A stretch of DNA of 29,617 bases from the UHGV virus genome UHGV-0179686. One strand, 5' to 3'. This DNA comes from a virus. The translations under genes were made by a program, and so were the position numbers. This document shows, piece by piece, positions 1 to 29,617 of this stretch. The notes beneath the pieces are model-generated. The model had not been told where the DNA came from. It made no database searches and worked only from the letters and a program-made list of their open reading frames with translations. Numbering within the stretch: position 1 is the first letter of the stretch; every line of letters starts with the position of its first letter.

Positions 1-628
1 GGTTGAGCATGTACCGGTATGTGTGCAGCTGCATACTGTCGGCGGGTAGGCGTCCTGTTTTGAGGTCGAGGATGAAGGTTTCGCCGGTGTCGGTGTCGGT
101 GAAAACGCGGTCGATGTAGCCGACTATTTTTGTGTCATCGTCGAGGGTGGTTTCTACCGGGTATTCGATGCCTGGCTGGCCGTCTATGACTGCTGTGTGG
201 TATTGTGGATTGTTTGTGCGCCAGTGTTTCCACCGGTCGACGAAGGTTTGGCCGTATATCATCCACCAATTGTAGTCTTTTTTGTGTGGCCCGCCCGACT
301 CGCACATGTTTTTACATTGTCGCCCGGAGGGTTTAATCTCCATACCCTCTGATGTGGTGAGGGCGACTTGGGTGTCGAAAATGTTTTTGAAGGATGCGAG
401 TTTGTCTGGCAGTGCAGGGTATTCGGCGGGATTGTACAGGTGTAGGTCGTATTGTTCAGTGATATGGTGTATGGCGCTTCCGGCGATGGTGGCGTACCAG
501 GTGTGGTGTTGGGCGTGGTAGCCGTGGGATAGGCGCCATTTTTCTCCGCATTCGGCCCACTGTGACAGTGATGAGTAGGAGATGTGACCCGGATGGTCGA
601 TGGTGGACGGTTTTTGTGCTAGAGGCAT
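1..628 (-). CDS. Cas4/RecB-like PD-(D/E)XK exonuclease, N-terminal part (start codon at 626-628; gene runs off window start and appears to continue in-frame at 29298..29617)
   Basis: My own translation of the minus strand from ATG at 628 gives MPLAQKPSTIDHPGHISYSSLSQWAECGEKWRLSHGYHAQHHTWYATIAGSAIHHITEQYDLHLYNPAE with no stop down to position 1. N-terminal Cys in SQWAECGEKW fits the Fe-S Cas4/AddB nuclease family. TAATG overlap with upstream gene stop at 628-630. Confidence 0.6.
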   Translation of the reverse strand, partial: MPLAQKPSTIDHPGHISYSSLSQWAECGEKWRLSHGYHAQHHTWYATIAGSAIHHITEQYDLHLYNPAEYPALPDKLASFKNIFDTQVALTTSEGMEIKPSGRQCKNMCESGGPHKKDYNWWMIYGQTFVDRWKHWRTNNPQYHTAVIDGQPGIEYPVETTLDDDTKIVGYIDRVFTDTDTGETFILDLKTGRLPADSMQLHTYRYMLN

Positions 629-987
629 TACTTGTCGCCTTTGTGGGTGTTCCATGGGTTGCGGGTGTCTTGGCCGGCATCGTGTTGCTGGTAGGCGAGG
701 AGTGCGAGGCAGTGCCAGGCGGCATGTGCCAGGTGGGGTAGCCCGGATTCGCGGTCGAGGTTGTTTCCCTGCTGCCATGATAGTAGATGCCGGTAGAGGG
801 CGTCAACGCTGTGGCTCCACGGATAGCCGCCGGTCCAGTTGTTGTCGCCGTATTTGGTGGCACCGTAACCGGCAACCTCGCCGAGGGCGTGCAAGGCTGT
901 AGGGTCGATGAGGGATAGCCTGCAGAGTTTCAATTCTTTTTGGGCACCGGTGTTGGGGTCGGTGTATATGCGGGTGGGCTTGTCCAT
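628..987 (-). CDS. hypothetical protein (119 aa)
   Basis: ORF-track frame with native-looking composition; 1-nt start/stop overlap (TAATG) with the downstream exonuclease gene suggests translational coupling. Confidence 0.5.
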   Translation of the reverse strand: MDKPTRIYTDPNTGAQKELKLCRLSLIDPTALHALGEVAGYGATKYGDNNWTGGYPWSHSVDALYRHLLSWQQGNNLDRESGLPHLAHAAWHCLALLAYQQHDAGQDTRNPWNTHKGDK

Positions 988-1094
988 GGGGTGTGTGCTC
1001 CTTTCGTGGTGGGGTTACTGGTTGGGGTTGTTGGCTAGTGCTACGGCGAGAATAATGATGGCGAGGGTTTCAGCAATAAGTATGGGTGTTGTGA

Positions 1095-1298
1095 TCATTT
1101 AGTGTCTCGGGGATTGTTGGTGAGTGTTGAGGCACCCAGGAGGGTGGCGAGGGCGCATGCGGCAATAATGGCGAGGGCTGCCTTGTGTGGGGTGCCGGTT
1201 GCGTACATCCATGTGATGATGGCGCCTTGGATCCAGGCGAGGCTGGTGAAGAACGTTTCGTAGCTGTGTAGCTCAATGTTGTTGTTGGGTGTGTTCAT
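1095..1298 (-). CDS. small membrane protein (67 aa, two predicted hydrophobic helices)
   Basis: Hydrophobic stretches WIQGAIITWMYATG and ALAIIAACALATLLGA. 4-nt ATGA overlap with gene 1295..1522. A further 27-codon hydrophobic mini-ORF (MITTPILIAETLAIIILAVALANNPNQ, approx 1013..1098, minus) starts at an ATGA overlap with this gene's stop. Confidence 0.45.
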   Translation of the reverse strand: MNTPNNNIELHSYETFFTSLAWIQGAIITWMYATGTPHKAALAIIAACALATLLGASTLTNNPRDTK

Positions 1299-1522
1299 GC
1301 TTGCTCCTGAAGAATGGTGTTGATGGTTTTATAAATGTTGTACAGGTCGGTTTCAATAGATAACAGTTGGTTGATTTCGTGGTCGAGATCAATGTCTGGG
1401 TTGAGGGTGTTGATGCGGGAGGCAATATCGGTGGCTGTGCGTAGTGTGCCGCCGGTGTGGTGAATAATGTGTGCCGTGTCGGCGAGTCCGGTGGTGACAG
1501 CGTAGTGGGAGAGGAGAGGCAT
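1295..1522 (-). CDS. hypothetical protein (75 aa)
   Basis: ORF-track frame; contains NPDIDLDHEI motif shared with neighbouring small proteins; start overlaps nothing, stop overlaps next gene start (ATGA). Confidence 0.45.
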   Translation of the reverse strand: MPLLSHYAVTTGLADTAHIIHHTGGTLRTATDIASRINTLNPDIDLDHEINQLLSIETDLYNIYKTINTILQEQA

Positions 1523-1546
1523 AGCTAGGGGGTGCTCCTTGGCGGG

Positions 1547-2080
1547 TTACTGTTGCGGGTTGATGTTGAGGTCGGTGACGTGCGGGTGGTCTTCTGTTCC
1601 GGTGACGAGGCAGTGGACGGTGACGGGTAGTTTGGATGCGCCGGGCTGTTTCGCGGTTGCGCCGTAGACGATGGAGAAGGTGTCTTTACCAATAATTTTG
1701 TGGAGTTGGAGGTCGATGTCGGGGTTGCCGTTCCATTTGACGCCTTGCGTGGCGGCTTGCTGTTCGGCTTTGCGGTCGCAGGTGTGTGCGGCGGTGATCA
1801 TGGTGAGTCCGGTGGCGGTTTCTTCCCCCCTTGCCTGGGCCTGCTTGTGGGCTTTGGTCTGCTCGGCTTGTAGGGAGCGGACTGCTGCAGCCTGCTTGGC
1901 GGCTTTCTCAGCTTTGCGCTGTTGGACGGTTTTGGGTGTCCATTCGGTGTTGGCTGTGGTGGCCTGTGGGGCTGACTGTGAGGCAAGTGGCGGATTGTCG
2001 TCTGGGGCTGGCATGAATGAGGCGGCGGCGATGATGGCGGCTGTGATTCCGGCGATGGTGTAGCCGTTTTTCTTGTTCAT
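1547..2080 (-). CDS. membrane-anchored/secreted protein (approx 177 aa; start moved to internal ATG at 2080)
   Basis: ORF-track ORF 1547..2131. The internal start MNKKNGYTIAGITAAIIAAASF at 2080 is a signal/anchor-like N-terminus and is preceded by AGAAAGGGGA about 8 nt upstream (RBS). K/A/Q-rich middle region; NPDIDLQL motif near C-terminus. Confidence 0.5.
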   Translation of the reverse strand: MNKKNGYTIAGITAAIIAAASFMPAPDDNPPLASQSAPQATTANTEWTPKTVQQRKAEKAAKQAAAVRSLQAEQTKAHKQAQARGEETATGLTMITAAHTCDRKAEQQAATQGVKWNGNPDIDLQLHKIIGKDTFSIVYGATAKQPGASKLPVTVHCLVTGTEDHPHVTDLNINPQQ

Positions 2081-2139
2081 GACTGTTGTCCCCTTTCTGG
2101 GGTGTTGTTCGTTGCTGACATGATTAATCATGGTGTGGG

Positions 2140-2185
2140 CGGTGGCCTATGTCAAGGCTGCGCTCAACGATTGTGAGCGATTCGT
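2140..2185 (-). promoter_or_regulatory. repeated promoter/operator-like element A: TTGACA -35-like hexamer adjacent to inverted repeat CGCTCA-N8-TGAGCG (minus-strand orientation), upstream of gene 1547..2080
   Basis: Plus strand gtcaaggctgcgctcaacgattgtgagcgattcg. 23 of 29 positions identical to element B at 2926-2962, including the 17-mer gtcaaggctgcgctcaa and tgagcg. Confidence 0.35.
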
Positions 2186-2200
2186 GTGTGGCTAGGGGTT

Positions 2201-2512
2201 TTATCGGGCGCACAGGGTGAGTAGGTGGCCAACATTGATGCGGCTCACATTCCAGTAGAGTTGTGTGGCTTCACCGCCGGTGAGCGGCTTCCACGCGTTG
2301 TGGCTGAACACGGTGCCGTCGGAGGCGATGAATGTGTTGGGGCGTAGCTTGTGGAGTTCGGCTTCCACGCTCTGCCGGTAGGCTTCGGCGAGGCCCTCAA
2401 AATCCATGTGGTCGCAGGCGAGGTTTTCGAGGCGTGTCAGGTCGAAGGGTGTAGGAGTGTCGTAGCTGGCGGGGGTGTAGAGCTGGGTGAAGTGGTTGGC
2501 GATCTTCTGCAT
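2201..2512 (-). CDS. hypothetical protein (103 aa), tandem paralog of 2552..2860
   Basis: ORF-track frame; RBS AAAAGGA 8 nt upstream of ATG at 2512. Shares pattern D.D......Y...V.......RP......DG.V......W.PLT..EA with the adjacent gene. Confidence 0.5.
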   Translation of the reverse strand: MQKIANHFTQLYTPASYDTPTPFDLTRLENLACDHMDFEGLAEAYRQSVEAELHKLRPNTFIASDGTVFSHNAWKPLTGGEATQLYWNVSRINVGHLLTLCAR

Positions 2513-2551
2513 GATGATGTCCTTTTTGTTGCTGATAACGTTGTTGGGGGT

Positions 2552-2860
2552 TTATCGGGTGGATGCGACAAGGATGACGTCTACGTCGATCATGTCGATG
2601 AGATCGTGGAGTTCCTCGGCCTCGTTCTCGGTGAGTGGCTGCCAGTCGTAGTCGCCGTATACGGCGCCGTCGAGGGTGACCGTCCACAGGGGCCGGATGA
2701 GTCGTACGGCTTCTTGTACTTTAGCGTGGTACATGCGGCGCACCATATCCAGATCGATGTCGCCTGAATGGTTTCCGGTGAGGCTGTGGAGGCTGAGCGG
2801 GTCGATTTCTGTCTGCCTGTAGAGGGATGTGAAGGATGGGGTGATGAGTGTGCCATCCAT
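2552..2860 (-). CDS. hypothetical protein (102 aa), tandem paralog of 2201..2512; first gene of the leftward arm next to the non-coding right end
   Basis: ORF-track frame; RBS GAAAGGAG about 9 nt upstream of ATG at 2860; paralogy with the 2201..2512 product by eye. Confidence 0.5.
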   Translation of the reverse strand: MDGTLITPSFTSLYRQTEIDPLSLHSLTGNHSGDIDLDMVRRMYHAKVQEAVRLIRPLWTVTLDGAVYGDYDWQPLTENEAEELHDLIDMIDVDVILVASTR

Positions 2861-2923
2861 GAGGGTGTGCTCCTTTCGGTGGTGTATGGGTTGTTGTGGT
2901 TTCTAGAGTGTGTAGGTTGCAAC

Positions 2924-2962
2924 CGGGAGTCAAGGCTGCGCTCAAACCTAGTGAGCGTTTCA
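2924..2962 (-). promoter_or_regulatory. repeated promoter/operator-like element B (TTGACT plus CGCTCA-N7-TGAGCG inverted repeat) upstream of the first leftward gene
   Basis: gtcaaggctgcgctcaaacctagtgagcgtttcatg; near-identical to element A; located about 65 nt upstream of start codon 2860. Confidence 0.35.
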
Positions 2963-3489
2963 TGCTGGAGTGTTGGGTGTGACGGATGTCACTTAAGCAT
3001 TTACCGCCTCTCCCAGCGTCTCAAATCTTCTGGGGGTAGGATTATATAGGGTTGACCCTGCTGATCGATTCTAGGGGCCTTCTAGGGCGTCTCAGGGGTA
3101 TGTCTGGGTGATAGCAGGTTCGGTAGATGACCCGGCAGATCTACCTTGGCTTTCATCACAAAGGTCGAGGTGCCAGATCTGGGCATGGAATCTACACCCT
3201 CATACTGTGTGAGATGTATCACATCCTCCTGGCGTGGTGTGCCCCCTCAAGGCCACTCTGTCGATCTGGCGTAGAGGGTGTAGCCCAGAAATGCCGTTTA
3301 AAGCTTCAGGGGTACGCCGAGGAGCGCCTTACAGGGTGGAGGCTAGGTATTTATACCCCCAGCACATTCTGATCAATCCTAGACGCCCCCAGGAGACTGA
3401 TACACGATCCACCATCTCGGCATAGACCATCAACCCCTATCCCGCTTAGCTAAGCCTCAACTATGTGGACAGTGTGGGATACTGAGGGG

Positions 3490-3520
3490 GAAGAAGGACA
3501 CGGTAAAAGAAAGAGGGGGG
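3490..3520. repeat. left copy of 30-bp inverted repeat (purine-rich on plus strand: gaagaaggacacggtaaaagaaagagggggg)
   Basis: Reverse complement matches 4902-4931 over 25 contiguous nt (tctttcttttaccgtgtccttcttc) plus flanking C/G run. Confidence 0.7.
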
Positions 3521-3575
3521 AGCATCAGCCTTCAAGCCTTAAGGTCTTAGCGCTTAGCACCGATGGTCTTAGCAG

Positions 3576-3608
3576 TTAGCACCGAGCCCCTCAAGGGCTC
3601 GGCATCAG
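3576..3608. repeat. 33-bp direct-repeat element copy 1 containing perfect GC hairpin CCGAGCCC-CTCAA-GGGCTCGG followed by CATCAG
   Basis: ttagcaccgagcccctcaagggctcggcatcag, identical to 4085-4117. Confidence 0.7.
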
Positions 3609-4039
3609 CCCGAACAGGCACAGCCCTGAAAGGAGTACACGCCATCAGGGAAGGCTTGAGAGTACGAGGAGCCCTAGCGACGAGTACTCGAAAGCCTGAG
3701 GGAAGACCATCAGCACTGATGGGCCTAGCGTGTTCGGAAAGGACACAAGGGTACAGTGTGAGAGCTGTTCGGGAGTGAAACCTGTTCTGACTAGGGGTTT
3801 CAGTCTTAACCACCCTCAAAGGTTACAAGACTCTAAGAAAATTTAAGGAAAAGTTTAGGTTTAATTTTTGGACCTTTACTACCAAAAACACCCGTTTACA
3901 CTCCTCAAACCCGCCTATAGAGCCAAATCCACCAGTTTGACTCATCCCAGGTGGCATATGATAGGCTGGACAGGTAGCCAGCTGGACGCAAGGCCGAAAT
4001 CCGCTGACGCGGCTTTCACCCTTACATCCATCAGTCTAC

Positions 4040-4530
4040 CAAACACTTTAAAGCTTCAAGGCTTAGCGCTAAGGTGCTGATAGCTTAGCACCGAGCCCCT
4101 CAAGGGCTCGGCATCAGTCTTAAAGCTTTAAACACTTTAAGTAACTTTAAAACCTTAACAGCTTAGCACTTAAGGATCTAAGTTACTATAAAAGCTTTAA
4201 AGTCTTAAAGTACATATAAAACCTTAACAGTTAAACGTTAAAAGCTTTAAACCTTAACACCTAAGTTAAGTATAAAACCTTAAAGGCTTAGCACTTAAGG
4301 ATATAAACTTCACATCAGTGTTTAAGACTTTACAGCTTAAAATAACTATTAAGACTTCAAGGCTTATAAGCTTTAAACACTTAAAGTAACTATAAAACTT
4401 TAAAAACCTTAAGTACTTAAAGTTAACCATCAGTCTTAAACTTTAATATTATAACCTATAAGTCTTAAAGCTTATAGGTATAATAATATAATATAAGTAT
4501 TAAAGCTTATAAGTTATAAAAGTTTTAGAA
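4040..4530. repeat. AT-rich degenerate tandem-repeat region (about 120-125 bp period, words cttaa/agctt/ttaaag/tataa); a shorter AT-rich patch also at 3826-3890
   Basis: A 60-nt sample 4141-4200 has 17 G+C by count, against visibly GC-rich flanks. gcttagcacttaaggat recurs at 4161 and 4286; agctttaaacactt at 4124 and 4369; aaaccttaa at 4151/4211/4271. Confidence 0.6.
4085..4117. repeat. 33-bp direct-repeat element copy 2 (same GC hairpin plus CATCAG)
   Basis: Identical to 3576-3608; spacing 509 bp. Confidence 0.7.
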
Positions 4531-4540
4531 GAGTTAAAGG

Positions 4541-4597
4541 GTTAACTTCTTTACTTCTCTTCTCTCTTTGGTTCTTTCTCTCTTCTCTTCTTTTCTT
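4541..4597. repeat. polypyrimidine (C/T) tract about 57 nt on plus strand, followed by purine run ggggagaagaggaa
   Basis: ttaacttctttacttctcttctctctttggttctttctctcttctcttcttttcttc; strand-asymmetric, mirror-like; H-DNA/triplex-forming potential. Confidence 0.5.
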
Positions 4598-4901
4598 CAT
4601 CAGGGGAGAAGAGGAACCTTTAACGTCAACGCTGACAGACTTTTCGCCGTGTGTCTCGTGTGCTTCTGGTCGCAAGCTCCCATCGCACACTCCCCACACT
4701 CTTACACCCGTGTCCCTTTCAGGCTTAGCGTGTTCGGCTGAAGGCGTACGGCTTGTCACGCTCACACCCTTAACACCAGGTAAGACTTAAAGTGTATATT
4801 ATAAGTAGAAGACTTTAAAACCTTAAGGGTGTTCCTGCTGAGCCTGTGTCCTTTAACGCTAGGCGCTAGGCGCTAAGCTGTGAAACGCGAACACCCATAC
4901 A

Positions 4902-4931
4902 CCCCTTCTTTCTTTTACCGTGTCCTTCTTC
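4902..4931. repeat. right copy of 30-bp inverted repeat (ccccttctttcttttaccgtgtccttcttc)
   Basis: Reverse complement of 3490-3520; the two copies bracket the AT-rich repeat module (about 1.38 kb). Confidence 0.7.
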
Positions 4932-5151
4932 TTTTGACACCGCTGGGGGGCGATGTGATCTTTCTCACACCCATGGGGGTAGTGGAGAAAACAACCACCC
5001 CGGCACACACAGAACACCCCCTCAAACGAACAAAACAGCCCCTAGGATCGAACAGTAGGGCACCGGTAGGGTATTCCTACCCCAAGACGATTCTAGGCCG
5101 TTACAGGAGAAATGAGAGGCTCGCAGGGGTTATAGGTGATTGGGGGATGCG

Positions 5152-5454
5152 ATGACACACACCAACCGCACCGCATCCTCCGCCCATCGGCGCTGGCGGG
5201 CAAGGCTCATCACCCAAGCCCAACAACAAGGCCAAACCGAATGCCCACTCTGCGGAGCCCAGATAGCCTGGGGCACACACGATCTACCAACTAGCCCCGA
5301 AGCCGACCACATCACACCCGTCAGCAGGGGAGGACTCAACACCCTCGACAACGGGCAAATCATCTGCAGAACATGCAACAGAAGCAAAGGCAATCGCAGC
5401 GAACCAAACATCAAATTCCAACAACAAACCACAAAAACATTGATTCCATGGTGA
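5152..5454 (+). CDS. HNH endonuclease (about 100 aa), adjacent to cos and terminase genes
   Basis: CPLCGAQ...DHITPVSRGGLNTLDNGQIICRTCNRSKGN is an HNH motif with two Cys pairs. ATG at 5152 with GGGGGA 5 nt upstream; ORF-track TTG at 5140 is an alternative. Confidence 0.75.
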   Translation: MTHTNRTASSAHRRWRARLITQAQQQGQTECPLCGAQIAWGTHDLPTSPEADHITPVSRGGLNTLDNGQIICRTCNRSKGNRSEPNIKFQQQTTKTLIPW

Positions 5455-5505
5455 CAAACCCGCCAACCCCCACCGGGGACACCCCCTGCACAGGCGTGCA
5501 AAACC

Positions 5506-5516
5506 TCGTACGGCTT
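5506..5516. other. candidate cohesive-end (cos) core TCGTACGGCTT between the HNH gene and the small terminase gene
   Basis: Sequence seen at 5506-5516. I recall this 11-nt 3' overhang being reported for C. acnes phages; contains CGTACG palindrome; flanked by TGCAC-aggc-GTGCA palindrome at 5488-5501. Confidence 0.55.
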
Positions 5517-5580
5517 AGTGAAATACCTCCCTTTTGTGGTTTTGTCTGTTTGTCGACTTTTTGTGTTGGTGGTGAGTGTT

Positions 5581-5889
5581 GTGCAGCCTGAGCTTCCTGA
5601 TGGTCGTGAGTGGTGTGGGGAGACGCGTCGTTGGTGGCGTGTGTGGGGTGAGGATAGTCGTGCGCAGTACGTGTCTGATGAGGAGTGGCTGTTTCTCATG
5701 GATGCTGCGGTGATTCATGATTGTGTGTGGCGTGAGGGTCGCGCGGATTTGGTGGCTTCGCTTCGTGCTCATGTGAAGGCGTTTATGGGCATGTTGGATC
5801 GTTATTCGGTTGATGTGGCGTCTGGTGGCCGTGGTGGGGGTTCTGCGGTGGCGATGATTGACCGGTATAGGAAGCGTAAAGGGGCCTAA
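5581..5889 (+). CDS. terminase small subunit (putative; start uncertain, ORF-track frame opens at 5518)
   Basis: Position immediately upstream of and overlapping (TAATG at 5887-5891) the large terminase. GTG at 5581 preceded by GGTGGTGAG. The N-terminal 20 codons of the ORF-track version are G/T-rich and look non-coding. Confidence 0.45.
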   Translation: MQPELPDGREWCGETRRWWRVWGEDSRAQYVSDEEWLFLMDAAVIHDCVWREGRADLVASLRAHVKAFMGMLDRYSVDVASGGRGGGSAVAMIDRYRKRKGA

Positions 5890-7400
5890 TGTCGAGCGTT
5901 GTTGGTTCTCAGGTTCCTCGTCACCGTGTGGCTGCGGCGTATTCGGTGTCTGCTGGTGGTGATGCTGGGGAGTTGGGTCGTGCGTATGGGTTGACGCCTG
6001 ATCCGTGGCAGCAGCAGGTGTTGGATGATTGGCTGGCTGTCGGTGGTAATGGCAGGCTTGCTTCGGGTGTGTGTGGGGTGTTTGTGCCTCGCCAGAATGG
6101 CAAGAATGCTATTTTGGAGGTTGTGGAGTTGTTTAAGGCGACTATTCAGGGTCGCCGTATTTTGCATACGGCTCACGAGTTGAAGTCGGCTCGTAAGGCG
6201 TTTATGCGGTTGCGTTCGTTTTTTGAGAATGAGCGGCAGTTTCCTGACTTGTATCGTATGGTGAAGTCGATTCGTGCGACGAATGGCCAGGAGGCTATTG
6301 TGTTGCATCATCCGGATTGTGCCACGTTTGAGCGTAAGTGTGGCTGTCCGGGTTGGGGTTCGGTGGAGTTTGTGGCCCGTAGCCGGGGTTCTGCTCGCGG
6401 TTTTACGGTTGATGATTTGGTGTGTGATGAGGCTCAGGAGTTGTCGGATGAGCAGTTGGAGGCTTTGCTTCCTACGGTGAGCGCTGCCCCGTCTGGTGAT
6501 CCGCAGCAGATTTTCCTTGGCACGCCGCCTGGGCCGTTGGCTGACGGGTCTGTGGTGTTGCGTCTTCGTGGGCAGGCTTTGTCGGGTGGTAAAAGGTTTG
6601 CGTGGACGGAGTTTTCGATTCCTGATGAGTCTGATCCGGATGATGTGTCGCGGCAGTGGCGGAAGTTGGCGGGGGATACGAATCCGGCGTTGGGGCGTCG
6701 TCTGAATTTTGGGACAGTCTCGGATGAGCATGAGTCGATGTCTGCTGCGGGTTTTGCTCGGGAGCGGCTTGGCTGGTGGGATCGTGGCCAGTCTGCTGCG
6801 TCTGTGATTCCTGCGGATAAGTGGGCTCAGTCTGCTGTGGATGAGGCGAGTTTGGTTGGCGGGAAAGTGTTTGGTGTCTCGTTTTCTCGTTCTGGGGATC
6901 GGGTCGCGTTGGCTGGTGCTGGCCGGACTGATGCTGGGGTTCATGTTGAGGTTATTGATGGGCTGTCGGGAACGATTGTTGATGGTGTGGGCCGGTTGGC
7001 TGACTGGTTGGCGGTTCGTTGGGGTGATACTGACCGGATCATGGTTGCCGGGTCTGGTGCGGTGTTGTTGCAGAAGGCGTTGACGGATCGTGGTATTCCG
7101 GGCCGTGGCGTGATTGTTGCTGATACTGGGGTGTATGTGGAGGCTTGTCAAGCCTTCCTGGAAGGCGTAAGGTCTGGGAATGTTTCTCATCCTCGTGCTG
7201 ATTCTCGCCGTGACATGTTGGATATTGCTGTGAGGTCGGCGGTTCAGAAAAAGAAAGGCTCTGCGTGGGGTTGGGGTTCCTCGTTTAAGGATGGTTCTGA
7301 GGTTCCTTTGGAGGCTGTGTCGTTGGCGTTTTTGGGGGCGAAACGTGTTCGTCGTGGCCGTCGGGAGCGTAGTGGTAGGAAGCGGGTGTCTGTGGTATGA
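5889..7400 (+). CDS. terminase large subunit (503 aa)
   Basis: Size and position; ATPase P-loop-like VPRQNGKNA; 4-nt ATGA overlap with portal gene. Confidence 0.85.
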   Translation: MSSVVGSQVPRHRVAAAYSVSAGGDAGELGRAYGLTPDPWQQQVLDDWLAVGGNGRLASGVCGVFVPRQNGKNAILEVVELFKATIQGRRILHTAHELKSARKAFMRLRSFFENERQFPDLYRMVKSIRATNGQEAIVLHHPDCATFERKCGCPGWGSVEFVARSRGSARGFTVDDLVCDEAQELSDEQLEALLPTVSAAPSGDPQQIFLGTPPGPLADGSVVLRLRGQALSGGKRFAWTEFSIPDESDPDDVSRQWRKLAGDTNPALGRRLNFGTVSDEHESMSAAGFARERLGWWDRGQSAASVIPADKWAQSAVDEASLVGGKVFGVSFSRSGDRVALAGAGRTDAGVHVEVIDGLSGTIVDGVGRLADWLAVRWGDTDRIMVAGSGAVLLQKALTDRGIPGRGVIVADTGVYVEACQAFLEGVRSGNVSHPRADSRRDMLDIAVRSAVQKKKGSAWGWGSSFKDGSEVPLEAVSLAFLGAKRVRRGRRERSGRKRVSVV

Positions 7401-8722
7401 ACTCGGATGAGTTGGCTCTGATTGAGGGCATGTACGATCGTATCCAAAGGTTGTCTTCGTGGCATTGTCGTATTGAGGGCTACTATGAGGGCTCGAGCCG
7501 GGTGCGTGACCTTGGTGTGGCTATTCCTCCGGAGTTGCAGCGTGTGCAAACGGTGGTGTCGTGGCCTGGGATTGCGGTGGATGCTTTGGAGGAGCGTCTG
7601 GATTGGCTTGGCTGGACGAATGGTGACGGCTACGGTTTGGATGGCGTGTATGCTGCGAATCGGCTTGCTACGGCGTCGTGTGATGTGCATTTGGATGCGC
7701 TGATTTTTGGGTTGTCGTTTGTTGCGATCATTCCCCAGGATGATGGGTCGGTGTTGGTTCGTCCGCAGTCACCAAAGAATTGTACGGGCAAGTTTTCGGC
7801 TGACGGGTCTCGTTTGGATGCTGGCCTTGTGGTGCAGCAGACGTGTGATCCTGAGGTTGTTGAGGCGGAGTTGTTGCTTCCTGATGTGATTGTTCAGGTG
7901 GAGCGGCGGGGTTCGCGTGAGTGGGTTGAGACGGGCCGTATCGTGAATGGTCTTGGTGCGGTTCCGTTGGTGCCTGTTGTGAATCGTCGCCGTACGTCGA
8001 GGATTGATGGCCGTTCGGAGATTACGAGGTCTATTAGGGCTTACACGGATGAGGCTGTGCGCACACTGTTGGGGCAGTCTGTGAATCGTGATTTTTATGC
8101 GTATCCTCAGCGTTGGGTTACGGGTGTGAGCGCGGATGAGTTTTCGCAGCCTGGCTGGGTCCTGTCGATGGCTTCTGTGTGGGCTGTGGATAAGGATGAT
8201 GACGGTGACACTCCGAATGTGGGGTCGTTTCCTGTCAATTCGCCTACACCGTATTCGGATCAGATGAGACTGTTGGCGCAGTTGACTGCGGGTGAGGCGG
8301 CTGTTCCGGAACGCTATTTCGGGTTTATCACGTCTAACCCACCTAGTGGTGAGGCTTTGGCTGCCGAGGAATCTCGGCTTGTGAAGCGTGCTGAACGCAG
8401 GCAGACGTCGTTTGGTCAGGGCTGGCTGTCGGTTGGTTTCCTGGCTGCCAAGGCGCTTGATTCGAGTGTTGATGAGGCCGATTTTTTTGGTGATGTGGGT
8501 TTGCGTTGGCGTGATGCTTCGACGCCTACCCGGGCGGCTACGGCTGATGCTGTGACGAAGCTTGTTGGTGCCGGTATTTTGCCTGCTGATTCTCGTACGG
8601 TGTTGGAGATGTTGGGTTTGGATGATGTGCAGGTTGAGGCTGTGATGCGTCATCGTGCTGAGTCGTCGGATCCGTTGGCGGCACTGGCTGGGGCTATATC
8701 GCGTCAAACTAACGAGGTTTGA
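7397..8722 (+). CDS. portal protein (441 aa)
   Basis: Size and position directly after terminase; ATGA overlap at 7397-7400. Confidence 0.8.
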   Translation: MNSDELALIEGMYDRIQRLSSWHCRIEGYYEGSSRVRDLGVAIPPELQRVQTVVSWPGIAVDALEERLDWLGWTNGDGYGLDGVYAANRLATASCDVHLDALIFGLSFVAIIPQDDGSVLVRPQSPKNCTGKFSADGSRLDAGLVVQQTCDPEVVEAELLLPDVIVQVERRGSREWVETGRIVNGLGAVPLVPVVNRRRTSRIDGRSEITRSIRAYTDEAVRTLLGQSVNRDFYAYPQRWVTGVSADEFSQPGWVLSMASVWAVDKDDDGDTPNVGSFPVNSPTPYSDQMRLLAQLTAGEAAVPERYFGFITSNPPSGEALAAEESRLVKRAERRQTSFGQGWLSVGFLAAKALDSSVDEADFFGDVGLRWRDASTPTRAATADAVTKLVGAGILPADSRTVLEMLGLDDVQVEAVMRHRAESSDPLAALAGAISRQTNEV

Positions 8723-8728
8723 TAGGCG

Positions 8729-9484
8729 ATGGCTTCGGGTGCTATGTCGAGGCTTGCTGCGACTGAGTATCAGCGTGAGGCGGTCAGGTTTGCTGGGAAG
8801 TATGCGGGCTATTATTCTGAGCTTGGTCGTTTGTGGCATTCCGGGAAGATGACAGATGCGCAGTATGTTCGTTTGTGTGTGGAGTTGGAGCGTGCCGGCC
8901 ATGATGGTTCGGCATCGTTGGCTGCCAGGTTTGTGTCGGATTTTCGACGGTTGAATGGTGTGGATCCTGGTTTGATTGTGTATGACGAGTTTGATGCTGC
9001 GGCGGCTTTGGCTAGGTCGTTTTCGACTATGAAGATTCTTGAGAGTGACCCGGATAGGGCGAATGATACGATTGATGCTATGGCGGCGGGTTTTGATCGG
9101 GCTGTCATGAATGCTGGCCGTGACACGGTTGAGTGGTCTGCGGGTGCGCAGGGCAGGTCGTGGCGCAGGGTGACTGATGGTGATCCGTGTGCTTTTTGTG
9201 CCATGTTGGCTACGAGGTCGGATTATACGACTAAGGAAAGGGCGCTTACTACTGGTCATACTCGGCGTCATAAGCGTGGTGGTAAGCGTCCGTTTGGTTC
9301 GAAGTATCATGATCATTGTGGTTGTACGGTGGTTGAGGTTGTTGGCCCTTGGGAACCAAATAGGGCTGATGCCGAGTATCAGAGGACGTATGAGAAGGCT
9401 CGCGAGTGGGTTGATGATCATGGGTTGCAGCAGTCGCCTGGCAATATTTTGAAGGCTATGCGTACTGTTGGTGGCATGAGATAA
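8729..9484 (+). CDS. head morphogenesis / minor capsid protein (MuF-like, putative) with C-terminal Cys/His cluster
   Basis: Position after portal; CAFCAM...HDHCGC motif; family assignment is from position and loose motif resemblance only. Confidence 0.4.
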   Translation: MASGAMSRLAATEYQREAVRFAGKYAGYYSELGRLWHSGKMTDAQYVRLCVELERAGHDGSASLAARFVSDFRRLNGVDPGLIVYDEFDAAAALARSFSTMKILESDPDRANDTIDAMAAGFDRAVMNAGRDTVEWSAGAQGRSWRRVTDGDPCAFCAMLATRSDYTTKERALTTGHTRRHKRGGKRPFGSKYHDHCGCTVVEVVGPWEPNRADAEYQRTYEKAREWVDDHGLQQSPGNILKAMRTVGGMR

Positions 9485-9594
9485 TTTGATGTGGTTTCCG
9501 GTTGTGCGCCGCCGGTTATCGGTGCACAGGGTTGTCTCCCGCACGGGGGTCAACAATGTTGTGTTGTTTTCCGCAAGGAGTGTAGGGTTAGGCT

Positions 9595-10152
9595 ATGGCC
9601 GATCAAAAAGTTGAAGAACAGAATGTCGACAATGATGCTGTGGAGTCCGGAAAGGATAACGGCATTGTTGATACAGTAAAAGACGATGGCGGGCAGGAGG
9701 TAGCCGACAATCAGTTGAAGAATGAAGGCGAGGGTAAATCGCCGGGGACTGATTGGAAGGCGGAGGCCCGTAAGTGGGAGTCTCGTGCTAAAAGTAATTT
9801 CGCCGAGTTGGAGAAGCTTCGTACATCGAGTGACGATTCTGGATCTACTATTGATGAGCTTCGCCGCAAGAATGAGGAACTCGAAGACCGGATTAACGGG
9901 TTTGTTCTTGAGGGTGTGAAGCGTGAGGTGGCTGCCGAGTGTGGCCTGTCGGGTGATGCGGTCGCTTTCTTGCACGGTGGCGATCGTGAAGCACTGGTGG
10001 AGTCTGCTAAGGCTTTGAAGGGTTTGATCGACCAGAGTAGTGGTGGTGGCGCGGGTGTGCGCCGTCTTGCGGGGAGTGCCCCCGTTGATGATGTTAAACG
10101 ACGTGAGGGTGTCGCGTTTGTGGATGCTCTTGTCAATAATTCTAGGAGATGA
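9595..10152 (+). CDS. scaffolding protein (185 aa, acidic, coiled-coil-like)
   Basis: Highly charged E/D/K-rich sequence immediately upstream of the capsid gene; AAGGAG about 14 nt upstream of ATG. Confidence 0.7.
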   Translation: MADQKVEEQNVDNDAVESGKDNGIVDTVKDDGGQEVADNQLKNEGEGKSPGTDWKAEARKWESRAKSNFAELEKLRTSSDDSGSTIDELRRKNEELEDRINGFVLEGVKREVAAECGLSGDAVAFLHGGDREALVESAKALKGLIDQSSGGGAGVRRLAGSAPVDDVKRREGVAFVDALVNNSRR

Positions 10153-10158
10153 TTTCTG

Positions 10159-11106
10159 ATGGCTGACGATTTTCTTTCTGCAGGGAAGCTTGAGCTTCCT
10201 GGTTCTATGATTGGTGCGGTTCGTGACCGTGCTATCGATTCTGGTGTTTTGGCGAAACTATCCCCGGAGCAGCCGACTATTTTTGGTCCTGTGAAGGGTG
10301 CCGTGTTTAGTGGTGTTCCTCGCGCCAAGATTGTTGGTGAGGGTGAGGTTAAGCCTTCCGCGTCTGTTGATGTTTCGGCGTTTACTGCGCAGCCTATCAA
10401 GGTTGTGACTCAGCAGCGCGTGTCGGACGAGTTTATGTGGGCTGACGCTGATTACCGTCTGGGTGTGCTTCAGGATCTGATTTCCCCGGCTCTTGGTGCT
10501 TCTATTGGTCGCGCCGTGGATCTGATTGCTTTCCATGGTATTGATCCTGCCACTGGGAAGCCTGCTGCGGCTGTCAAGGTGTCGCTGGATAAGACGAAGC
10601 ATATTGTTGATGCAACCGATAGCGCTACGACTGATCTTGTTAAGGCTGTTGGTCTTATCGCTGGGGCTGGTTTGCAGGTTCCTAACGGTGTTGCTTTGGA
10701 TCCGGCGTTCTCGTTTGCTCTGTCTACTGAGGTGTATCCGAAGGGGTCTCCGCTTGCCGGTCAGCCGATGTATCCTGCCGCCGGGTTTGCCGGTTTGGAT
10801 AATTGGCGTGGCTTGAATGTTGGTGCTTCTTCGACTGTTTCGGGTGCCCCGGAGATGTCGCCTGCTTCGGGTGTTAAGGCTATTGTTGGTGATTTTTCGC
10901 GTGTTCATTGGGGTTTCCAGCGTAACTTCCCGATTGAGCTGATCGAGTATGGTGATCCGGATCAGACGGGGCGTGACTTGAAGGGCCATAATGAGGTTAT
11001 GGTTCGTGCCGAGGCTGTGCTGTATGTTGCGATTGAGTCGCTTGATTCGTTTGCTGTTGTGAAGGAGAAGGCTGCCCCGAAGCCTAATCCGCCGGCCGAG
11101 AACTGA
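10159..11106 (+). CDS. major capsid protein (315 aa)
   Basis: Size and position after scaffold; native composition across the full length. Confidence 0.8.
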   Translation: MADDFLSAGKLELPGSMIGAVRDRAIDSGVLAKLSPEQPTIFGPVKGAVFSGVPRAKIVGEGEVKPSASVDVSAFTAQPIKVVTQQRVSDEFMWADADYRLGVLQDLISPALGASIGRAVDLIAFHGIDPATGKPAAAVKVSLDKTKHIVDATDSATTDLVKAVGLIAGAGLQVPNGVALDPAFSFALSTEVYPKGSPLAGQPMYPAAGFAGLDNWRGLNVGASSTVSGAPEMSPASGVKAIVGDFSRVHWGFQRNFPIELIEYGDPDQTGRDLKGHNEVMVRAEAVLYVAIESLDSFAVVKEKAAPKPNPPAEN

Positions 11107-11151
11107 TTCATTTGTTGCGGTGATGTTTTCTATGTGCAGGGGGTGGTGTTG

Positions 11152-11613
11152 ATGGGTATCATTTTGAAGCCTGAGGATATTGAGCCTTTCGCCGATATTC
11201 CTAGAGAGAAGCTTGAGGCGATGATTGCCGATGTGGAGGCTGTGGCTGTCAGTGTCGCCCCCTGTATTGCTAAACCGGATTTCAAATACAAGGATGCCGC
11301 TAAGGCTATTCTGCGCAGGGCTTTGTTGCGCTGGAATGATACTGGCGTGTCGGGTCAGGTGCAGTATGAGTCTGCGGGTCCTTTCGCTCAGACTACACGG
11401 TCTAATACTCCCACGAATTTGTTGTGGCCTTCTGAGATTGCCGCGTTGAAGAAGCTGTGTGAGGGTGATGGTGGGGCTGGTAAAGCGTTCACTATTACAC
11501 CGACCATGAGGAGGAGTGTGAATCATTCTGATGTGTGTTCCACGGTGTGGGGTGAAGGTTGCTCGTGCGGGTCGAATATTAACGGCTACGCTGGCCCTTT
11601 GTGGGAGATATGA
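11152..11613 (+). CDS. head-tail connector/adaptor protein (start moved to ATG 11152; ORF-track GTG 11134 alternative)
   Basis: Position; GGGGGTGGTG upstream of ATG 11152. Confidence 0.5.
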   Translation: MGIILKPEDIEPFADIPREKLEAMIADVEAVAVSVAPCIAKPDFKYKDAAKAILRRALLRWNDTGVSGQVQYESAGPFAQTTRSNTPTNLLWPSEIAALKKLCEGDGGAGKAFTITPTMRRSVNHSDVCSTVWGEGCSCGSNINGYAGPLWEI

Positions 11614-11614
11614 T

Positions 11615-11962
11615 ATGACCAGTTTTCCTTACGGTGAAACGGTTGTGATGCTTCAACCGACTGTTCGTGTCGATGATCTTGGTGACAAGGTGGAAGACTG
11701 GTCTAAGCCTGTCGAGACTGTGTACCATAACGTGGCCATCTATGCTTCCGTTTCGCAGGAGGATGAGGCCGCGGGGCGTGACTCGGATTATGAGCATTGG
11801 TCGATGCTTTTCAAGCAGTCTGTTGTGGGTGCCGGTTATCGTTGCCGGTGGCGTATTCGGGGTGTTGTGTGGGAGGCTGACGGGTCTCCTATCGTGTGGC
11901 ATCACCCCATGTCCGGTTGGGATGCTGGTACGCAGATCAATGTGAAGCGTAAGAAGGGCTGA
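11615..11962 (+). CDS. head-tail joining protein (115 aa; start at internal ATG of ORF 11531..11962)
   Basis: ATG at 11615 lies 1 nt after the upstream stop TGA (11611-11613) with GGGAGATA RBS. The upstream ORF-track extension overlaps the previous gene. Confidence 0.5.
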   Translation: MTSFPYGETVVMLQPTVRVDDLGDKVEDWSKPVETVYHNVAIYASVSQEDEAAGRDSDYEHWSMLFKQSVVGAGYRCRWRIRGVVWEADGSPIVWHHPMSGWDAGTQINVKRKKG

Positions 11963-11968
11963 TAGGTA

Positions 11969-12259
11969 GTGGCTCAGGATGTGAATGTGAAGCTGAACTT
12001 GCCGGGTATTCGTGAGGTGTTGAAGTCTCCTGGGGTGCAGGCTATGTTGGCTGAGCGTGGCGAGCGTGTCAAGCGTGCGGCCTCGGCGAATGTGGGCGGT
12101 AACGCTTTTGATAGGGCCCAATACCGTAATGGTTTGTCGTCGGAGGTGCAGGTTCACCGTGTTGAGGCTGTGGCGAGGATTGGCACCACCTATAAGGGTG
12201 GTAAAAGGATTGAGGCGAAGCATGGCACGTTGGCCCGGTCGATTGGGGCTGCGTCGTGA
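11969..12259 (+). CDS. head-tail component (96 aa, GTG start)
   Basis: ORF-track frame; GTGA start/stop overlap with next gene at 12256-12259. Confidence 0.5.
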   Translation: MAQDVNVKLNLPGIREVLKSPGVQAMLAERGERVKRAASANVGGNAFDRAQYRNGLSSEVQVHRVEAVARIGTTYKGGKRIEAKHGTLARSIGAAS

Positions 12260-12627
12260 TCGTTTATGGTGATCCGCGTGTGTGGGCTAAACGTGTGCTC
12301 AAGGATGATGGCTGGCTGTCCGATATACCTTGTGTGGGGACGGTGCCTGAGGATTTTAGCGGTGACTTGATTTGGTTGGCTCTTGATGGTGGCCCGCAGT
12401 TGCATGTTCGTGAGCGTGTTTTTTTGCGGGTGAACGTGTTTTCTGATATGCCGGATCGTGCTATGTCGCTAGCCAGGCGTGTTGAGGCTGTGCTGGTTGA
12501 TGGTGTGGATGGTGACCCGGTGGTGTTTTGTCGGCGTTCTACTGGCCCTGATTTGCTGGTTGATGGTGCACGTTTTGATGTGTATTCGCTTTTTGAGCTT
12601 ATATGTAGGCCTGCGGAGTCTGAATAA
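12256..12627 (+). CDS. head-tail component / tail terminator-like (123 aa, GTG start)
   Basis: Position immediately before major tail protein gene; GTGA overlap. Confidence 0.5.
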   Translation: MIVYGDPRVWAKRVLKDDGWLSDIPCVGTVPEDFSGDLIWLALDGGPQLHVRERVFLRVNVFSDMPDRAMSLARRVEAVLVDGVDGDPVVFCRRSTGPDLLVDGARFDVYSLFELICRPAESE

Positions 12628-12666
12628 GCTTATTGTTTTTGTTTTAATGTAATTGTTTGATATTTA

Positions 12667-13323
12667 ATGGGGGTTATGATGGCTGCAACACGTAAAGCGT
12701 CTAATGTTCGCTCTGCTGTTACGGGTGACGTCTATATTGGTAAAGCTCATGCCGGTGACACTATTGATGGTGTGAAGACGGTTCCTGACGGTCTTACCGC
12801 TTTAGGGTACCTGTCGGATGACGGGTTTAAGATTAAGCCTGAGCGTAAAACGGATGATTTGAAGGCTTGGCAGAATGCGGATGTTGTTCGCACTGTGGCT
12901 ACAGAGTCGTCTATCGAGATTTCTTTCCAGCTGATCGAGTCTAAGAAAGAGGTTATCGAACTGTTTTGGCAGTCGAAGGTTACTGCCGGATCCGATTCGG
13001 GTTCGTTCGATATTTCTCCTGGTGCCACCACTGGCGTGCACGCCCTGTTGATGGATATTATTGATGGCGATCAGGTTATTCGCTACTATTTCCCTGAGGT
13101 CGAGTTGATTGATCGTGACGAGATTAAGGGCAAGAATGGCGAGGTGTATGGGTATGGTGTGACGTTGAAGGCGTATCCTGCCCAGATTAACCATAAGGGT
13201 GATGCGGTGTCGGGTCGGGGGTGGATGACGGCTTTAAAAGCTGATACTCCCCCGGTTCCTCCTTCTCCGAAGCCGGAGCCTCCTAAGCCTGAGCCGGATC
13301 CGAATCCGCCGTCTAATAACTGA
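12667..13323 (+). CDS. major tail protein (about 214-218 aa; alternative start ATG 12679 after GGGGG RBS) with Pro-rich C-terminal PEPPKPEPDPNPP tail
   Basis: Position before chaperone/tape measure; preceded by a 39-nt AT-rich intergenic patch (12628-12666). Confidence 0.7.
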   Translation: MGVMMAATRKASNVRSAVTGDVYIGKAHAGDTIDGVKTVPDGLTALGYLSDDGFKIKPERKTDDLKAWQNADVVRTVATESSIEISFQLIESKKEVIELFWQSKVTAGSDSGSFDISPGATTGVHALLMDIIDGDQVIRYYFPEVELIDRDEIKGKNGEVYGYGVTLKAYPAQINHKGDAVSGRGWMTALKADTPPVPPSPKPEPPKPEPDPNPPSNN

Positions 13324-13351
13324 TACACATAGTTTGAGGGATTGTTGATAG

Positions 13352-13648
13352 ATGAGTGACACAGGTTACACGTTGAAGATTGGTGACCGTAGCTGGGTGT
13401 TGGCGGATGCGGAGGAAACAGCGCAGGCTGTTCCTGCCCGCGTTTTTCGCCGTGCCGCCAGGATTGCCCAGTCTGGGGAGTCTGCTGATTTCGCCCAGGT
13501 TGAGGTGATGTTTTCCATGTTGGAGGCTGCCGCCCCAGGGGATGCTGTGGAGGCCTTGGAGGGGCTTCCTATGGTTCGTGTGGCCGAGATTTTCCGTGAG
13601 TGGATGGAATATAAGCCTGACGGTAAGGGTGCCTCGCTGGGGGAATAG
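13352..13648 (+). CDS. tail assembly chaperone (98 aa, upstream ORF of frameshift pair)
   Basis: Acidic small protein directly upstream of tape measure; ends ...GKGASLGE*. Confidence 0.7.
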   Translation: MSDTGYTLKIGDRSWVLADAEETAQAVPARVFRRAARIAQSGESADFAQVEVMFSMLEAAAPGDAVEALEGLPMVRVAEIFREWMEYKPDGKGASLGE

Positions 13649-14034
13649 TTTGGCTCCACGGCCTGATTGATGATTATCGTGGGGCCATCGAATACGATTT
13701 CCGCACCAAGTTTGGTGTTTCTGTTTATAGTGTTGGTGGCCCGCAGATGTGTTGGGGTGAGGCTGTCCGGCTGGCTGGCGTGTTGTGTACCGATACGTCT
13801 AGCCAGTTGGCGGCCCACCTGAATGGTTGGCAGCGCCCGTTTGAGTGGTGCGAGTGGGCTGTGCTGGACATGCTGGATCATTACAGGTCTGCTAATAGTG
13901 AGGGGCAGCCGGAGCCTGTGGCGAGGCCTACGGATGAGCGTAGGGCCCGGTTTACGTCTGGGCAGGTGGACGATATTTTGGCGCGTGTTCGTGCCGGTGG
14001 CGGGGTGTCTCGCGAGATTAATATTATGGGGTGA
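13352..14034 (+). CDS. tail assembly chaperone, -1 frameshift-extended product (slip at GGGGGAA 13639-13645 then reads to 14034)
   Basis: ORF 13747..14034 is in the -1 frame relative to 13352..13648. My translation shows the -1 frame is open from 13627. Slippery-like CUG GGG GAA UAG sits at the stop of the upstream ORF. Confidence 0.5.
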
Positions 14035-14041
14035 ATAGTGT

Positions 14042-16807
14042 ATGTCTGGTGAGATTGCTTCCGCATATGTGTCGTTGTATACGAAGATGCCTGGCCTTAA
14101 AAGTGATGTTGGTAAACAGTTGTCGGGTGTGATGCCTGCTGAGGGTCAGCGTTCGGGTGGTCTGTTTGCTAAGGGCATGAAGTTGGCGCTTGGTGGTGCG
14201 GCGATGATGGGTGCCATCAATGTTGCTAAGAAGGGCCTCAAGTCTATCTATGATGTGACTATTGGTGGCGGTATAGCTAGGGCGATGGCTATTGATGAGG
14301 CTCAGGCTAAACTGACTGGTTTGGGTCATACGTCTTCTGACACGTCTTCGATTATGAATTCGGCTATTGAGGCTGTGACTGGTACGTCGTATGCGTTGGG
14401 TGATGCGGCTTCTACTGCGGCGGCGTTGTCTGCTTCGGGTGTGAAGTCTGGCGGGCAGATGACGGATGTGTTGAAGACTGTCGCCGATGTGTCTTATATT
14501 TCGGGTAAGTCGTTTCAGGATACGGGCGCTATTTTCACGTCTGTGATGGCCCGCGGTAAGTTGCAGGGCGATGACATGTTGCAGCTTACGATGGCGGGTG
14601 TTCCTGTCCTGTCTTTGCTTGCCAGGCAGACTGGTAAAACCTCGGCTGAGGTGTCGCAGATGGTGTCGAAGGGGCAGATTGATTTTGCCACGTTTGCGGC
14701 TGCGATGAAGCTTGGCATGGGTGGTGCTGCACAGGCGTCTGGTAAGACGTTTGAGGGCGCTATGAAGAATGTTAAGGGCGCCCTGGGTTATCTTGGTGCT
14801 ACGGCTATGGCGCCGTTTCTTAACGGGTTGCGGCAGATTTTTGTTGCGTTGAATCCGGTTATCAAGTCGGTGACGGATTCTGTGAAGCCGATGTTTGCTG
14901 CCGTAGATGCTGGTATTCAGCGTATGATGCCGTCTATTTTGGCGTGGATTAATCGTATGCCGGCTATGATCACTCGAATGAATGCACAGATGCGCGCCAA
15001 GGTGGAGCAGCTGAAGGGCATTTTTGCGAGAATGCATTTGCCTGTCCCTAAAGTGAATTTGGGTGCCATGTTTGCTGGCGGCACCGCAGTGTTCGGTATT
15101 GTTGCTGCGGGTGTTGGGAAGCTTGTTGCGGGGTTTGCCCCGTTGGCTGTGTCGTTGAAGAATCTGTTGCCGTCGTTTGGTGCTTTGAGGGGTGCCGCTG
15201 GCGGGCTTGGCGGCGTGTTTCGCGCCCTGGGGGGCCCTGTCGGTATTGTGATCGGCTTGTTTGCGGCAATGTTTGCTACGAACGCCCAGTTCCGTGCCGC
15301 TGTTATGCAGCTTGTTGGTGTGGTTGGTCAAGCCCTGGGGCAGATTATGGTCGCCTTGCAGCCACTGTTCGGTATTGTTGCTGGCGTGGTTGCCAGGTTG
15401 GCGCCAGTGTTCGGCCAGATTATCGGTATGGTTGCTGGTTTGGCTGCCCGGCTGGTGCCTGTTATTGGTATGCTTATTGCCCGGCTGGTTCCTGTTATCA
15501 CCCAGATTATTGGTATGGTAACCCAGGTTGCTGCCATGTTGTTGCCTATGCTGATGCCGGTTATTCAGGCTGTTGTTGCTGTGATACGGCAGGTTATTGG
15601 TGTGGTCATGCAGTTGATACCTGTTTTGATGCCGGTTGTGCAGCAGATTTTGGGTGCTGTCATGTCTGTTTTGCCGCCGATTGTTGGTTTGATACGGTCG
15701 CTGATACCGGTGATCATGTCGATTATGCGTGTGGTGGTGCAGGTTGTTGGCGCCGTGCTACAGGTGGTGGCCCGTATTATTCCGGTTATTATGCCGATTT
15801 ATGTTTCGGTGATTGGATTCATTGCCAAGATTTATGCTGCGGTTATCGTTTTTGAGGCTAAGGTTATTGGCGCTATTCTTCGTACTATTACGTGGATTGT
15901 GAATCATTCAGTGTCTGGCGTGAGGTCTATGGGTACGGCCATCCAGAATGGCTGGAATCATATCAAATCGTTTACGTCTGCGTTTATGAACGGTTTTAAG
16001 TCGATCATTTCTGGCGGTGTTGCCGCGGTTGTGGGGTTTTTTACGCGGCTTGGTTTGTCGGTTGCCTCCCATGTGAGGTCTGGTTTTAACGCGGCTCGTG
16101 GCGCTGTTTCGGCTGCGATGAACGGGATTCGGAGTGTTGTGTCTTCGGTGGCGTCTGCTGTTGGCGGGTTTTTCGGTTCGATGGCGTCTCGGGTTCGTAG
16201 TGGTGCTGTGCGCGGGTTTAATGGTGCCCGGAGTGCGGCATCTTCCGCTATGCATGCTATGGGGTCCGCTGTGTCTAGTGGTGTGCATGGTGTGCTGGGT
16301 TTTTTCCGGAATTTGCCTGGCAATATTAGGGGCGCCTTGGGTAGTATGGGCTCCCTGTTGGTGTCTGCTGGCCGTGATGTGGTGGCCGGTTTGGGTAACG
16401 GTATTAAGAATGCTTTGAGTGGCCTGCTGGATACGGTGCGTAATATGGGTTCTCAGGTTGCTAACGCTGCGAAGTCGGTGTTGGGTATTCATTCCCCGTC
16501 GAGGGTGTTTCGTGACGAGGTTGGCCGTCAGGTTGTTGCCGGTTTGGCTGAGGGTATTACTGGTAATGCGGGTTTGGCGTTGGATGCGATGTCTGGTGTG
16601 GCTGGTCGGCTGCCTGATGTGGTGGATGCCCGGTTTGGTGTGCGATCGTCTGTGGGCTCGTTTACCCCGTATGACCGGTATCGGCGTGCGAGTGAGAAGA
16701 GTGTTGTGGTGAATGTTAACGGGCCCACGTATGGTGATCCGAACGAGTTTGCGAAGCGGATTGAGCGTCAGCAGCGTGACGCGTTGAACGCTTTGGCTTA
16801 CGTGTGA
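14042..16807 (+). CDS. tape measure protein (921 aa)
   Basis: Size; periodic hydrophobic repeats (VIGMLIARLVPVITQIIGMV...); position after chaperones. Confidence 0.9.
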   Translation: MSGEIASAYVSLYTKMPGLKSDVGKQLSGVMPAEGQRSGGLFAKGMKLALGGAAMMGAINVAKKGLKSIYDVTIGGGIARAMAIDEAQAKLTGLGHTSSDTSSIMNSAIEAVTGTSYALGDAASTAAALSASGVKSGGQMTDVLKTVADVSYISGKSFQDTGAIFTSVMARGKLQGDDMLQLTMAGVPVLSLLARQTGKTSAEVSQMVSKGQIDFATFAAAMKLGMGGAAQASGKTFEGAMKNVKGALGYLGATAMAPFLNGLRQIFVALNPVIKSVTDSVKPMFAAVDAGIQRMMPSILAWINRMPAMITRMNAQMRAKVEQLKGIFARMHLPVPKVNLGAMFAGGTAVFGIVAAGVGKLVAGFAPLAVSLKNLLPSFGALRGAAGGLGGVFRALGGPVGIVIGLFAAMFATNAQFRAAVMQLVGVVGQALGQIMVALQPLFGIVAGVVARLAPVFGQIIGMVAGLAARLVPVIGMLIARLVPVITQIIGMVTQVAAMLLPMLMPVIQAVVAVIRQVIGVVMQLIPVLMPVVQQILGAVMSVLPPIVGLIRSLIPVIMSIMRVVVQVVGAVLQVVARIIPVIMPIYVSVIGFIAKIYAAVIVFEAKVIGAILRTITWIVNHSVSGVRSMGTAIQNGWNHIKSFTSAFMNGFKSIISGGVAAVVGFFTRLGLSVASHVRSGFNAARGAVSAAMNGIRSVVSSVASAVGGFFGSMASRVRSGAVRGFNGARSAASSAMHAMGSAVSSGVHGVLGFFRNLPGNIRGALGSMGSLLVSAGRDVVAGLGNGIKNALSGLLDTVRNMGSQVANAAKSVLGIHSPSRVFRDEVGRQVVAGLAEGITGNAGLALDAMSGVAGRLPDVVDARFGVRSSVGSFTPYDRYRRASEKSVVVNVNGPTYGDPNEFAKRIERQQRDALNALAYV
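15300..15560 (+). repeat. imperfect tandem nucleotide repeats inside tape measure gene
   Basis: Recurring units such as gcccggctggtgcctgttattggtatg / gcccggctggttcctgttatcacccagattattggtatgg. Confidence 0.4.
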
Positions 16808-16822
16808 TTGGGGGTGTGGTTC

Positions 16823-17764
16823 ATGTTTCTTCCTGACCCGTCTGATCGTTCTGGTTTGACTGTTACCTGGTCTATGGATCCGCTGTTTGGCGATGAGCGT
16901 GTGCTTCATTTGACGGATTATACGGGGTCGTCTCCGGTGATGTTGTTGAATGATTCGTTGCGCGGTTTGGGTGTTCCTGAGGTGGAGCATTTTTCTCAAA
17001 CTCATGTTGGGGTGCATGGCTCGGAGTGGCGCGGGTTTAATGTGAAGCCTCGCGAGGTGACGCTACCTGTCCTGGTGTCGGGTGTTGGTGTGGATCCTGT
17101 GGGCGGGTTTCGTGACGGTTTCATGAAAGCCTATGACGAGTTGTGGTCTGCTTTTCCCCGGGGCGAGGAGGGTGAACTGTCGGTGAAGACTCCTGCCGGC
17201 AAAGAGCGTGTGCTAAAATGCCGGTTTGATTCGGCTGATGACACGTTTACGGTGGATCCGGTGAACAGGGGTTATGCGCGTTATCTGTTGCATTTGACGG
17301 CTTATGACCCGTTTTGGTATGGGGATGAGCAGAAGTTTCGTTTCAGTAACGCGAAGTTGCAGGATTGGTTGGGTGGCGGCCCTGTCGGCAAGAAGGGTAC
17401 AGCGTTTCCTGTGGTGTTGACGCCTGGTGTTGGTTCGGGTTGGGATAACTTGTCTAATAGGGGTGATGTGTCGGCGTGGCCTGTGATTCGTGTGGAGGGC
17501 CCCCTGGAGTCGTGGTCTGTGCAGATTGATGGTTTGCGTGTGTCTTCGGATTGGCCTGTCGAGGAGTATGATTGGATCACTATTGATACGGATCCTCGTA
17601 AGCAGTCTGCGTTGTTGGACGGGTTTGAGGATGTGATGGATCGTTTGACGGAGTGGGAGTTTGCGCCTATTCCTCCGGGTGGTTCGAAGAGTGTGAATAT
17701 TGAGATGGTTGGTTTGGGTGCCATTGTTGTGTCGGTGCAGTACAGGTTTTTGAGGGCTTGGTGA
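16823..17764 (+). CDS. minor tail protein (distal tail protein-like; start at ATG 16823, ORF-track TTG 16808 alternative)
   Basis: Immediately follows tape measure; GGGGGTGTGG upstream of the ATG. Confidence 0.6.
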   Translation: MFLPDPSDRSGLTVTWSMDPLFGDERVLHLTDYTGSSPVMLLNDSLRGLGVPEVEHFSQTHVGVHGSEWRGFNVKPREVTLPVLVSGVGVDPVGGFRDGFMKAYDELWSAFPRGEEGELSVKTPAGKERVLKCRFDSADDTFTVDPVNRGYARYLLHLTAYDPFWYGDEQKFRFSNAKLQDWLGGGPVGKKGTAFPVVLTPGVGSGWDNLSNRGDVSAWPVIRVEGPLESWSVQIDGLRVSSDWPVEEYDWITIDTDPRKQSALLDGFEDVMDRLTEWEFAPIPPGGSKSVNIEMVGLGAIVVSVQYRFLRAW

Positions 17765-17771
17765 ATGGTTG

Positions 17772-18929
17772 ATGGCTGGTCTTGTTCCGCATGTAACATT
17801 GTTTACGCCGGATTATCGCCGTGTGGCGCCTATCAATTTTTTTGAGTCGTTGAAATTGTCGTTGAAGTGGAATGGTTTGTCCACTTTGGAGTTGGTGGTG
17901 TCTGGTGATCATTCCAGGCTTGACGGGTTGACTAAGCCGGGTGCACGGCTGGTTGTTGATTATGGTGGTGGCCAGATTTTTTCTGGGCCTGTGCGTAAGG
18001 TTCATGGTGTGGGTCCGTGGCGTTCTTCGCGGGTGACTATCACGTGTGAGGATGATATTCGTCTGTTGTGGCGTATGTTGATGTGGCCTGTGAATTATCG
18101 TCCTGGTTTGGTTGGTATGGAGTGGCGTGCCGACAGGGATTATGCCCACTATTCGGGTGCGGCTGAGTCGGTGGCTAAGCAGGTGTTGGGGGATAATGCT
18201 TGGCGTTTTCCGCCTGGTTTGTTTATGAACGATGATGAGAGTCGTGGCCGTTTTATTAAGGATTTTCAGGCCCGGTTTCACTTGTTTGCGGATAAGTTGT
18301 TGCCGGTGTTGTCGTGGGCTCGGATGACTGTCACGGTGAACCAGTTTGAGAATGCGAAGTTTGATCAGCGGGGTTTGCTGTTTGATTGTGTACCTGCCGT
18401 GACGCGTAGTCACGTGTTGACTGCCGAGTCTGGGTCGATTGTGTCGTGGGAGTATGTGCGTGACGCCCCGAAGGCTACGTCTGTGGTGGTTGGTGGCCGT
18501 GGCGAGGGCAAGGATCGGCTGTTTTGCGAGGATGTTGATTCGATGGCCGAGGATGACTGGTTTGATCGTGTCGAGGTGTTTAAGGATGCCCGTAACACGG
18601 ATTCTGAACATGTGCATCTCATCGATGAGGCTGAGCAGGTGCTGTCCGAGTTAGGGGCCACGTCGGGGTTTAAGATCGAGTTGGCTGAGTCGGATGTGTT
18701 GCGGTTTGGGCCAGGCAATCTGATGCCGGGTGATCTTATCTATGTGGATGTGGGTTCTGGCCCGATTGCGGAGATTGTTCGGCAGATTGATGTGGAGTGT
18801 GTATCGCCTGGGGATGGGTGGACGAAGGTGACACCTATTGCGGGGGATTATGAGGATAATCCGTCGGCCTTGTTGGCTCGCCGTGTGGCTGGTTTGGCGG
18901 CTGGTGTGCGGGATTTGCAAAAGTTTTAA
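17772..18929 (+). CDS. minor tail protein (about 385 aa)
   Basis: Position and size; ATG at 17772 (ORF-track TTG 17769). Confidence 0.6.
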   Translation: MAGLVPHVTLFTPDYRRVAPINFFESLKLSLKWNGLSTLELVVSGDHSRLDGLTKPGARLVVDYGGGQIFSGPVRKVHGVGPWRSSRVTITCEDDIRLLWRMLMWPVNYRPGLVGMEWRADRDYAHYSGAAESVAKQVLGDNAWRFPPGLFMNDDESRGRFIKDFQARFHLFADKLLPVLSWARMTVTVNQFENAKFDQRGLLFDCVPAVTRSHVLTAESGSIVSWEYVRDAPKATSVVVGGRGEGKDRLFCEDVDSMAEDDWFDRVEVFKDARNTDSEHVHLIDEAEQVLSELGATSGFKIELAESDVLRFGPGNLMPGDLIYVDVGSGPIAEIVRQIDVECVSPGDGWTKVTPIAGDYEDNPSALLARRVAGLAAGVRDLQKF

Positions 18930-18948
18930 TAAGTGATTGGGGTTTGTT

Positions 18949-19767
18949 GTGGGTATTGTGTGTAAAGGGTTTGATGGTGTGTTGACCGAGTATGATTGGG
19001 CTCAAATGTCTGGTCTGATGGGTAATATGCCGTCCGTGAAAGGGCCGGATGATTTTCGTGTCGGCACTACGATTCAGGGTTCCACGGTGTTGTGTGAGGT
19101 CCTGCCGGGGCAGGCTTGGGCTCACGGGGTGATGTGCACGTCGAATGCTGTTGAGACTGTGACAGGTCAGCTTCCGGGCCCGGGTGAGACCCGCTACGAC
19201 TATGTTGTCCTGTCTCGGGATTGGGAGGCGAATACGGCCAAGTTGGAGATTGTTCCTGGGGGGCGTGCGGAGCGTGCCCGTGACGTGTTGCGTGCGGAGC
19301 CTGGCGTGTTCCATCAGCAACTGTTGGCGACTTTGGTGTTGTCGTCTAACGGGTTGCAGCAGCAGTTGGATAGGCGTGCTGTGGCGGCTCGTGTGGCGTT
19401 TGGGGAGTCTGCTGCGTGTGATCCTACCCCTGTGGAGGGTGACCGTGTGATGGTGCCTTCGGGGGCTGTGTGGGCTAACCATGCTAACGAGTGGATGTTG
19501 TTGTCTCCGAGGATTGAGACGGGTTCTAAGCAGATCCAGTTTGGCGGGTCTGCTGTGTATGCTTACACGATTCCGTTTGATCGCCAGTTTAGTAGTCCGC
19601 CTGTTGTGGTGGCGTCTATGGCTACGGCGGCTGGGGGCACGGCACAGATTGATGTGAAAGCCTACAATATTACTGCCAAGGATTTTAGTTTAGCGTTTAT
19701 TACGAATGATGGTTCTAAGCCGAATGGTGTGCCTGCGGTGGCTAACTGGATAGCTGTGGGCGTGTGA
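18949..19767 (+). CDS. minor tail protein / putative receptor-binding component (GTG start chosen by analogy to holin start context; ORF-track TTG 18937 alternative)
   Basis: Shares a 25-nt start context (GTGATTGGGGTTTGTTGTGGGTA) with the holin gene; position in tail tip block. Confidence 0.5.
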   Translation: MGIVCKGFDGVLTEYDWAQMSGLMGNMPSVKGPDDFRVGTTIQGSTVLCEVLPGQAWAHGVMCTSNAVETVTGQLPGPGETRYDYVVLSRDWEANTAKLEIVPGGRAERARDVLRAEPGVFHQQLLATLVLSSNGLQQQLDRRAVAARVAFGESAACDPTPVEGDRVMVPSGAVWANHANEWMLLSPRIETGSKQIQFGGSAVYAYTIPFDRQFSSPPVVVASMATAAGGTAQIDVKAYNITAKDFSLAFITNDGSKPNGVPAVANWIAVGV

Positions 19768-19809
19768 CCGGGCTGTTGTTGTGGCGGATGGTGTGATGTT
19801 GGGGGGGCT

Positions 19810-20076
19810 GTGGTGTCGTGGTTTACTCCTGCACTGGTGGCCTCTATCTGTACCGCGTTGGCCACGGTTTTGGGTTCTGTTCAGGCGGTCACGTCTAAAT
19901 CTCGGAGGCGTTTGCGGCGGCTGTCGGCGCAGGTGGATGCGATGGAAGAGTATGTGTGGGGTGTGCGCCGTGAGGTTCGCCGGTTTAACTCCGAGCTTCC
20001 TGATGATGTGGAGCCTATGCATCTCCCTGATGTGCCCGAGTTTTTGAAAGATACTGTTGATGGTGGAGGTGAGTAG
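19810..20076 (+). CDS. small membrane-anchored protein (88 aa)
   Basis: N-terminal hydrophobic helix WFTPALVASICTALATVLGSV; GGGGGGG RBS before GTG start. Confidence 0.45.
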   Translation: MVSWFTPALVASICTALATVLGSVQAVTSKSRRRLRRLSAQVDAMEEYVWGVRREVRRFNSELPDDVEPMHLPDVPEFLKDTVDGGGE

Positions 20077-20078
20077 GG

Positions 20079-20894
20079 TTGAGGGAGTTGGAGGAGGAGA
20101 AGCGGCAGCGCCGCAATTTTGAGAAGGCTTCACTGGTGTTGTTGTTTTTGTCGCTTGTGTTGTTGGTGGCGATGGCTGGGGGTGCTTTGCGTTTCGGGGC
20201 TGTATCCTCTGAGCGGGATTCGGAGCAGGCGAGGGCCCAGTCGAATGGTACAGCGGCTCGGGGTTTAGCTGCCCGTGTGAAGCAGGTGTGTACCCAGGGT
20301 GGCGTGGAGTCTGCGCGGCTTCATAGGTCTGGTTTGTGTGTGGATGCTGTGCGTGTTGAGCGGAGTGTGCAGGGTGTGCCGGGTCCTGCCGGTGTACGCG
20401 GCCCGCAAGGCCCTGCAGGTGCTGATGGCCGGGATGGTGTTAATGGTTCGGCTGGGCTGGTTGGCCCTGTTGGTCCGCAGGGTTCCCCGGGTTTGAATGG
20501 TGTGAAAGGTCCTGACGGGTTGCCTGGCGCTAACGGTTCGGATGGCCGTGATGGTGTTTCGGGCCGTGCAGGCGTGGACGGTGTGAACGGCGCTGATGGT
20601 AAAGATGGTCGTGATGGTTCGGCTGGTGAGCGCGGCGATGTGGGGCCTTCGGGTCCTGCCGGCCCGCAAGGCGCACAGGGGGAGCGTGGTGAGCGTGGCC
20701 CCGCAGGTGTGAACGGATCCGACGGTAAAGATGGTAAGGATGGCGCTGATGGGCGCTCTGTGGTGTCTGTGTACTGTTCCGGGGGCCGCCTGGTTGTGAA
20801 ATATAGTGACGGTGTGGCTTCTACAATATCGGGCTCGGTGGCCTGCCAGGGTGTGAAACCATCACCTGTGGTTACCGTATCATCCCATAGGTGA
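20079..20894 (+). CDS. collagen-like protein with N-terminal transmembrane helix and about 45 Gly-X-Y triplets (271 aa)
   Basis: GVPGPAGVRGPQGPAGADGRDGVNGSAGLVGPVGPQGSPG... repeats read directly; TTG start with GGTGGAGGTGAG upstream. Confidence 0.8.
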   Translation: MRELEEEKRQRRNFEKASLVLLFLSLVLLVAMAGGALRFGAVSSERDSEQARAQSNGTAARGLAARVKQVCTQGGVESARLHRSGLCVDAVRVERSVQGVPGPAGVRGPQGPAGADGRDGVNGSAGLVGPVGPQGSPGLNGVKGPDGLPGANGSDGRDGVSGRAGVDGVNGADGKDGRDGSAGERGDVGPSGPAGPQGAQGERGERGPAGVNGSDGKDGKDGADGRSVVSVYCSGGRLVVKYSDGVASTISGSVACQGVKPSPVVTVSSHR

Positions 20895-20948
20895 ACAAGA
20901 AGAGGGAAGGGTGTTACTAGTGTTGGTCGTGTTTGGTGGTGGTGTGTG

Positions 20949-21812
20949 GTGAGATACATTCCAGCGGCGCATCACTCTGCCGGTTCGAATAGTCCGGTGA
21001 ATAGGGTTGTGATTCATGCAACATGCCCGGATGTTGGGTTTCCGTCCGCTTCGCGTAAGGGTCGGGCGGTGTCTACGGCGAACTATTTTGCTTCCCCATC
21101 GTCGGGTGGTTCGGCGCATTATGTGTGTGATATTGGGGAGACGGTGCAGTGTCTGTCGGAGTCTACGATTGGTTGGCATGCCCCGCCGAATCCGCATAGT
21201 TTGGGTATAGAGATTTGCGCGGATGGGGGTTCGTACGCCTCGTTCCGTGTACCGGGGCATGCTTACACTCGTGAGCAGTGGCTGGATCCGCAGGTGTGGC
21301 CCGCGGTGGAGAGGGCCGCCATCCTGTGTCGGCAGTTGTGTGACAAGCATGGTGTTCCGAAAAGAAAACTGTCTGTGGCCGATTTGAAGGCCGGCAGGCG
21401 GGGTGTTTGCGGGCATGCCGATGTGACGGATGCGTGGCATCAATCGGATCATGACGATCCGGGGCCGTGGTTTCCGTGGGACAAATTTATGGCTGTGGTG
21501 AATGGCCACGGCGGCGGTTCAAGTAGTGAGGAGTTGAGTATGGCTGATGTACAAGCGTTACATAATCAGATTAAACAGTTGTCGGCACAGGTGGCCCAGT
21601 CGGTGAATAAGCTGCATCACGATGTTGGTGTGGTTCAGGTTCAGAATGGTGATTTGGGTAAGCGTGTCGAGGCTTTGTCGTGGGTGAAGAATCCTGTGAC
21701 GGGGAAGCTGTGGCGCAGCAAGGATGCCCTGTGGAGTGTCTGGTATTACGTTTTGGAGTGTCGTAGCCGTATTGACAGGCTCGAGTCTGCTGTCAACGAT
21801 TTGAAAAAGTGA
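20949..21812 (+). CDS. endolysin, N-acetylmuramoyl-L-alanine amidase (about 287 aa)
   Basis: Sequence begins (V)RYIPAAHHSAGSNSPVNRVVIHATCP... which I recall as the C. acnes phage amidase N-terminus; lies just before the holin. Confidence 0.8.
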   Translation: MRYIPAAHHSAGSNSPVNRVVIHATCPDVGFPSASRKGRAVSTANYFASPSSGGSAHYVCDIGETVQCLSESTIGWHAPPNPHSLGIEICADGGSYASFRVPGHAYTREQWLDPQVWPAVERAAILCRQLCDKHGVPKRKLSVADLKAGRRGVCGHADVTDAWHQSDHDDPGPWFPWDKFMAVVNGHGGGSSSEELSMADVQALHNQIKQLSAQVAQSVNKLHHDVGVVQVQNGDLGKRVEALSWVKNPVTGKLWRSKDALWSVWYYVLECRSRIDRLESAVNDLKK

Positions 21813-21824
21813 TGGTGGTTTGTT

Positions 21825-22226
21825 GTGGGTAAACAGTTTTGGTTAGGCCTGCTGGAGCGGGCGTTAAAGACTTTTGTTCAAACGTTTGTGGCTGTGTTGG
21901 GGGTGACGGCGGGTGTCACGTATACTGCGGAGTCGTTTCGCGGTTTGCCGTGGGAGTCGGCGTTGATTACGGCTACGGTTGCTGCGGTTTTGTCGGTGGC
22001 TACTTCGTTTGGTAGCCCGTCGTTTGTGGCCGGCAAACCTAAAACCACGCCTGTGGATGCGGGTTTGGTTCCACCGGATGACAGGGGCTTGGTTGAGCCG
22101 CATTCGGTGGATGTGTCGGATCCTGGCATGATTGAGCCTGTAGATGATGCGGATCTTGGTGTGGGCTATGTGCCGAGACATGCTGCCGAGTCGGAGGTTG
22201 GCACGGTAGAGTCTACTGTTGCATAA
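21825..22226 (+). CDS. holin (133 aa, two hydrophobic helices)
   Basis: FVQTFVAVLGVTAGVTY and ALITATVAAVLSVATSF helices; last gene of late operon; GTG start after GGTGGTTTGTT. Confidence 0.7.
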   Translation: MGKQFWLGLLERALKTFVQTFVAVLGVTAGVTYTAESFRGLPWESALITATVAAVLSVATSFGSPSFVAGKPKTTPVDAGLVPPDDRGLVEPHSVDVSDPGMIEPVDDADLGVGYVPRHAAESEVGTVESTVA

Positions 22227-22240
22227 GTGAATATAGATGT

Positions 22241-22305
22241 GTGCCCCAGCGGTGCTGCCACGGTTGTGTGGTGGTTGCCGCTGGGGCACTATTTCTGTTT
22301 TATGC
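22241..22305 (+). terminator. intrinsic terminator-like stem-loop at convergence of late and leftward operons
   Basis: 12-bp stem GTGCCCCAGCGG (22241-22252) / CCGCTGGGGCAC (22278-22289), about 25-nt loop, then ACTATTTCTGTTTTATG T-rich run. Confidence 0.5.
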
Positions 22306-22312
22306 GGTGTGG

Positions 22313-22834
22313 CTATGATTCGTTGCTGTCGATGGTGTCTTCGAGCATCTGGTACAGGTGGAGGCAGGTAGAGATCGTTTCGCTGGCCTGGTCTAGAACG
22401 TTCCGGCCGATAACGTTTTTGTGGTTGTCGCGGTGGCGGATGATAGCCCACATGATCTCGTCGGCTGCCGCCTGTAATAGTTTGGCCTGGTATGCGATTC
22501 CGGCGAGCCAGTCTAGTGCTTCCTGGCTTGCATAGGGGCTCTGGTCCTCGTTGCTGTCACGGGTGTTGCTGTTGTTTGTGGGGTGTTCTGCACTGTCGCA
22601 TAGCCACAGGATTTCGCTGCACTCGTCTAGCGTGTCTTGGTCGATAGCGAGATCGTCGAGGCTGACTTCGTTGACGGTAAGGTTCACGTTGTCGAGGGAG
22701 ATGGGTACACCGTACTGGTTTTCGACACTGTCAACAATGTTTTGTAGTTGTTGCATGTTGGTGGGCTGTTGTTGGACGATACGGTGTATCGCTGTGTTGA
22801 GGGTGGTGTAGGTGATGTTGTGTGTGTTGTTCAT
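22313..22834 (-). CDS. hypothetical protein (173 aa, acidic)
   Basis: ORF-track frame; last gene of leftward arm. Confidence 0.5.
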   Translation of the reverse strand: MNNTHNITYTTLNTAIHRIVQQQPTNMQQLQNIVDSVENQYGVPISLDNVNLTVNEVSLDDLAIDQDTLDECSEILWLCDSAEHPTNNSNTRDSNEDQSPYASQEALDWLAGIAYQAKLLQAAADEIMWAIIRHRDNHKNVIGRNVLDQASETISTCLHLYQMLEDTIDSNES

Positions 22835-22838
22835 GGTT

Positions 22839-23240
22839 TTATCCCATCCCTGTGCTGTCGTCGTTTTCGTCTGGCATGTAGTATGTGCTGTTTGCGTACT
22901 CGGTTAACGTCATCAGTGTTTGGTCTGCCCACTGTTTCACGGTTTGCCGGGTGACACCCAATCGTTGGGCGGCTGTGGCGTAGGTTTGGTCGTATCCGTA
23001 GACTTCCCGGAATGCTGCCAACCTAGCTAAATGTTTTCGCTGTTTGGAGGGTTCACAGGTGAGGGTGTAGTCGTCGATGGCTAGCTGTAGATCGATCATG
23101 GTGGCAATGTTGTTGCCGTGATGCTGGGGGGCGGTTGGTGGGGGTGGCATTCCTGGCTCCACGGAGGGTTTCCATGGGCCGCCGTTCCAGATCCATTGGG
23201 CGGCTTGGATGATGTCGGCGGTGGTGTAGGTTCGGTTCAC
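22839..23240 (-). CDS. sigma-70 region-4-like HTH DNA-binding protein (133 aa)
   Basis: YATAAQRLGVTRQTVKQWADQ resembles the sigma region 4.2 helix-turn-helix. Confidence 0.5.
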   Translation of the reverse strand: MNRTYTTADIIQAAQWIWNGGPWKPSVEPGMPPPPTAPQHHGNNIATMIDLQLAIDDYTLTCEPSKQRKHLARLAAFREVYGYDQTYATAAQRLGVTRQTVKQWADQTLMTLTEYANSTYYMPDENDDSTGMG

Positions 23241-23243
23241 TGG

Positions 23244-23510
23244 TCATCCCCTGAACAGGTCGTTGGTGTTGGTGGTGTCGAATCGTCCGACGCAGTGGCA
23301 GTAGTCGTACATGAGTTTGATAATGTGTTGGTGGTCTCCCAAATAGGTGTTTCCGCTGATGCTGTAGGTGGCTGTGCCGTCTTTACTAATGGTGTATTTG
23401 GCGGTGATGGTTTCGGGTGTTTCGGTGTCGGTGATGATTGCTGTGGTGGTGGCGCCTACTGTTTGTAGAACGGTGGTTTGAGTTCCGTCGTCGATGGTGG
23501 TTTTAACCAT
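23244..23510 (-). CDS. hypothetical protein (88 aa, Thr-rich)
   Basis: ORF-track frame; compact spacing with neighbours. Confidence 0.45.
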   Translation of the reverse strand: MVKTTIDDGTQTTVLQTVGATTTAIITDTETPETITAKYTISKDGTATYSISGNTYLGDHQHIIKLMYDYCHCVGRFDTTNTNDLFRG

Positions 23511-23529
23511 GGTGTGTTCTCCCTTTTTG

Positions 23530-23850
23530 TTAGTTGCTGGTTTGGTTGTCGGCTAGATGAATGATATCGGGTAAGGGTTTCGGCTGGTCGAGGTGTTGTA
23601 TGGTTTTGTTGGCTAAACGTTTGGCTACCCTGTAACACATTTTGGTGTAGTGTTTGTTGTCTAGGTTGTGGTATTGTTCCCGCACCGCAATATATAGTAG
23701 AGAGTCTTGGTACAGGTCGTCTGCACTGATTGCGGGGTAGTGTGCGGCTGTTTTGGTGCATGCCCGGTTGAGTGTGCGTAGATGATGGTCTGTGGCCCAA
23801 ACCCACGATGCGGTGGTGGCGAGGTCTGCTTTGGTTGGTCGTCGGCTCAT
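23530..23850 (-). CDS. hypothetical protein (106 aa), possible sigma region-2-like segment
   Basis: DLYQDSLLYIAVREQY loosely resembles sigma region 2.1-2.2 (DLVQ-[DE]-TFL); weak. Confidence 0.4.
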   Translation of the reverse strand: MSRRPTKADLATTASWVWATDHHLRTLNRACTKTAAHYPAISADDLYQDSLLYIAVREQYHNLDNKHYTKMCYRVAKRLANKTIQHLDQPKPLPDIIHLADNQTSN

Positions 23851-23860
23851 GGCATCTCTT

Positions 23861-24907
23861 TCATCGGGCTATCTGGTAGTTGTTTGGTGTTTTGTTGTTG
23901 ATAGTGTAGCACACGAGTCCGGGGTTTCCGGTGGTGCCAGTCTTGTGCCGGTACCATGTGGATTCGCCTTCCATGGATGGGCATTGGATGAAGGTGCGTT
24001 GTCCTTGTTCGGAGATTTCTAGGTGGTGTCGGTGCCCGGCCATGAGTATGTGGGATGTGGTTCCGTTGTGGAATTCTTGGCCGCGCCACCATTCGTATTG
24101 TTTTCCGGTGCGCCATTGGTGTCCGTGGGCGTGCAGGATTTGTGTGCCTGCCACGTCGACGGTGGTGGTCATTTCGTCTCGGCTGGGGAAGTGGAAGTGT
24201 AGGTTGGGGTATTGGTTGTTGAGCTGGTAGGCTTCGGCGATGGCGCGGCAGCAGTCCACATCGAAGGAGTCGTCGTAGGTGGTGACTCCTTTACCGAAGC
24301 GCACGGCTTCTCCGTGGTTGCCGGGGATGGATGTGATGGTGACGTTGGCGCAGTGGTCGAATTGGTGGATGAGTTGCATCATGGCCATGCGGGTGAGCCT
24401 GATTTGTTCGGTGAGGGGTGTTTGTGTGCGCCAGGCGTTGTTGCCGCCTTGTGACACGTATCCTTCGATCATGTCGCCGAGGAATGCGATGTGGACTCGT
24501 TCGGGTTTGCCGGCTTGCCGCCAGTAGTGTTTTGCGACTAGGAGGGAGTGCAAATAGTCGTCGGCGAAGTGTGATGTTTCTCCGCCGGGGATGCCTTTGC
24601 CGATTTGGAAGTCTCCTGCCCCGATGACGAAGGCTGCAGTGCTGTAGTCGGTGTGGGTGTCCTGTTCGGGTTTGGGGGGTGTCCATTCGGCTAGCTTGTC
24701 GACGAGTTCGTCTACAGGGTAGGGGTTTGTTGCGGGTTGGTGGTCGATGATTTTTTGTACGGATCGGCCTGTTTCTCCGTTGGGTAAGGTCCATTCAGAG
24801 ATGCGTGTGCGGCGTACGGTGCCGTTGGCTAGATTGTCGTCGATGGTGTCGATGGCGTTGTCGTGGTTGGCTAGCTGGGTGAGGAGCCGGTCTATGTTGT
24901 CTATCAC
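23861..24907 (-). CDS. calcineurin-like metallophosphoesterase (SbcD/Mre11-like), about 348 aa; start set to GTG 24907 (GTGA overlap with upstream stop)
   Basis: Motifs FLGDMIEG (GDxxE), IPGNHGE (GNHE), HAHGH, AGHRHH. The ORF-track upstream extension overlaps gene 24904..25098. Confidence 0.7.
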   Translation of the reverse strand: MIDNIDRLLTQLANHDNAIDTIDDNLANGTVRRTRISEWTLPNGETGRSVQKIIDHQPATNPYPVDELVDKLAEWTPPKPEQDTHTDYSTAAFVIGAGDFQIGKGIPGGETSHFADDYLHSLLVAKHYWRQAGKPERVHIAFLGDMIEGYVSQGGNNAWRTQTPLTEQIRLTRMAMMQLIHQFDHCANVTITSIPGNHGEAVRFGKGVTTYDDSFDVDCCRAIAEAYQLNNQYPNLHFHFPSRDEMTTTVDVAGTQILHAHGHQWRTGKQYEWWRGQEFHNGTTSHILMAGHRHHLEISEQGQRTFIQCPSMEGESTWYRHKTGTTGNPGLVCYTINNKTPNNYQIAR

Positions 24908-25098
24908 TGGGTATCCTCCTCGTGTGGGGTGGTGTTGGCTTGTTTGCGGCGGTAGTCTTTGATGACGGTGGCGGAGATGGGGTATCCTGCCTGGGTGAGC
25001 TGTTTTGCTAGCCATGAGGCGGGGATAGACCTGTCGGCGAGGACGTCTGCAGCTTTGTTGCCGTAGCGTTGGATGAGGGTTTCAGTTTTGGTTGCCAT
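24904..25098 (-). CDS. small putative HTH protein (64 aa)
   Basis: SWLAKQLTQAGYPISATVIKDYRRKQ helix-turn-helix-like. Confidence 0.4.
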   Translation of the reverse strand: MATKTETLIQRYGNKAADVLADRSIPASWLAKQLTQAGYPISATVIKDYRRKQANTTPHEEDTQ

Positions 25099-25648
25099 GA
25101 TGTCCTATCGGTTGTGTGGTGGGTTGCCATCCTGTGCGGCAGTCGCCGTCGTGTCCTGGTTTGCGTGTGCACCACGATACGGTTCCGTCTGTGTGGTTGA
25201 GTGTTTTTCCGCACATGACGTTTTGTAGATGCTCCGGCAGTGCGGCGTCACCCTGGTTGCTGGTTTGTGTGTCGAAGAGTGTTTTCTGGTTGGTGAAATG
25301 CTCTGACACGGTGCCGTTGTGGACTGGTAGTATCCATGTTTTCCATTGTTGTTGTAGCCGGGTGTTCCAGTGGAATTGTTTGGCCGCGTTCGTGGCTTGT
25401 TTTAAGGTTTTGTAGTAGCCTACAATAATCCGTTGATGGTCACTATCGGGCTTGTGTGGCCCTTTCCAATATTGGGCAGCTACAGCGTACCTGTTGTTGT
25501 CTGTGAAGCGCCCCCAGCAGTATTCCACCATGTGTGATAGTACCTTGTCGGGCATGTCTCGTACTTGGTTTTCGTCGAGCCACGCGTCGACAATGATGTT
25601 GCGTATGGCTTGCTTGTCTTTGGTGGTGGGTTTGAACGAGATGCTCAC
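25082..25648 (-). CDS. hypothetical Cys/His-rich protein (about 188 aa; start GTG 25648 in GTGA overlap; ORF-track extension to 25936 overlaps upstream gene)
   Basis: C-terminal CGKTLNHTDGTVSWCTRKPGHDGDC looks like a zinc-binding motif. Confidence 0.45.
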   Translation of the reverse strand: MSISFKPTTKDKQAIRNIIVDAWLDENQVRDMPDKVLSHMVEYCWGRFTDNNRYAVAAQYWKGPHKPDSDHQRIIVGYYKTLKQATNAAKQFHWNTRLQQQWKTWILPVHNGTVSEHFTNQKTLFDTQTSNQGDAALPEHLQNVMCGKTLNHTDGTVSWCTRKPGHDGDCRTGWQPTTQPIGHHGNQN

Positions 25649-26208
25649 AGTACGGGCCTGTCGTCTTGCATGAACTGGTTGAAGGTGCTGTTCCCGGCGT
25701 GTTGGGCTTGTGTGATTTGCTGGTCGGTCCAGTCTGGGTGTTGCTGTTTCAGATAGTGCCAGTGACACGCATTGTAGGTCTCGTCTTGTAGCCGTGTGAG
25801 ATGGTTTTCGGTGATGATTTGTTTCCACATGGCCCATGACACGTCGAGCCGGTTGAGGATTTCGAGGGCTGAGATGTTGAACTGGTCGAGGAAGAGTATT
25901 TCGTGGGTGTAGTAGTTTTTCTCGTAGGCGTCCCATCCGCTTCGGTGCCTGTTGGGCTGGTTTTTGGGGTAGGCTTCCCGGCAGATTTTGTGTAACCGTT
26001 TGGCCATGTCGTCGGGTAGTTTAATGTCGGGGTTGGCGCGGATCATGGATCGCATCCCATCATAGGTGGTGCCCCAGGTGCGCATGATGTAGGTGGGGTC
26101 TTCACCATCAGCCCATTTTTCTGCACAGATGGCGAGGCGGATACGCCTCCTGGCTGTTTGGCTGGTGTTGCGGCGGTGGGGGATGGGGCACGTGTCGAGG
26201 GGATCCAT
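25645..26208 (-). CDS. hypothetical protein (187 aa)
   Basis: ORF-track frame, native composition. Confidence 0.5.
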   Translation of the reverse strand: MDPLDTCPIPHRRNTSQTARRRIRLAICAEKWADGEDPTYIMRTWGTTYDGMRSMIRANPDIKLPDDMAKRLHKICREAYPKNQPNRHRSGWDAYEKNYYTHEILFLDQFNISALEILNRLDVSWAMWKQIITENHLTRLQDETYNACHWHYLKQQHPDWTDQQITQAQHAGNSTFNQFMQDDRPVL

Positions 26209-26252
26209 GATGTTTTAGTGTACCTTTCTTGGTTTGGGTTGCTTGCGTGGTT

Positions 26253-26924
26253 TTACTGTAGCACAGTGTTGAGGGCTTGTGTCAACCCTGTTTTGCCGGC
26301 CTGCAGGTAGGTGTCTGTGACATCCCCGACAGTGAGGGGCACATGGGTGGCTTGGGGGAGTGCTGCCTGGAGGGTTTGGGCCATCTGGTCGCCTGCGGGG
26401 TCTGGGTCTGACCAGATGTAGATGTGGTCGTAGCCTTCAAAAAATTTGGTCCAAAAGTTTTGCCACGAGGTGGCGCCGGGTAGGGCTACGGCCGACCATC
26501 CGCATTGTTCGAGGATCATGGAGTCGAATTCGCCTTCGCAAATGTGCATTTCGGCTGCCGGGTTGGCCATGGCGGCCATGTTGTAGATGGAGCCTGTGTC
26601 CCCTGCCGGGGTTAAGTATTTGGGGTGGTTGTGGGTTTTGCAGTCGTGCGGGAGTGAGCAGCGGAAACGCATTTTTCGTATTTCGGCTGGGCCGTCCCAT
26701 GTGGGGTACATGTAGGGGATGGTGATGCACTGGTTGTAGTTTTCGTGGCCTGGGATGGGGTCATTGTCGATGTATCCAAGGTGGTGGTTGCGGGCTGTTT
26801 CTTCGCTGATGCCTCTTGCTGAGAGCAGGTCGAGAATGTTTTCGAGGTGGGTTTCGTAGCGGGCTGATGCTTTCTGGATTCGGCGGCGTTCCGCAATGTT
26901 GTATGGGCGTATGCTGTCGTACAT
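26253..26924 (-). CDS. DNA primase, TOPRIM-domain part (223 aa)
   Basis: HICEGEFDSMILEQ...IYIWSDPDPAGDQ matches the TOPRIM E / DxD signature. Confidence 0.7.
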   Translation of the reverse strand: MYDSIRPYNIAERRRIQKASARYETHLENILDLLSARGISEETARNHHLGYIDNDPIPGHENYNQCITIPYMYPTWDGPAEIRKMRFRCSLPHDCKTHNHPKYLTPAGDTGSIYNMAAMANPAAEMHICEGEFDSMILEQCGWSAVALPGATSWQNFWTKFFEGYDHIYIWSDPDPAGDQMAQTLQAALPQATHVPLTVGDVTDTYLQAGKTGLTQALNTVLQ

Positions 26925-27162
26925 TCGGGTTTTCTTTCTCTAGTCGTTGTTGTAGTTTGGCGAGTCCGCCTCCGATGCCGCATGTGTGGCAGTACCAGAC
27001 GCCCTTGTCGAGGTTGATGCTCATGGAGGGCTGGTGGTCGTCGTGGAGCGGGCAGAGTATGTGTTGCTCGTTCCTGGATGGGTTGTACCGTATCTGGTAG
27101 GTGTCGAGGAGGTGGCGGGTGTCAGAGGTGTGGGAGGAGCTCGTTGAGGGTTGATACCACAT
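26761..27162 (-). CDS. DNA primase zinc-binding (CHC2) domain ORF; native sequence ends around 26926, remainder of frame overlaps the TOPRIM gene and looks non-native
   Basis: CPLHDDHQPSMSINLDKGVWYCHTCGIGG is a CHC2 zinc finger. After ...QQRLEKENP the frame reads P/R/H-rich sequence and overlaps 26253..26924, which sits in another frame. Confidence 0.6.
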   Translation of the reverse strand: MWYQPSTSSSHTSDTRHLLDTYQIRYNPSRNEQHILCPLHDDHQPSMSINLDKGVWYCHTCGIGGGLAKLQQRLEKENPNVRQHTPIQHCGTPPNPESISPLRNPPRKHSRPALSKRHQRRNSPQPPPWIHRQ

Positions 27163-27478
27163 AGGCTTCGCTCCAGGGTTTGTTGCGCTGTTTCATGATG
27201 ACTAGGCCGATGGTGGATTGGTTTTTGCGGTTTCGGTGGGTTTCGTAGTTGCGCGCCTCAAGGGTGGCTTCTTTCACGAATTGGGCTAGGTGTGGTTGCC
27301 CGGCTTTCGCCTCGATAATGTAGGTTTTGTTGCCGGTTTTGAGGATGAGGTCGCCTTCGTCTTCCCTTCCGTTGAGATGGAGGCGCTCTATATCATAGCC
27401 GGTGTCGCGTAGCTGGTGGAGGAGTCGTGTTTCCCATTCGGCTCCTGCCCTGCGGTTGCGTGCCTGTTGTGTCGACAT
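27122..27478 (-). CDS. Hjc-like Holliday-junction resolvase / PD-(D/E)XK nuclease (118 aa)
   Basis: GAEWETRLLHQLRDTGYD...DLILKTGNKTYIIEAK fits the G.E.E...L...G....D....IExK pattern. Confidence 0.45.
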   Translation of the reverse strand: MSTQQARNRRAGAEWETRLLHQLRDTGYDIERLHLNGREDEGDLILKTGNKTYIIEAKAGQPHLAQFVKEATLEARNYETHRNRKNQSTIGLVIMKQRNKPWSEAYVVSTLNELLPHL

Positions 27479-28341
27479 GATAGTCCTTTGTGTGTTGTGG
27501 TCATGTTCCAGGGCTGTTTTTCGGCGAGGGGCCCGAAGAATGTGTATTCGGGGTAGGCTCGTAGTCTTTCGTATCGGGTGCCGTCTGGGCTGGATTTGCC
27601 TGTGCGCTGTTTCAACACTGCGATGCGTGCCTCGGCGGGGATGGTGAGCCCGTTGCCATTATCCTCGCCACCATACAATGATACTCCGAGAATGAGTTGT
27701 GGTTTTTCGGAGAGTCCGTTTTTGATTTCCCGGCGTGCTGGCGGGTGTTCGATGTCGGAGCCGGTTTTGTCGGTTGCGTGGTGTGTGACAATAATGGTGG
27801 AGCCAGTATCCCTACCCAATGCTGTGATCCATTGCATGGCTTCTTGCTGGGCCTGATAGTCACTCTCGCAGTCTTGGATGTCCATGAGGTTGTCGATAAC
27901 AATGAGTGGTGGGAAGGTGTTCCACATTTCCATGTAGGCTTGCAGTTCCATGGTGATGTCGGTCCAGGTGATGGGTGACTGGAATGAGAAGGTGATGTGT
28001 TGGCCGTGGTGGATGCTGTCTCGATAGTATTCTGGCCCGTAGTTGTCGATGTTGTGTTGTATCTGTGTGGTGGTGTGTTGGGTGTTGAGTGAGATGATTC
28101 GTGTGGAGGCCTCCCAGGGTGTCATGTCCCCTGATATGTAGAGGGCGGGCTGGTTGAGCATGGCGGTGATGAACATGGCTAGCCCGGATTTTTGGCTGCC
28201 GGAGCGCCCCGCGATCATGACTAGGTCCCCTTTGTGGATGTGCATGTCCAGGTTGCGGTAGAGGGGTTCTAGCTGGGGTATGCGGGGCAGCTCGGCGGCT
28301 GTTTGGGAGGCCCTCTCGAAGGATCGTTGTAGAGAGAGCAT
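27388..28341 (-). CDS. DnaB-like helicase C-terminal domain / RecA-fold ATPase (317 aa)
   Basis: Walker A-like AGRSGSQKSGLAM, Walker B-like PLIVIDNLMD. Confidence 0.6.
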   Translation of the reverse strand: MLSLQRSFERASQTAAELPRIPQLEPLYRNLDMHIHKGDLVMIAGRSGSQKSGLAMFITAMLNQPALYISGDMTPWEASTRIISLNTQHTTTQIQHNIDNYGPEYYRDSIHHGQHITFSFQSPITWTDITMELQAYMEMWNTFPPLIVIDNLMDIQDCESDYQAQQEAMQWITALGRDTGSTIIVTHHATDKTGSDIEHPPARREIKNGLSEKPQLILGVSLYGGEDNGNGLTIPAEARIAVLKQRTGKSSPDGTRYERLRAYPEYTFFGPLAEKQPWNMTTTHKGLSCRHNRHATAGQEPNGKHDSSTSYATPAMI

Positions 28342-28382
28342 CGGAGCCTTTATCTATCTATCGGTTGGTTGTGTTTTGGTGG

Positions 28383-28853
28383 TCAGATGGAGTCGATGTC
28401 GATATCAGCATCAGTTGAGGCTGTGGTGTCGTCTAGCTGGCCGTTATCGCGTTTGTCTACGTATCCGGCAACCTTATCGTAGATGGCGTCATCAAGGGGT
28501 TTGAGCACGACCGCGTTGAAGCCGTTTTTGGTGCGTACGGTGGCGAGTTTGAAGGCCTGTTCTTCGCCGAGATAGGCTTCGAGGTCGCGGATCATGGAGT
28601 GTGGGCGGTCGTTGTTGCCGCGTGCTTTTTCGATAATAGCGTTGGGGATGGTTTCTGGGGTGCCGTTGTTGAGATCGTCTAGGGTGTGGAAGATGGTGAC
28701 ATCAGCGTAAATACGATCGGCGGTCTGTCCACCGTAGCCTTCAGTGTTGTGTTCCACGTCGTGCACTTTGAAGGCGATGGCGGTGGCGTCCTGGTTTCGG
28801 GATGGGTTGAAGAAGGTGCTGTTATTGCTGTTGCGGTAGTTGGCGAGTCCCAT
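28383..28853 (-). CDS. hypothetical protein (156 aa, acidic C-terminus)
   Basis: ORF-track frame; RBS AAAGGAAAC before ATG 28853. Confidence 0.5.
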   Translation of the reverse strand: MGLANYRNSNNSTFFNPSRNQDATAIAFKVHDVEHNTEGYGGQTADRIYADVTIFHTLDDLNNGTPETIPNAIIEKARGNNDRPHSMIRDLEAYLGEEQAFKLATVRTKNGFNAVVLKPLDDAIYDKVAGYVDKRDNGQLDDTTASTDADIDIDSI

Positions 28854-28890
28854 TGTTGTTTCCTTTACTGTTGTGTTGGTTTATATTGGT

Positions 28891-29301
28891 TTATCGGGTG
28901 AGGCTGTTTCGTTTGCTGCGGAACGCCTCGGATACGTCACTGTTACTGGTGATGATCTTTTTGTACTGTTTCAGAAGGTCGGCTAGCTGTGCCTTGCTGG
29001 TTGCGTCGCGGATTTTGTCGATGACGATGCTGTTTTCGTTTGATGCGATGTTGTCCACGTAGTCTTTGGTGGCCTGATTGTATCGGTCTTGGAGGATGAT
29101 TGATGCGCTCGCTACGAGTGTTGCTAGATCCCAGTCTTTGGACACGTCACCGTTTTTGAGTCCGCCTAGCAGGTCGATGATGGCCTGTTTTGTCTGCTCT
29201 GCCGTGTCTCCGCGGATGACCGCCCACGGTGCAGCATAGTCTCCACCATATTTGAGTGTGATCGTGAGTCGATCATTGTCGATCTTGTCTTTATCGGTCA
29301 T
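28891..29301 (-). CDS. hypothetical protein (136 aa)
   Basis: ORF-track frame; ATGA overlap with the exonuclease gene end at 29298-29301. Confidence 0.5.
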   Translation of the reverse strand: MTDKDKIDNDRLTITLKYGGDYAAPWAVIRGDTAEQTKQAIIDLLGGLKNGDVSKDWDLATLVASASIILQDRYNQATKDYVDNIASNENSIVIDKIRDATSKAQLADLLKQYKKIITSNSDVSEAFRSKRNSLTR

Positions 29302-29617
29302 TTGGTGTCCTTTTCTTTATTGTCTGTTTCTGGTGGCTGTACGGTGGATTCTACCGGGTATCTGTACGAGTTTTTGCCGTTGACGGCCCAGCAGGCGTCT
29401 CGTACGGGGCATCCTTTACAGAGTGTTGTAACGTGTGGGACGAAGATGCCTTCGCTGATTCCTTTCATTGCTTGACTGTACATGGATGATACATGCCGGT
29501 AGGTGTTGTTGTCAAGGTCGTAGAGTTCGGTGGATGTGCCTTGTGTCGGGGACTTGTCGTCGTTGCGGCTGGTGGCTGGCGTCCAAAACATGCCTTTTGT
29601 CACATCGTTGCCGTGTT
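29298..29617 (-). CDS. Cas4/RecB-like exonuclease, C-terminal part (continues in-frame from 1..628 if the molecule is circular)
   Basis: CKGCPVRDACWAVNG supplies a C-x2-C-x5-C cluster matching the Fe-S cysteines of Cas4-type nucleases. Codons 29615-29613...29603-29601 are in the same frame as the gene leaving at position 1, with no intervening stop. Confidence 0.55.
   Translation of the reverse strand, partial: HGNDVTKGMFWTPATSRNDDKSPTQGTSTELYDLDNNTYRHVSSMYSQAMKGISEGIFVPHVTTLCKGCPVRDACWAVNGKNSYRYPVESTVQPPETDNKEKDTK

Follow-up and report, generated by a model that had tools for sequence, protein, structure and literature searches.

What is the function of a 1.44-kb stretch of phage DNA that is bounded by a 30-bp inverted repeat and appears to hold no gene? 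The stretch lies in UHGV-0179686, whose window (the whole 29,617 nucleotides analyzed) is a rotated C. acnes phage (Pahexavirus) genome. A sequence-only reading had treated it as a module and had offered four functions for it, those of a replication origin, a partition site, an invertible segment, and a mobile element. The locus is defined by the following features.

2552-2860, minus strand: gp44-like gene, the last leftward gene
2861-5139: entire non-coding region, between the gp44-like gene and the HNH endonuclease gene
5152-5454, plus strand: HNH endonuclease gene
5506-5516, plus strand: cos 11-nt overhang TCGTACGGCTT; the genome naturally starts at 5517 (Marinelli 2012)

The non-coding region, whose limits are based in part on the MrAK annotation, is flanked by divergent transcription units and is no more than about 2.5 kb away from the right cos end, as measured from these positions. 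The earlier reading had left it to an alignment with related phages to decide whether the stretch is conserved, variable, or absent, and the answer is that it is conserved: region 2861-5139 matched 231 Pahexavirus records at 80-95% identity, was present in all 231, and was never absent in the 77 relatives. None of the 14 open reading frames of at least 40 aa tested in 2861-5139 was intact across 76 relatives and none had third-codon-position variation; the flanking genes used as controls were intact (HNH, 76/76; gp44-like, 72/76). The claim that no credible reading frame is present was thus borne out. Every C. acnes phage carries a region of roughly 2.3 kb between the leftward early/replication genes and the HNH-cos-terminase cluster, and the 1.44 kb that the repeat bounds forms the middle of this control region, not a discrete module.

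The region has been described before. Marinelli 2012 (mBio) reported a "large non-coding region" close to the right end, more than 1 kb long, as a putative origin, using the skew reversal to propose an origin there; Lood & Collin 2011 also noted the right-end non-coding region, and Brüggemann & Lood 2013 described a 1.4-kb regulatory non-coding region. The sequence-only reading was therefore mistaken in stating that no such module had been assigned for this phage type. The published Pahexavirus region and that of UHGV-0179686 share locus and genus, a gene-free length of more than 1 kb, a GC content below 25%, conserved low-complexity runs, the skew reversal, and the greatest indel variation; the published boundaries (PA6 27431-28877) come from ORF calls and differ from the repeat-based ones. 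As a discovery, a region that is already documented and present in every genus member is modest. Neither the 30-bp inverted repeat nor the nested symmetry was mentioned in the searched literature on the region, nor were the CATCAG set and the minus-strand hairpin, and no origin or transcript mapping was found in it. The new details are the nested inverted repeats, the minus-strand hairpin, and the absence of 3551-4082 from PAS50.

The two arms of the 30-bp inverted repeat, each 30 nt long, are 29/30 (97%) complementary and 1382 nt apart in a repeat search of the window.

3490-3519: left arm GAAGAAGGACACGGTAAAAGAAAGAGGGGG, purine-rich on the plus strand; highly conserved and never deleted in the 77 relatives
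4902-4931: right arm, pyrimidine-rich on the plus strand; less conserved than the left arm, its T/C runs varying in length

The 25 contiguous matches reported earlier were found again: no exact inverted match in the window is longer, 20 shuffled genomes gave 12-16 nt, and the repeat stood up to exact recounting. It was kept in 76/77 relatives, usually in imperfect form (about 80-85%). Most relatives possessed an exact core of 8-14 nt within an imperfect repeat of 26-32 nt, with a right-arm reverse complement of GAAGAAGGACACG[GA]AAGAAAAA[AT]GGGGG; the perfect 30-bp form was limited to the UHGV-0179686 phage and a few others. The arms were homogenized to near-identity, in both directions, in phages none of which is the nearest relative of another. 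The arm motif had no occurrence outside the non-coding region in the whole genome, and the arms are set in the context ...TACTGAGGGG, arm ... arm, TTTTGACACC.

Terminal inverted repeats around non-coding DNA are also what a non-autonomous, MITE-like mobile element or a segment switched through its arms would show, and this is the one point in favor of such an origin for the stretch. The interior was found in the same orientation in 81/81 related loci; 237 alignments were in plus orientation, and the single minus match was low-complexity AT-rich sequence. No recombinase or transposase is encoded, no recombinase domain was present in the right-arm ORFs scanned, and integration systems are absent from C. 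acnes phages according to the published account. Furthermore, the 77 relatives contained no precise empty site, only internal indels; the flanks (GAGGGG and TTTTGA) form no target-site duplication; and no further copy was found in the genome, the plasmid collection, or the species-representative genome set. Because the stretch keeps one orientation, is never absent, and has no second copy of its arm motif, the mobile-element and invertible-switch readings are rejected; being contradicted, they retain a negligible probability.

The symmetry of the region extends beyond the arms, since the left interior resembles the reverse complement of the right interior.

3024-3078: outer inverted repeat, left half; partner 5038-5092; 56 nt, 77%, E 1e-4
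5038-5092: outer inverted repeat, right half; partner 3024-3078
3604-3640: inner inverted similarity, left half CAGCCCGAACAGGCACAGCCCTGAAAGGAGTACACG, matching the reverse complement CAGCCGAACACGCTAAGCCTGAAAGGGACACGG of about 4707-4741
4707-4741: inner inverted similarity, right half; partner 3604-3640

In local alignment with the arms masked, the inner similarity scored 57, compared with 29±5 in shuffles. Nested inverted repeats were present in 16/16 genomes sampled, with centers at 4058-4230; across these 16 genomes, z was about 9 (8.9) for the outer repeat, with means of 3.9 for the inner similarity, 7.6 for the core, and 1.8 for the direct-orientation control. The arms are one layer of a set of nested inverted repeats centered on an AT-rich core, and the region is a large degenerate palindrome around a core that is repeat-built and indel-prone. 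The outer half at 3024-3078 is dispensable, because it lies within a 210-nt stretch that is absent from several phages. Of all the layers, the 30-bp repeat is kept best, and it alone is indispensable.

The same nested-symmetry architecture was found in the C. avidum phage CA1NRNZ, the one phage that served as outgroup. CA1NRNZ shares only about 70 nt of sequence with the region (3904-3975 is the sole part with similarity), and it carries nested inverted repeats of 29, 37, and 56 nt centered on an AT-rich palindrome. The polypyrimidine center TCTTTGGTNCTTTCT also occurs in the C. avidum phage; there it forms one arm of an inverted repeat of 25-37 nt that directly flanks the AT core. L083 and L084, HNH relatives of the C. 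avidum phage, possessed no homologous non-coding region. An 18-mer common to the C. acnes and C. avidum phages had nine genome-collection matches, all in unrelated taxa and none in Cutibacterium; about nine 18-nt matches are expected by chance in 6e11 bases.

These observations bear on whether the arms, together with the inner and outer similarities, are simply the relic of an ancient inverted duplication, kept alike only through occasional gene conversion and with no paired function. The inverted similarity past the arms, the dispensability of the outer and inner layers in natural deletion variants, and a right arm that is less conserved than its neighbors would all fit a relic. However, the arms are retained in 76/77 genomes while neighboring stretches suffer deletions, few stretches are as conserved as the left arm, and an independent phage lineage keeps the same symmetry with different sequence. 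We consider a relic without function quite improbable.

Between the arms, the region holds several distinct elements.

3539-3608, plus strand: 70-nt direct repeat, copy 1, with a GC hairpin at 3582-3602 and CATCAG at 3603-3608
4048-4117, plus strand: 70-nt direct repeat, copy 2, with a GC hairpin at 4091-4111 and CATCAG at 4112-4117
3523, 3603, 3643, 3708, 4029, 4112, 4313, 4428, and 4598, plus strand: nine CATCAG copies
3904-3975: near-invariant element with blocks AACCCGCCTATAGAGCCAAA and ATATGATAGGCTGGACAG similar to C. avidum phage CA1NRNZ
4113-4545: AT-rich core, GC 0.18-0.36, of short units of the CTTAAAG, CTTTAAA, AAAGCTT, and AACCTTAA types
4546-4598, plus strand: near-invariant polypyrimidine tract that borders the AT core on the right, with a purine fraction of 0.08

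The AT-rich tandem-repeat core, the duplicated hairpins, and the polypyrimidine tract listed in the sequence-only reading were all recovered and, like the CATCAG set, are for the most part conserved. The GC content of the core fell to a minimum of 0.25 (0.247) in 300-nt windows and 0.18 in 50-nt windows. Its repeats are short and degenerate (TRF periods of 29 and 35 nt; families D1-D4), with autocorrelation peaks at 7-8, 35, and 42 nt; the core is also internally palindromic (4121-4175 versus 4278-4332), and nowhere else in the region are relatives so prone to indels. Each 70-nt copy is built as CCGAGCCC-CTCAA-GGGCTCGG followed by CATCAG, and the GC hairpin at 3582-3602 has near-invariant stems and a variable loop. 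PAS50 naturally lacks 3551-4082, which holds four CATCAG sites, one half of the inner repeat, the minus-strand hairpin, and the element in common with the C. avidum phage, yet it is viable and pseudolysogenic (Lood & Collin 2011). This deletion is accounted for by recombination between the two 70-nt copies.

The hexamer CATCAG occurs within 3523-4603 as nine plus-strand copies and one minus-strand copy, an enrichment of about 15-fold on one strand; the whole genome holds 40 copies against 17.9 expected. Seven of the nine sites were kept in at least 68/77 relatives. Five copies lie within or adjoin the 16-nt family ATCAGYCTTMAAGCYT (D6, 5 scattered copies), and several adjoin or sit inside hairpins. 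A Chi-like end-protection signal was considered for CATCAG; its genome-wide orientation bias is largely as the G/T skew predicts. Classical iterons are tandem 17-22-bp direct repeats with regular spacing that are bound by a plasmid or phage initiator. The CATCAG copies that the earlier reading called iterons are real but differ from these: they are 6-mers at irregular intervals of 40-321 nt. Short motifs repeated on one strand, in phages that persist as episomes, might also suggest a centromere-like site through which dividing cells retain the circular genome during pseudolysogeny. No ParA/ParB/ParR-type gene is encoded, however, and the literature reports that partitioning systems are absent from C. 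acnes phages, that their carriage is unstable (Lood & Collin 2011), and that PAS50 remains pseudolysogenic without four of the repeats. The partition function proposed in the sequence-only reading was thus left without support, and we regard it as very improbable.

The distribution of candidate promoters is relevant to whether the arms could serve as regulatory sites. Two candidates were found by eye only.

4780-4830, minus strand: candidate leftward promoter, TTAAGG-17 nt-TATAAT, in an invariant AT-rich island
4934-4962, plus strand: candidate rightward promoter, TTGACA-17 nt-(TGt)GATCTT, directed toward HNH/cos/terminase

The 4780-4830 candidate was absent from the output of the consensus scan for promoters and terminators, and that output was not above chance. 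An extended -10 sequence, TGGGATACT, just upstream of the left arm was rejected, as its key bases are not conserved; a cos-like 11-mer at 4744-4754 was also set aside, with only 9/11 matching in 70/77 relatives. The arms could be mirror-oriented sites for the gp23-like HTH regulator (22842-23240) or another phage protein, each just upstream of an outward promoter, rightward to HNH/cos/late genes and leftward to early genes, and a DNA loop may connect them, as in lambda OL/OR or phage 186 FL/FR. In line with this, the region lies between divergent transcription units, the arm motif is confined to it, and the right arm ends two bases before the plus-strand TTGACA-17-TGtGATCTT, which is invariant in nearly all relatives. 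The phage also encodes a sigma70-region-4/HTH protein, proposed as a repressor or modulator (Marinelli 2012). Against an operator pair, the -10 part of the rightward candidate is deleted in L066, the left arm has no convincing mirrored promoter (its best -10 candidate is the unconserved one above), and the promoter scan gave no signal above chance. We consider an operator pair unlikely.

Other evidence concerns single strands rather than duplex DNA. For the element at 3904-3975, a structured RNA was rejected: its hairpins do not keep their positions in the C. avidum phage, which favors a DNA sequence signal over an RNA structure. Rfam covariance models, run on both strands at a permissive threshold, gave best E-values of 0.5-1, far below gathering scores, and ARAGORN detected no tRNA or tmRNA. 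A blind stem scan of the alignment was too noisy, and the plus-versus-minus folding-energy profile is confounded by strand composition; with shuffling controls, only the minus-strand folding signal at 3961-4055 stood out. It contains one further feature.

3983-4030, minus strand: strand-specific hairpin with a 17-bp core at 3988-4025 and a GUCA/GUUA loop

Divergent haplotypes of this hairpin folded at -32 to -34 kcal/mol (z about -7) in the minus sense, versus -15 to -18 in the plus sense, and 94.1% of cells were paired in the minus sense, compared with 78.7% in the plus sense. Six pairs were changed on both sides, and covariation was 0.373 versus 0.235 in shuffles (0/500). The hairpin is maintained on the minus strand only, via compensatory and G·U changes. 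Together with a G·U bias in the arms, it indicates some constraint on single strands, whether RNA or ssDNA, beyond that on duplex DNA.

The arm bias takes the following form: the arm duplex was more stable in the plus sense in 66/77 genomes (mean, -43.7 versus -40.3 kcal/mol in the minus sense), and the recurrent inter-arm differences are G·U-compatible in the plus sense. This raises the prospect that the arms pair at the RNA level in that sense, as a long-range stem closing a 1.4-kb transcript or through antisense control, in which a small RNA with the purine-rich left arm would bind the pyrimidine-rich right arm of a rightward leader. Identical changes in both arms (ACGCGG in L020 and L073, GGCACGG in L039) and the strand-specific structure elsewhere in the region are in keeping with this. 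However, the best candidate rightward promoter starts after the right arm, many single-arm changes disrupt the pairing, and the difference in energy is small and may simply reflect composition. The only proven structure folds on the opposite strand, and a DNA-level site is the more typical setting for nested symmetry that reaches an AT-rich core. RNA pairing of the arms therefore appears distinctly unlikely. Satellite phage P4 and phages P1/P7 have an RNA-based immunity in which a small RNA pairs with complementary repeats in a same-strand leader. By analogy, a small plus-sense RNA running from the left arm to the first GC hairpin might pair with the right arm in rightward transcripts as a protein-free, P4/P1-like immunity, an idea we hold to be a long shot. 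The likeness lies in same-strand complementary sequences, a leader-like non-coding region, and the lack of a classical lysogeny module; unlike in P4 and P1/P7, the arms are 1.4 kb apart, the small RNA is hypothetical with weak promoter candidates, and the proven structure is on the other strand. If true, such an RNA switch would explain pseudolysogeny and superinfection resistance in repressor-poor, integrase-less phages, and the minus-strand hairpin RNA would be part of the same non-coding regulatory locus.

The explanation that we favor, tentatively and at somewhat less than an even chance, is that the region is a dyad-symmetric replication origin and control region. We infer that replication would start here once a DNA-binding protein had bound mirror-oriented motifs on both sides of the core, the candidates being, in the arms, AAGGACACGG with a run of purines and, besides, motifs of the CATCAG type. 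Melting of the AT-rich core would follow, and the phage's own DnaB-like helicase and DnaG-type primase would be loaded; the polypurine/polypyrimidine tract and the minus-strand hairpin may be auxiliary signals for transcription or priming. Of the functions offered in the sequence-only reading, the origin is the one compatible with the data, and it matches the proposal of Marinelli 2012. Counted for an origin were the conservation of the region, its lack of conserved ORFs, the GC drop, the nested repeats, the layout of CA1NRNZ, the retention and homogenization of the arms, the CATCAG enrichment, the helicase and primase genes, and the skew reversal. Cumulative G-C drops only at about 3800-5600, the sole reversal of the genome-wide G>C skew, and the AT-rich core lies midway in this stretch. 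The change near 3800 is terminus-type, and the change from minus to plus, which is origin-type by the usual convention, falls at about 5500-5600, beside cos. This position was counted against an origin, as were the irregular CATCAG spacing, the lack of DnaA boxes in the non-coding region, the viability of PAS50 without 3551-4082, and the single-strand constraint. No initiator or polymerase was recognizable among the phage-encoded proteins.

Known origins resemble the proposed one in part. The HSV-1 oriS/oriL and SV40 core origins span 50-150 bp and have a known origin-binding helicase. Like them, the region has inverted short motifs flanking an AT-rich center in a palindromic layout; unlike them, its symmetry spans 1.4-2 kb, its center is a 400-bp repeat array, and the binding protein is only hypothetical. 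With iteron-type theta origins (lambda ori, pSC101/R6K/P1) it shares same-orientation motifs beside an AT-rich unwinding region (4113-4545), whereas its repeats are 6-16 nt long and irregular, with no DnaA box and no recognized initiator gene around or next to the repeats. The origin of lactococcal phage c2 is non-coding, lies between divergent early and late promoters near cos, and needs a non-coding transcript. Here too, a cos phage carries an AT-rich, repeat-laden non-coding stretch between divergent gene blocks, with evidence of a non-coding transcript or single-strand signal; the two have no sequence relation, and origin activity and its dependence on transcription are only putative in the C. 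acnes phage.

Acne therapy is a candidate use of C. acnes phages, and their host is hard to engineer. For work on the replication origin, the early/late switch, and the basis of pseudolysogeny in these phages, the analysis provides a precise parts list: indispensable arms, a dispensable 530-nt stretch that is a possible payload site, an AT core with a fixed polypyrimidine edge, and a strand-specific hairpin. These parts turn the "putative origin" of 2012 into directly testable constructs and could yield a phage-derived replicon or phagemid for C. acnes.

The window carries a match to the published 11-nt cohesive end of C. acnes phages (Marinelli 2012), directly followed on its 3' side by the canonical left end AGTGAAATACC, so that the natural genome start is at 5517. 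From their position in mid-window, the whole stretch is a Pahexavirus genome, complete but rotated by ~5.5 kb, and the repeat-bounded segment lies 0.6-2 kb from the natural right genome end. At 80-95% identity, 231 records of Propionibacterium/Cutibacterium acnes phages match the non-coding region at 2861-5139, with at least 80% of its length covered in 154 of them. It is the known Pahexavirus non-coding region. The claim of the sequence-only reading that no such module had been assigned for this phage type was thus mistaken (Marinelli 2012; Lood & Collin 2011), and the inverted repeat is not mentioned in the published descriptions consulted, including these two. The cos overhang sequence recurs exactly at 2702-2712 inside the gp44-like gene, and with 10/11 identity at 4744-4754 inside the non-coding region (cos-overhang-like 11-mers, 3 matches versus 0.39 expected). 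The copy at 4744-4754 is only 9/11 in 70 of 77 relatives (GCGTACGGCGT) and is therefore probably no functional pseudo-cos.

Features of the non-coding region and its surroundings
3024-3078 and 5038-5092: outer inverted pair (56 nt, 77%, E 1e-4)
3539-3608 and 4048-4117: 70-nt direct repeat, each copy with the hairpin CCGAGCCC-CTCAA-GGGCTCGG and then CATCAG
~3604-3640 and 4707-4741: inner inverted similarity, whose significance survives masking of the arms (score 57 versus 29±5)
4121-4175 and 4278-4332: internal palindrome of the AT core
Just upstream of 3983-4030, minus strand: candidate promoter TGGTAGACT, by eye
4780-4830, minus strand: candidate promoter TTAAGG-17-TATAAT in an invariant AT island, by eye
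From 2 bases after the right-arm end, toward the HNH gene: candidate promoter TTGACA-17-(TGt)GATCTT, by eye, invariant
5506-5516, plus strand: cos overhang TCGTACGGCTT

As had been claimed, the region holds no credible ORF: of 14 ORFs (at least 40 amino acids) tested in 2861-5139, each was intact in at most a fraction of the 76 relatives and third-position variation was seen in none, whereas the flanking HNH endonuclease (76/76) and gp44-like (72/76) control genes were intact. GC falls to 0.25 in the AT core (4113-4545) and to 0.18 in 50-nt bins, and the polypyrimidine tract at 4546-4598 is nearly invariant among relatives. Nine plus-strand CATCAG copies lie within 3523-4603, seven of them retained by 68 or more of the 77 relatives; genome-wide there are 40 copies versus 17.9 expected. 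The AT-rich core, duplicated hairpins, CATCAG copies and polypyrimidine tract described from sequence were thus all borne out. Across 4040-4540, the autocorrelation of base identity has peaks at 7-8, 35 and 42 nt and indels among phages are often multiples of 7 (28, 35, 42, 56, 70, 91, 126), which suggests a repeat built on a heptamer that gains and loses units. Minus-strand CTGATG immediately precedes three stable hairpins within 3523-4603 (both GC hairpins and the covarying one), and other CATCAG/CTGATG copies sit in a hairpin loop or palindrome; the motif could belong to a signal that combines hairpin and motif.

Recount confirmed the 30-bp inverted repeat. A repeat search placed its 30-nt arms at 3490-3519 and 4902-4931, 97% complementary and 1382 nt apart, with an exact core of 25 nt versus a longest inverted match of 12-16 nt in 20 shuffled genomes. 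For the proposed alignment to C. acnes phages, 80 related loci were collected through the HNH protein and 77 distinct sequences of the non-coding region were aligned. The region was common to all, and the repeat was kept in 76 of the 77, mostly imperfectly: the usual form has an 8-14 nt exact core within 26-32 nt at ~80-85%, with left arm GAAGAAGGACACGGTAAAAGAAAGAGGGGG versus right-arm reverse complement GAAGAAGGACACG[GA]AAGAAAAA[AT]GGGGG. Arms close to perfect are found in this window, L003, L024 and PA6 (L047), with L034 and L054 partly so; L025 has a left arm that has changed to the right-arm form. These phages are not one another's nearest relatives, being 0.09-0.20 apart (mostly at least 0.11) versus a median of 0.148, and their nearest relatives have ordinary arms. 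This distribution indicates that near-perfect arms arose more than once, by repeated homogenisation or through an allele moving by recombination.

The same loci bear on whether the segment moves or inverts. Its interior has the same orientation in 81/81 loci, no relative shows a clean absence, and all length variation is internal. The arm flanks have no target-site duplication, the arm motif is absent from the rest of the genome, nothing similar was found in plasmids, and one genome-wide scan gave only chance-level matches, outside Cutibacterium. Nor do the phages have a recombinase or a partition system (domain scans of ORFs in the genome right arm; Marinelli 2012). Mobility or inversion is therefore extremely improbable; among the functions offered by the sequence-only reading, an origin is compatible with these data, while an invertible segment, a mobile element and a centromere or partition site are rejected or very unlikely.

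Alignment of the region to its own reverse complement revealed nested symmetry. The outer, arm, inner and core inverted pairs are all centred at 4058-4230, and across 16 sampled genomes the mean z was 8.9 for the outer, 3.9 for the inner and 7.6 for the core pair, versus 1.8 in a direct-orientation control. Taken as a whole, the region therefore forms a large, degenerate palindrome around the AT-rich core, and the arms are one of its layers. In the sole outgroup, C. avidum phage CA1NRNZ, sequence similarity is limited to ~70 nt (3904-3975), yet its non-coding region also nests inverted repeats (29, 37 and 56 nt) around an AT-rich palindrome, with polypurine and polypyrimidine tracts on the flanks; its TCTTTGGTNCTTTCT motif matches the tract at 4546-4598. 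An architecture kept without sequence argues for a function at the DNA level. In CA1NRNZ (L082; 3050-3067 and 3524-3541), the motif GAATATGATAGGCTGGAC, which it shares with C. acnes phages, has a second copy, GAATATGATAATCGGGAC, ~50 nt upstream of the methyltransferase gene, which hints at a promoter or operator element.

A hairpin at 3983-4030 has a 17-bp stem closed by a GUCA/GUUA loop. Its sequence comes in two widely divergent versions and some minor variants, all of which fold at -32 to -34 kcal/mol (z ~-7) as minus-sense RNA versus -15 to -18 kcal/mol in plus sense. Across 21 distinct haplotypes, 94.1% of minus-sense cells were paired, six pairs had changed on both sides, and the covariation score was 0.373 versus 0.235 in shuffles (0/500); slid controls paired 34-54%. 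In plus sense only 78.7% paired, because 57 G·U cells turn into A·C. With DNA parameters the strand bias persists and the two versions are unequal (-18.9 versus -13.4), whereas RNA parameters give them equal energies, mildly favouring RNA. Two explanations fit: a leftward transcript that crosses the hairpin, or a role for the minus strand as single-stranded DNA, such as a priming signal. No second strand-specific structure of comparable strength emerged from a scan with shuffled controls, and Rfam and ARAGORN searches gave no match. Pairing of the arms themselves as RNA is a minority possibility: their duplex is somewhat stabler in plus sense (-43.7 versus -40.3 kcal/mol; better in 66/77), recurrent inter-arm differences are G·U-compatible in that sense, and a few phages have the same change in both arms, but many single-arm changes break pairing and the right arm has no demonstrated promoter for a plus-sense transcript.

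Natural deletions separate dispensable from indispensable parts. PAS50 (L051), a viable, pseudolysogenic phage in which a ~500-bp deletion was noted previously (Lood & Collin 2011), lacks 3551-4082 and 2973-3182; several other phages lack 2964-3182. The 3551-4082 loss maps exactly between the two 70-nt direct repeats, indicating recombination between them, and the AT core has many indels of 25-126 nt among relatives. The outer-left and inner-left repeats, four CATCAG sites, the element shared with C. avidum and the 3983-4030 hairpin are therefore dispensable. Never deleted among relatives were both arms, ~4415-4449, the polypyrimidine tract and 4572-4946; that the arms are a functionless relic seems improbable.

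The genome right arm encodes a DnaG-type primase split over two overlapping ORFs (one Zn-ribbon, one Toprim), together with a DnaB-like helicase and an exonuclease, but neither a polymerase nor a recognisable initiator. The primase ORFs (Zn-ribbon, 26761-27162; Toprim, 26253-26924; minus strand) overlap by ~160 nt in different frames and could represent two subunits or a frameshift. An HTH/sigma-region-4 protein is also encoded, named as a regulator candidate by Marinelli 2012. The non-coding region contains no DnaA boxes. The adjacent minus-strand genes at 2201-2512 and 2552-2860 are paralogues (both phrog_919, no Pfam domain) and are candidates for a DNA-binding or initiator function.

A skew switch at the non-coding region has been cited as origin evidence (Marinelli 2012). 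G exceeds C on the plus strand throughout, whatever the gene orientation, except at 3800-5600. The plus strand is G- and T-rich over both rightward and leftward gene blocks; the sole reversal takes in the right half of that region together with the HNH gene and ends at cos, and the HNH gene, although coded on the plus strand, has a skew opposite to all other plus-strand genes. By the usual convention, the origin-type change is at ~5500-5600 beside cos and that near 3800 is terminus-type; the skew is thus better evidence of a special, replication-related region than of the AT core in particular.

Divergent promoters have been predicted in the AT-rich part (Lood & Collin 2011), and the arms might form an operator pair for outward promoters, which we consider rather unlikely. 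A consensus promoter scan gave no result above chance, and the by-eye candidates are leads only; the one beyond the right arm loses its -10 in one relative (L066). Upstream of the left arm, a possible -10 was rejected for lack of conservation among relatives.

Collectively, the repeat observation is confirmed and its sequence-only interpretation supported in part; the region is most plausibly a dyad-symmetric origin or control region in which the arms are the only indispensable inverted-repeat layer; an origin mechanism is proposed tentatively, at slightly below even chances. A literature search found no transcript or origin mapping for C. acnes phages. The region was already known; new are the nesting of its inverted repeats, the repeated arm homogenisation, the covarying minus-strand hairpin and a map of which parts can be lost and which cannot. 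As the PAS50 deletion implies, ~530 nt of highly conserved non-coding DNA are dispensable, a possible payload site for engineering.

Follow-up and report, generated by a model that had tools for sequence, protein, structure and literature searches.

The DNA analysed here (the window; 29,617 nt) is the complete genome of a C. acnes phage (Pahexavirus) in rotated form. Its cos junction lies at 5516/5517, the two ends of the MrAK record matching 5367-5516 and 5517-5666. The window contains a long non-coding region (Table 1), flanked by the leftward replication/early operon and the rightward small-ORF, HNH and terminase genes, in which GC content drops to about 25%. Marinelli et al. (2012, mBio, PMC3448167) proposed the same locus as the origin of P. 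acnes phages: the available part of that paper describes a non-coding stretch close to the right end that exceeds 1 kb, has a GC content under 25% and contains “well-conserved low-complexity runs”, and bases the proposal on composition and a GC-skew switch. Our own skew profile is consistent with this proposal. Cumulative GC skew reaches its maximum at 3871, inside the array described below, and the skew has one sign over nearly the whole genome, as the available part of PMC3448167 also reports.

Repeat families are abundant in the region (15 direct, 48 inverted). Two small genes, gp44 and gp45, are annotated inside it in P100D. We rejected the presence of hidden small genes: six candidate ORFs vary equally at all three codon positions, and codon-position periodicity of variation is absent from every ORF of the region across 58 phages. 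Read as genes, the CATCAG copies described below would be nCT GAT Gnn on the minus strand.

Searches of Pfam, PHROGs, NCBIfam and PDB sequences found primase, helicase, RusA, exonuclease and HTH domains among the right-arm proteins, and no Rep, O, DnaA or DnaD-like initiator. Several of these proteins carry no assignment, and a novel initiator may be among them. The primase is of the DnaG type and is split, its zinc-ribbon and Toprim parts being encoded separately. ORF 22839-23240 encodes a sigma-70 region-4-like HTH, and ORF 24904-25098 matches P100D gp27, which is annotated as an HTH protein.

Table 1 Features of the putative origin region and of the right arm, in window coordinates.
Feature	Position	Strand	Remarks
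Non-coding region, putative origin region of C. acnes phages	2861-4879		Mapped via MrAK and P100D annotations
30-nt inverted repeat, left arm, purine-rich	3490-3519		97% complementary to partner 4902-4931
CATCAG copy 1	3523-3528	+	CATCAG in 42/58 relatives, TATCAG in 13; 4 nt past left arm of the 30-nt inverted repeat
Module TTAGCAC - hairpin - CATCAG copy 2 (3603-3608)	3576-3608	+	CATCAG kept in 58/58
Copy-2 hairpin CCGAGCCC / CTCAA / GGGCTCGG	3582-3602	+	Upstream MFE -16.7 kcal/mol
CATCAG copy 3	3643-3648	+	Kept in 54/58
Palindrome CCATCAG-CA-CTGATGG	3707-3722		Plus copy 4 (3708-3713) and the array's only minus copy (3716-3721)
Central conserved block	3833-3998	+	About 97% column conservation in 58 phages
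Hairpin GAAATCCGC / TGAC / GCGGCTTTC	3996-4017	+	Ends 11 nt upstream of copy 5
CATCAG copy 5	4029-4034	+	Kept in 58/58; next nine bases at least 98% conserved; left flank variable
Second TTAGCAC - hairpin (4091-4111) - CATCAG module, copy 6 (4112-4117)	4085-4117	+	Kept in 57/58; upstream MFE -20.2 kcal/mol
AT-rich core, GC 25-35%	4118-4546		Quasi-periodic CTT(T)AA words, period about 8.6 bp
CATCAG copy 7, within AT-rich core	4313-4318	+	Kept in 54/58
CATCAG copy 8 (CATCAGTCTTAAA), within AT-rich core	4428-4433	+	Kept in 56/58; still in PAS50
Pyrimidine-rich tract, nearly invariant	4547-4597	+	Runs straight into copy 9
CATCAG copy 9, then GGGGAGAAGAGGAA	4598-4603	+	Kept in 55/58; still in PAS50; C-TAAG in CA1NRNZ
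30-nt inverted repeat, right arm	4902-4931		Both arms bracket the entire array
Right genome end TCGTACGGCTT	5506-5516	+	By MrAK deposited ends; left end from 5517
Toprim protein	26253-26924		
CHC2 zinc-ribbon protein	26761-27162		
DnaB/RepA-like helicase (AAA_25/DnaB_C)	27388-28341		
Proteins adjoining helicase, candidate box binders	28383-28853; 28891-29301		

A same-strand array of CATCAG

CATCAG occurs nine times on the plus strand between 3523 and 4603. The original prediction had placed seven of these copies exactly and two of them one base off, at 4314 and 4597 rather than 4313 and 4598. The inverted copy it reported is present and completes the palindrome CCATCAGCACTGATGG. Of the extended versions it listed, CATCAGTCTTAAA does recur at 4112 and 4428 and ggCATCAGcc is found at 3601, whereas the supposed second instance of the latter, at 3521, reads agCATCAGcc.

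The strong enrichment that had been claimed is borne out: dinucleotide shuffles of 3500-4620 give an expectation of 0.13 copies and a largest count of 3 in 2000 shuffles, and 0.33 copies would be expected in the whole of 2861-4879. CATCAG ranks first among over-represented hexamers in an unbiased scan of all hexamers of the region (z about 26), so the enrichment is independent of the earlier choice of word. Counted genome-wide on both strands, CATCAG occurs outside the array only five times on the plus and 25 times on the minus strand, the minus-strand copies agreeing with codon usage. The densest cluster elsewhere, in 19671-20751, has five copies, all on the minus strand; three of them code for Gly-Ala-Asp-Gly within a gene for a collagen-like tail protein. 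The orientation bias is likewise real, at 9:1 plus to minus locally; as a ratio of roughly 1.7:1 is estimated to follow from the local skew (A>T, C>G; bias P about 0.07), strand bias alone is only suggestive.

Long flanks are common to only two of the nine copies, by way of a 70-nt duplication (3539-3608 / 4048-4117), so at least seven occurrences are independent; these share no flanks beyond 1-3 nt. The core spans 6-7 bp: over 15 site loci, CATCAG alone is invariant between sites and the flanks show weak preferences, with YCTTAAA following four of the nine copies. Start-to-start spacings are 80, 40, 65, 321, 83, 201, 115 and 170 bp, a range of 40-321 bp over an array of 1.08 kb. Divided by about 10.5 bp they share no remainder, and helical phasing is absent. 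The array runs on in the same orientation on either side of the central conserved block, which holds the promoter-like elements TTGACT (3937-3942) and TATGAT (3957-3962).

Some copies are associated with hairpins. Stems of 8 bp abut CATCAG at 3603 and 4112 and at none of the other seven copies, an association that is not significant in the window (P=0.21), and two sites come after purine or pyrimidine runs devoid of any structure. We therefore rejected a general rule of hairpin then motif, which covers only a subset of sites both here (2/9) and in the C. avidum phage CA1NRNZ (4/9). The TTAGCAC-hairpin-CATCAG module itself is present in one to three copies in each of 62 phages; 96% of the cells of its stem alignment are paired, one pair runs through the series C-G > U-G > U-A, and its loop is found both ways round (CTCAA and TTGAG). 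The hairpin at 3996-4017 has two alleles whose stems differ in sequence but pair in each case; the alleles have unlike spacers before the motif, and CCATCAGTCTA thereafter is identical among the variants listed. The segment 3966-4125 folds far better than its shuffles (z=-4.0). Known RNA families were rejected on the basis of three Rfam hits only, with E about 0.5-1 and far below gathering scores, and a scan of the region found no terminators, the hairpins being without U-tracts.

No paper tying CATCAG to a replication origin was found in a literature search, and the available part of PMC3448167 makes no mention of the motif, its orientation bias, the hairpin-CATCAG module or the palindromic pair.

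Maintenance of the array among relatives

Conservation of each site was assessed in 58 distinct phages and copy number in 62 distinct regions. Each of seven sites out of the nine is retained by 54 or more of the 58 relatives, and taken as a set the nine hexamers exceed random hexamers of 3500-4620 in conservation (P about 0.02-0.04). The relatives are 83-92% identical and conservation of the DNA flanking the motif comes close to that of the motif itself, which leaves no sharp phylogenetic footprint. Copy number ranges from 4 to 12 on the plus strand (median 10) and from 0 to 3 on the minus strand (median 2), and where other phages have extra copies, in variable or inserted segments, these are mostly plus-oriented (13 plus against 6 minus loci). 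The palindrome is less constant: its left half is CCCTCAG in most relatives, with a plus copy at this register in 8/58 and one base off in 10 more, and its right half is present in 51/58. Other phages have a second palindrome of this type near 4623-4638. Both palindromic sites are polymorphic as well as imperfect, and no known promoter coincides with either.

PAS50, which was isolated and propagated as a phage (PMC3094311), keeps only four plus copies and is without 3564-4083 and 4166-4340. This natural deletion shows five sites to be dispensable for viability. The deletions fall between repeats.

The array also has a counterpart in the lineage of CA1NRNZ, which is only 40-70% identical at the protein level. 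The corresponding region of that phage contains no plus-strand CATCAG, yet it carries CAACA(A/G) nine times on the plus and once on the minus strand against 1.5 expected, although this word was picked post hoc and in an A/C-rich region with a 91-nt duplication. The central block is 69% identical to CA1NRNZ 31721-31872, and the homologue of the pyrimidine-rich tract is inverted and on the opposite side of the block. Four of nine CAACAA copies abut hairpins unrelated to those in the window (P=5e-4; weaker when a duplication is discounted). A second copy of the TATGAT element is present about 50 nt upstream of the methyltransferase gene, which also intervenes between array and cos. Among replication proteins, the zinc-ribbon protein is the most diverged between the lineages (38% identity against 70% for the helicase), a comparison of two lineages only. 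The same architecture built on another word is what would be expected of binding sites co-evolving with their protein.

More distant relatives were sought with the CA1NRNZ helicase, which retrieved only C. acnes-type phages from IMG/VR (69-71% identity), and in a scan of GTDB genomes, which gave no match. The best 120 homologues of gp35 are all at least 86% identical, and a gp35 structure predicted from its single sequence had a mean pLDDT of 40 and was unusable.

Taken together, the oriented CATCAG array is real, far beyond chance, non-coding, conserved and replenished in relatives.

Possible roles of the array at the putative origin

We tentatively read CATCAG as a short oriented box for a sequence- and lineage-specific protein that organises this origin or regulatory region. 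That a protein binds the boxes, which protein does so, and that the output is replication initiation are the parts that we infer. Once the cos ends have been joined, an early protein of the phage could bind the boxes flanking and within the AT-rich core, a candidate DNA-unwinding element; the binder might be one of the HTH proteins (24904-25098 or 22839-23240) or a product of 28383-28853 or 28891-29301. The resulting multi-site complex would assist opening of the core, upon which the helicase and the split primase would be recruited. The inverted pair at 3707-3722 could act as an operator-type dimer site.

This reading is favoured by the excess of the region's top hexamer, by the retention of seven sites and the above-random conservation of the set, and by site 4029, where the left flank diverges and the motif is invariant. 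It is also favoured by the upkeep of copy number through mostly plus-oriented new copies, and by the inverted half-site pairs, both in the window and near 4623-4638 in relatives. Iteron plasmids likewise have an inverted operator alongside their direct repeats. The place, non-coding and AT-rich, is the one already proposed as origin in the available part of PMC3448167, and C. acnes phages persist as circular episomes (PMC11480721; PMC3094311), which makes a plasmid-like origin plausible. Several observations weaken the reading: the short core with its weak flank preferences, the irregular, unphased spacing, the lack of a recognisable initiator, the survival of PAS50 with four plus copies, the absence of a sharp footprint and the post hoc choice of CAACA(A/G). 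In addition, binding to double-stranded DNA needs no strict one-strand orientation, and recognition of single strands or of RNA would suit that orientation at least as well.

The original prediction had termed the array iteron-like and typical of initiator, partition or terminase recognition. Of an iteron-like initiator array, the AT-rich neighbour is in evidence, with copies on both sides of and inside 4118-4546, and an inverted pair is present as a possible operator, whereas an extended consensus, phasing and a Rep-like initiator are not. Classical iterons are 17-22 bp long, regular, phased and located beside the initiator gene, in contrast to boxes of 6-7 bp placed 40-321 bp apart with no recognisable initiator. 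Iteron origins such as lambda ori, pSC101, P1, F and R6K resemble the locus in having direct repeats by an AT-rich unwinding element, an inverted half-site pair and a specificity that differs between related replicons, and they differ from it in that five sites are lost in a viable PAS50. The array could, under the box reading, be iteron-like in function while standing outside the classical iteron family, a view we hold with the same reserve. Terminase recognition is unlikely, as 913 bp that include a small ORF and the HNH gene separate the end of the array from cos. Partition is also unlikely, given that scans of Pfam, PHROGs and NCBIfam detected no ParA, ParM or TubZ-type gene; the available part of PMC3448167 likewise describes partitioning functions as absent from these phages.

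Other known systems share some of these features. Type I repeats of P4 ori/crr are similarly short (8 bp), repeated, arranged in two separated clusters and used with no separate classical initiator. They are recognised by P4 alpha, a single fused primase, helicase and DNA-binding protein, whereas here primase and helicase are separate, no DNA-binding domain was identified and box binding is putative. The G4 complementary-strand origin and RSF1010 ssiA/ssiB are strand-specific signals in which a short start sequence lies next to a stable hairpin, and RSF1010, like the phage, encodes its own primase (RepB') and a RepA/DnaB-type helicase (RepA). These systems rely on one signal or two, each about 40 nt long, the two of RSF1010 being on opposite strands, rather than nine same-strand sites of which most are hairpin-less, and the primase is of the DnaG type here and of the RepB' type in RSF1010.

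The boxes might instead be strand-specific initiation signals for priming or helicase loading on single-stranded DNA, read on one strand by the DnaG-type primase. The AT-rich core would open, the separately encoded zinc-ribbon protein would recognise the template, hairpins would present the motif in some copies, and all primers would be co-directed, resulting in strongly directional replication. The strict same-strand orientation over 1 kb, the shortness of the core, the uneven spacing and the fact that copies can be lost suit primase sites better than iterons, and CHC2 zinc-ribbon, Toprim and AAA_25/DnaB_C helicase proteins are encoded by the phage. The conserved GC-rich hairpin, whose 3' arm two copies abut, recurs in every relative, its sole covarying stem pair goes via U-G on the plus strand, and CA1NRNZ has its own hairpin-abutting copies. 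The divergence of the zinc-ribbon protein fits as well, with the caveat of two lineages, and the near-uniform sign of the GC skew is compatible with mostly one-directional synthesis. Yet hairpins abut only two of nine sites, at a frequency not distinguishable from chance, two sites follow unstructured runs, and the loop is found either way round; the strand evidence is mixed, since one allele of the hairpin at 3996-4017 has its better fold on the minus strand. Known primase recognition sites are 3-5 nt long and we know of no array of nine primase sites at an origin, both of which count against priming. We consider it unlikely, and a specific form of it more unlikely still: an undescribed origin element in which a one-strand priming or loading array, hairpin-presented in part, would be read by the split primase through its zinc-ribbon and the helicase, fire in one direction, and have a signal that co-evolves with the zinc-ribbon (CATCAG against CAACA(A/G)).

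The plus strand might, alternatively, form the long leader of a rightward transcript of the HNH-terminase-structural (late) operon, and CAUCAG, often after a hairpin, could serve in RNA as a site for an RNA-binding factor, for processing or for termination/antitermination. Plus-oriented promoter-like elements are located upstream of both array halves, one of them a copy of the promoter-like module at about 3332-3400 and the other the TATGAT at 3957-3962 with its second copy in CA1NRNZ; the late operon presumably needs a promoter upstream of cos. The strong folding of 3966-4125, the compensatory changes in hairpins, and an array orientation that tracks the central block and not the AT-rich block, which is inverted in CA1NRNZ, agree with such a role. 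Against this, the promoters are consensus-level guesses, with a spacer of only 14 nt between TTGACT and TATGAT; there are no Rfam matches near gathering score, no U-tracts and no terminators in the scan; our literature search found no transcript map of these phages; and the palindromic pairs are left unexplained. A role in RNA seems quite improbable. Asymmetric sites bound by a monomer in an orientation-dependent manner are known in actinobacteriophages (the L5 gp71 stoperators), and the boxes could be operators of this kind, by which a small HTH protein would silence or time rightward transcription, with a possible bearing on the carrier or pseudolysogenic state. Stoperators resemble the boxes as asymmetric sites in an actinobacteriophage with an orientation tied to a directional process; they are however 13 bp long, intergenic, aligned with transcription and spread over both arms at about 30 per genome, whereas CATCAG is enriched in one region and reflects codon usage in the rest of the genome. 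The array does lie between divergent early and late transcription units, the palindrome is operator-like, HTH candidates are encoded and pseudolysogeny is documented (PMC11480721), but according to the available part of PMC3448167 these phages have no known repressor or immunity function, and by eye the boxes have no consistent spacing to -10-like elements. Operators of this type are rated as decidedly improbable. It is very doubtful, finally, that the array is functionless, a residue of duplication, recombination and hairpin-mediated rearrangement kept through phage similarity. The region is repeat-rich, with two copies in the 70-nt duplication, deletions between repeats and loop flips, the flanks are nearly as conserved, and PAS50 tolerates the loss of five sites; nine copies against 0.13 expected, at least seven of them with no common flanks, would nevertheless be hard to reach by drift, the sites exceed regional conservation, number and orientation are maintained as copies arise in variable segments, and the distant CA1NRNZ lineage has an analogous oriented array.

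Three further candidates were rejected. As a -35-like element for the sigma-region-4-like protein, the boxes have no consistent -10-like hexamer at a fixed distance (by eye). A Chi-like polar motif flipping at cos is not apparent, the left arm having 18 sense CTGATG against 14.5 in codon shuffles, mostly in the frame nCT GAT Gnn, and the right arm four copies on each strand. CATCAG also differs from AGCAGY, which is recognised by the only active C. acnes restriction system reported (PMC8989293).

If the boxes are ordinary binding sites, they are a useful annotation and no surprise. C. acnes phages are under development both as treatments for acne and as tools for a skin bacterium that is difficult to work with genetically, and their origin has hitherto been inferred only from base composition. 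The array supplies a defined, conserved and mutable cis-element, together with a deletion variant in PAS50 and a sister word in CA1NRNZ, which makes the origin question directly testable in terms of binder, strand, replication direction and episome maintenance. A mapped minimal origin would aid the construction of phage-derived vectors for Cutibacterium.

The non-coding region and its CATCAG copies

The window represents an entire Pahexavirus genome in the form of a rotated circle. The deposited right end of the C. acnes phage MrAK aligns to 5367-5516 (...TCGTACGGCTT) and its left end to 5517-5666. The gene for a RecB-like exonuclease (the equivalent of gp36 of C. acnes phage P100D), which is absent from the ORF list, contains both position 1 and position 29617: the window begins and ends within this gene, so that the record is circularly permuted. 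For DNA 3000-5200, matches at 80-95% identity came from 231 Propionibacterium/Cutibacterium acnes phage records.

Gene positions were mapped from the MrAK and P100D annotations. MrAK has no gene across 2861-4879, so the original prediction was right to place a CATCAG array in a non-coding right end. Small genes are annotated here in some records, such as P100D gp44 and gp45, and many phages have open frames of 45 codons or more overlapping the region in part. When 58 distinct relatives were aligned, the third-position variation excess expected of coding DNA was seen in 0/6 candidate ORFs, and Rfam gave no credible match in the region: the stretch between the leftward and rightward genes is really non-coding. 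Marinelli et al. (2012; PMC3448167) describe this region as non-coding and low in GC, with “well-conserved low-complexity runs”, and place the origin there as probable because GC skew switches within it. G exceeds C on the plus strand throughout the genome, apart from the stretch between 3871 and the right end; within 3871-5516, the plus-strand HNH gene shows a strong reversal of both GC and AT skew. CATCAG orientation is the same on both sides of the switch.

Features of the window, with the conservation of each CATCAG site among 58 distinct region copies
Feature	Position	Strand	Remarks
Last leftward gene	2552-2860	-	MrAK/P100D annotation
Promoter-like module, three copies	3024-3110 (-), ~3332-3400 (+), 5006-5092 (+)		Repeat comparison
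30-nt purine-rich arm and 97% complement	3490-3519 / 4902-4931		Inverted pair enclosing array
GC-rich part	3523-3722		Four CATCAG copies, one TTAGCAC-hairpin-CATCAG module, palindrome
CATCAG site	3523	+	42/58; TATCAG in 13
CATCAG site	3603	+	58/58
CATCAG site	3643	+	54/58
CATCAG site	3708	+	8/58; mostly CCTCAG; word shifted one base in 10 more
CATCAG site, inverted	3716	-	51/58
Central block	3833-3998		~97% conserved; TTGACT and TATGAT; cumulative GC skew maximum 3871
Hairpin	3996-4017		Two compensating alleles
CATCAG copy 5	4029-4034	+	58/58
Second hairpin module	4085-4117		3' end is CATCAG copy 6 (4112-4117)
CATCAG site	4112	+	57/58
AT-rich core	4118-4546		GC down to 25%; CTT(T)AA words, period ~8.6 bp; includes CATCAG 4313, 4428
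CATCAG site	4313	+	54/58
CATCAG site	4428	+	56/58
Pyrimidine tract	4547-4597		Nearly invariant; runs up to last CATCAG copy
CATCAG site	4598	+	55/58
Small ORF	4880-5155	rightward, toward cos	MrAK/P100D annotation
HNH endonuclease	5140-5454	rightward, toward cos	Pfam HNH
Protein with sigma-70 region-4-like HTH	22839-23240
Metallophosphatase-type nuclease	23861-25015
Small protein	24904-25098		HTH by P100D annotation
Split DnaG-type primase, Toprim part	26253-26924	-
Split DnaG-type primase, CHC2 zinc-ribbon part	26761-27162	-
RusA-like resolvase	27122-27478
AAA_25 / DnaB_C helicase	27388-28341

The region holds nine plus-strand copies of CATCAG and one minus-strand copy. Seven of the predicted plus-strand starts and the inverted copy were placed correctly, while two were off by one (4313 and 4598 are correct); likewise, the extended version CATCAGTCTTAAA does recur at 4112 and 4428, but 3521 reads agCATCAGcc, not ggCATCAGcc. 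Dinucleotide-preserving shuffles of 3500-4620 give 0.13 expected plus-strand copies, with a maximum of 3 among 2000 shuffles. By the same scoring CATCAG ranks first among all hexamers (z about 26), followed by words that overlap it or are pieces of longer repeats. The genome outside the region carries 5 plus and 25 minus copies, an excess that is no signal: in left-arm genes CTGATG falls mostly in the frame nCT GAT Gnn (18 seen vs 14.5 predicted by codon-order shuffles), and the right arm has 4 copies per strand. Outside the region, copies cluster most densely where 5 fall within about 1.1 kb; three of these encode Gly-Ala-Asp-Gly in a collagen-like tail gene. The proposed enrichment with orientation bias thus survives the genome-wide count, density elsewhere being far lower and the local strand bias 9:1; since composition by itself predicts about 1.7:1 (estimated from local skews), this ratio taken singly is only suggestive.

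The arms of the 30-nt inverted repeat (29/30 complementary, 1382 bp apart; a weaker match in MrAK) enclose the AT-rich core as well as the array, and outside them lie looser nested inverted matches (3207-3240/4937-4970, 3056-3110/5006-5060 and 3024-3044/5072-5092). The promoter-like modules share the core CCCTAGRATCGA...CAGGG...TATWCCTACCCC...GATTCTAGG and point one toward the leftward operon, one toward the HNH and late genes and one into the array. The AT-rich core contains the quasi-periodic words CTTTAA, CTTAAA and CTTAAG, along with four degenerate units of ~60 nt and numerous short palindromes (e.g. CCTATAAG...CTTATAGG). Mutually facing copies of AGGACAC flank it (plus strand 3495 and 3740 on the left; minus strand 4846 and 4920 on the right), and two copies of TAGCGTGTTCGG (3726-3737 and 4726-4737) are spaced by exactly 1000 bp; neither word is enriched genome-wide relative to shuffles.

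Conservation, hairpins and a natural deletion

Two pattern scans of IMG/VR plus GenBank records yielded 58, later 62, distinct copies of the region, with 83-92% identity to the window. Plus copies number 4-12 in each of the 62 phages (median 10), minus copies 0-3. Additional loci in other phages number 13 plus vs only 6 minus, the plus loci including one near 3428 in 26 phages and one near 4236 in 16, and several extra plus copies sit in segments missing from the window. The nine-hexamer set is more conserved than random nine-hexamer sets of 3500-4620 (P about 0.02-0.04), a comparison limited by how similar C. acnes phages are to one another. Because the flanks are often equally conserved, the motif leaves no crisp footprint. 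Local contrast is clearest at 4029, where the spacer behind the upstream hairpin is allele-dependent while the motif and following bases are constant.

Copies 3603 and 4112 terminate a ~33-nt module of TTAGCAC, an 8-bp GC-rich hairpin and CATCAG, which occurs 1-3 times per phage in 62/62 phages; the other seven copies have no hairpin association. One stem pair covaries (a second stem type is TGAGCC/GGCTCA, with U-G intermediates on the plus strand), and the rest hardly vary and are uninformative either way. The loop (3590-3594 and 4099-4103) reads CTCAA or its reverse complement TTGAG depending on phage and copy, with stem and flanks constant, a flip/flop pattern which suggests hairpin-mediated inversion. 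Inverted pairs of the form CCATCAG-NN-CTGATGG, both imperfect and polymorphic, occur at 3707-3722 and, in relatives, near 4623-4638. The hairpin at 3996-4017 has alleles whose stems differ and both pair, GAAATCCGC/GCGGCTTTC and GGAAAGTGC/GCACTT(T/C)CC, the second pairing better on the minus strand, where a mismatch becomes a G-T wobble. The central block, the most conserved non-coding block, carries TTGACT (3937-3942) and the -10-like TATGAT (3957-3962), then AGGCTGGAC.

C. acnes phage PAS50 was reported by Lood and Collin to lack almost 500 bp of the region (PMC3094311). Our alignment shows 3564-4083 and 4166-4340 deleted. The former falls exactly between copies of a 70-nt direct repeat (3539-3608 and 4048-4117); this 520-bp deletion has end-points in both copies, the outcome that recombination between the repeats would give. 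Four plus copies remain in PAS50: one fused hairpin module, 4428, 4598 and an upstream copy matching position ~3428, where the window reads CATCAA. It has lost sites 3643, 3708, 4029 and 4313, the entire central block and one hairpin-module copy out of two. As PAS50 was nevertheless isolated and propagated, these five sites and the central block are dispensable for that phage.

The C. avidum phage CA1NRNZ as an outgroup

Searching proteins with the ORF 25645-26208 product led to Cutibacterium avidum phage CA1NRNZ (PV441878.1; 47% identity), the one lineage on which our outgroup comparison rests; scans of IMG/VR and GTDB genomes found no further intermediate. Its layout resembles the window's, with a leftward replication operon, 1.5 kb of non-coding DNA (30834-32369 of its record) and rightward methyltransferase and HNH genes, and shared proteins are 38-70% identical. 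The DNA methyltransferase gene (32370-33323) lies between the non-coding region and the HNH gene, a position occupied in C. acnes phages by the small ORF only.

No plus-strand CATCAG was found in the CA1NRNZ non-coding region. CAACA(A/G) occurs there 9 times on the plus strand vs once on the minus (1.5 expected from shuffles), and 4/9 copies lie directly 3' of hairpins of unrelated sequence. This parallel between the two arrays is suggestive, not proven, since the word was picked post hoc, the region is A/C-rich and two copies fall within a 91-nt duplication.

Three non-coding blocks are common to both phages: the central block, on the same strand (3833-3998 vs 31721-31872, 69% identity), an AT-rich/pyrimidine-tract block (4481-4611 vs 31242-31092), which is inverted in CA1NRNZ and on the opposite side of the central block, and the promoter-like module (one copy, 30855-30950). 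The arms of a 25-nt inverted repeat (31126-31150 / 31277-31301, 92% complementary) flank the inverted block there. In both phages the oriented words are found to the left and right of the central block and share its strand, and orientation thus follows the central block rather than the AT-rich block. In CA1NRNZ the TATGAT element recurs (32305-32322) some 50 nt upstream of the methyltransferase gene, and this recurrence suggests that the element is a rightward promoter.

Candidate partners and possible roles of the array

The products tabulated at 22839-28341, possible partners of the array, belong to the right arm. Searches of Pfam, PHROGs, NCBIfam and PDB sequences found neither a Rep, O, DnaA or DnaD-like initiator nor a partition ATPase. 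For the 28891-29301 protein, a single-sequence structure model was unusable (mean pLDDT 40); all homologues listed are at least 86% identical, so the alignment is too shallow for a better one. About 160 nt are shared, in different frames, by the zinc-ribbon and Toprim ORFs of the primase, and the overlap is conserved in CA1NRNZ (22077-22730 and 22579-22926); this may point to a programmed frameshift or to two distinct subunits.

It is established that the array is non-coding, conserved, replenished and oriented, and that it is confined to the AT-rich region earlier proposed as the origin. What it does we infer from sequence. We tentatively favour reading the boxes as sites recognised by a lineage-specific protein, which would assemble on the origin/regulatory region, an iteron-like function. 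Enrichment, conservation and inverted pairs would all be explained by such sites, as would the sister lineage's different word; the strict one-strand orientation is not naturally explained. Orientation, together with shortness, irregular spacing, redundancy and the hairpin-adjacent subset, would be explained if the phage primase and helicase used the boxes as a strand-specific signal for priming or loading, but this draws on analogy and two lineages only, and we consider it unlikely. Plus-oriented promoter-like elements and strong predicted structure (z=-4.0) would allow an RNA-level motif in a rightward leader, a role that seems less probable again, and operator or stoperator-like sites are slightly less probable still. 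That the array has no function is the least likely of these readings. Tests of defining features led us to reject roles in terminase recognition and partition, Chi-like polarity, and a function as host restriction targets.

The locus and its proposed origin role are already published. A search found no literature linking CATCAG with an origin of replication and repeats, and the accessible parts of PMC3448167, PMC3652107 and PMC3094311 do not mention the word; as far as the accessible literature shows, the array, its orientation, the hairpin module, the behaviour of PAS50 and the replacement in CA1NRNZ are undescribed. The array lacks several defining features of classical iterons, and we therefore place it among origin-associated repeat elements, as a variant, and outside the iteron family.

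Follow-up and report, generated by a model that had tools for sequence, protein, structure and literature searches.

The DNA analysed here (the window, 29,617 bp) is that of a Pahexavirus, a phage of Cutibacterium acnes; it covers the complete genome in a circularly permuted form. When positions 3000–6000 and 2861–4879 were compared with a phage collection by megablast, 231–232 records matched at 80–95% identity, and all of them were Propionibacterium/Cutibacterium acnes phages belonging to this genus. The records of MrAK, Lauchelly and P101A terminate in TCGTACGGCTT, the cos overhang, which stands at 5506–5516 on the plus strand of the window, so that the packaged right end is at 5516 and the left end at 5517. 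The small terminase gene starts at 5518 and the large terminase gene at 5889, and an HNH endonuclease gene (5140–5454) adjoins cos on the other side. The right-arm genes, on the minus strand, encode a DnaB-like helicase (27388–28341), a split DnaG-type primase (26253–27162) and a Sigma70_r4-domain protein of the sigma-region-4/HTH kind (22839–23240), as well as RusA, exonucleases and a dATP/dGTP pyrophosphohydrolase; no polymerase was recognised among the phage ORFs.

The final leftward gene begins at 2860, and on the rightward side the first gene with a consistent annotation begins at 4880, which leaves a non-coding region of about 2 kb, with an AT-rich core inside it and divergent gene blocks on either side: leftward replication and early genes on one flank, and rightward HNH, terminase and structural genes on the other. 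The MrAK annotation contains no CDS between the equivalents of window positions 2860 and 4879. A coding reading of the core and of the pyrimidine (CT) tract that follows it was rejected, as the PA6 'gp46' ORF, located just right of the CT tract, has no ATG here or in PHL150M00, and annotations of small ORFs differ between records. A tRNA/tmRNA search found none, and an Rfam search of 2700–5700 in evalue mode gave chance-level matches alone (E at least 0.5) and no family.

Base composition and predicted duplex opening

A sequence-only reading of this DNA had described an AT-rich core within a GC-rich phage genome. The core at 4113–4545 has a G+C content of 24.9%, the minimum of the genome, as compared to 28.9% for 4040–4530 and 54.1% for the whole genome; the dip persisted in the sliding-window check, and the term "GC-rich" holds only in a relative sense, the genome being just 54% G+C. 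The lowest 400-bp windows genome-wide all lie at 4121–4171 (24.5–25% G+C), while the next-lowest region outside the core area reaches 43.75%, at 12551. Windows of 200 bp at 4200–4600 have G+C fractions of 0.23–0.27.

We computed superhelical destabilisation with our own implementation of Benham energetics, in which the partition function is exact. When the whole genome is treated as one topological domain, 4442–4527 is predicted to begin opening at sigma −0.035, and at sigma −0.04 the segment 4364–4539 is predicted to open with a probability of 1.0, and no other site with it. In 6-kb windows at sigma −0.045, the same segment is the first and strongest predicted site (P 0.98). The suggestion that the core resembles a DNA-unwinding element is supported by these predictions and by the context: the core holds the sole predicted melting site genome-wide, is non-coding, lies between divergent gene blocks, and belongs to a region for which an origin has been proposed in print (PMC3448167). 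Melting propensity follows from AT-richness and is no proof of function.

The GC skew of the plus strand is +0.27 to +0.32 on both arms, whichever strand is coding; only at 3871–5531, the zone that contains the core, does it fall to zero or below. The sharpest skew switch, which is also the minimum of the cumulative skew and hence the "origin" by bacterial convention, is found at cos (5503–5531), and the other switch at approximately 3871. As the sharpest switch lies at cos and not at the AT core, the skew brackets the core without pinpointing it.

A composition of this kind could also serve a host protein. Silencers of the Lsr2/CgpS type target drops in G+C content in other actinobacteria, and the core resembles their targets: it is a delimited stretch of foreign DNA where G+C falls abruptly, in a high-G+C host with an Lsr2-like protein of its own. 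The core might be a binding platform through which such a protein silences or stalls the incoming genome and contributes to the pseudolysogenic episomal state. The drop to about 25% G+C, the many TA steps, the 60% G+C content of the actinobacterial host, the abundance of an Lsr2-like protein in C. acnes (PMC8227259) and the documented pseudolysogeny with circular episomes all fit this idea. A lytic phage would be expected to shed a silencing target, yet the core is kept in each genome; it is the phage itself that conserves this island, unlike Lsr2/CgpS targets that are by-products of horizontal transfer, and the invariant CT tract and the palindrome described below are left unexplained. We consider silencing an improbable role for the core.

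Architecture and repeats of the non-coding region

The right ends of 21 diverse Pahexavirus genomes were compared with this genome (22 in all), and the elements of the region follow one another in a constant order: a purine 30-mer, a 70-nt repeat, a spacer of about 440 bp, a second repeat, the AT core, a pyrimidine tract and about 900 bp to the end. The purine 30-mer (IR-L, 3490–3519) is the left arm of an inverted repeat that brackets the non-coding region; it is 97% complementary to the pyrimidine-rich right arm (IR-R, 4902–4931), which lies within the 5' end of a gp45-like ORF (4880–5155). With at most five mismatches, IR-L was found in 22 of 22 genomes, with a mean pairwise identity of 91.5%, and IR-R was recognisable in 13 of 22. 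These and the following features are given on the plus strand. Copy 1 of the 70-nt direct repeat (3539–3608) consists of GCTTAGCAC words and a GC-rich hairpin, CCGAGCCC-CTCAA-GGGCTCGG (3582–3602), followed by CATCAG. A dispensable segment (3609–4047), which is missing in phage PAS50, separates it from copy 2 (4048–4117), whose hairpin (4091–4111) and CATCAG (4112–4117) form the left border of the AT core.

Within the core, a variable part (4118–4415) carries an array of words of about 8 bp and a CATCAG at 4313 and is rich in indels between phages. It is followed by a conserved module, the AT-richest part (4416–4545), which contains CATCAG at 4428, a palindrome, CCTATAAG-TCTTAAAG-CTTATAGG (4455–4478), and TATAAT at 4479 and 4487, and which overlaps the predicted duplex-opening site. 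The module folds much more stably than shuffled sequences do, with z scores of −5.4 as single-stranded DNA and −6.1 as minus-strand RNA. The near-invariant CT tract (4546–4620) comes next, with CATCAG at 4598 and then a purine run. Its first part (4546–4598) is 94% pyrimidine and shows mirror symmetry at 19 of 22 positions, centred near 4572, which makes it a candidate H-DNA-forming mirror repeat; the 3' part of the tract (4580–4591) pairs with the purine run (4602–4613). A second, small AT islet (4780–4830; GACTTAAAG, TATATTATAAG, AAAACCTTAAGG) is built of the same words as the core, with 90.6% identity among the phages, and lies 50–100 bp upstream of the first rightward gene.

In the core (4113–4545), degenerate words about 8 bp long form a polar array that also includes some larger duplications. 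The oriented words are CTTAAAG, CTTTAAA, CCTTAA and GCTTAGCAC. Most genomic copies of three of the short words from which the core was said to be built do fall within 4040–4530 (14 of 22 for cttaa, 9 of 13 for ttaaag and 13 of 17 for tataa), and the longer words gcttagcacttaaggat (4161 and 4286) and agctttaaacactt (4124 and 4369) had been placed correctly. The word aaaccttaa is repeated as well, but at positions slightly off from those first given, namely 4150, 4219, 4249, 4275 and 4404. The tandem period of 120–125 bp that had been read from these words did not hold up: TRF gives no array of such a period, and the arrays that it reports in the region have periods of 29, 35 and 16 at 4416–4520, in addition to the CT-rich tract at 4546–4598. 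Autocorrelation of 4113–4545, scored against 500 dinucleotide-preserving shuffles, is dominated by lag 8 (z 7.6), followed by lags 42, 35 and 253, while lag 125 (z 4.7) barely exceeds the top shuffle value of 4.6 and is a weak secondary signal. A repeat search recovered four degenerate 60-nt copies (67–75% identity) at irregular spacings of 69, 56 and 120.

The words share a strong orientation. Over 21 phages, CTTAAAG occurs 111 times versus 21 times for its reverse complement, CTTTAAG. Their sequence is no better conserved than the spacers between them, with a mean identity of 0.849 at word positions versus 0.873 at spacer positions (Mann-Whitney p 0.88).

These properties do not agree with the proposal that the words are iterons. 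Classical iterons, as in the lambda origin and in pSC101, RK2 and F, are sites of 17–22 bp at regular spacing to which a cognate initiator binds; its gene usually lies next to or around them, and DnaA boxes are often present. The acne-phage region resembles such origins in that an AT-rich unwinding element adjoins repeated elements; it differs in that its words, 7–8 bp long and spaced about 8 bp apart, have neither the size nor the spacing of helically phased 17–22 bp sites. The words show no preferential conservation and are absent from the nearest outgroup phage. Neither an initiator gene nor a cluster of DnaA boxes was found: Pfam and PHROG scans of 22 right-arm ORFs, several of them of unknown function, detected no initiator family, and DnaA boxes are not enriched (12 matches vs 11.3 expected), the sole match near the non-coding region being a box with one mismatch at 3464.

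The hexamer CATCAG has a different distribution. Ten copies lie on the plus strand within 3523–4603, versus five elsewhere on this strand; they are placed after each hairpin, inside the core (4313 and 4428) and at the close of the CT tract (4598). No copy in the opposite orientation occurs in any of 21 cores, and CATCAG positions are 94.9% conserved. Judged by this placement and conservation, CATCAG behaves more like a genuine site than the words of about 8 bp do. A genome-wide strand bias of CATCAG was discarded as a signal, as the plus-strand excess of CTGATG is roughly explained by compositional skew; only the local cluster is unusual.

Some sequences in and near the core look like promoters. 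A sigma-70-like match, TTAACC-18-TATTAT, lies at 4423–4452 within the conserved module, close to the two perfect TATAAT hexamers at 4479 and 4487, and a TTAAAG-N7-9-TATAA pattern, read from the sequence, recurs at about 4465, 4500 and 4786. The core might accordingly be read as a transcription control region, with promoters or regulator sites for the rightward operon (gp45, HNH and terminase, late), the leftward (early) operon, or both; the phage's own Sigma70_r4-domain protein might recognise the sites, and the AT-richness would favour the melting of promoters instead of serving replication. With divergent gene blocks on either side, promoters must lie somewhere in the intergenic region, and its conservation could thus serve transcription. 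Against this, sigma-70 promoter matches number 2 versus 2.2 expected from shuffles, which is no enrichment; matches to intrinsic terminators are likewise not enriched over shuffles. The leftward genes start at a distance of 1.26 kb and the rightward ones at 335 bp, with the AT islet at 4780–4830 closer to the latter; 430 bp at 25% G+C far exceeds what a promoter needs, and the repeated words are nearly confined to the core genome-wide. Transcription control is a possible but doubtful account of the core.

Conservation among acne phages and in an outgroup

In addition to the 22 genomes, we used 80 IMG/VR loci with a conserved CT tract, and the core was measured in 72 contigs. The scan of IMG/VR with the CT-tract pattern also returned six matches outside Pahexavirus, in low-G+C or unrelated contigs, which were set aside as chance or low-complexity matches; one (L039) was inspected and is unrelated, and the other five were judged by their G+C content of 34–39% alone. 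The core is kept in 94 of 94 Pahexavirus genomes and contigs. Its position is constant, ending about 900 bp from the right end in the 22 genomes and 72 contigs, and its G+C fraction is 0.19–0.28 in nearly all genomes, with a median of 0.24 in the IMG/VR contigs. Its length, approximately 110–500 bp, is different in almost each of them.

In 20 of 22 genomes, hairpin copy 2, at the left border of the core, lies 272–502 bp from the point where the conserved motif that closes the CT tract begins. The two exceptions are PAD20, where 281 bp was measured from a further hairpin copy closer to the core, and PHL085N00, which has one recognisable hairpin copy, so that its value of 931 bp includes the spacer. 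In the IMG/VR contigs, the last hairpin lies 111–465 bp from the start of the CT tract in 70 of 72 cases (median 329); in the two outliers (768 and 790 bp), the nearest hairpin copy probably went unrecognised.

Conservation follows a gradient along the region. The left part of the core (4118–4310) shows 74.7% identity with 27% gaps, whereas identity is 92.9% in the AT-richest module (4416–4545) and 97.8%, with zero gaps, in the CT tract (4546–4620). The flanking genes, at 81–90% identity, fall below both of these non-coding modules. The fast-evolving left part (4118–4415) is conserved in base composition and position and not in sequence or length.

The 70-nt repeat is present in 1–3 copies among phages, and in 7 of 72 loci the palindrome carries its 8-nt loop in exact inversion, a pattern that we read as the signature of hairpin-mediated template switching. 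Lood and Collin (2011) described a deletion of about 500 bp in the non-coding region of PAS50, a viable phage. In PAS50, the left flank of repeat copy 1 is joined directly to the right flank of copy 2 and the AT core is intact; the deletion is a recombination between the two 70-nt repeats. This deletion was rejected as proof that the core is dispensable, as it is the segment between the repeats that was lost and the core was retained.

These observations raise the question of whether 4118–4415 has any sequence-specific function, or is cryptically simple DNA beside a functional conserved module, shaped by replication slippage and unequal recombination and tolerated or kept for its composition only. 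The array differs in length in nearly each genome, its gaps and low identity are those given above, its words are no better conserved than the spacers and are missing in the C. avidum phage described below, and template switching is active here. However, no genome has lost the core, its G+C content is held far below the 54% background, and the words share a strong orientation, which suggests selection at least on composition and polarity. That the left part is free of specific function is unlikely in our judgement. In the best-supported reading of the core, set out below, a sequence-specific function would reside in the invariant right module (palindrome, AT-richest stretch, CT tract with hairpin and CATCAG sites), and the left part would be retained solely for its base composition and polarity.

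The core could also be an accessory site for packaging or cos recognition, given that it lies near the right end of a cos phage and that the genes for the HNH endonuclease and the terminase are close by, or it could be an artefact of assembly. Both are very improbable. The right cos end, with its overhang, is 970–1400 bp distant from the AT core, and the cos-adjacent region carries conserved sequence of its own. The core is also present in the Sanger-sequenced genomes PA6, PAD20 and PAS50. The idea that such a region is hard to assemble and variable in copy number is supported as to length polymorphism across phages, and the presence of the core in more than 90 independent genomes and contigs speaks against an assembly artefact.

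The nearest outgroup is the C. avidum phage CA1NRNZ, with a TerL identity of 72%. At the equivalent place, its genome carries a purine tract and an AT core that spans some 100 bp and has the lowest G+C content of that genome; it also carries a CT tract, CTTTACTTTTTCTTTGGTACTTTCT, whose homologue in the window is 4550–4580. Neither CTTAAAG nor CATCAG words occur at this place, and the two-arm GC-skew pattern is absent. As CA1NRNZ keeps the AT core and the tracts without the words, AT-richness and the purine/pyrimidine tracts are the conserved features, and the words are lineage-specific.

A putative replication origin and control region

Marinelli et al. (2012, mBio; PMC3448167, Fig. 5, S3 and S4) described how acne phages carry, close to the right genome end, over 1 kb of non-coding DNA whose left side has a G+C content below 25%; this DNA contains low-complexity runs that are well conserved, and it shows the greatest variation among genomes. 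They also noted a transcription-independent switch in GC skew and proposed an origin of replication. The region studied here is the same feature, and all of the properties they described were reproduced. The feature was thus already published in 2012 as a putative origin, and the present results provide a finer anatomy rather than a new kind of element: the structure of oriented words about 8 bp long, the clustering of CATCAG, a predicted site of duplex opening, the length polymorphism over 94 genomes and contigs, an explanation of the PAS50 deletion and a homologous architecture in a C. avidum phage.

We favour the view that the AT core is the unwinding element of the phage's replication origin and control region, to which we assign a probability of roughly 0.5. 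Speaking for it are the G+C trough, the single predicted opening site, the constant position of the core in all phages compared and its survival in PAS50, the conservation and folding of the adjoining modules, the matching architecture in the C. avidum phage, the skew pattern and a gene set with helicase and primase. After injection, the genome would circularise through its cos ends, and negative supercoiling would melt the AT-richest 110–180 bp (4364–4539). Helicase and primase would then enter at a place defined by the palindrome at 4455–4478, the CATCAG sites and the hairpin-bearing pyrimidine tract of 75 bp; transcription through the purine/pyrimidine tract, or an R-loop there, may be needed for this entry. 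The persistence of circular episomes in pseudolysogens is counted among the analogies for an origin, and the tolerance of large indels in the left part of the core counts against it. So do the position of the sharpest skew switch at cos, the missing two-arm skew in the C. avidum phage, the failure to find iterons, an excess of DnaA boxes or an initiator gene, and the weak constraint on the words relative to their spacers. No origin or transcript mapping for C. acnes phages was found in the searchable literature.

The closest well-studied analogue is the origin of the lactococcal c2-type Ceduovirus phages (PMC7150918), a non-coding, AT-rich, ORF-less region between divergent early and late blocks that varies between phages; it was proven by plasmid replication and needs the non-coding PE1 transcript and no phage proteins. 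Like the acne phages, the Ceduovirus phages (c2, bIL67 and 923 types) are small cos-type siphoviruses with divergent gene blocks and a non-coding AT-rich region between them. They differ in that the two regions have no sequence similarity, and the acne-phage origin is putative while the c2 origin is proven. As no initiator or iterons were recognised in the acne phage, and the c2-type analogue uses a transcript, a start assisted by transcription or an R-loop is plausible.

The T7 primary origin, T4 oriF and oriG, and ColE1 combine an easily unwound AT-rich segment with a transcribed element. Origins of the T7 and T4 type need no dedicated origin-binding initiator, and the phage supplies helicase and primase. 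The purine/pyrimidine tract of the acne phage, if transcribed leftward, would give a very stable RNA-DNA hybrid, although this parallel is offered as a mechanistic lead only. A far more elaborate version can be imagined, in which the origin is free of any initiator: a leftward, purine-rich transcript of the invariant pyrimidine tract would form a persistent R-loop or triplex next to the melted AT core and recruit helicase and primase, the ten co-oriented CATCAG sites would serve in priming or loading, the island, coated by the host's Lsr2-like protein, would act as a switch that stalls the circular genome as a pseudolysogenic episome, and the length of the core would tune the balance between the lytic and carrier states. 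We regard this full scheme as speculative and its being correct as a long shot.

Acne therapy and use as engineering chassis are both goals in the development of C. acnes phages, and their persistence as episomes (pseudolysogeny) limits such use. In these very uniform genomes, it is the origin and control region alone whose function is known only by inference. A defined origin would make it possible to build phagemids and shuttle vectors for a host that is hard to manipulate genetically, and would show how replication starts in a phage that encodes helicase and primase and has no recognisable initiator.

Strand composition and predicted melting

Across the whole window G is favoured over C and T over A on the plus strand, with skews of about +0.3 over the rightward and leftward gene blocks alike, and the coding strands of the right-arm genes, which form the leftward block, are therefore C- and A-rich. 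The skew switches at 3871 and 5531 and is reversed in gp45 and HNH, two small genes on the plus strand (4880-5454); the cos cut falls within 15 bp of the point where the skew turns positive again. This two-arm pattern was not seen in CA1NRNZ, the Cutibacterium avidum phage that is the nearest outgroup.

When destabilisation was calculated in 6-kb windows, positions 12618-12676 were predicted to be the second easiest site to melt in the genome. The site lies within the structural gene block, where G+C dips locally to 46% (500-bp window, 12501-13000), and is predicted to stay closed when it competes with the main AT-rich core (4113-4545), the putative unwinding element.

Genes beside and beyond the non-coding region

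The genes closest to the non-coding region are a paralogous minus-strand pair, both assigned to phrog_919 (2201-2512 and 2552-2860), which head the leftward operon. The product of the final gene of the leftward block (22839-23240, minus strand) is 133 aa long and matches Sigma-70 region 4 / HTH in Pfam (E = 1.4e-5) and "sigma factor" in PHROG (E = 3.8e-7); it is a candidate phage transcription regulator. Directly to the right of the pyrimidine (CT) tract at 4546-4620, a small ORF, gp46, is annotated in PA6, PAS50, and PAD20, and it is preceded by a strong Shine-Dalgarno-like run, GAGAAGAGGAA. Since the position of its start ATG (4635-4637) reads ACA in both the window and PHL150M00, gp46 is probably not a conserved gene.

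Layouts in the C. avidum phage and in another viral contig

A symmetric layout centred on the genomic G+C minimum was observed in CA1NRNZ (PV441878.1, 31034-31330). Its AT-rich core, about 100 bp long and composed of the words ACTA, TAACT, and TACTAG, is flanked by a purine tract (about 65 nt) on one side and a pyrimidine tract (about 40 nt) on the other. A DNA methyltransferase gene sits between HNH and the AT-core region in this phage.

In an apparently unrelated viral contig (IMGVR_UViG_3300028591_005024, 3440-3600), (CACATT)x9 precedes the CT tract CTTTACTTTTTCTTTGGTTCTTTCT, which has 1 mismatch in 25 positions to the tract of the C. avidum phage and is followed by a stretch of 20% G+C upstream of a gene. 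The similarity could be due to chance and low complexity, or both viruses could have an element of this type.

Repeats and palindromes of the non-coding region

On the plus strand, 10 co-oriented copies of CATCAG lie within 1.1 kb of non-coding DNA (3523-4603), as compared to only 5 in the remaining 28.5 kb. Sites in this cluster, which includes a palindromic pair, CATCAGCACTGATG (3708-3721), are 95% conserved, and the corresponding region of the C. avidum phage contains no CATCAG. A 30-nt inverted repeat, with a purine-rich left arm (3490-3519) and a pyrimidine-rich right arm (4902-4931) that are 97% complementary, encloses 1.4 kb of the non-coding region. With up to 5 mismatches allowed, the left arm was found in all 22 Pahexavirus genomes compared, 13 of which also had a recognisable right arm; inversion of the segment between the arms was seen in none.

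The 70-nt direct repeat (3539-3608 and 4048-4117; 2200-2310 in the PAS50 sequence), which carries a GC-rich hairpin, is present in one to three copies depending on the phage, with the third copy located inside the AT core in MrAK, SKKY, YGP1, and PHL150M00. Recombination between copies accounts for the published 500-bp deletion in PAS50, and a minus-strand ORF, phrog_14941 (3547-3819), lies mostly within the deletable segment. At 4455-4478, the palindrome CCTATAAG-N8-CTTATAGG has an 8-nt loop that reads TCTTAAAG in 59 of 72 loci; in 7 others the loop is the exact reverse complement, CTTTAAGA. The occurrence of both orientations suggests that the loop is inverted in vivo via a hairpin or cruciform.

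Follow-up and report, generated by a model that had tools for sequence, protein, structure and literature searches.

The window, by which we mean the whole stretch of 29,617 nucleotides that was analysed, carries a group of packaging genes on its + strand, with a cohesive-end site (cos) between the first two of them (Table 1). The first gene encodes an HNH endonuclease; it is the last gene of the canonical linear map and lies directly upstream of cos. Its product covers the Pfam HNH profile fully (1-47) and keeps the motif CPLC...DH...N...CRTCN intact, and a PDB sequence search with this protein returned only Cas9 and McrA-type HNH domains. The genes of the small terminase (TerS), the large terminase (TerL) and the portal protein follow on the other side of cos. 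TerL is recognised by its PHROG profile and by its homologue, which is annotated as terminase in reference records; it gave no Pfam terminase match at E-values up to 10 and no match in a PDB sequence search. An NCBIfam search yielded no useful family. The preliminary description had taken 5506-5516 for the 11-nt cohesive end of C. acnes phages and had placed cos with the HNH gene on one side and the small terminase gene on the other. Both statements hold: profile matches identify the genes at 5140-5454 and 5518-5889, and the published sequence is indeed present between them on the + strand.

Table 1. Coordinates of cos, of the neighbouring genes and elements, and of the gene split by the ends of the window.
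Feature	Position	Strand	Basis or remark
PD-(D/E)XK exonuclease gene, 5' (N-terminal coding) part	1..628	-	split by the window ends
HNH endonuclease gene, 104 aa	5140..5454	+	Pfam HNH E 3.1e-11; PHROG 338 E 3.9e-29
In-silico "circularised genome" amplicon, 732 bp	5297..6028	+	CaEnd-F 5297-5318, CaEnd-R 6007-6028, no mismatch
Inverted repeat TGCAC-N4-GTGCA	5487..5500	.	ends 5 nt upstream of the overhang
cos cohesive end TCGTACGGCTT, 11-nt 3' extension, sealed form	5506..5516	+	Marinelli 2012; P100_1 ends; contig ends of relatives
Left-end leader, G/T-rich, TTTGT repeats, almost invariant	5517..5580	+	usually counted as TerS N-terminus
Small terminase (TerS) gene	5518..5889	+	Pfam Terminase_7 E 6.8e-08; PHROG 1897 E 6e-74
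Large terminase (TerL) gene	5889..7400	+	PHROG 9 E 7.5e-66; homologue annotated terminase in reference records
Portal protein gene	7397..8722	+	Pfam SPP1_portal (PF05133) E 1.9e-16; PHROG 104 E 5e-153
PD-(D/E)XK exonuclease gene, 3' (C-terminal coding) part and stop codon	29298..29617	-	contigs cross 29617/1

The sequence 5'-TCGTACGGCTT has been described as the 11-base 3' extension of all C. acnes phages studied (Marinelli 2012). The record of phage P100_1 ends with ...AACCTCGTACGGCTT and starts with AGTGAAATACC, which is position 5517 of the window. In a longer view, this record ends with ...GCAAAACCTCGTACGGCTT and starts with AGTGAAATACCTCCC, and the window reads ...GCAAAACCTCGTACGGCTT followed directly by AGTGAAATACCTCCC across 5516/5517. 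Thus, the alignment to PA6-like genomes that had been proposed as a check of the end coordinates places the ends of the P100_1 record at 5516/5517; once joined, these ends are the same as window 5472-5561 save a few substitutions. From the length of the window, about 0.014 exact copies of the 11-mer are expected by chance (2 x 29,617 / 4^11). The real evidence that argues for a cos here is the position of the 11-mer, which is exactly homologous to the ends of complete genomes. The top-strand nick would fall between 5516 and 5517, and the bottom-strand nick between 5505 and 5506. The virion DNA would then be linear, with its left end at 5517 (AGTGAAATACC...), a right-end duplex reaching 5505 (...ACC) and TCGTACGGCTT protruding as an 11-nt 3' single strand.

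The 11-mer occurs a second time, unchanged, at 2702-2712, inside a minus-strand gene, and with one mismatch (GCGTACGGCTT) at 4744-4754. These copies could speak for a coincidental match at 5506, in which case the window would be a fragment or a misassembly. Where the 2702 copy would lie by homology, P100_1 and PA6 have TCGTATGGCTT and PHL095N00 has no copy within one mismatch; for the 4744 copy, no counterpart was seen in P100_1, PA6 or PHL095N00. Since neither is conserved in these three references, we consider them as chance copies and rejected them as secondary cos sites; P100_1 also carries an unrelated extra copy elsewhere. In contrast, the 5506 copy is found at the homologue of complete-genome ends and within a near-invariant block of 100 nt. 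Moreover, collinearity with the references is complete, with no segment missing or duplicated, and five independent contigs agree, so that the probability of a coincidence is practically negligible.

For the physical termini of relatives, two sets of 80 IMG/VR loci each were examined, one set anchored on the HNH gene and the other on that of the small terminase. Three right ends of metagenome contigs (L044, L083 and L093) read ...GCAAGACC, then an A and the Illumina adapter AGATCGGAAGAGC, and three further right-end contigs finish with ...ACCA. At the left ends, L137, L145 and L170 show the adapter ...CTCTTCCGATCT and then AGTGAAATACC, while L175 begins one base short. These blunt, A-tailed ends of relatives correspond to 5505 and 5517 of the window, and the 11-mer is absent from both. 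Its absence from both ends is explained by the removal of a 3' overhang during end-polishing, whereas a 5' overhang would be filled in and thus visible at both ends. Furthermore, since the CC is retained in the right duplex end, the overhang should be of 11 nt and not of 13 nt. An overhang of 13 nt (CCTCGTACGGCTT) has been reported for PA6, PAD20, PAS50 and PhiCaCom2. The adapter-abutting ends in public metagenomes, which belong to contigs of relatives and not to reads of this phage, support an 11-nt overhang over this 13-nt figure of recent papers. Untrimmed Illumina/Nextera adapters at contig ends (L044, L083, L093, L137, L145, L170, L175 and L070) are a minor contamination of IMG/VR that marks DNA termini.

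An alignment of 14 genomes shows that the region from about 5486 to 5597 is nearly invariant. Mean pairwise identity among 12 genomes reaches 97.6-99.6% over 5496-5595 versus mostly ~80-95% in the surrounding 3.3 kb, with further identity peaks, for instance in the HNH catalytic region and in TerL. Two elements of this conserved region deserve attention. The inverted repeat upstream of the cut has its TGCAC arm invariant in all 14 genomes and its GTGCA arm different in one of them (L034, ATGCA), with ACCC or AGGC as spacer; it could be considered only as a candidate recognition element. The left-end leader, on the other hand, could act as a terminase-binding (cosB-like) region, as its conservation and position suggest. 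Its G/T-rich block with TTTGT repeats covers 5532-5565, and the 3' end of the HNH gene holds an A/C-rich stretch as its mirror image; indeed, 5426-5436 and 5532-5542 form a perfect 11-nt inverted repeat. At the start of the TerS gene (5564-5648), a degenerate 20-nt direct repeat also occurs three times (TGTTGGTGGTGAGTGTTGTG and two relatives), with spacings of 34 and 31 nt; these copies could be either binding sites or simply part of a G/T-rich coding sequence. A search of Rfam found no RNA family within the window, and promoter and terminator scans of 2900-6000 gave sites no more numerous than in shuffled sequence.

The leader overlaps the annotated beginning of TerS. The annotated start at 5518 is located 1 nt past the cut, and the Terminase_7 match begins only at residue 20. 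On linear DNA there is no room for a ribosome-binding site before 5518, and the only sequence that could serve as one upstream of it is cos itself. The GTG at 5581, with GGTGGTGAG upstream, is a plausible true start of TerS, in which case 5517-5580 would be non-coding. Two open frames that cross cos were considered and rejected as genes. First, the frame running from the HNH stop through cos into TerS (same frame, 144 codons) is without an upstream start codon, and since the sequence is C-rich, its 21 extra stop-free codons are not significant. Second, a minus-strand ORF at 5130-5699 (189 aa) exists only in the joined form. It is antisense to HNH and TerS, and in 12 relatives the frame stays open for anything between 98 and 230 aa, which argues against a gene. 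This ORF is probably the "gp49" that was described as transcribable only after circularisation (Lood and Collin 2011).

The 2-kb probe around the site matched 232 phage records, all of them Propionibacterium or Cutibacterium acnes phages, and the hosts of these records suggest that C. acnes is also the host of the window phage. A 25-kb probe aligned over the whole length with PA6, P100_1, PHL095N00 and others at 91-93% identity. When the window is rotated to 5517, its positions 1-29617 correspond to P100_1 1-29612, and it is likewise collinear with PA6 and PHL095N00 (~92% identity); alignment breaks against the three references are confined to the known variable region near the right end. This end-to-end collinearity indicates that the window holds exactly one genome of a Pahexavirus, without any loss or duplication. 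It shares with Pahexavirus (PA6, P100_1, PHL095N00, PAVL33 and others) the gene order, the length class of 29.0-30.0 kb, the identical 11-nt cohesive end at the same place, an AT-rich non-coding region and a genome-wide excess of G on the forward strand. Still, it represents a distinct strain, as none of the records in the phage collection exceeds ~94% identity to it over the tested stretch.

The ends of the window split the PD-(D/E)XK exonuclease gene. The preliminary description had noted that this gene leaves the window at one end and re-enters at the other in frame and without a stop. Indeed, when it is rejoined from 29617 to 1, an unbroken minus-strand ORF of 315 aa is obtained (Pfam PDDEXK_1, E 7.4e-18). 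Its length equals that of gp36 in the references (948 bp) and, like gp36, it overlaps the gene upstream by one base; it is intact in sister contigs, and the 29617/1 join falls inside a gap-free alignment to all three references. Contigs of the window phage in public data were found by exact-protein look-up. Three of them, L019 (ENA ERZ28625414, 30,126 bp), L020 (NCBI GCA_032470755.1, contig JAWEJO010000021.1, 29,716 bp) and L023 (ENA ERZ27296194, 29,722 bp), match the doubled window at 100% identity and extend across 29617/1, and two Logan contigs (L021 and L022) cross cos. Both parts of JAWEJO010000021.1 that were retrieved match the window without a difference, and the first 99 bases of this contig are the same as its last 99; 29,716 - 99 gives 29,617. 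Assemblers typically leave such a terminal direct repeat when they follow a circular path, which very probably accounts for both the length and the arbitrary start of the window. The full-length collinearity and the contigs crossing the window ends thus back the earlier claim of one full circular genome. The window is almost certainly the complete genome of one Pahexavirus (a Cutibacterium acnes siphovirus), assembled as a circular path and opened arbitrarily within the gp36-like exonuclease gene. As a side observation, scaffold_353 of ERZ28625414 (L106, 30,126 bp, locus 15517-15976) shows a ~460-bp segment displaced at one end relative to the window; this appears to be a local misassembly, which would explain its extra ~509 bp.

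Internal cos sites are common in assemblies. The metagenome-derived contigs of relatives with the HNH gene number 35 in our tally: cos is crossed in 14 of them, 12 break off at ...ACC exactly, 8 fall 1-40 nt short of it and one is a fold-back artefact. The right end of one contig, L100, finishes in such a fold-back (inverted duplication). For the window phage itself, all five fetched contigs run through cos. The exact 24-nt sealed junction is present in 15 IMG/VR contigs, and 18 of the 232 GenBank records span the probe across cos in one piece, i.e. they were deposited permuted like the window. A scan for the sealed junction in one genome per species (GTDB) gave no match.

Three causes of the internal cos had been listed earlier, namely a replicative form, an episomal pseudolysogen and circularisation by the assembler. 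The last one stands, given the 99-bp repeat of JAWEJO010000021.1, whereas the first two are indistinguishable by sequence, and concatemer junctions, which were missing from the list, yield an identical sequence too. Replicative circles, concatemers, pseudolysogenic episomes and virion ends joined in vitro have each been described in C. acnes phages. All that an internal cos shows is that the ends were joined in some of the sequenced molecules, whatever the kind of molecule. Such joined forms are obligatory for cos phages, since the terminase cuts cos in concatemers, and infected cells are captured by whole-community DNA extraction. Furthermore, contigs of relatives mix run-through with breaks exactly at cos, as a mixture of virion and intracellular DNA would. 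These points argue for intermediates of lytic replication that were extracted along with the cells, be they monomer circles or head-to-tail concatemers; although the sequence would be the same for an episome or for joining in vitro, this is the reading that we tentatively prefer, with slightly less than even confidence.

It is also conceivable that the circle arose only in vitro or in silico, if library preparation or PCR linked or bridged the annealed virion ends and the path was then closed by the assembler. Indeed, the KIT08 paper shows a junction PCR band with phage DNA as template, and the 99-bp terminal repeat is a purely computational signature. However, end-polishing strips 3' overhangs, as seen at the adapter-abutting contig ends, and a blunt junction would lack the 11-mer while the junction of the window has exactly one copy of it; in addition, purified phage DNA served as the negative control of the junction PCR in the PhiCaCom2 study. 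An artificial origin of the circle therefore seems somewhat unlikely.

A pseudolysogenic, covalently closed circular episome in C. acnes cells of the sampled community is, in our estimate, clearly unlikely as the source of the joined cos, even though several observations are compatible with it. The cohesive extensions permit both circles and concatemers, and pseudolysogeny was proposed for the phage group (Lood and Collin 2011). Later work showed the circular form in phage-resistant C. acnes colonies or pseudolysogens by an end-spanning PCR that uses the primers of Liu 2015. The same junction primers match the window exactly (Table 1); the published junction product, with primers given, is of 739 bp (PMC13022010), and a band of ~735 bp is reported (PMC11480721). 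Moreover, an identical contig is present in GCA_032470755.1, which could be a bacterial genome or a bin carrying the phage. On the other hand, lytic replication intermediates give an indistinguishable sequence, and run-through is commonplace among relatives, as seen from the 14/35 contigs above. Junction-spanning reads are also present in phage DNA preparations (Marinelli 2012). Since junction reads and PCR products are thus obtained from virion DNA preparations as well, an internal cos is no evidence of an episome, and assemblies with an internal cos should not be taken as evidence of pseudolysogeny. The fact that every assembly of the window phage, from several samples, runs through cos could suggest that it exists in the community mainly as a circular episome (natural pseudolysogeny) and not as virions. 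We regard this broader proposal as more doubtful still; if true, it would provide metagenomic evidence for a carrier state in situ.

The following scheme could be proposed. As the literature shows for this phage group, the complementary ends of the injected DNA anneal and are sealed into a circle, which can replicate, concatemerise or persist as an unstable episome (pseudolysogeny). Through end joining, the HNH gene would become the immediate upstream neighbour, on the same strand, of the terminase and structural operon, so that a single packaging block would exist only in the joined form. During packaging, judging from the gene order and from HK97, phiSLT and Skunavirus, the small terminase would bind the conserved G/T-rich block to the right of the cut. 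TerL and the neighbouring HNH endonuclease would then make two staggered nicks, 11 nt apart. The roles suggested here for HNH, the leader and the TGCAC/GTGCA repeat are candidate roles, in the window phage as in every Pahexavirus. HNH proteins have been proposed to aid cos cleavage together with TerL (PMC3592412), and PMC12967558 makes the same proposal, citing Kala 2014 and Quiles-Puchalt 2014.

The layout of this region resembles that of HK97, phiSLT/phi12, GVE2 and Skunavirus sk1, where a small HNH gene is also the last one before cos and TerS, TerL and portal come first after it. HK97-type systems also have 3' overhangs of ~10 nt, like the 11-nt 3' overhang of the window phage; in HK97 itself, the overhang is of 10 nt. 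The HNH-assisted set, in whose sequence families a dependence on HNH was demonstrated, reportedly combines a Terminase_1-family large terminase with an HK97-family portal, whereas the TerL of the window is without a Pfam terminase family and its portal is of the SPP1 type and not of the HK97 type. Because of these differences in the TerL and portal families, we do not file the window phage as a member of this set. It nevertheless has an HK97-type layout and probably works alike; in the division proposed for HK97-type systems, one nick is made by HNH and the other by TerL.

A more distant likeness is seen with phage lambda, which also has fixed cohesive ends that are sealed after injection and terminase genes beside cos at the left end. 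As in the window, its right-end genes come to lie upstream of the terminase genes on the same strand only when the ends are joined. The overhang of lambda is 5' and of 12 nt; this phage packages without an HNH protein and possesses defined cosQ, cosN and cosB sites with IHF. In the window, by contrast, the overhang is 3' and of 11 nt, and the putative flanking elements are suggested by conservation. Mycobacteriophages such as TM4 and D29 also infect actinobacterial hosts and, like the window phage, have short 3' cohesive ends with HNH far right and terminase left. The PA6 annotation describes HNH, terminase and portal as similar to TM4 gp92, gp4 and gp5, respectively. The overhang sequence and the genome size differ, however, and the likeness is at protein level only, as taken from this annotation.

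The sticky-end biology of C. acnes phages and the internal cos as a result of assembly are already known and routine. For annotation hygiene, the window should be rotated to 5517 (AGTGAAATACC) and labelled as a complete cos-type Pahexavirus genome, which has little importance beyond. The 5517-5580 block provides a ready candidate for the terminase-binding site of therapeutic-candidate phages.

Regarding composition, the + strand of the window is strongly enriched in G and T, with 10,179 G vs 5,837 C and 8,782 T vs 4,819 A, whether the genes of an arm point rightward or leftward. Only from ~3871 to cos does the skew change sign, with one switch located exactly at the cos junction (~5516). The genome-wide skew has already been reported and ascribed to replication (Marinelli 2012). 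The GC skew switch at cos, which we had considered as an unusual feature, was not retained as such, since it is described in the same study. Finally, the gene-poor region of ~3050-4880 contains at 4100-4600 an AT-rich island whose GC content falls to 0.20-0.33. It carries dense degenerate direct repeats built on CTTAAAG/AAGCTT motifs, next to a CT-rich run at 4545-4600, and is the counterpart of what Marinelli 2012 described as a large non-coding region with a putative origin of replication.
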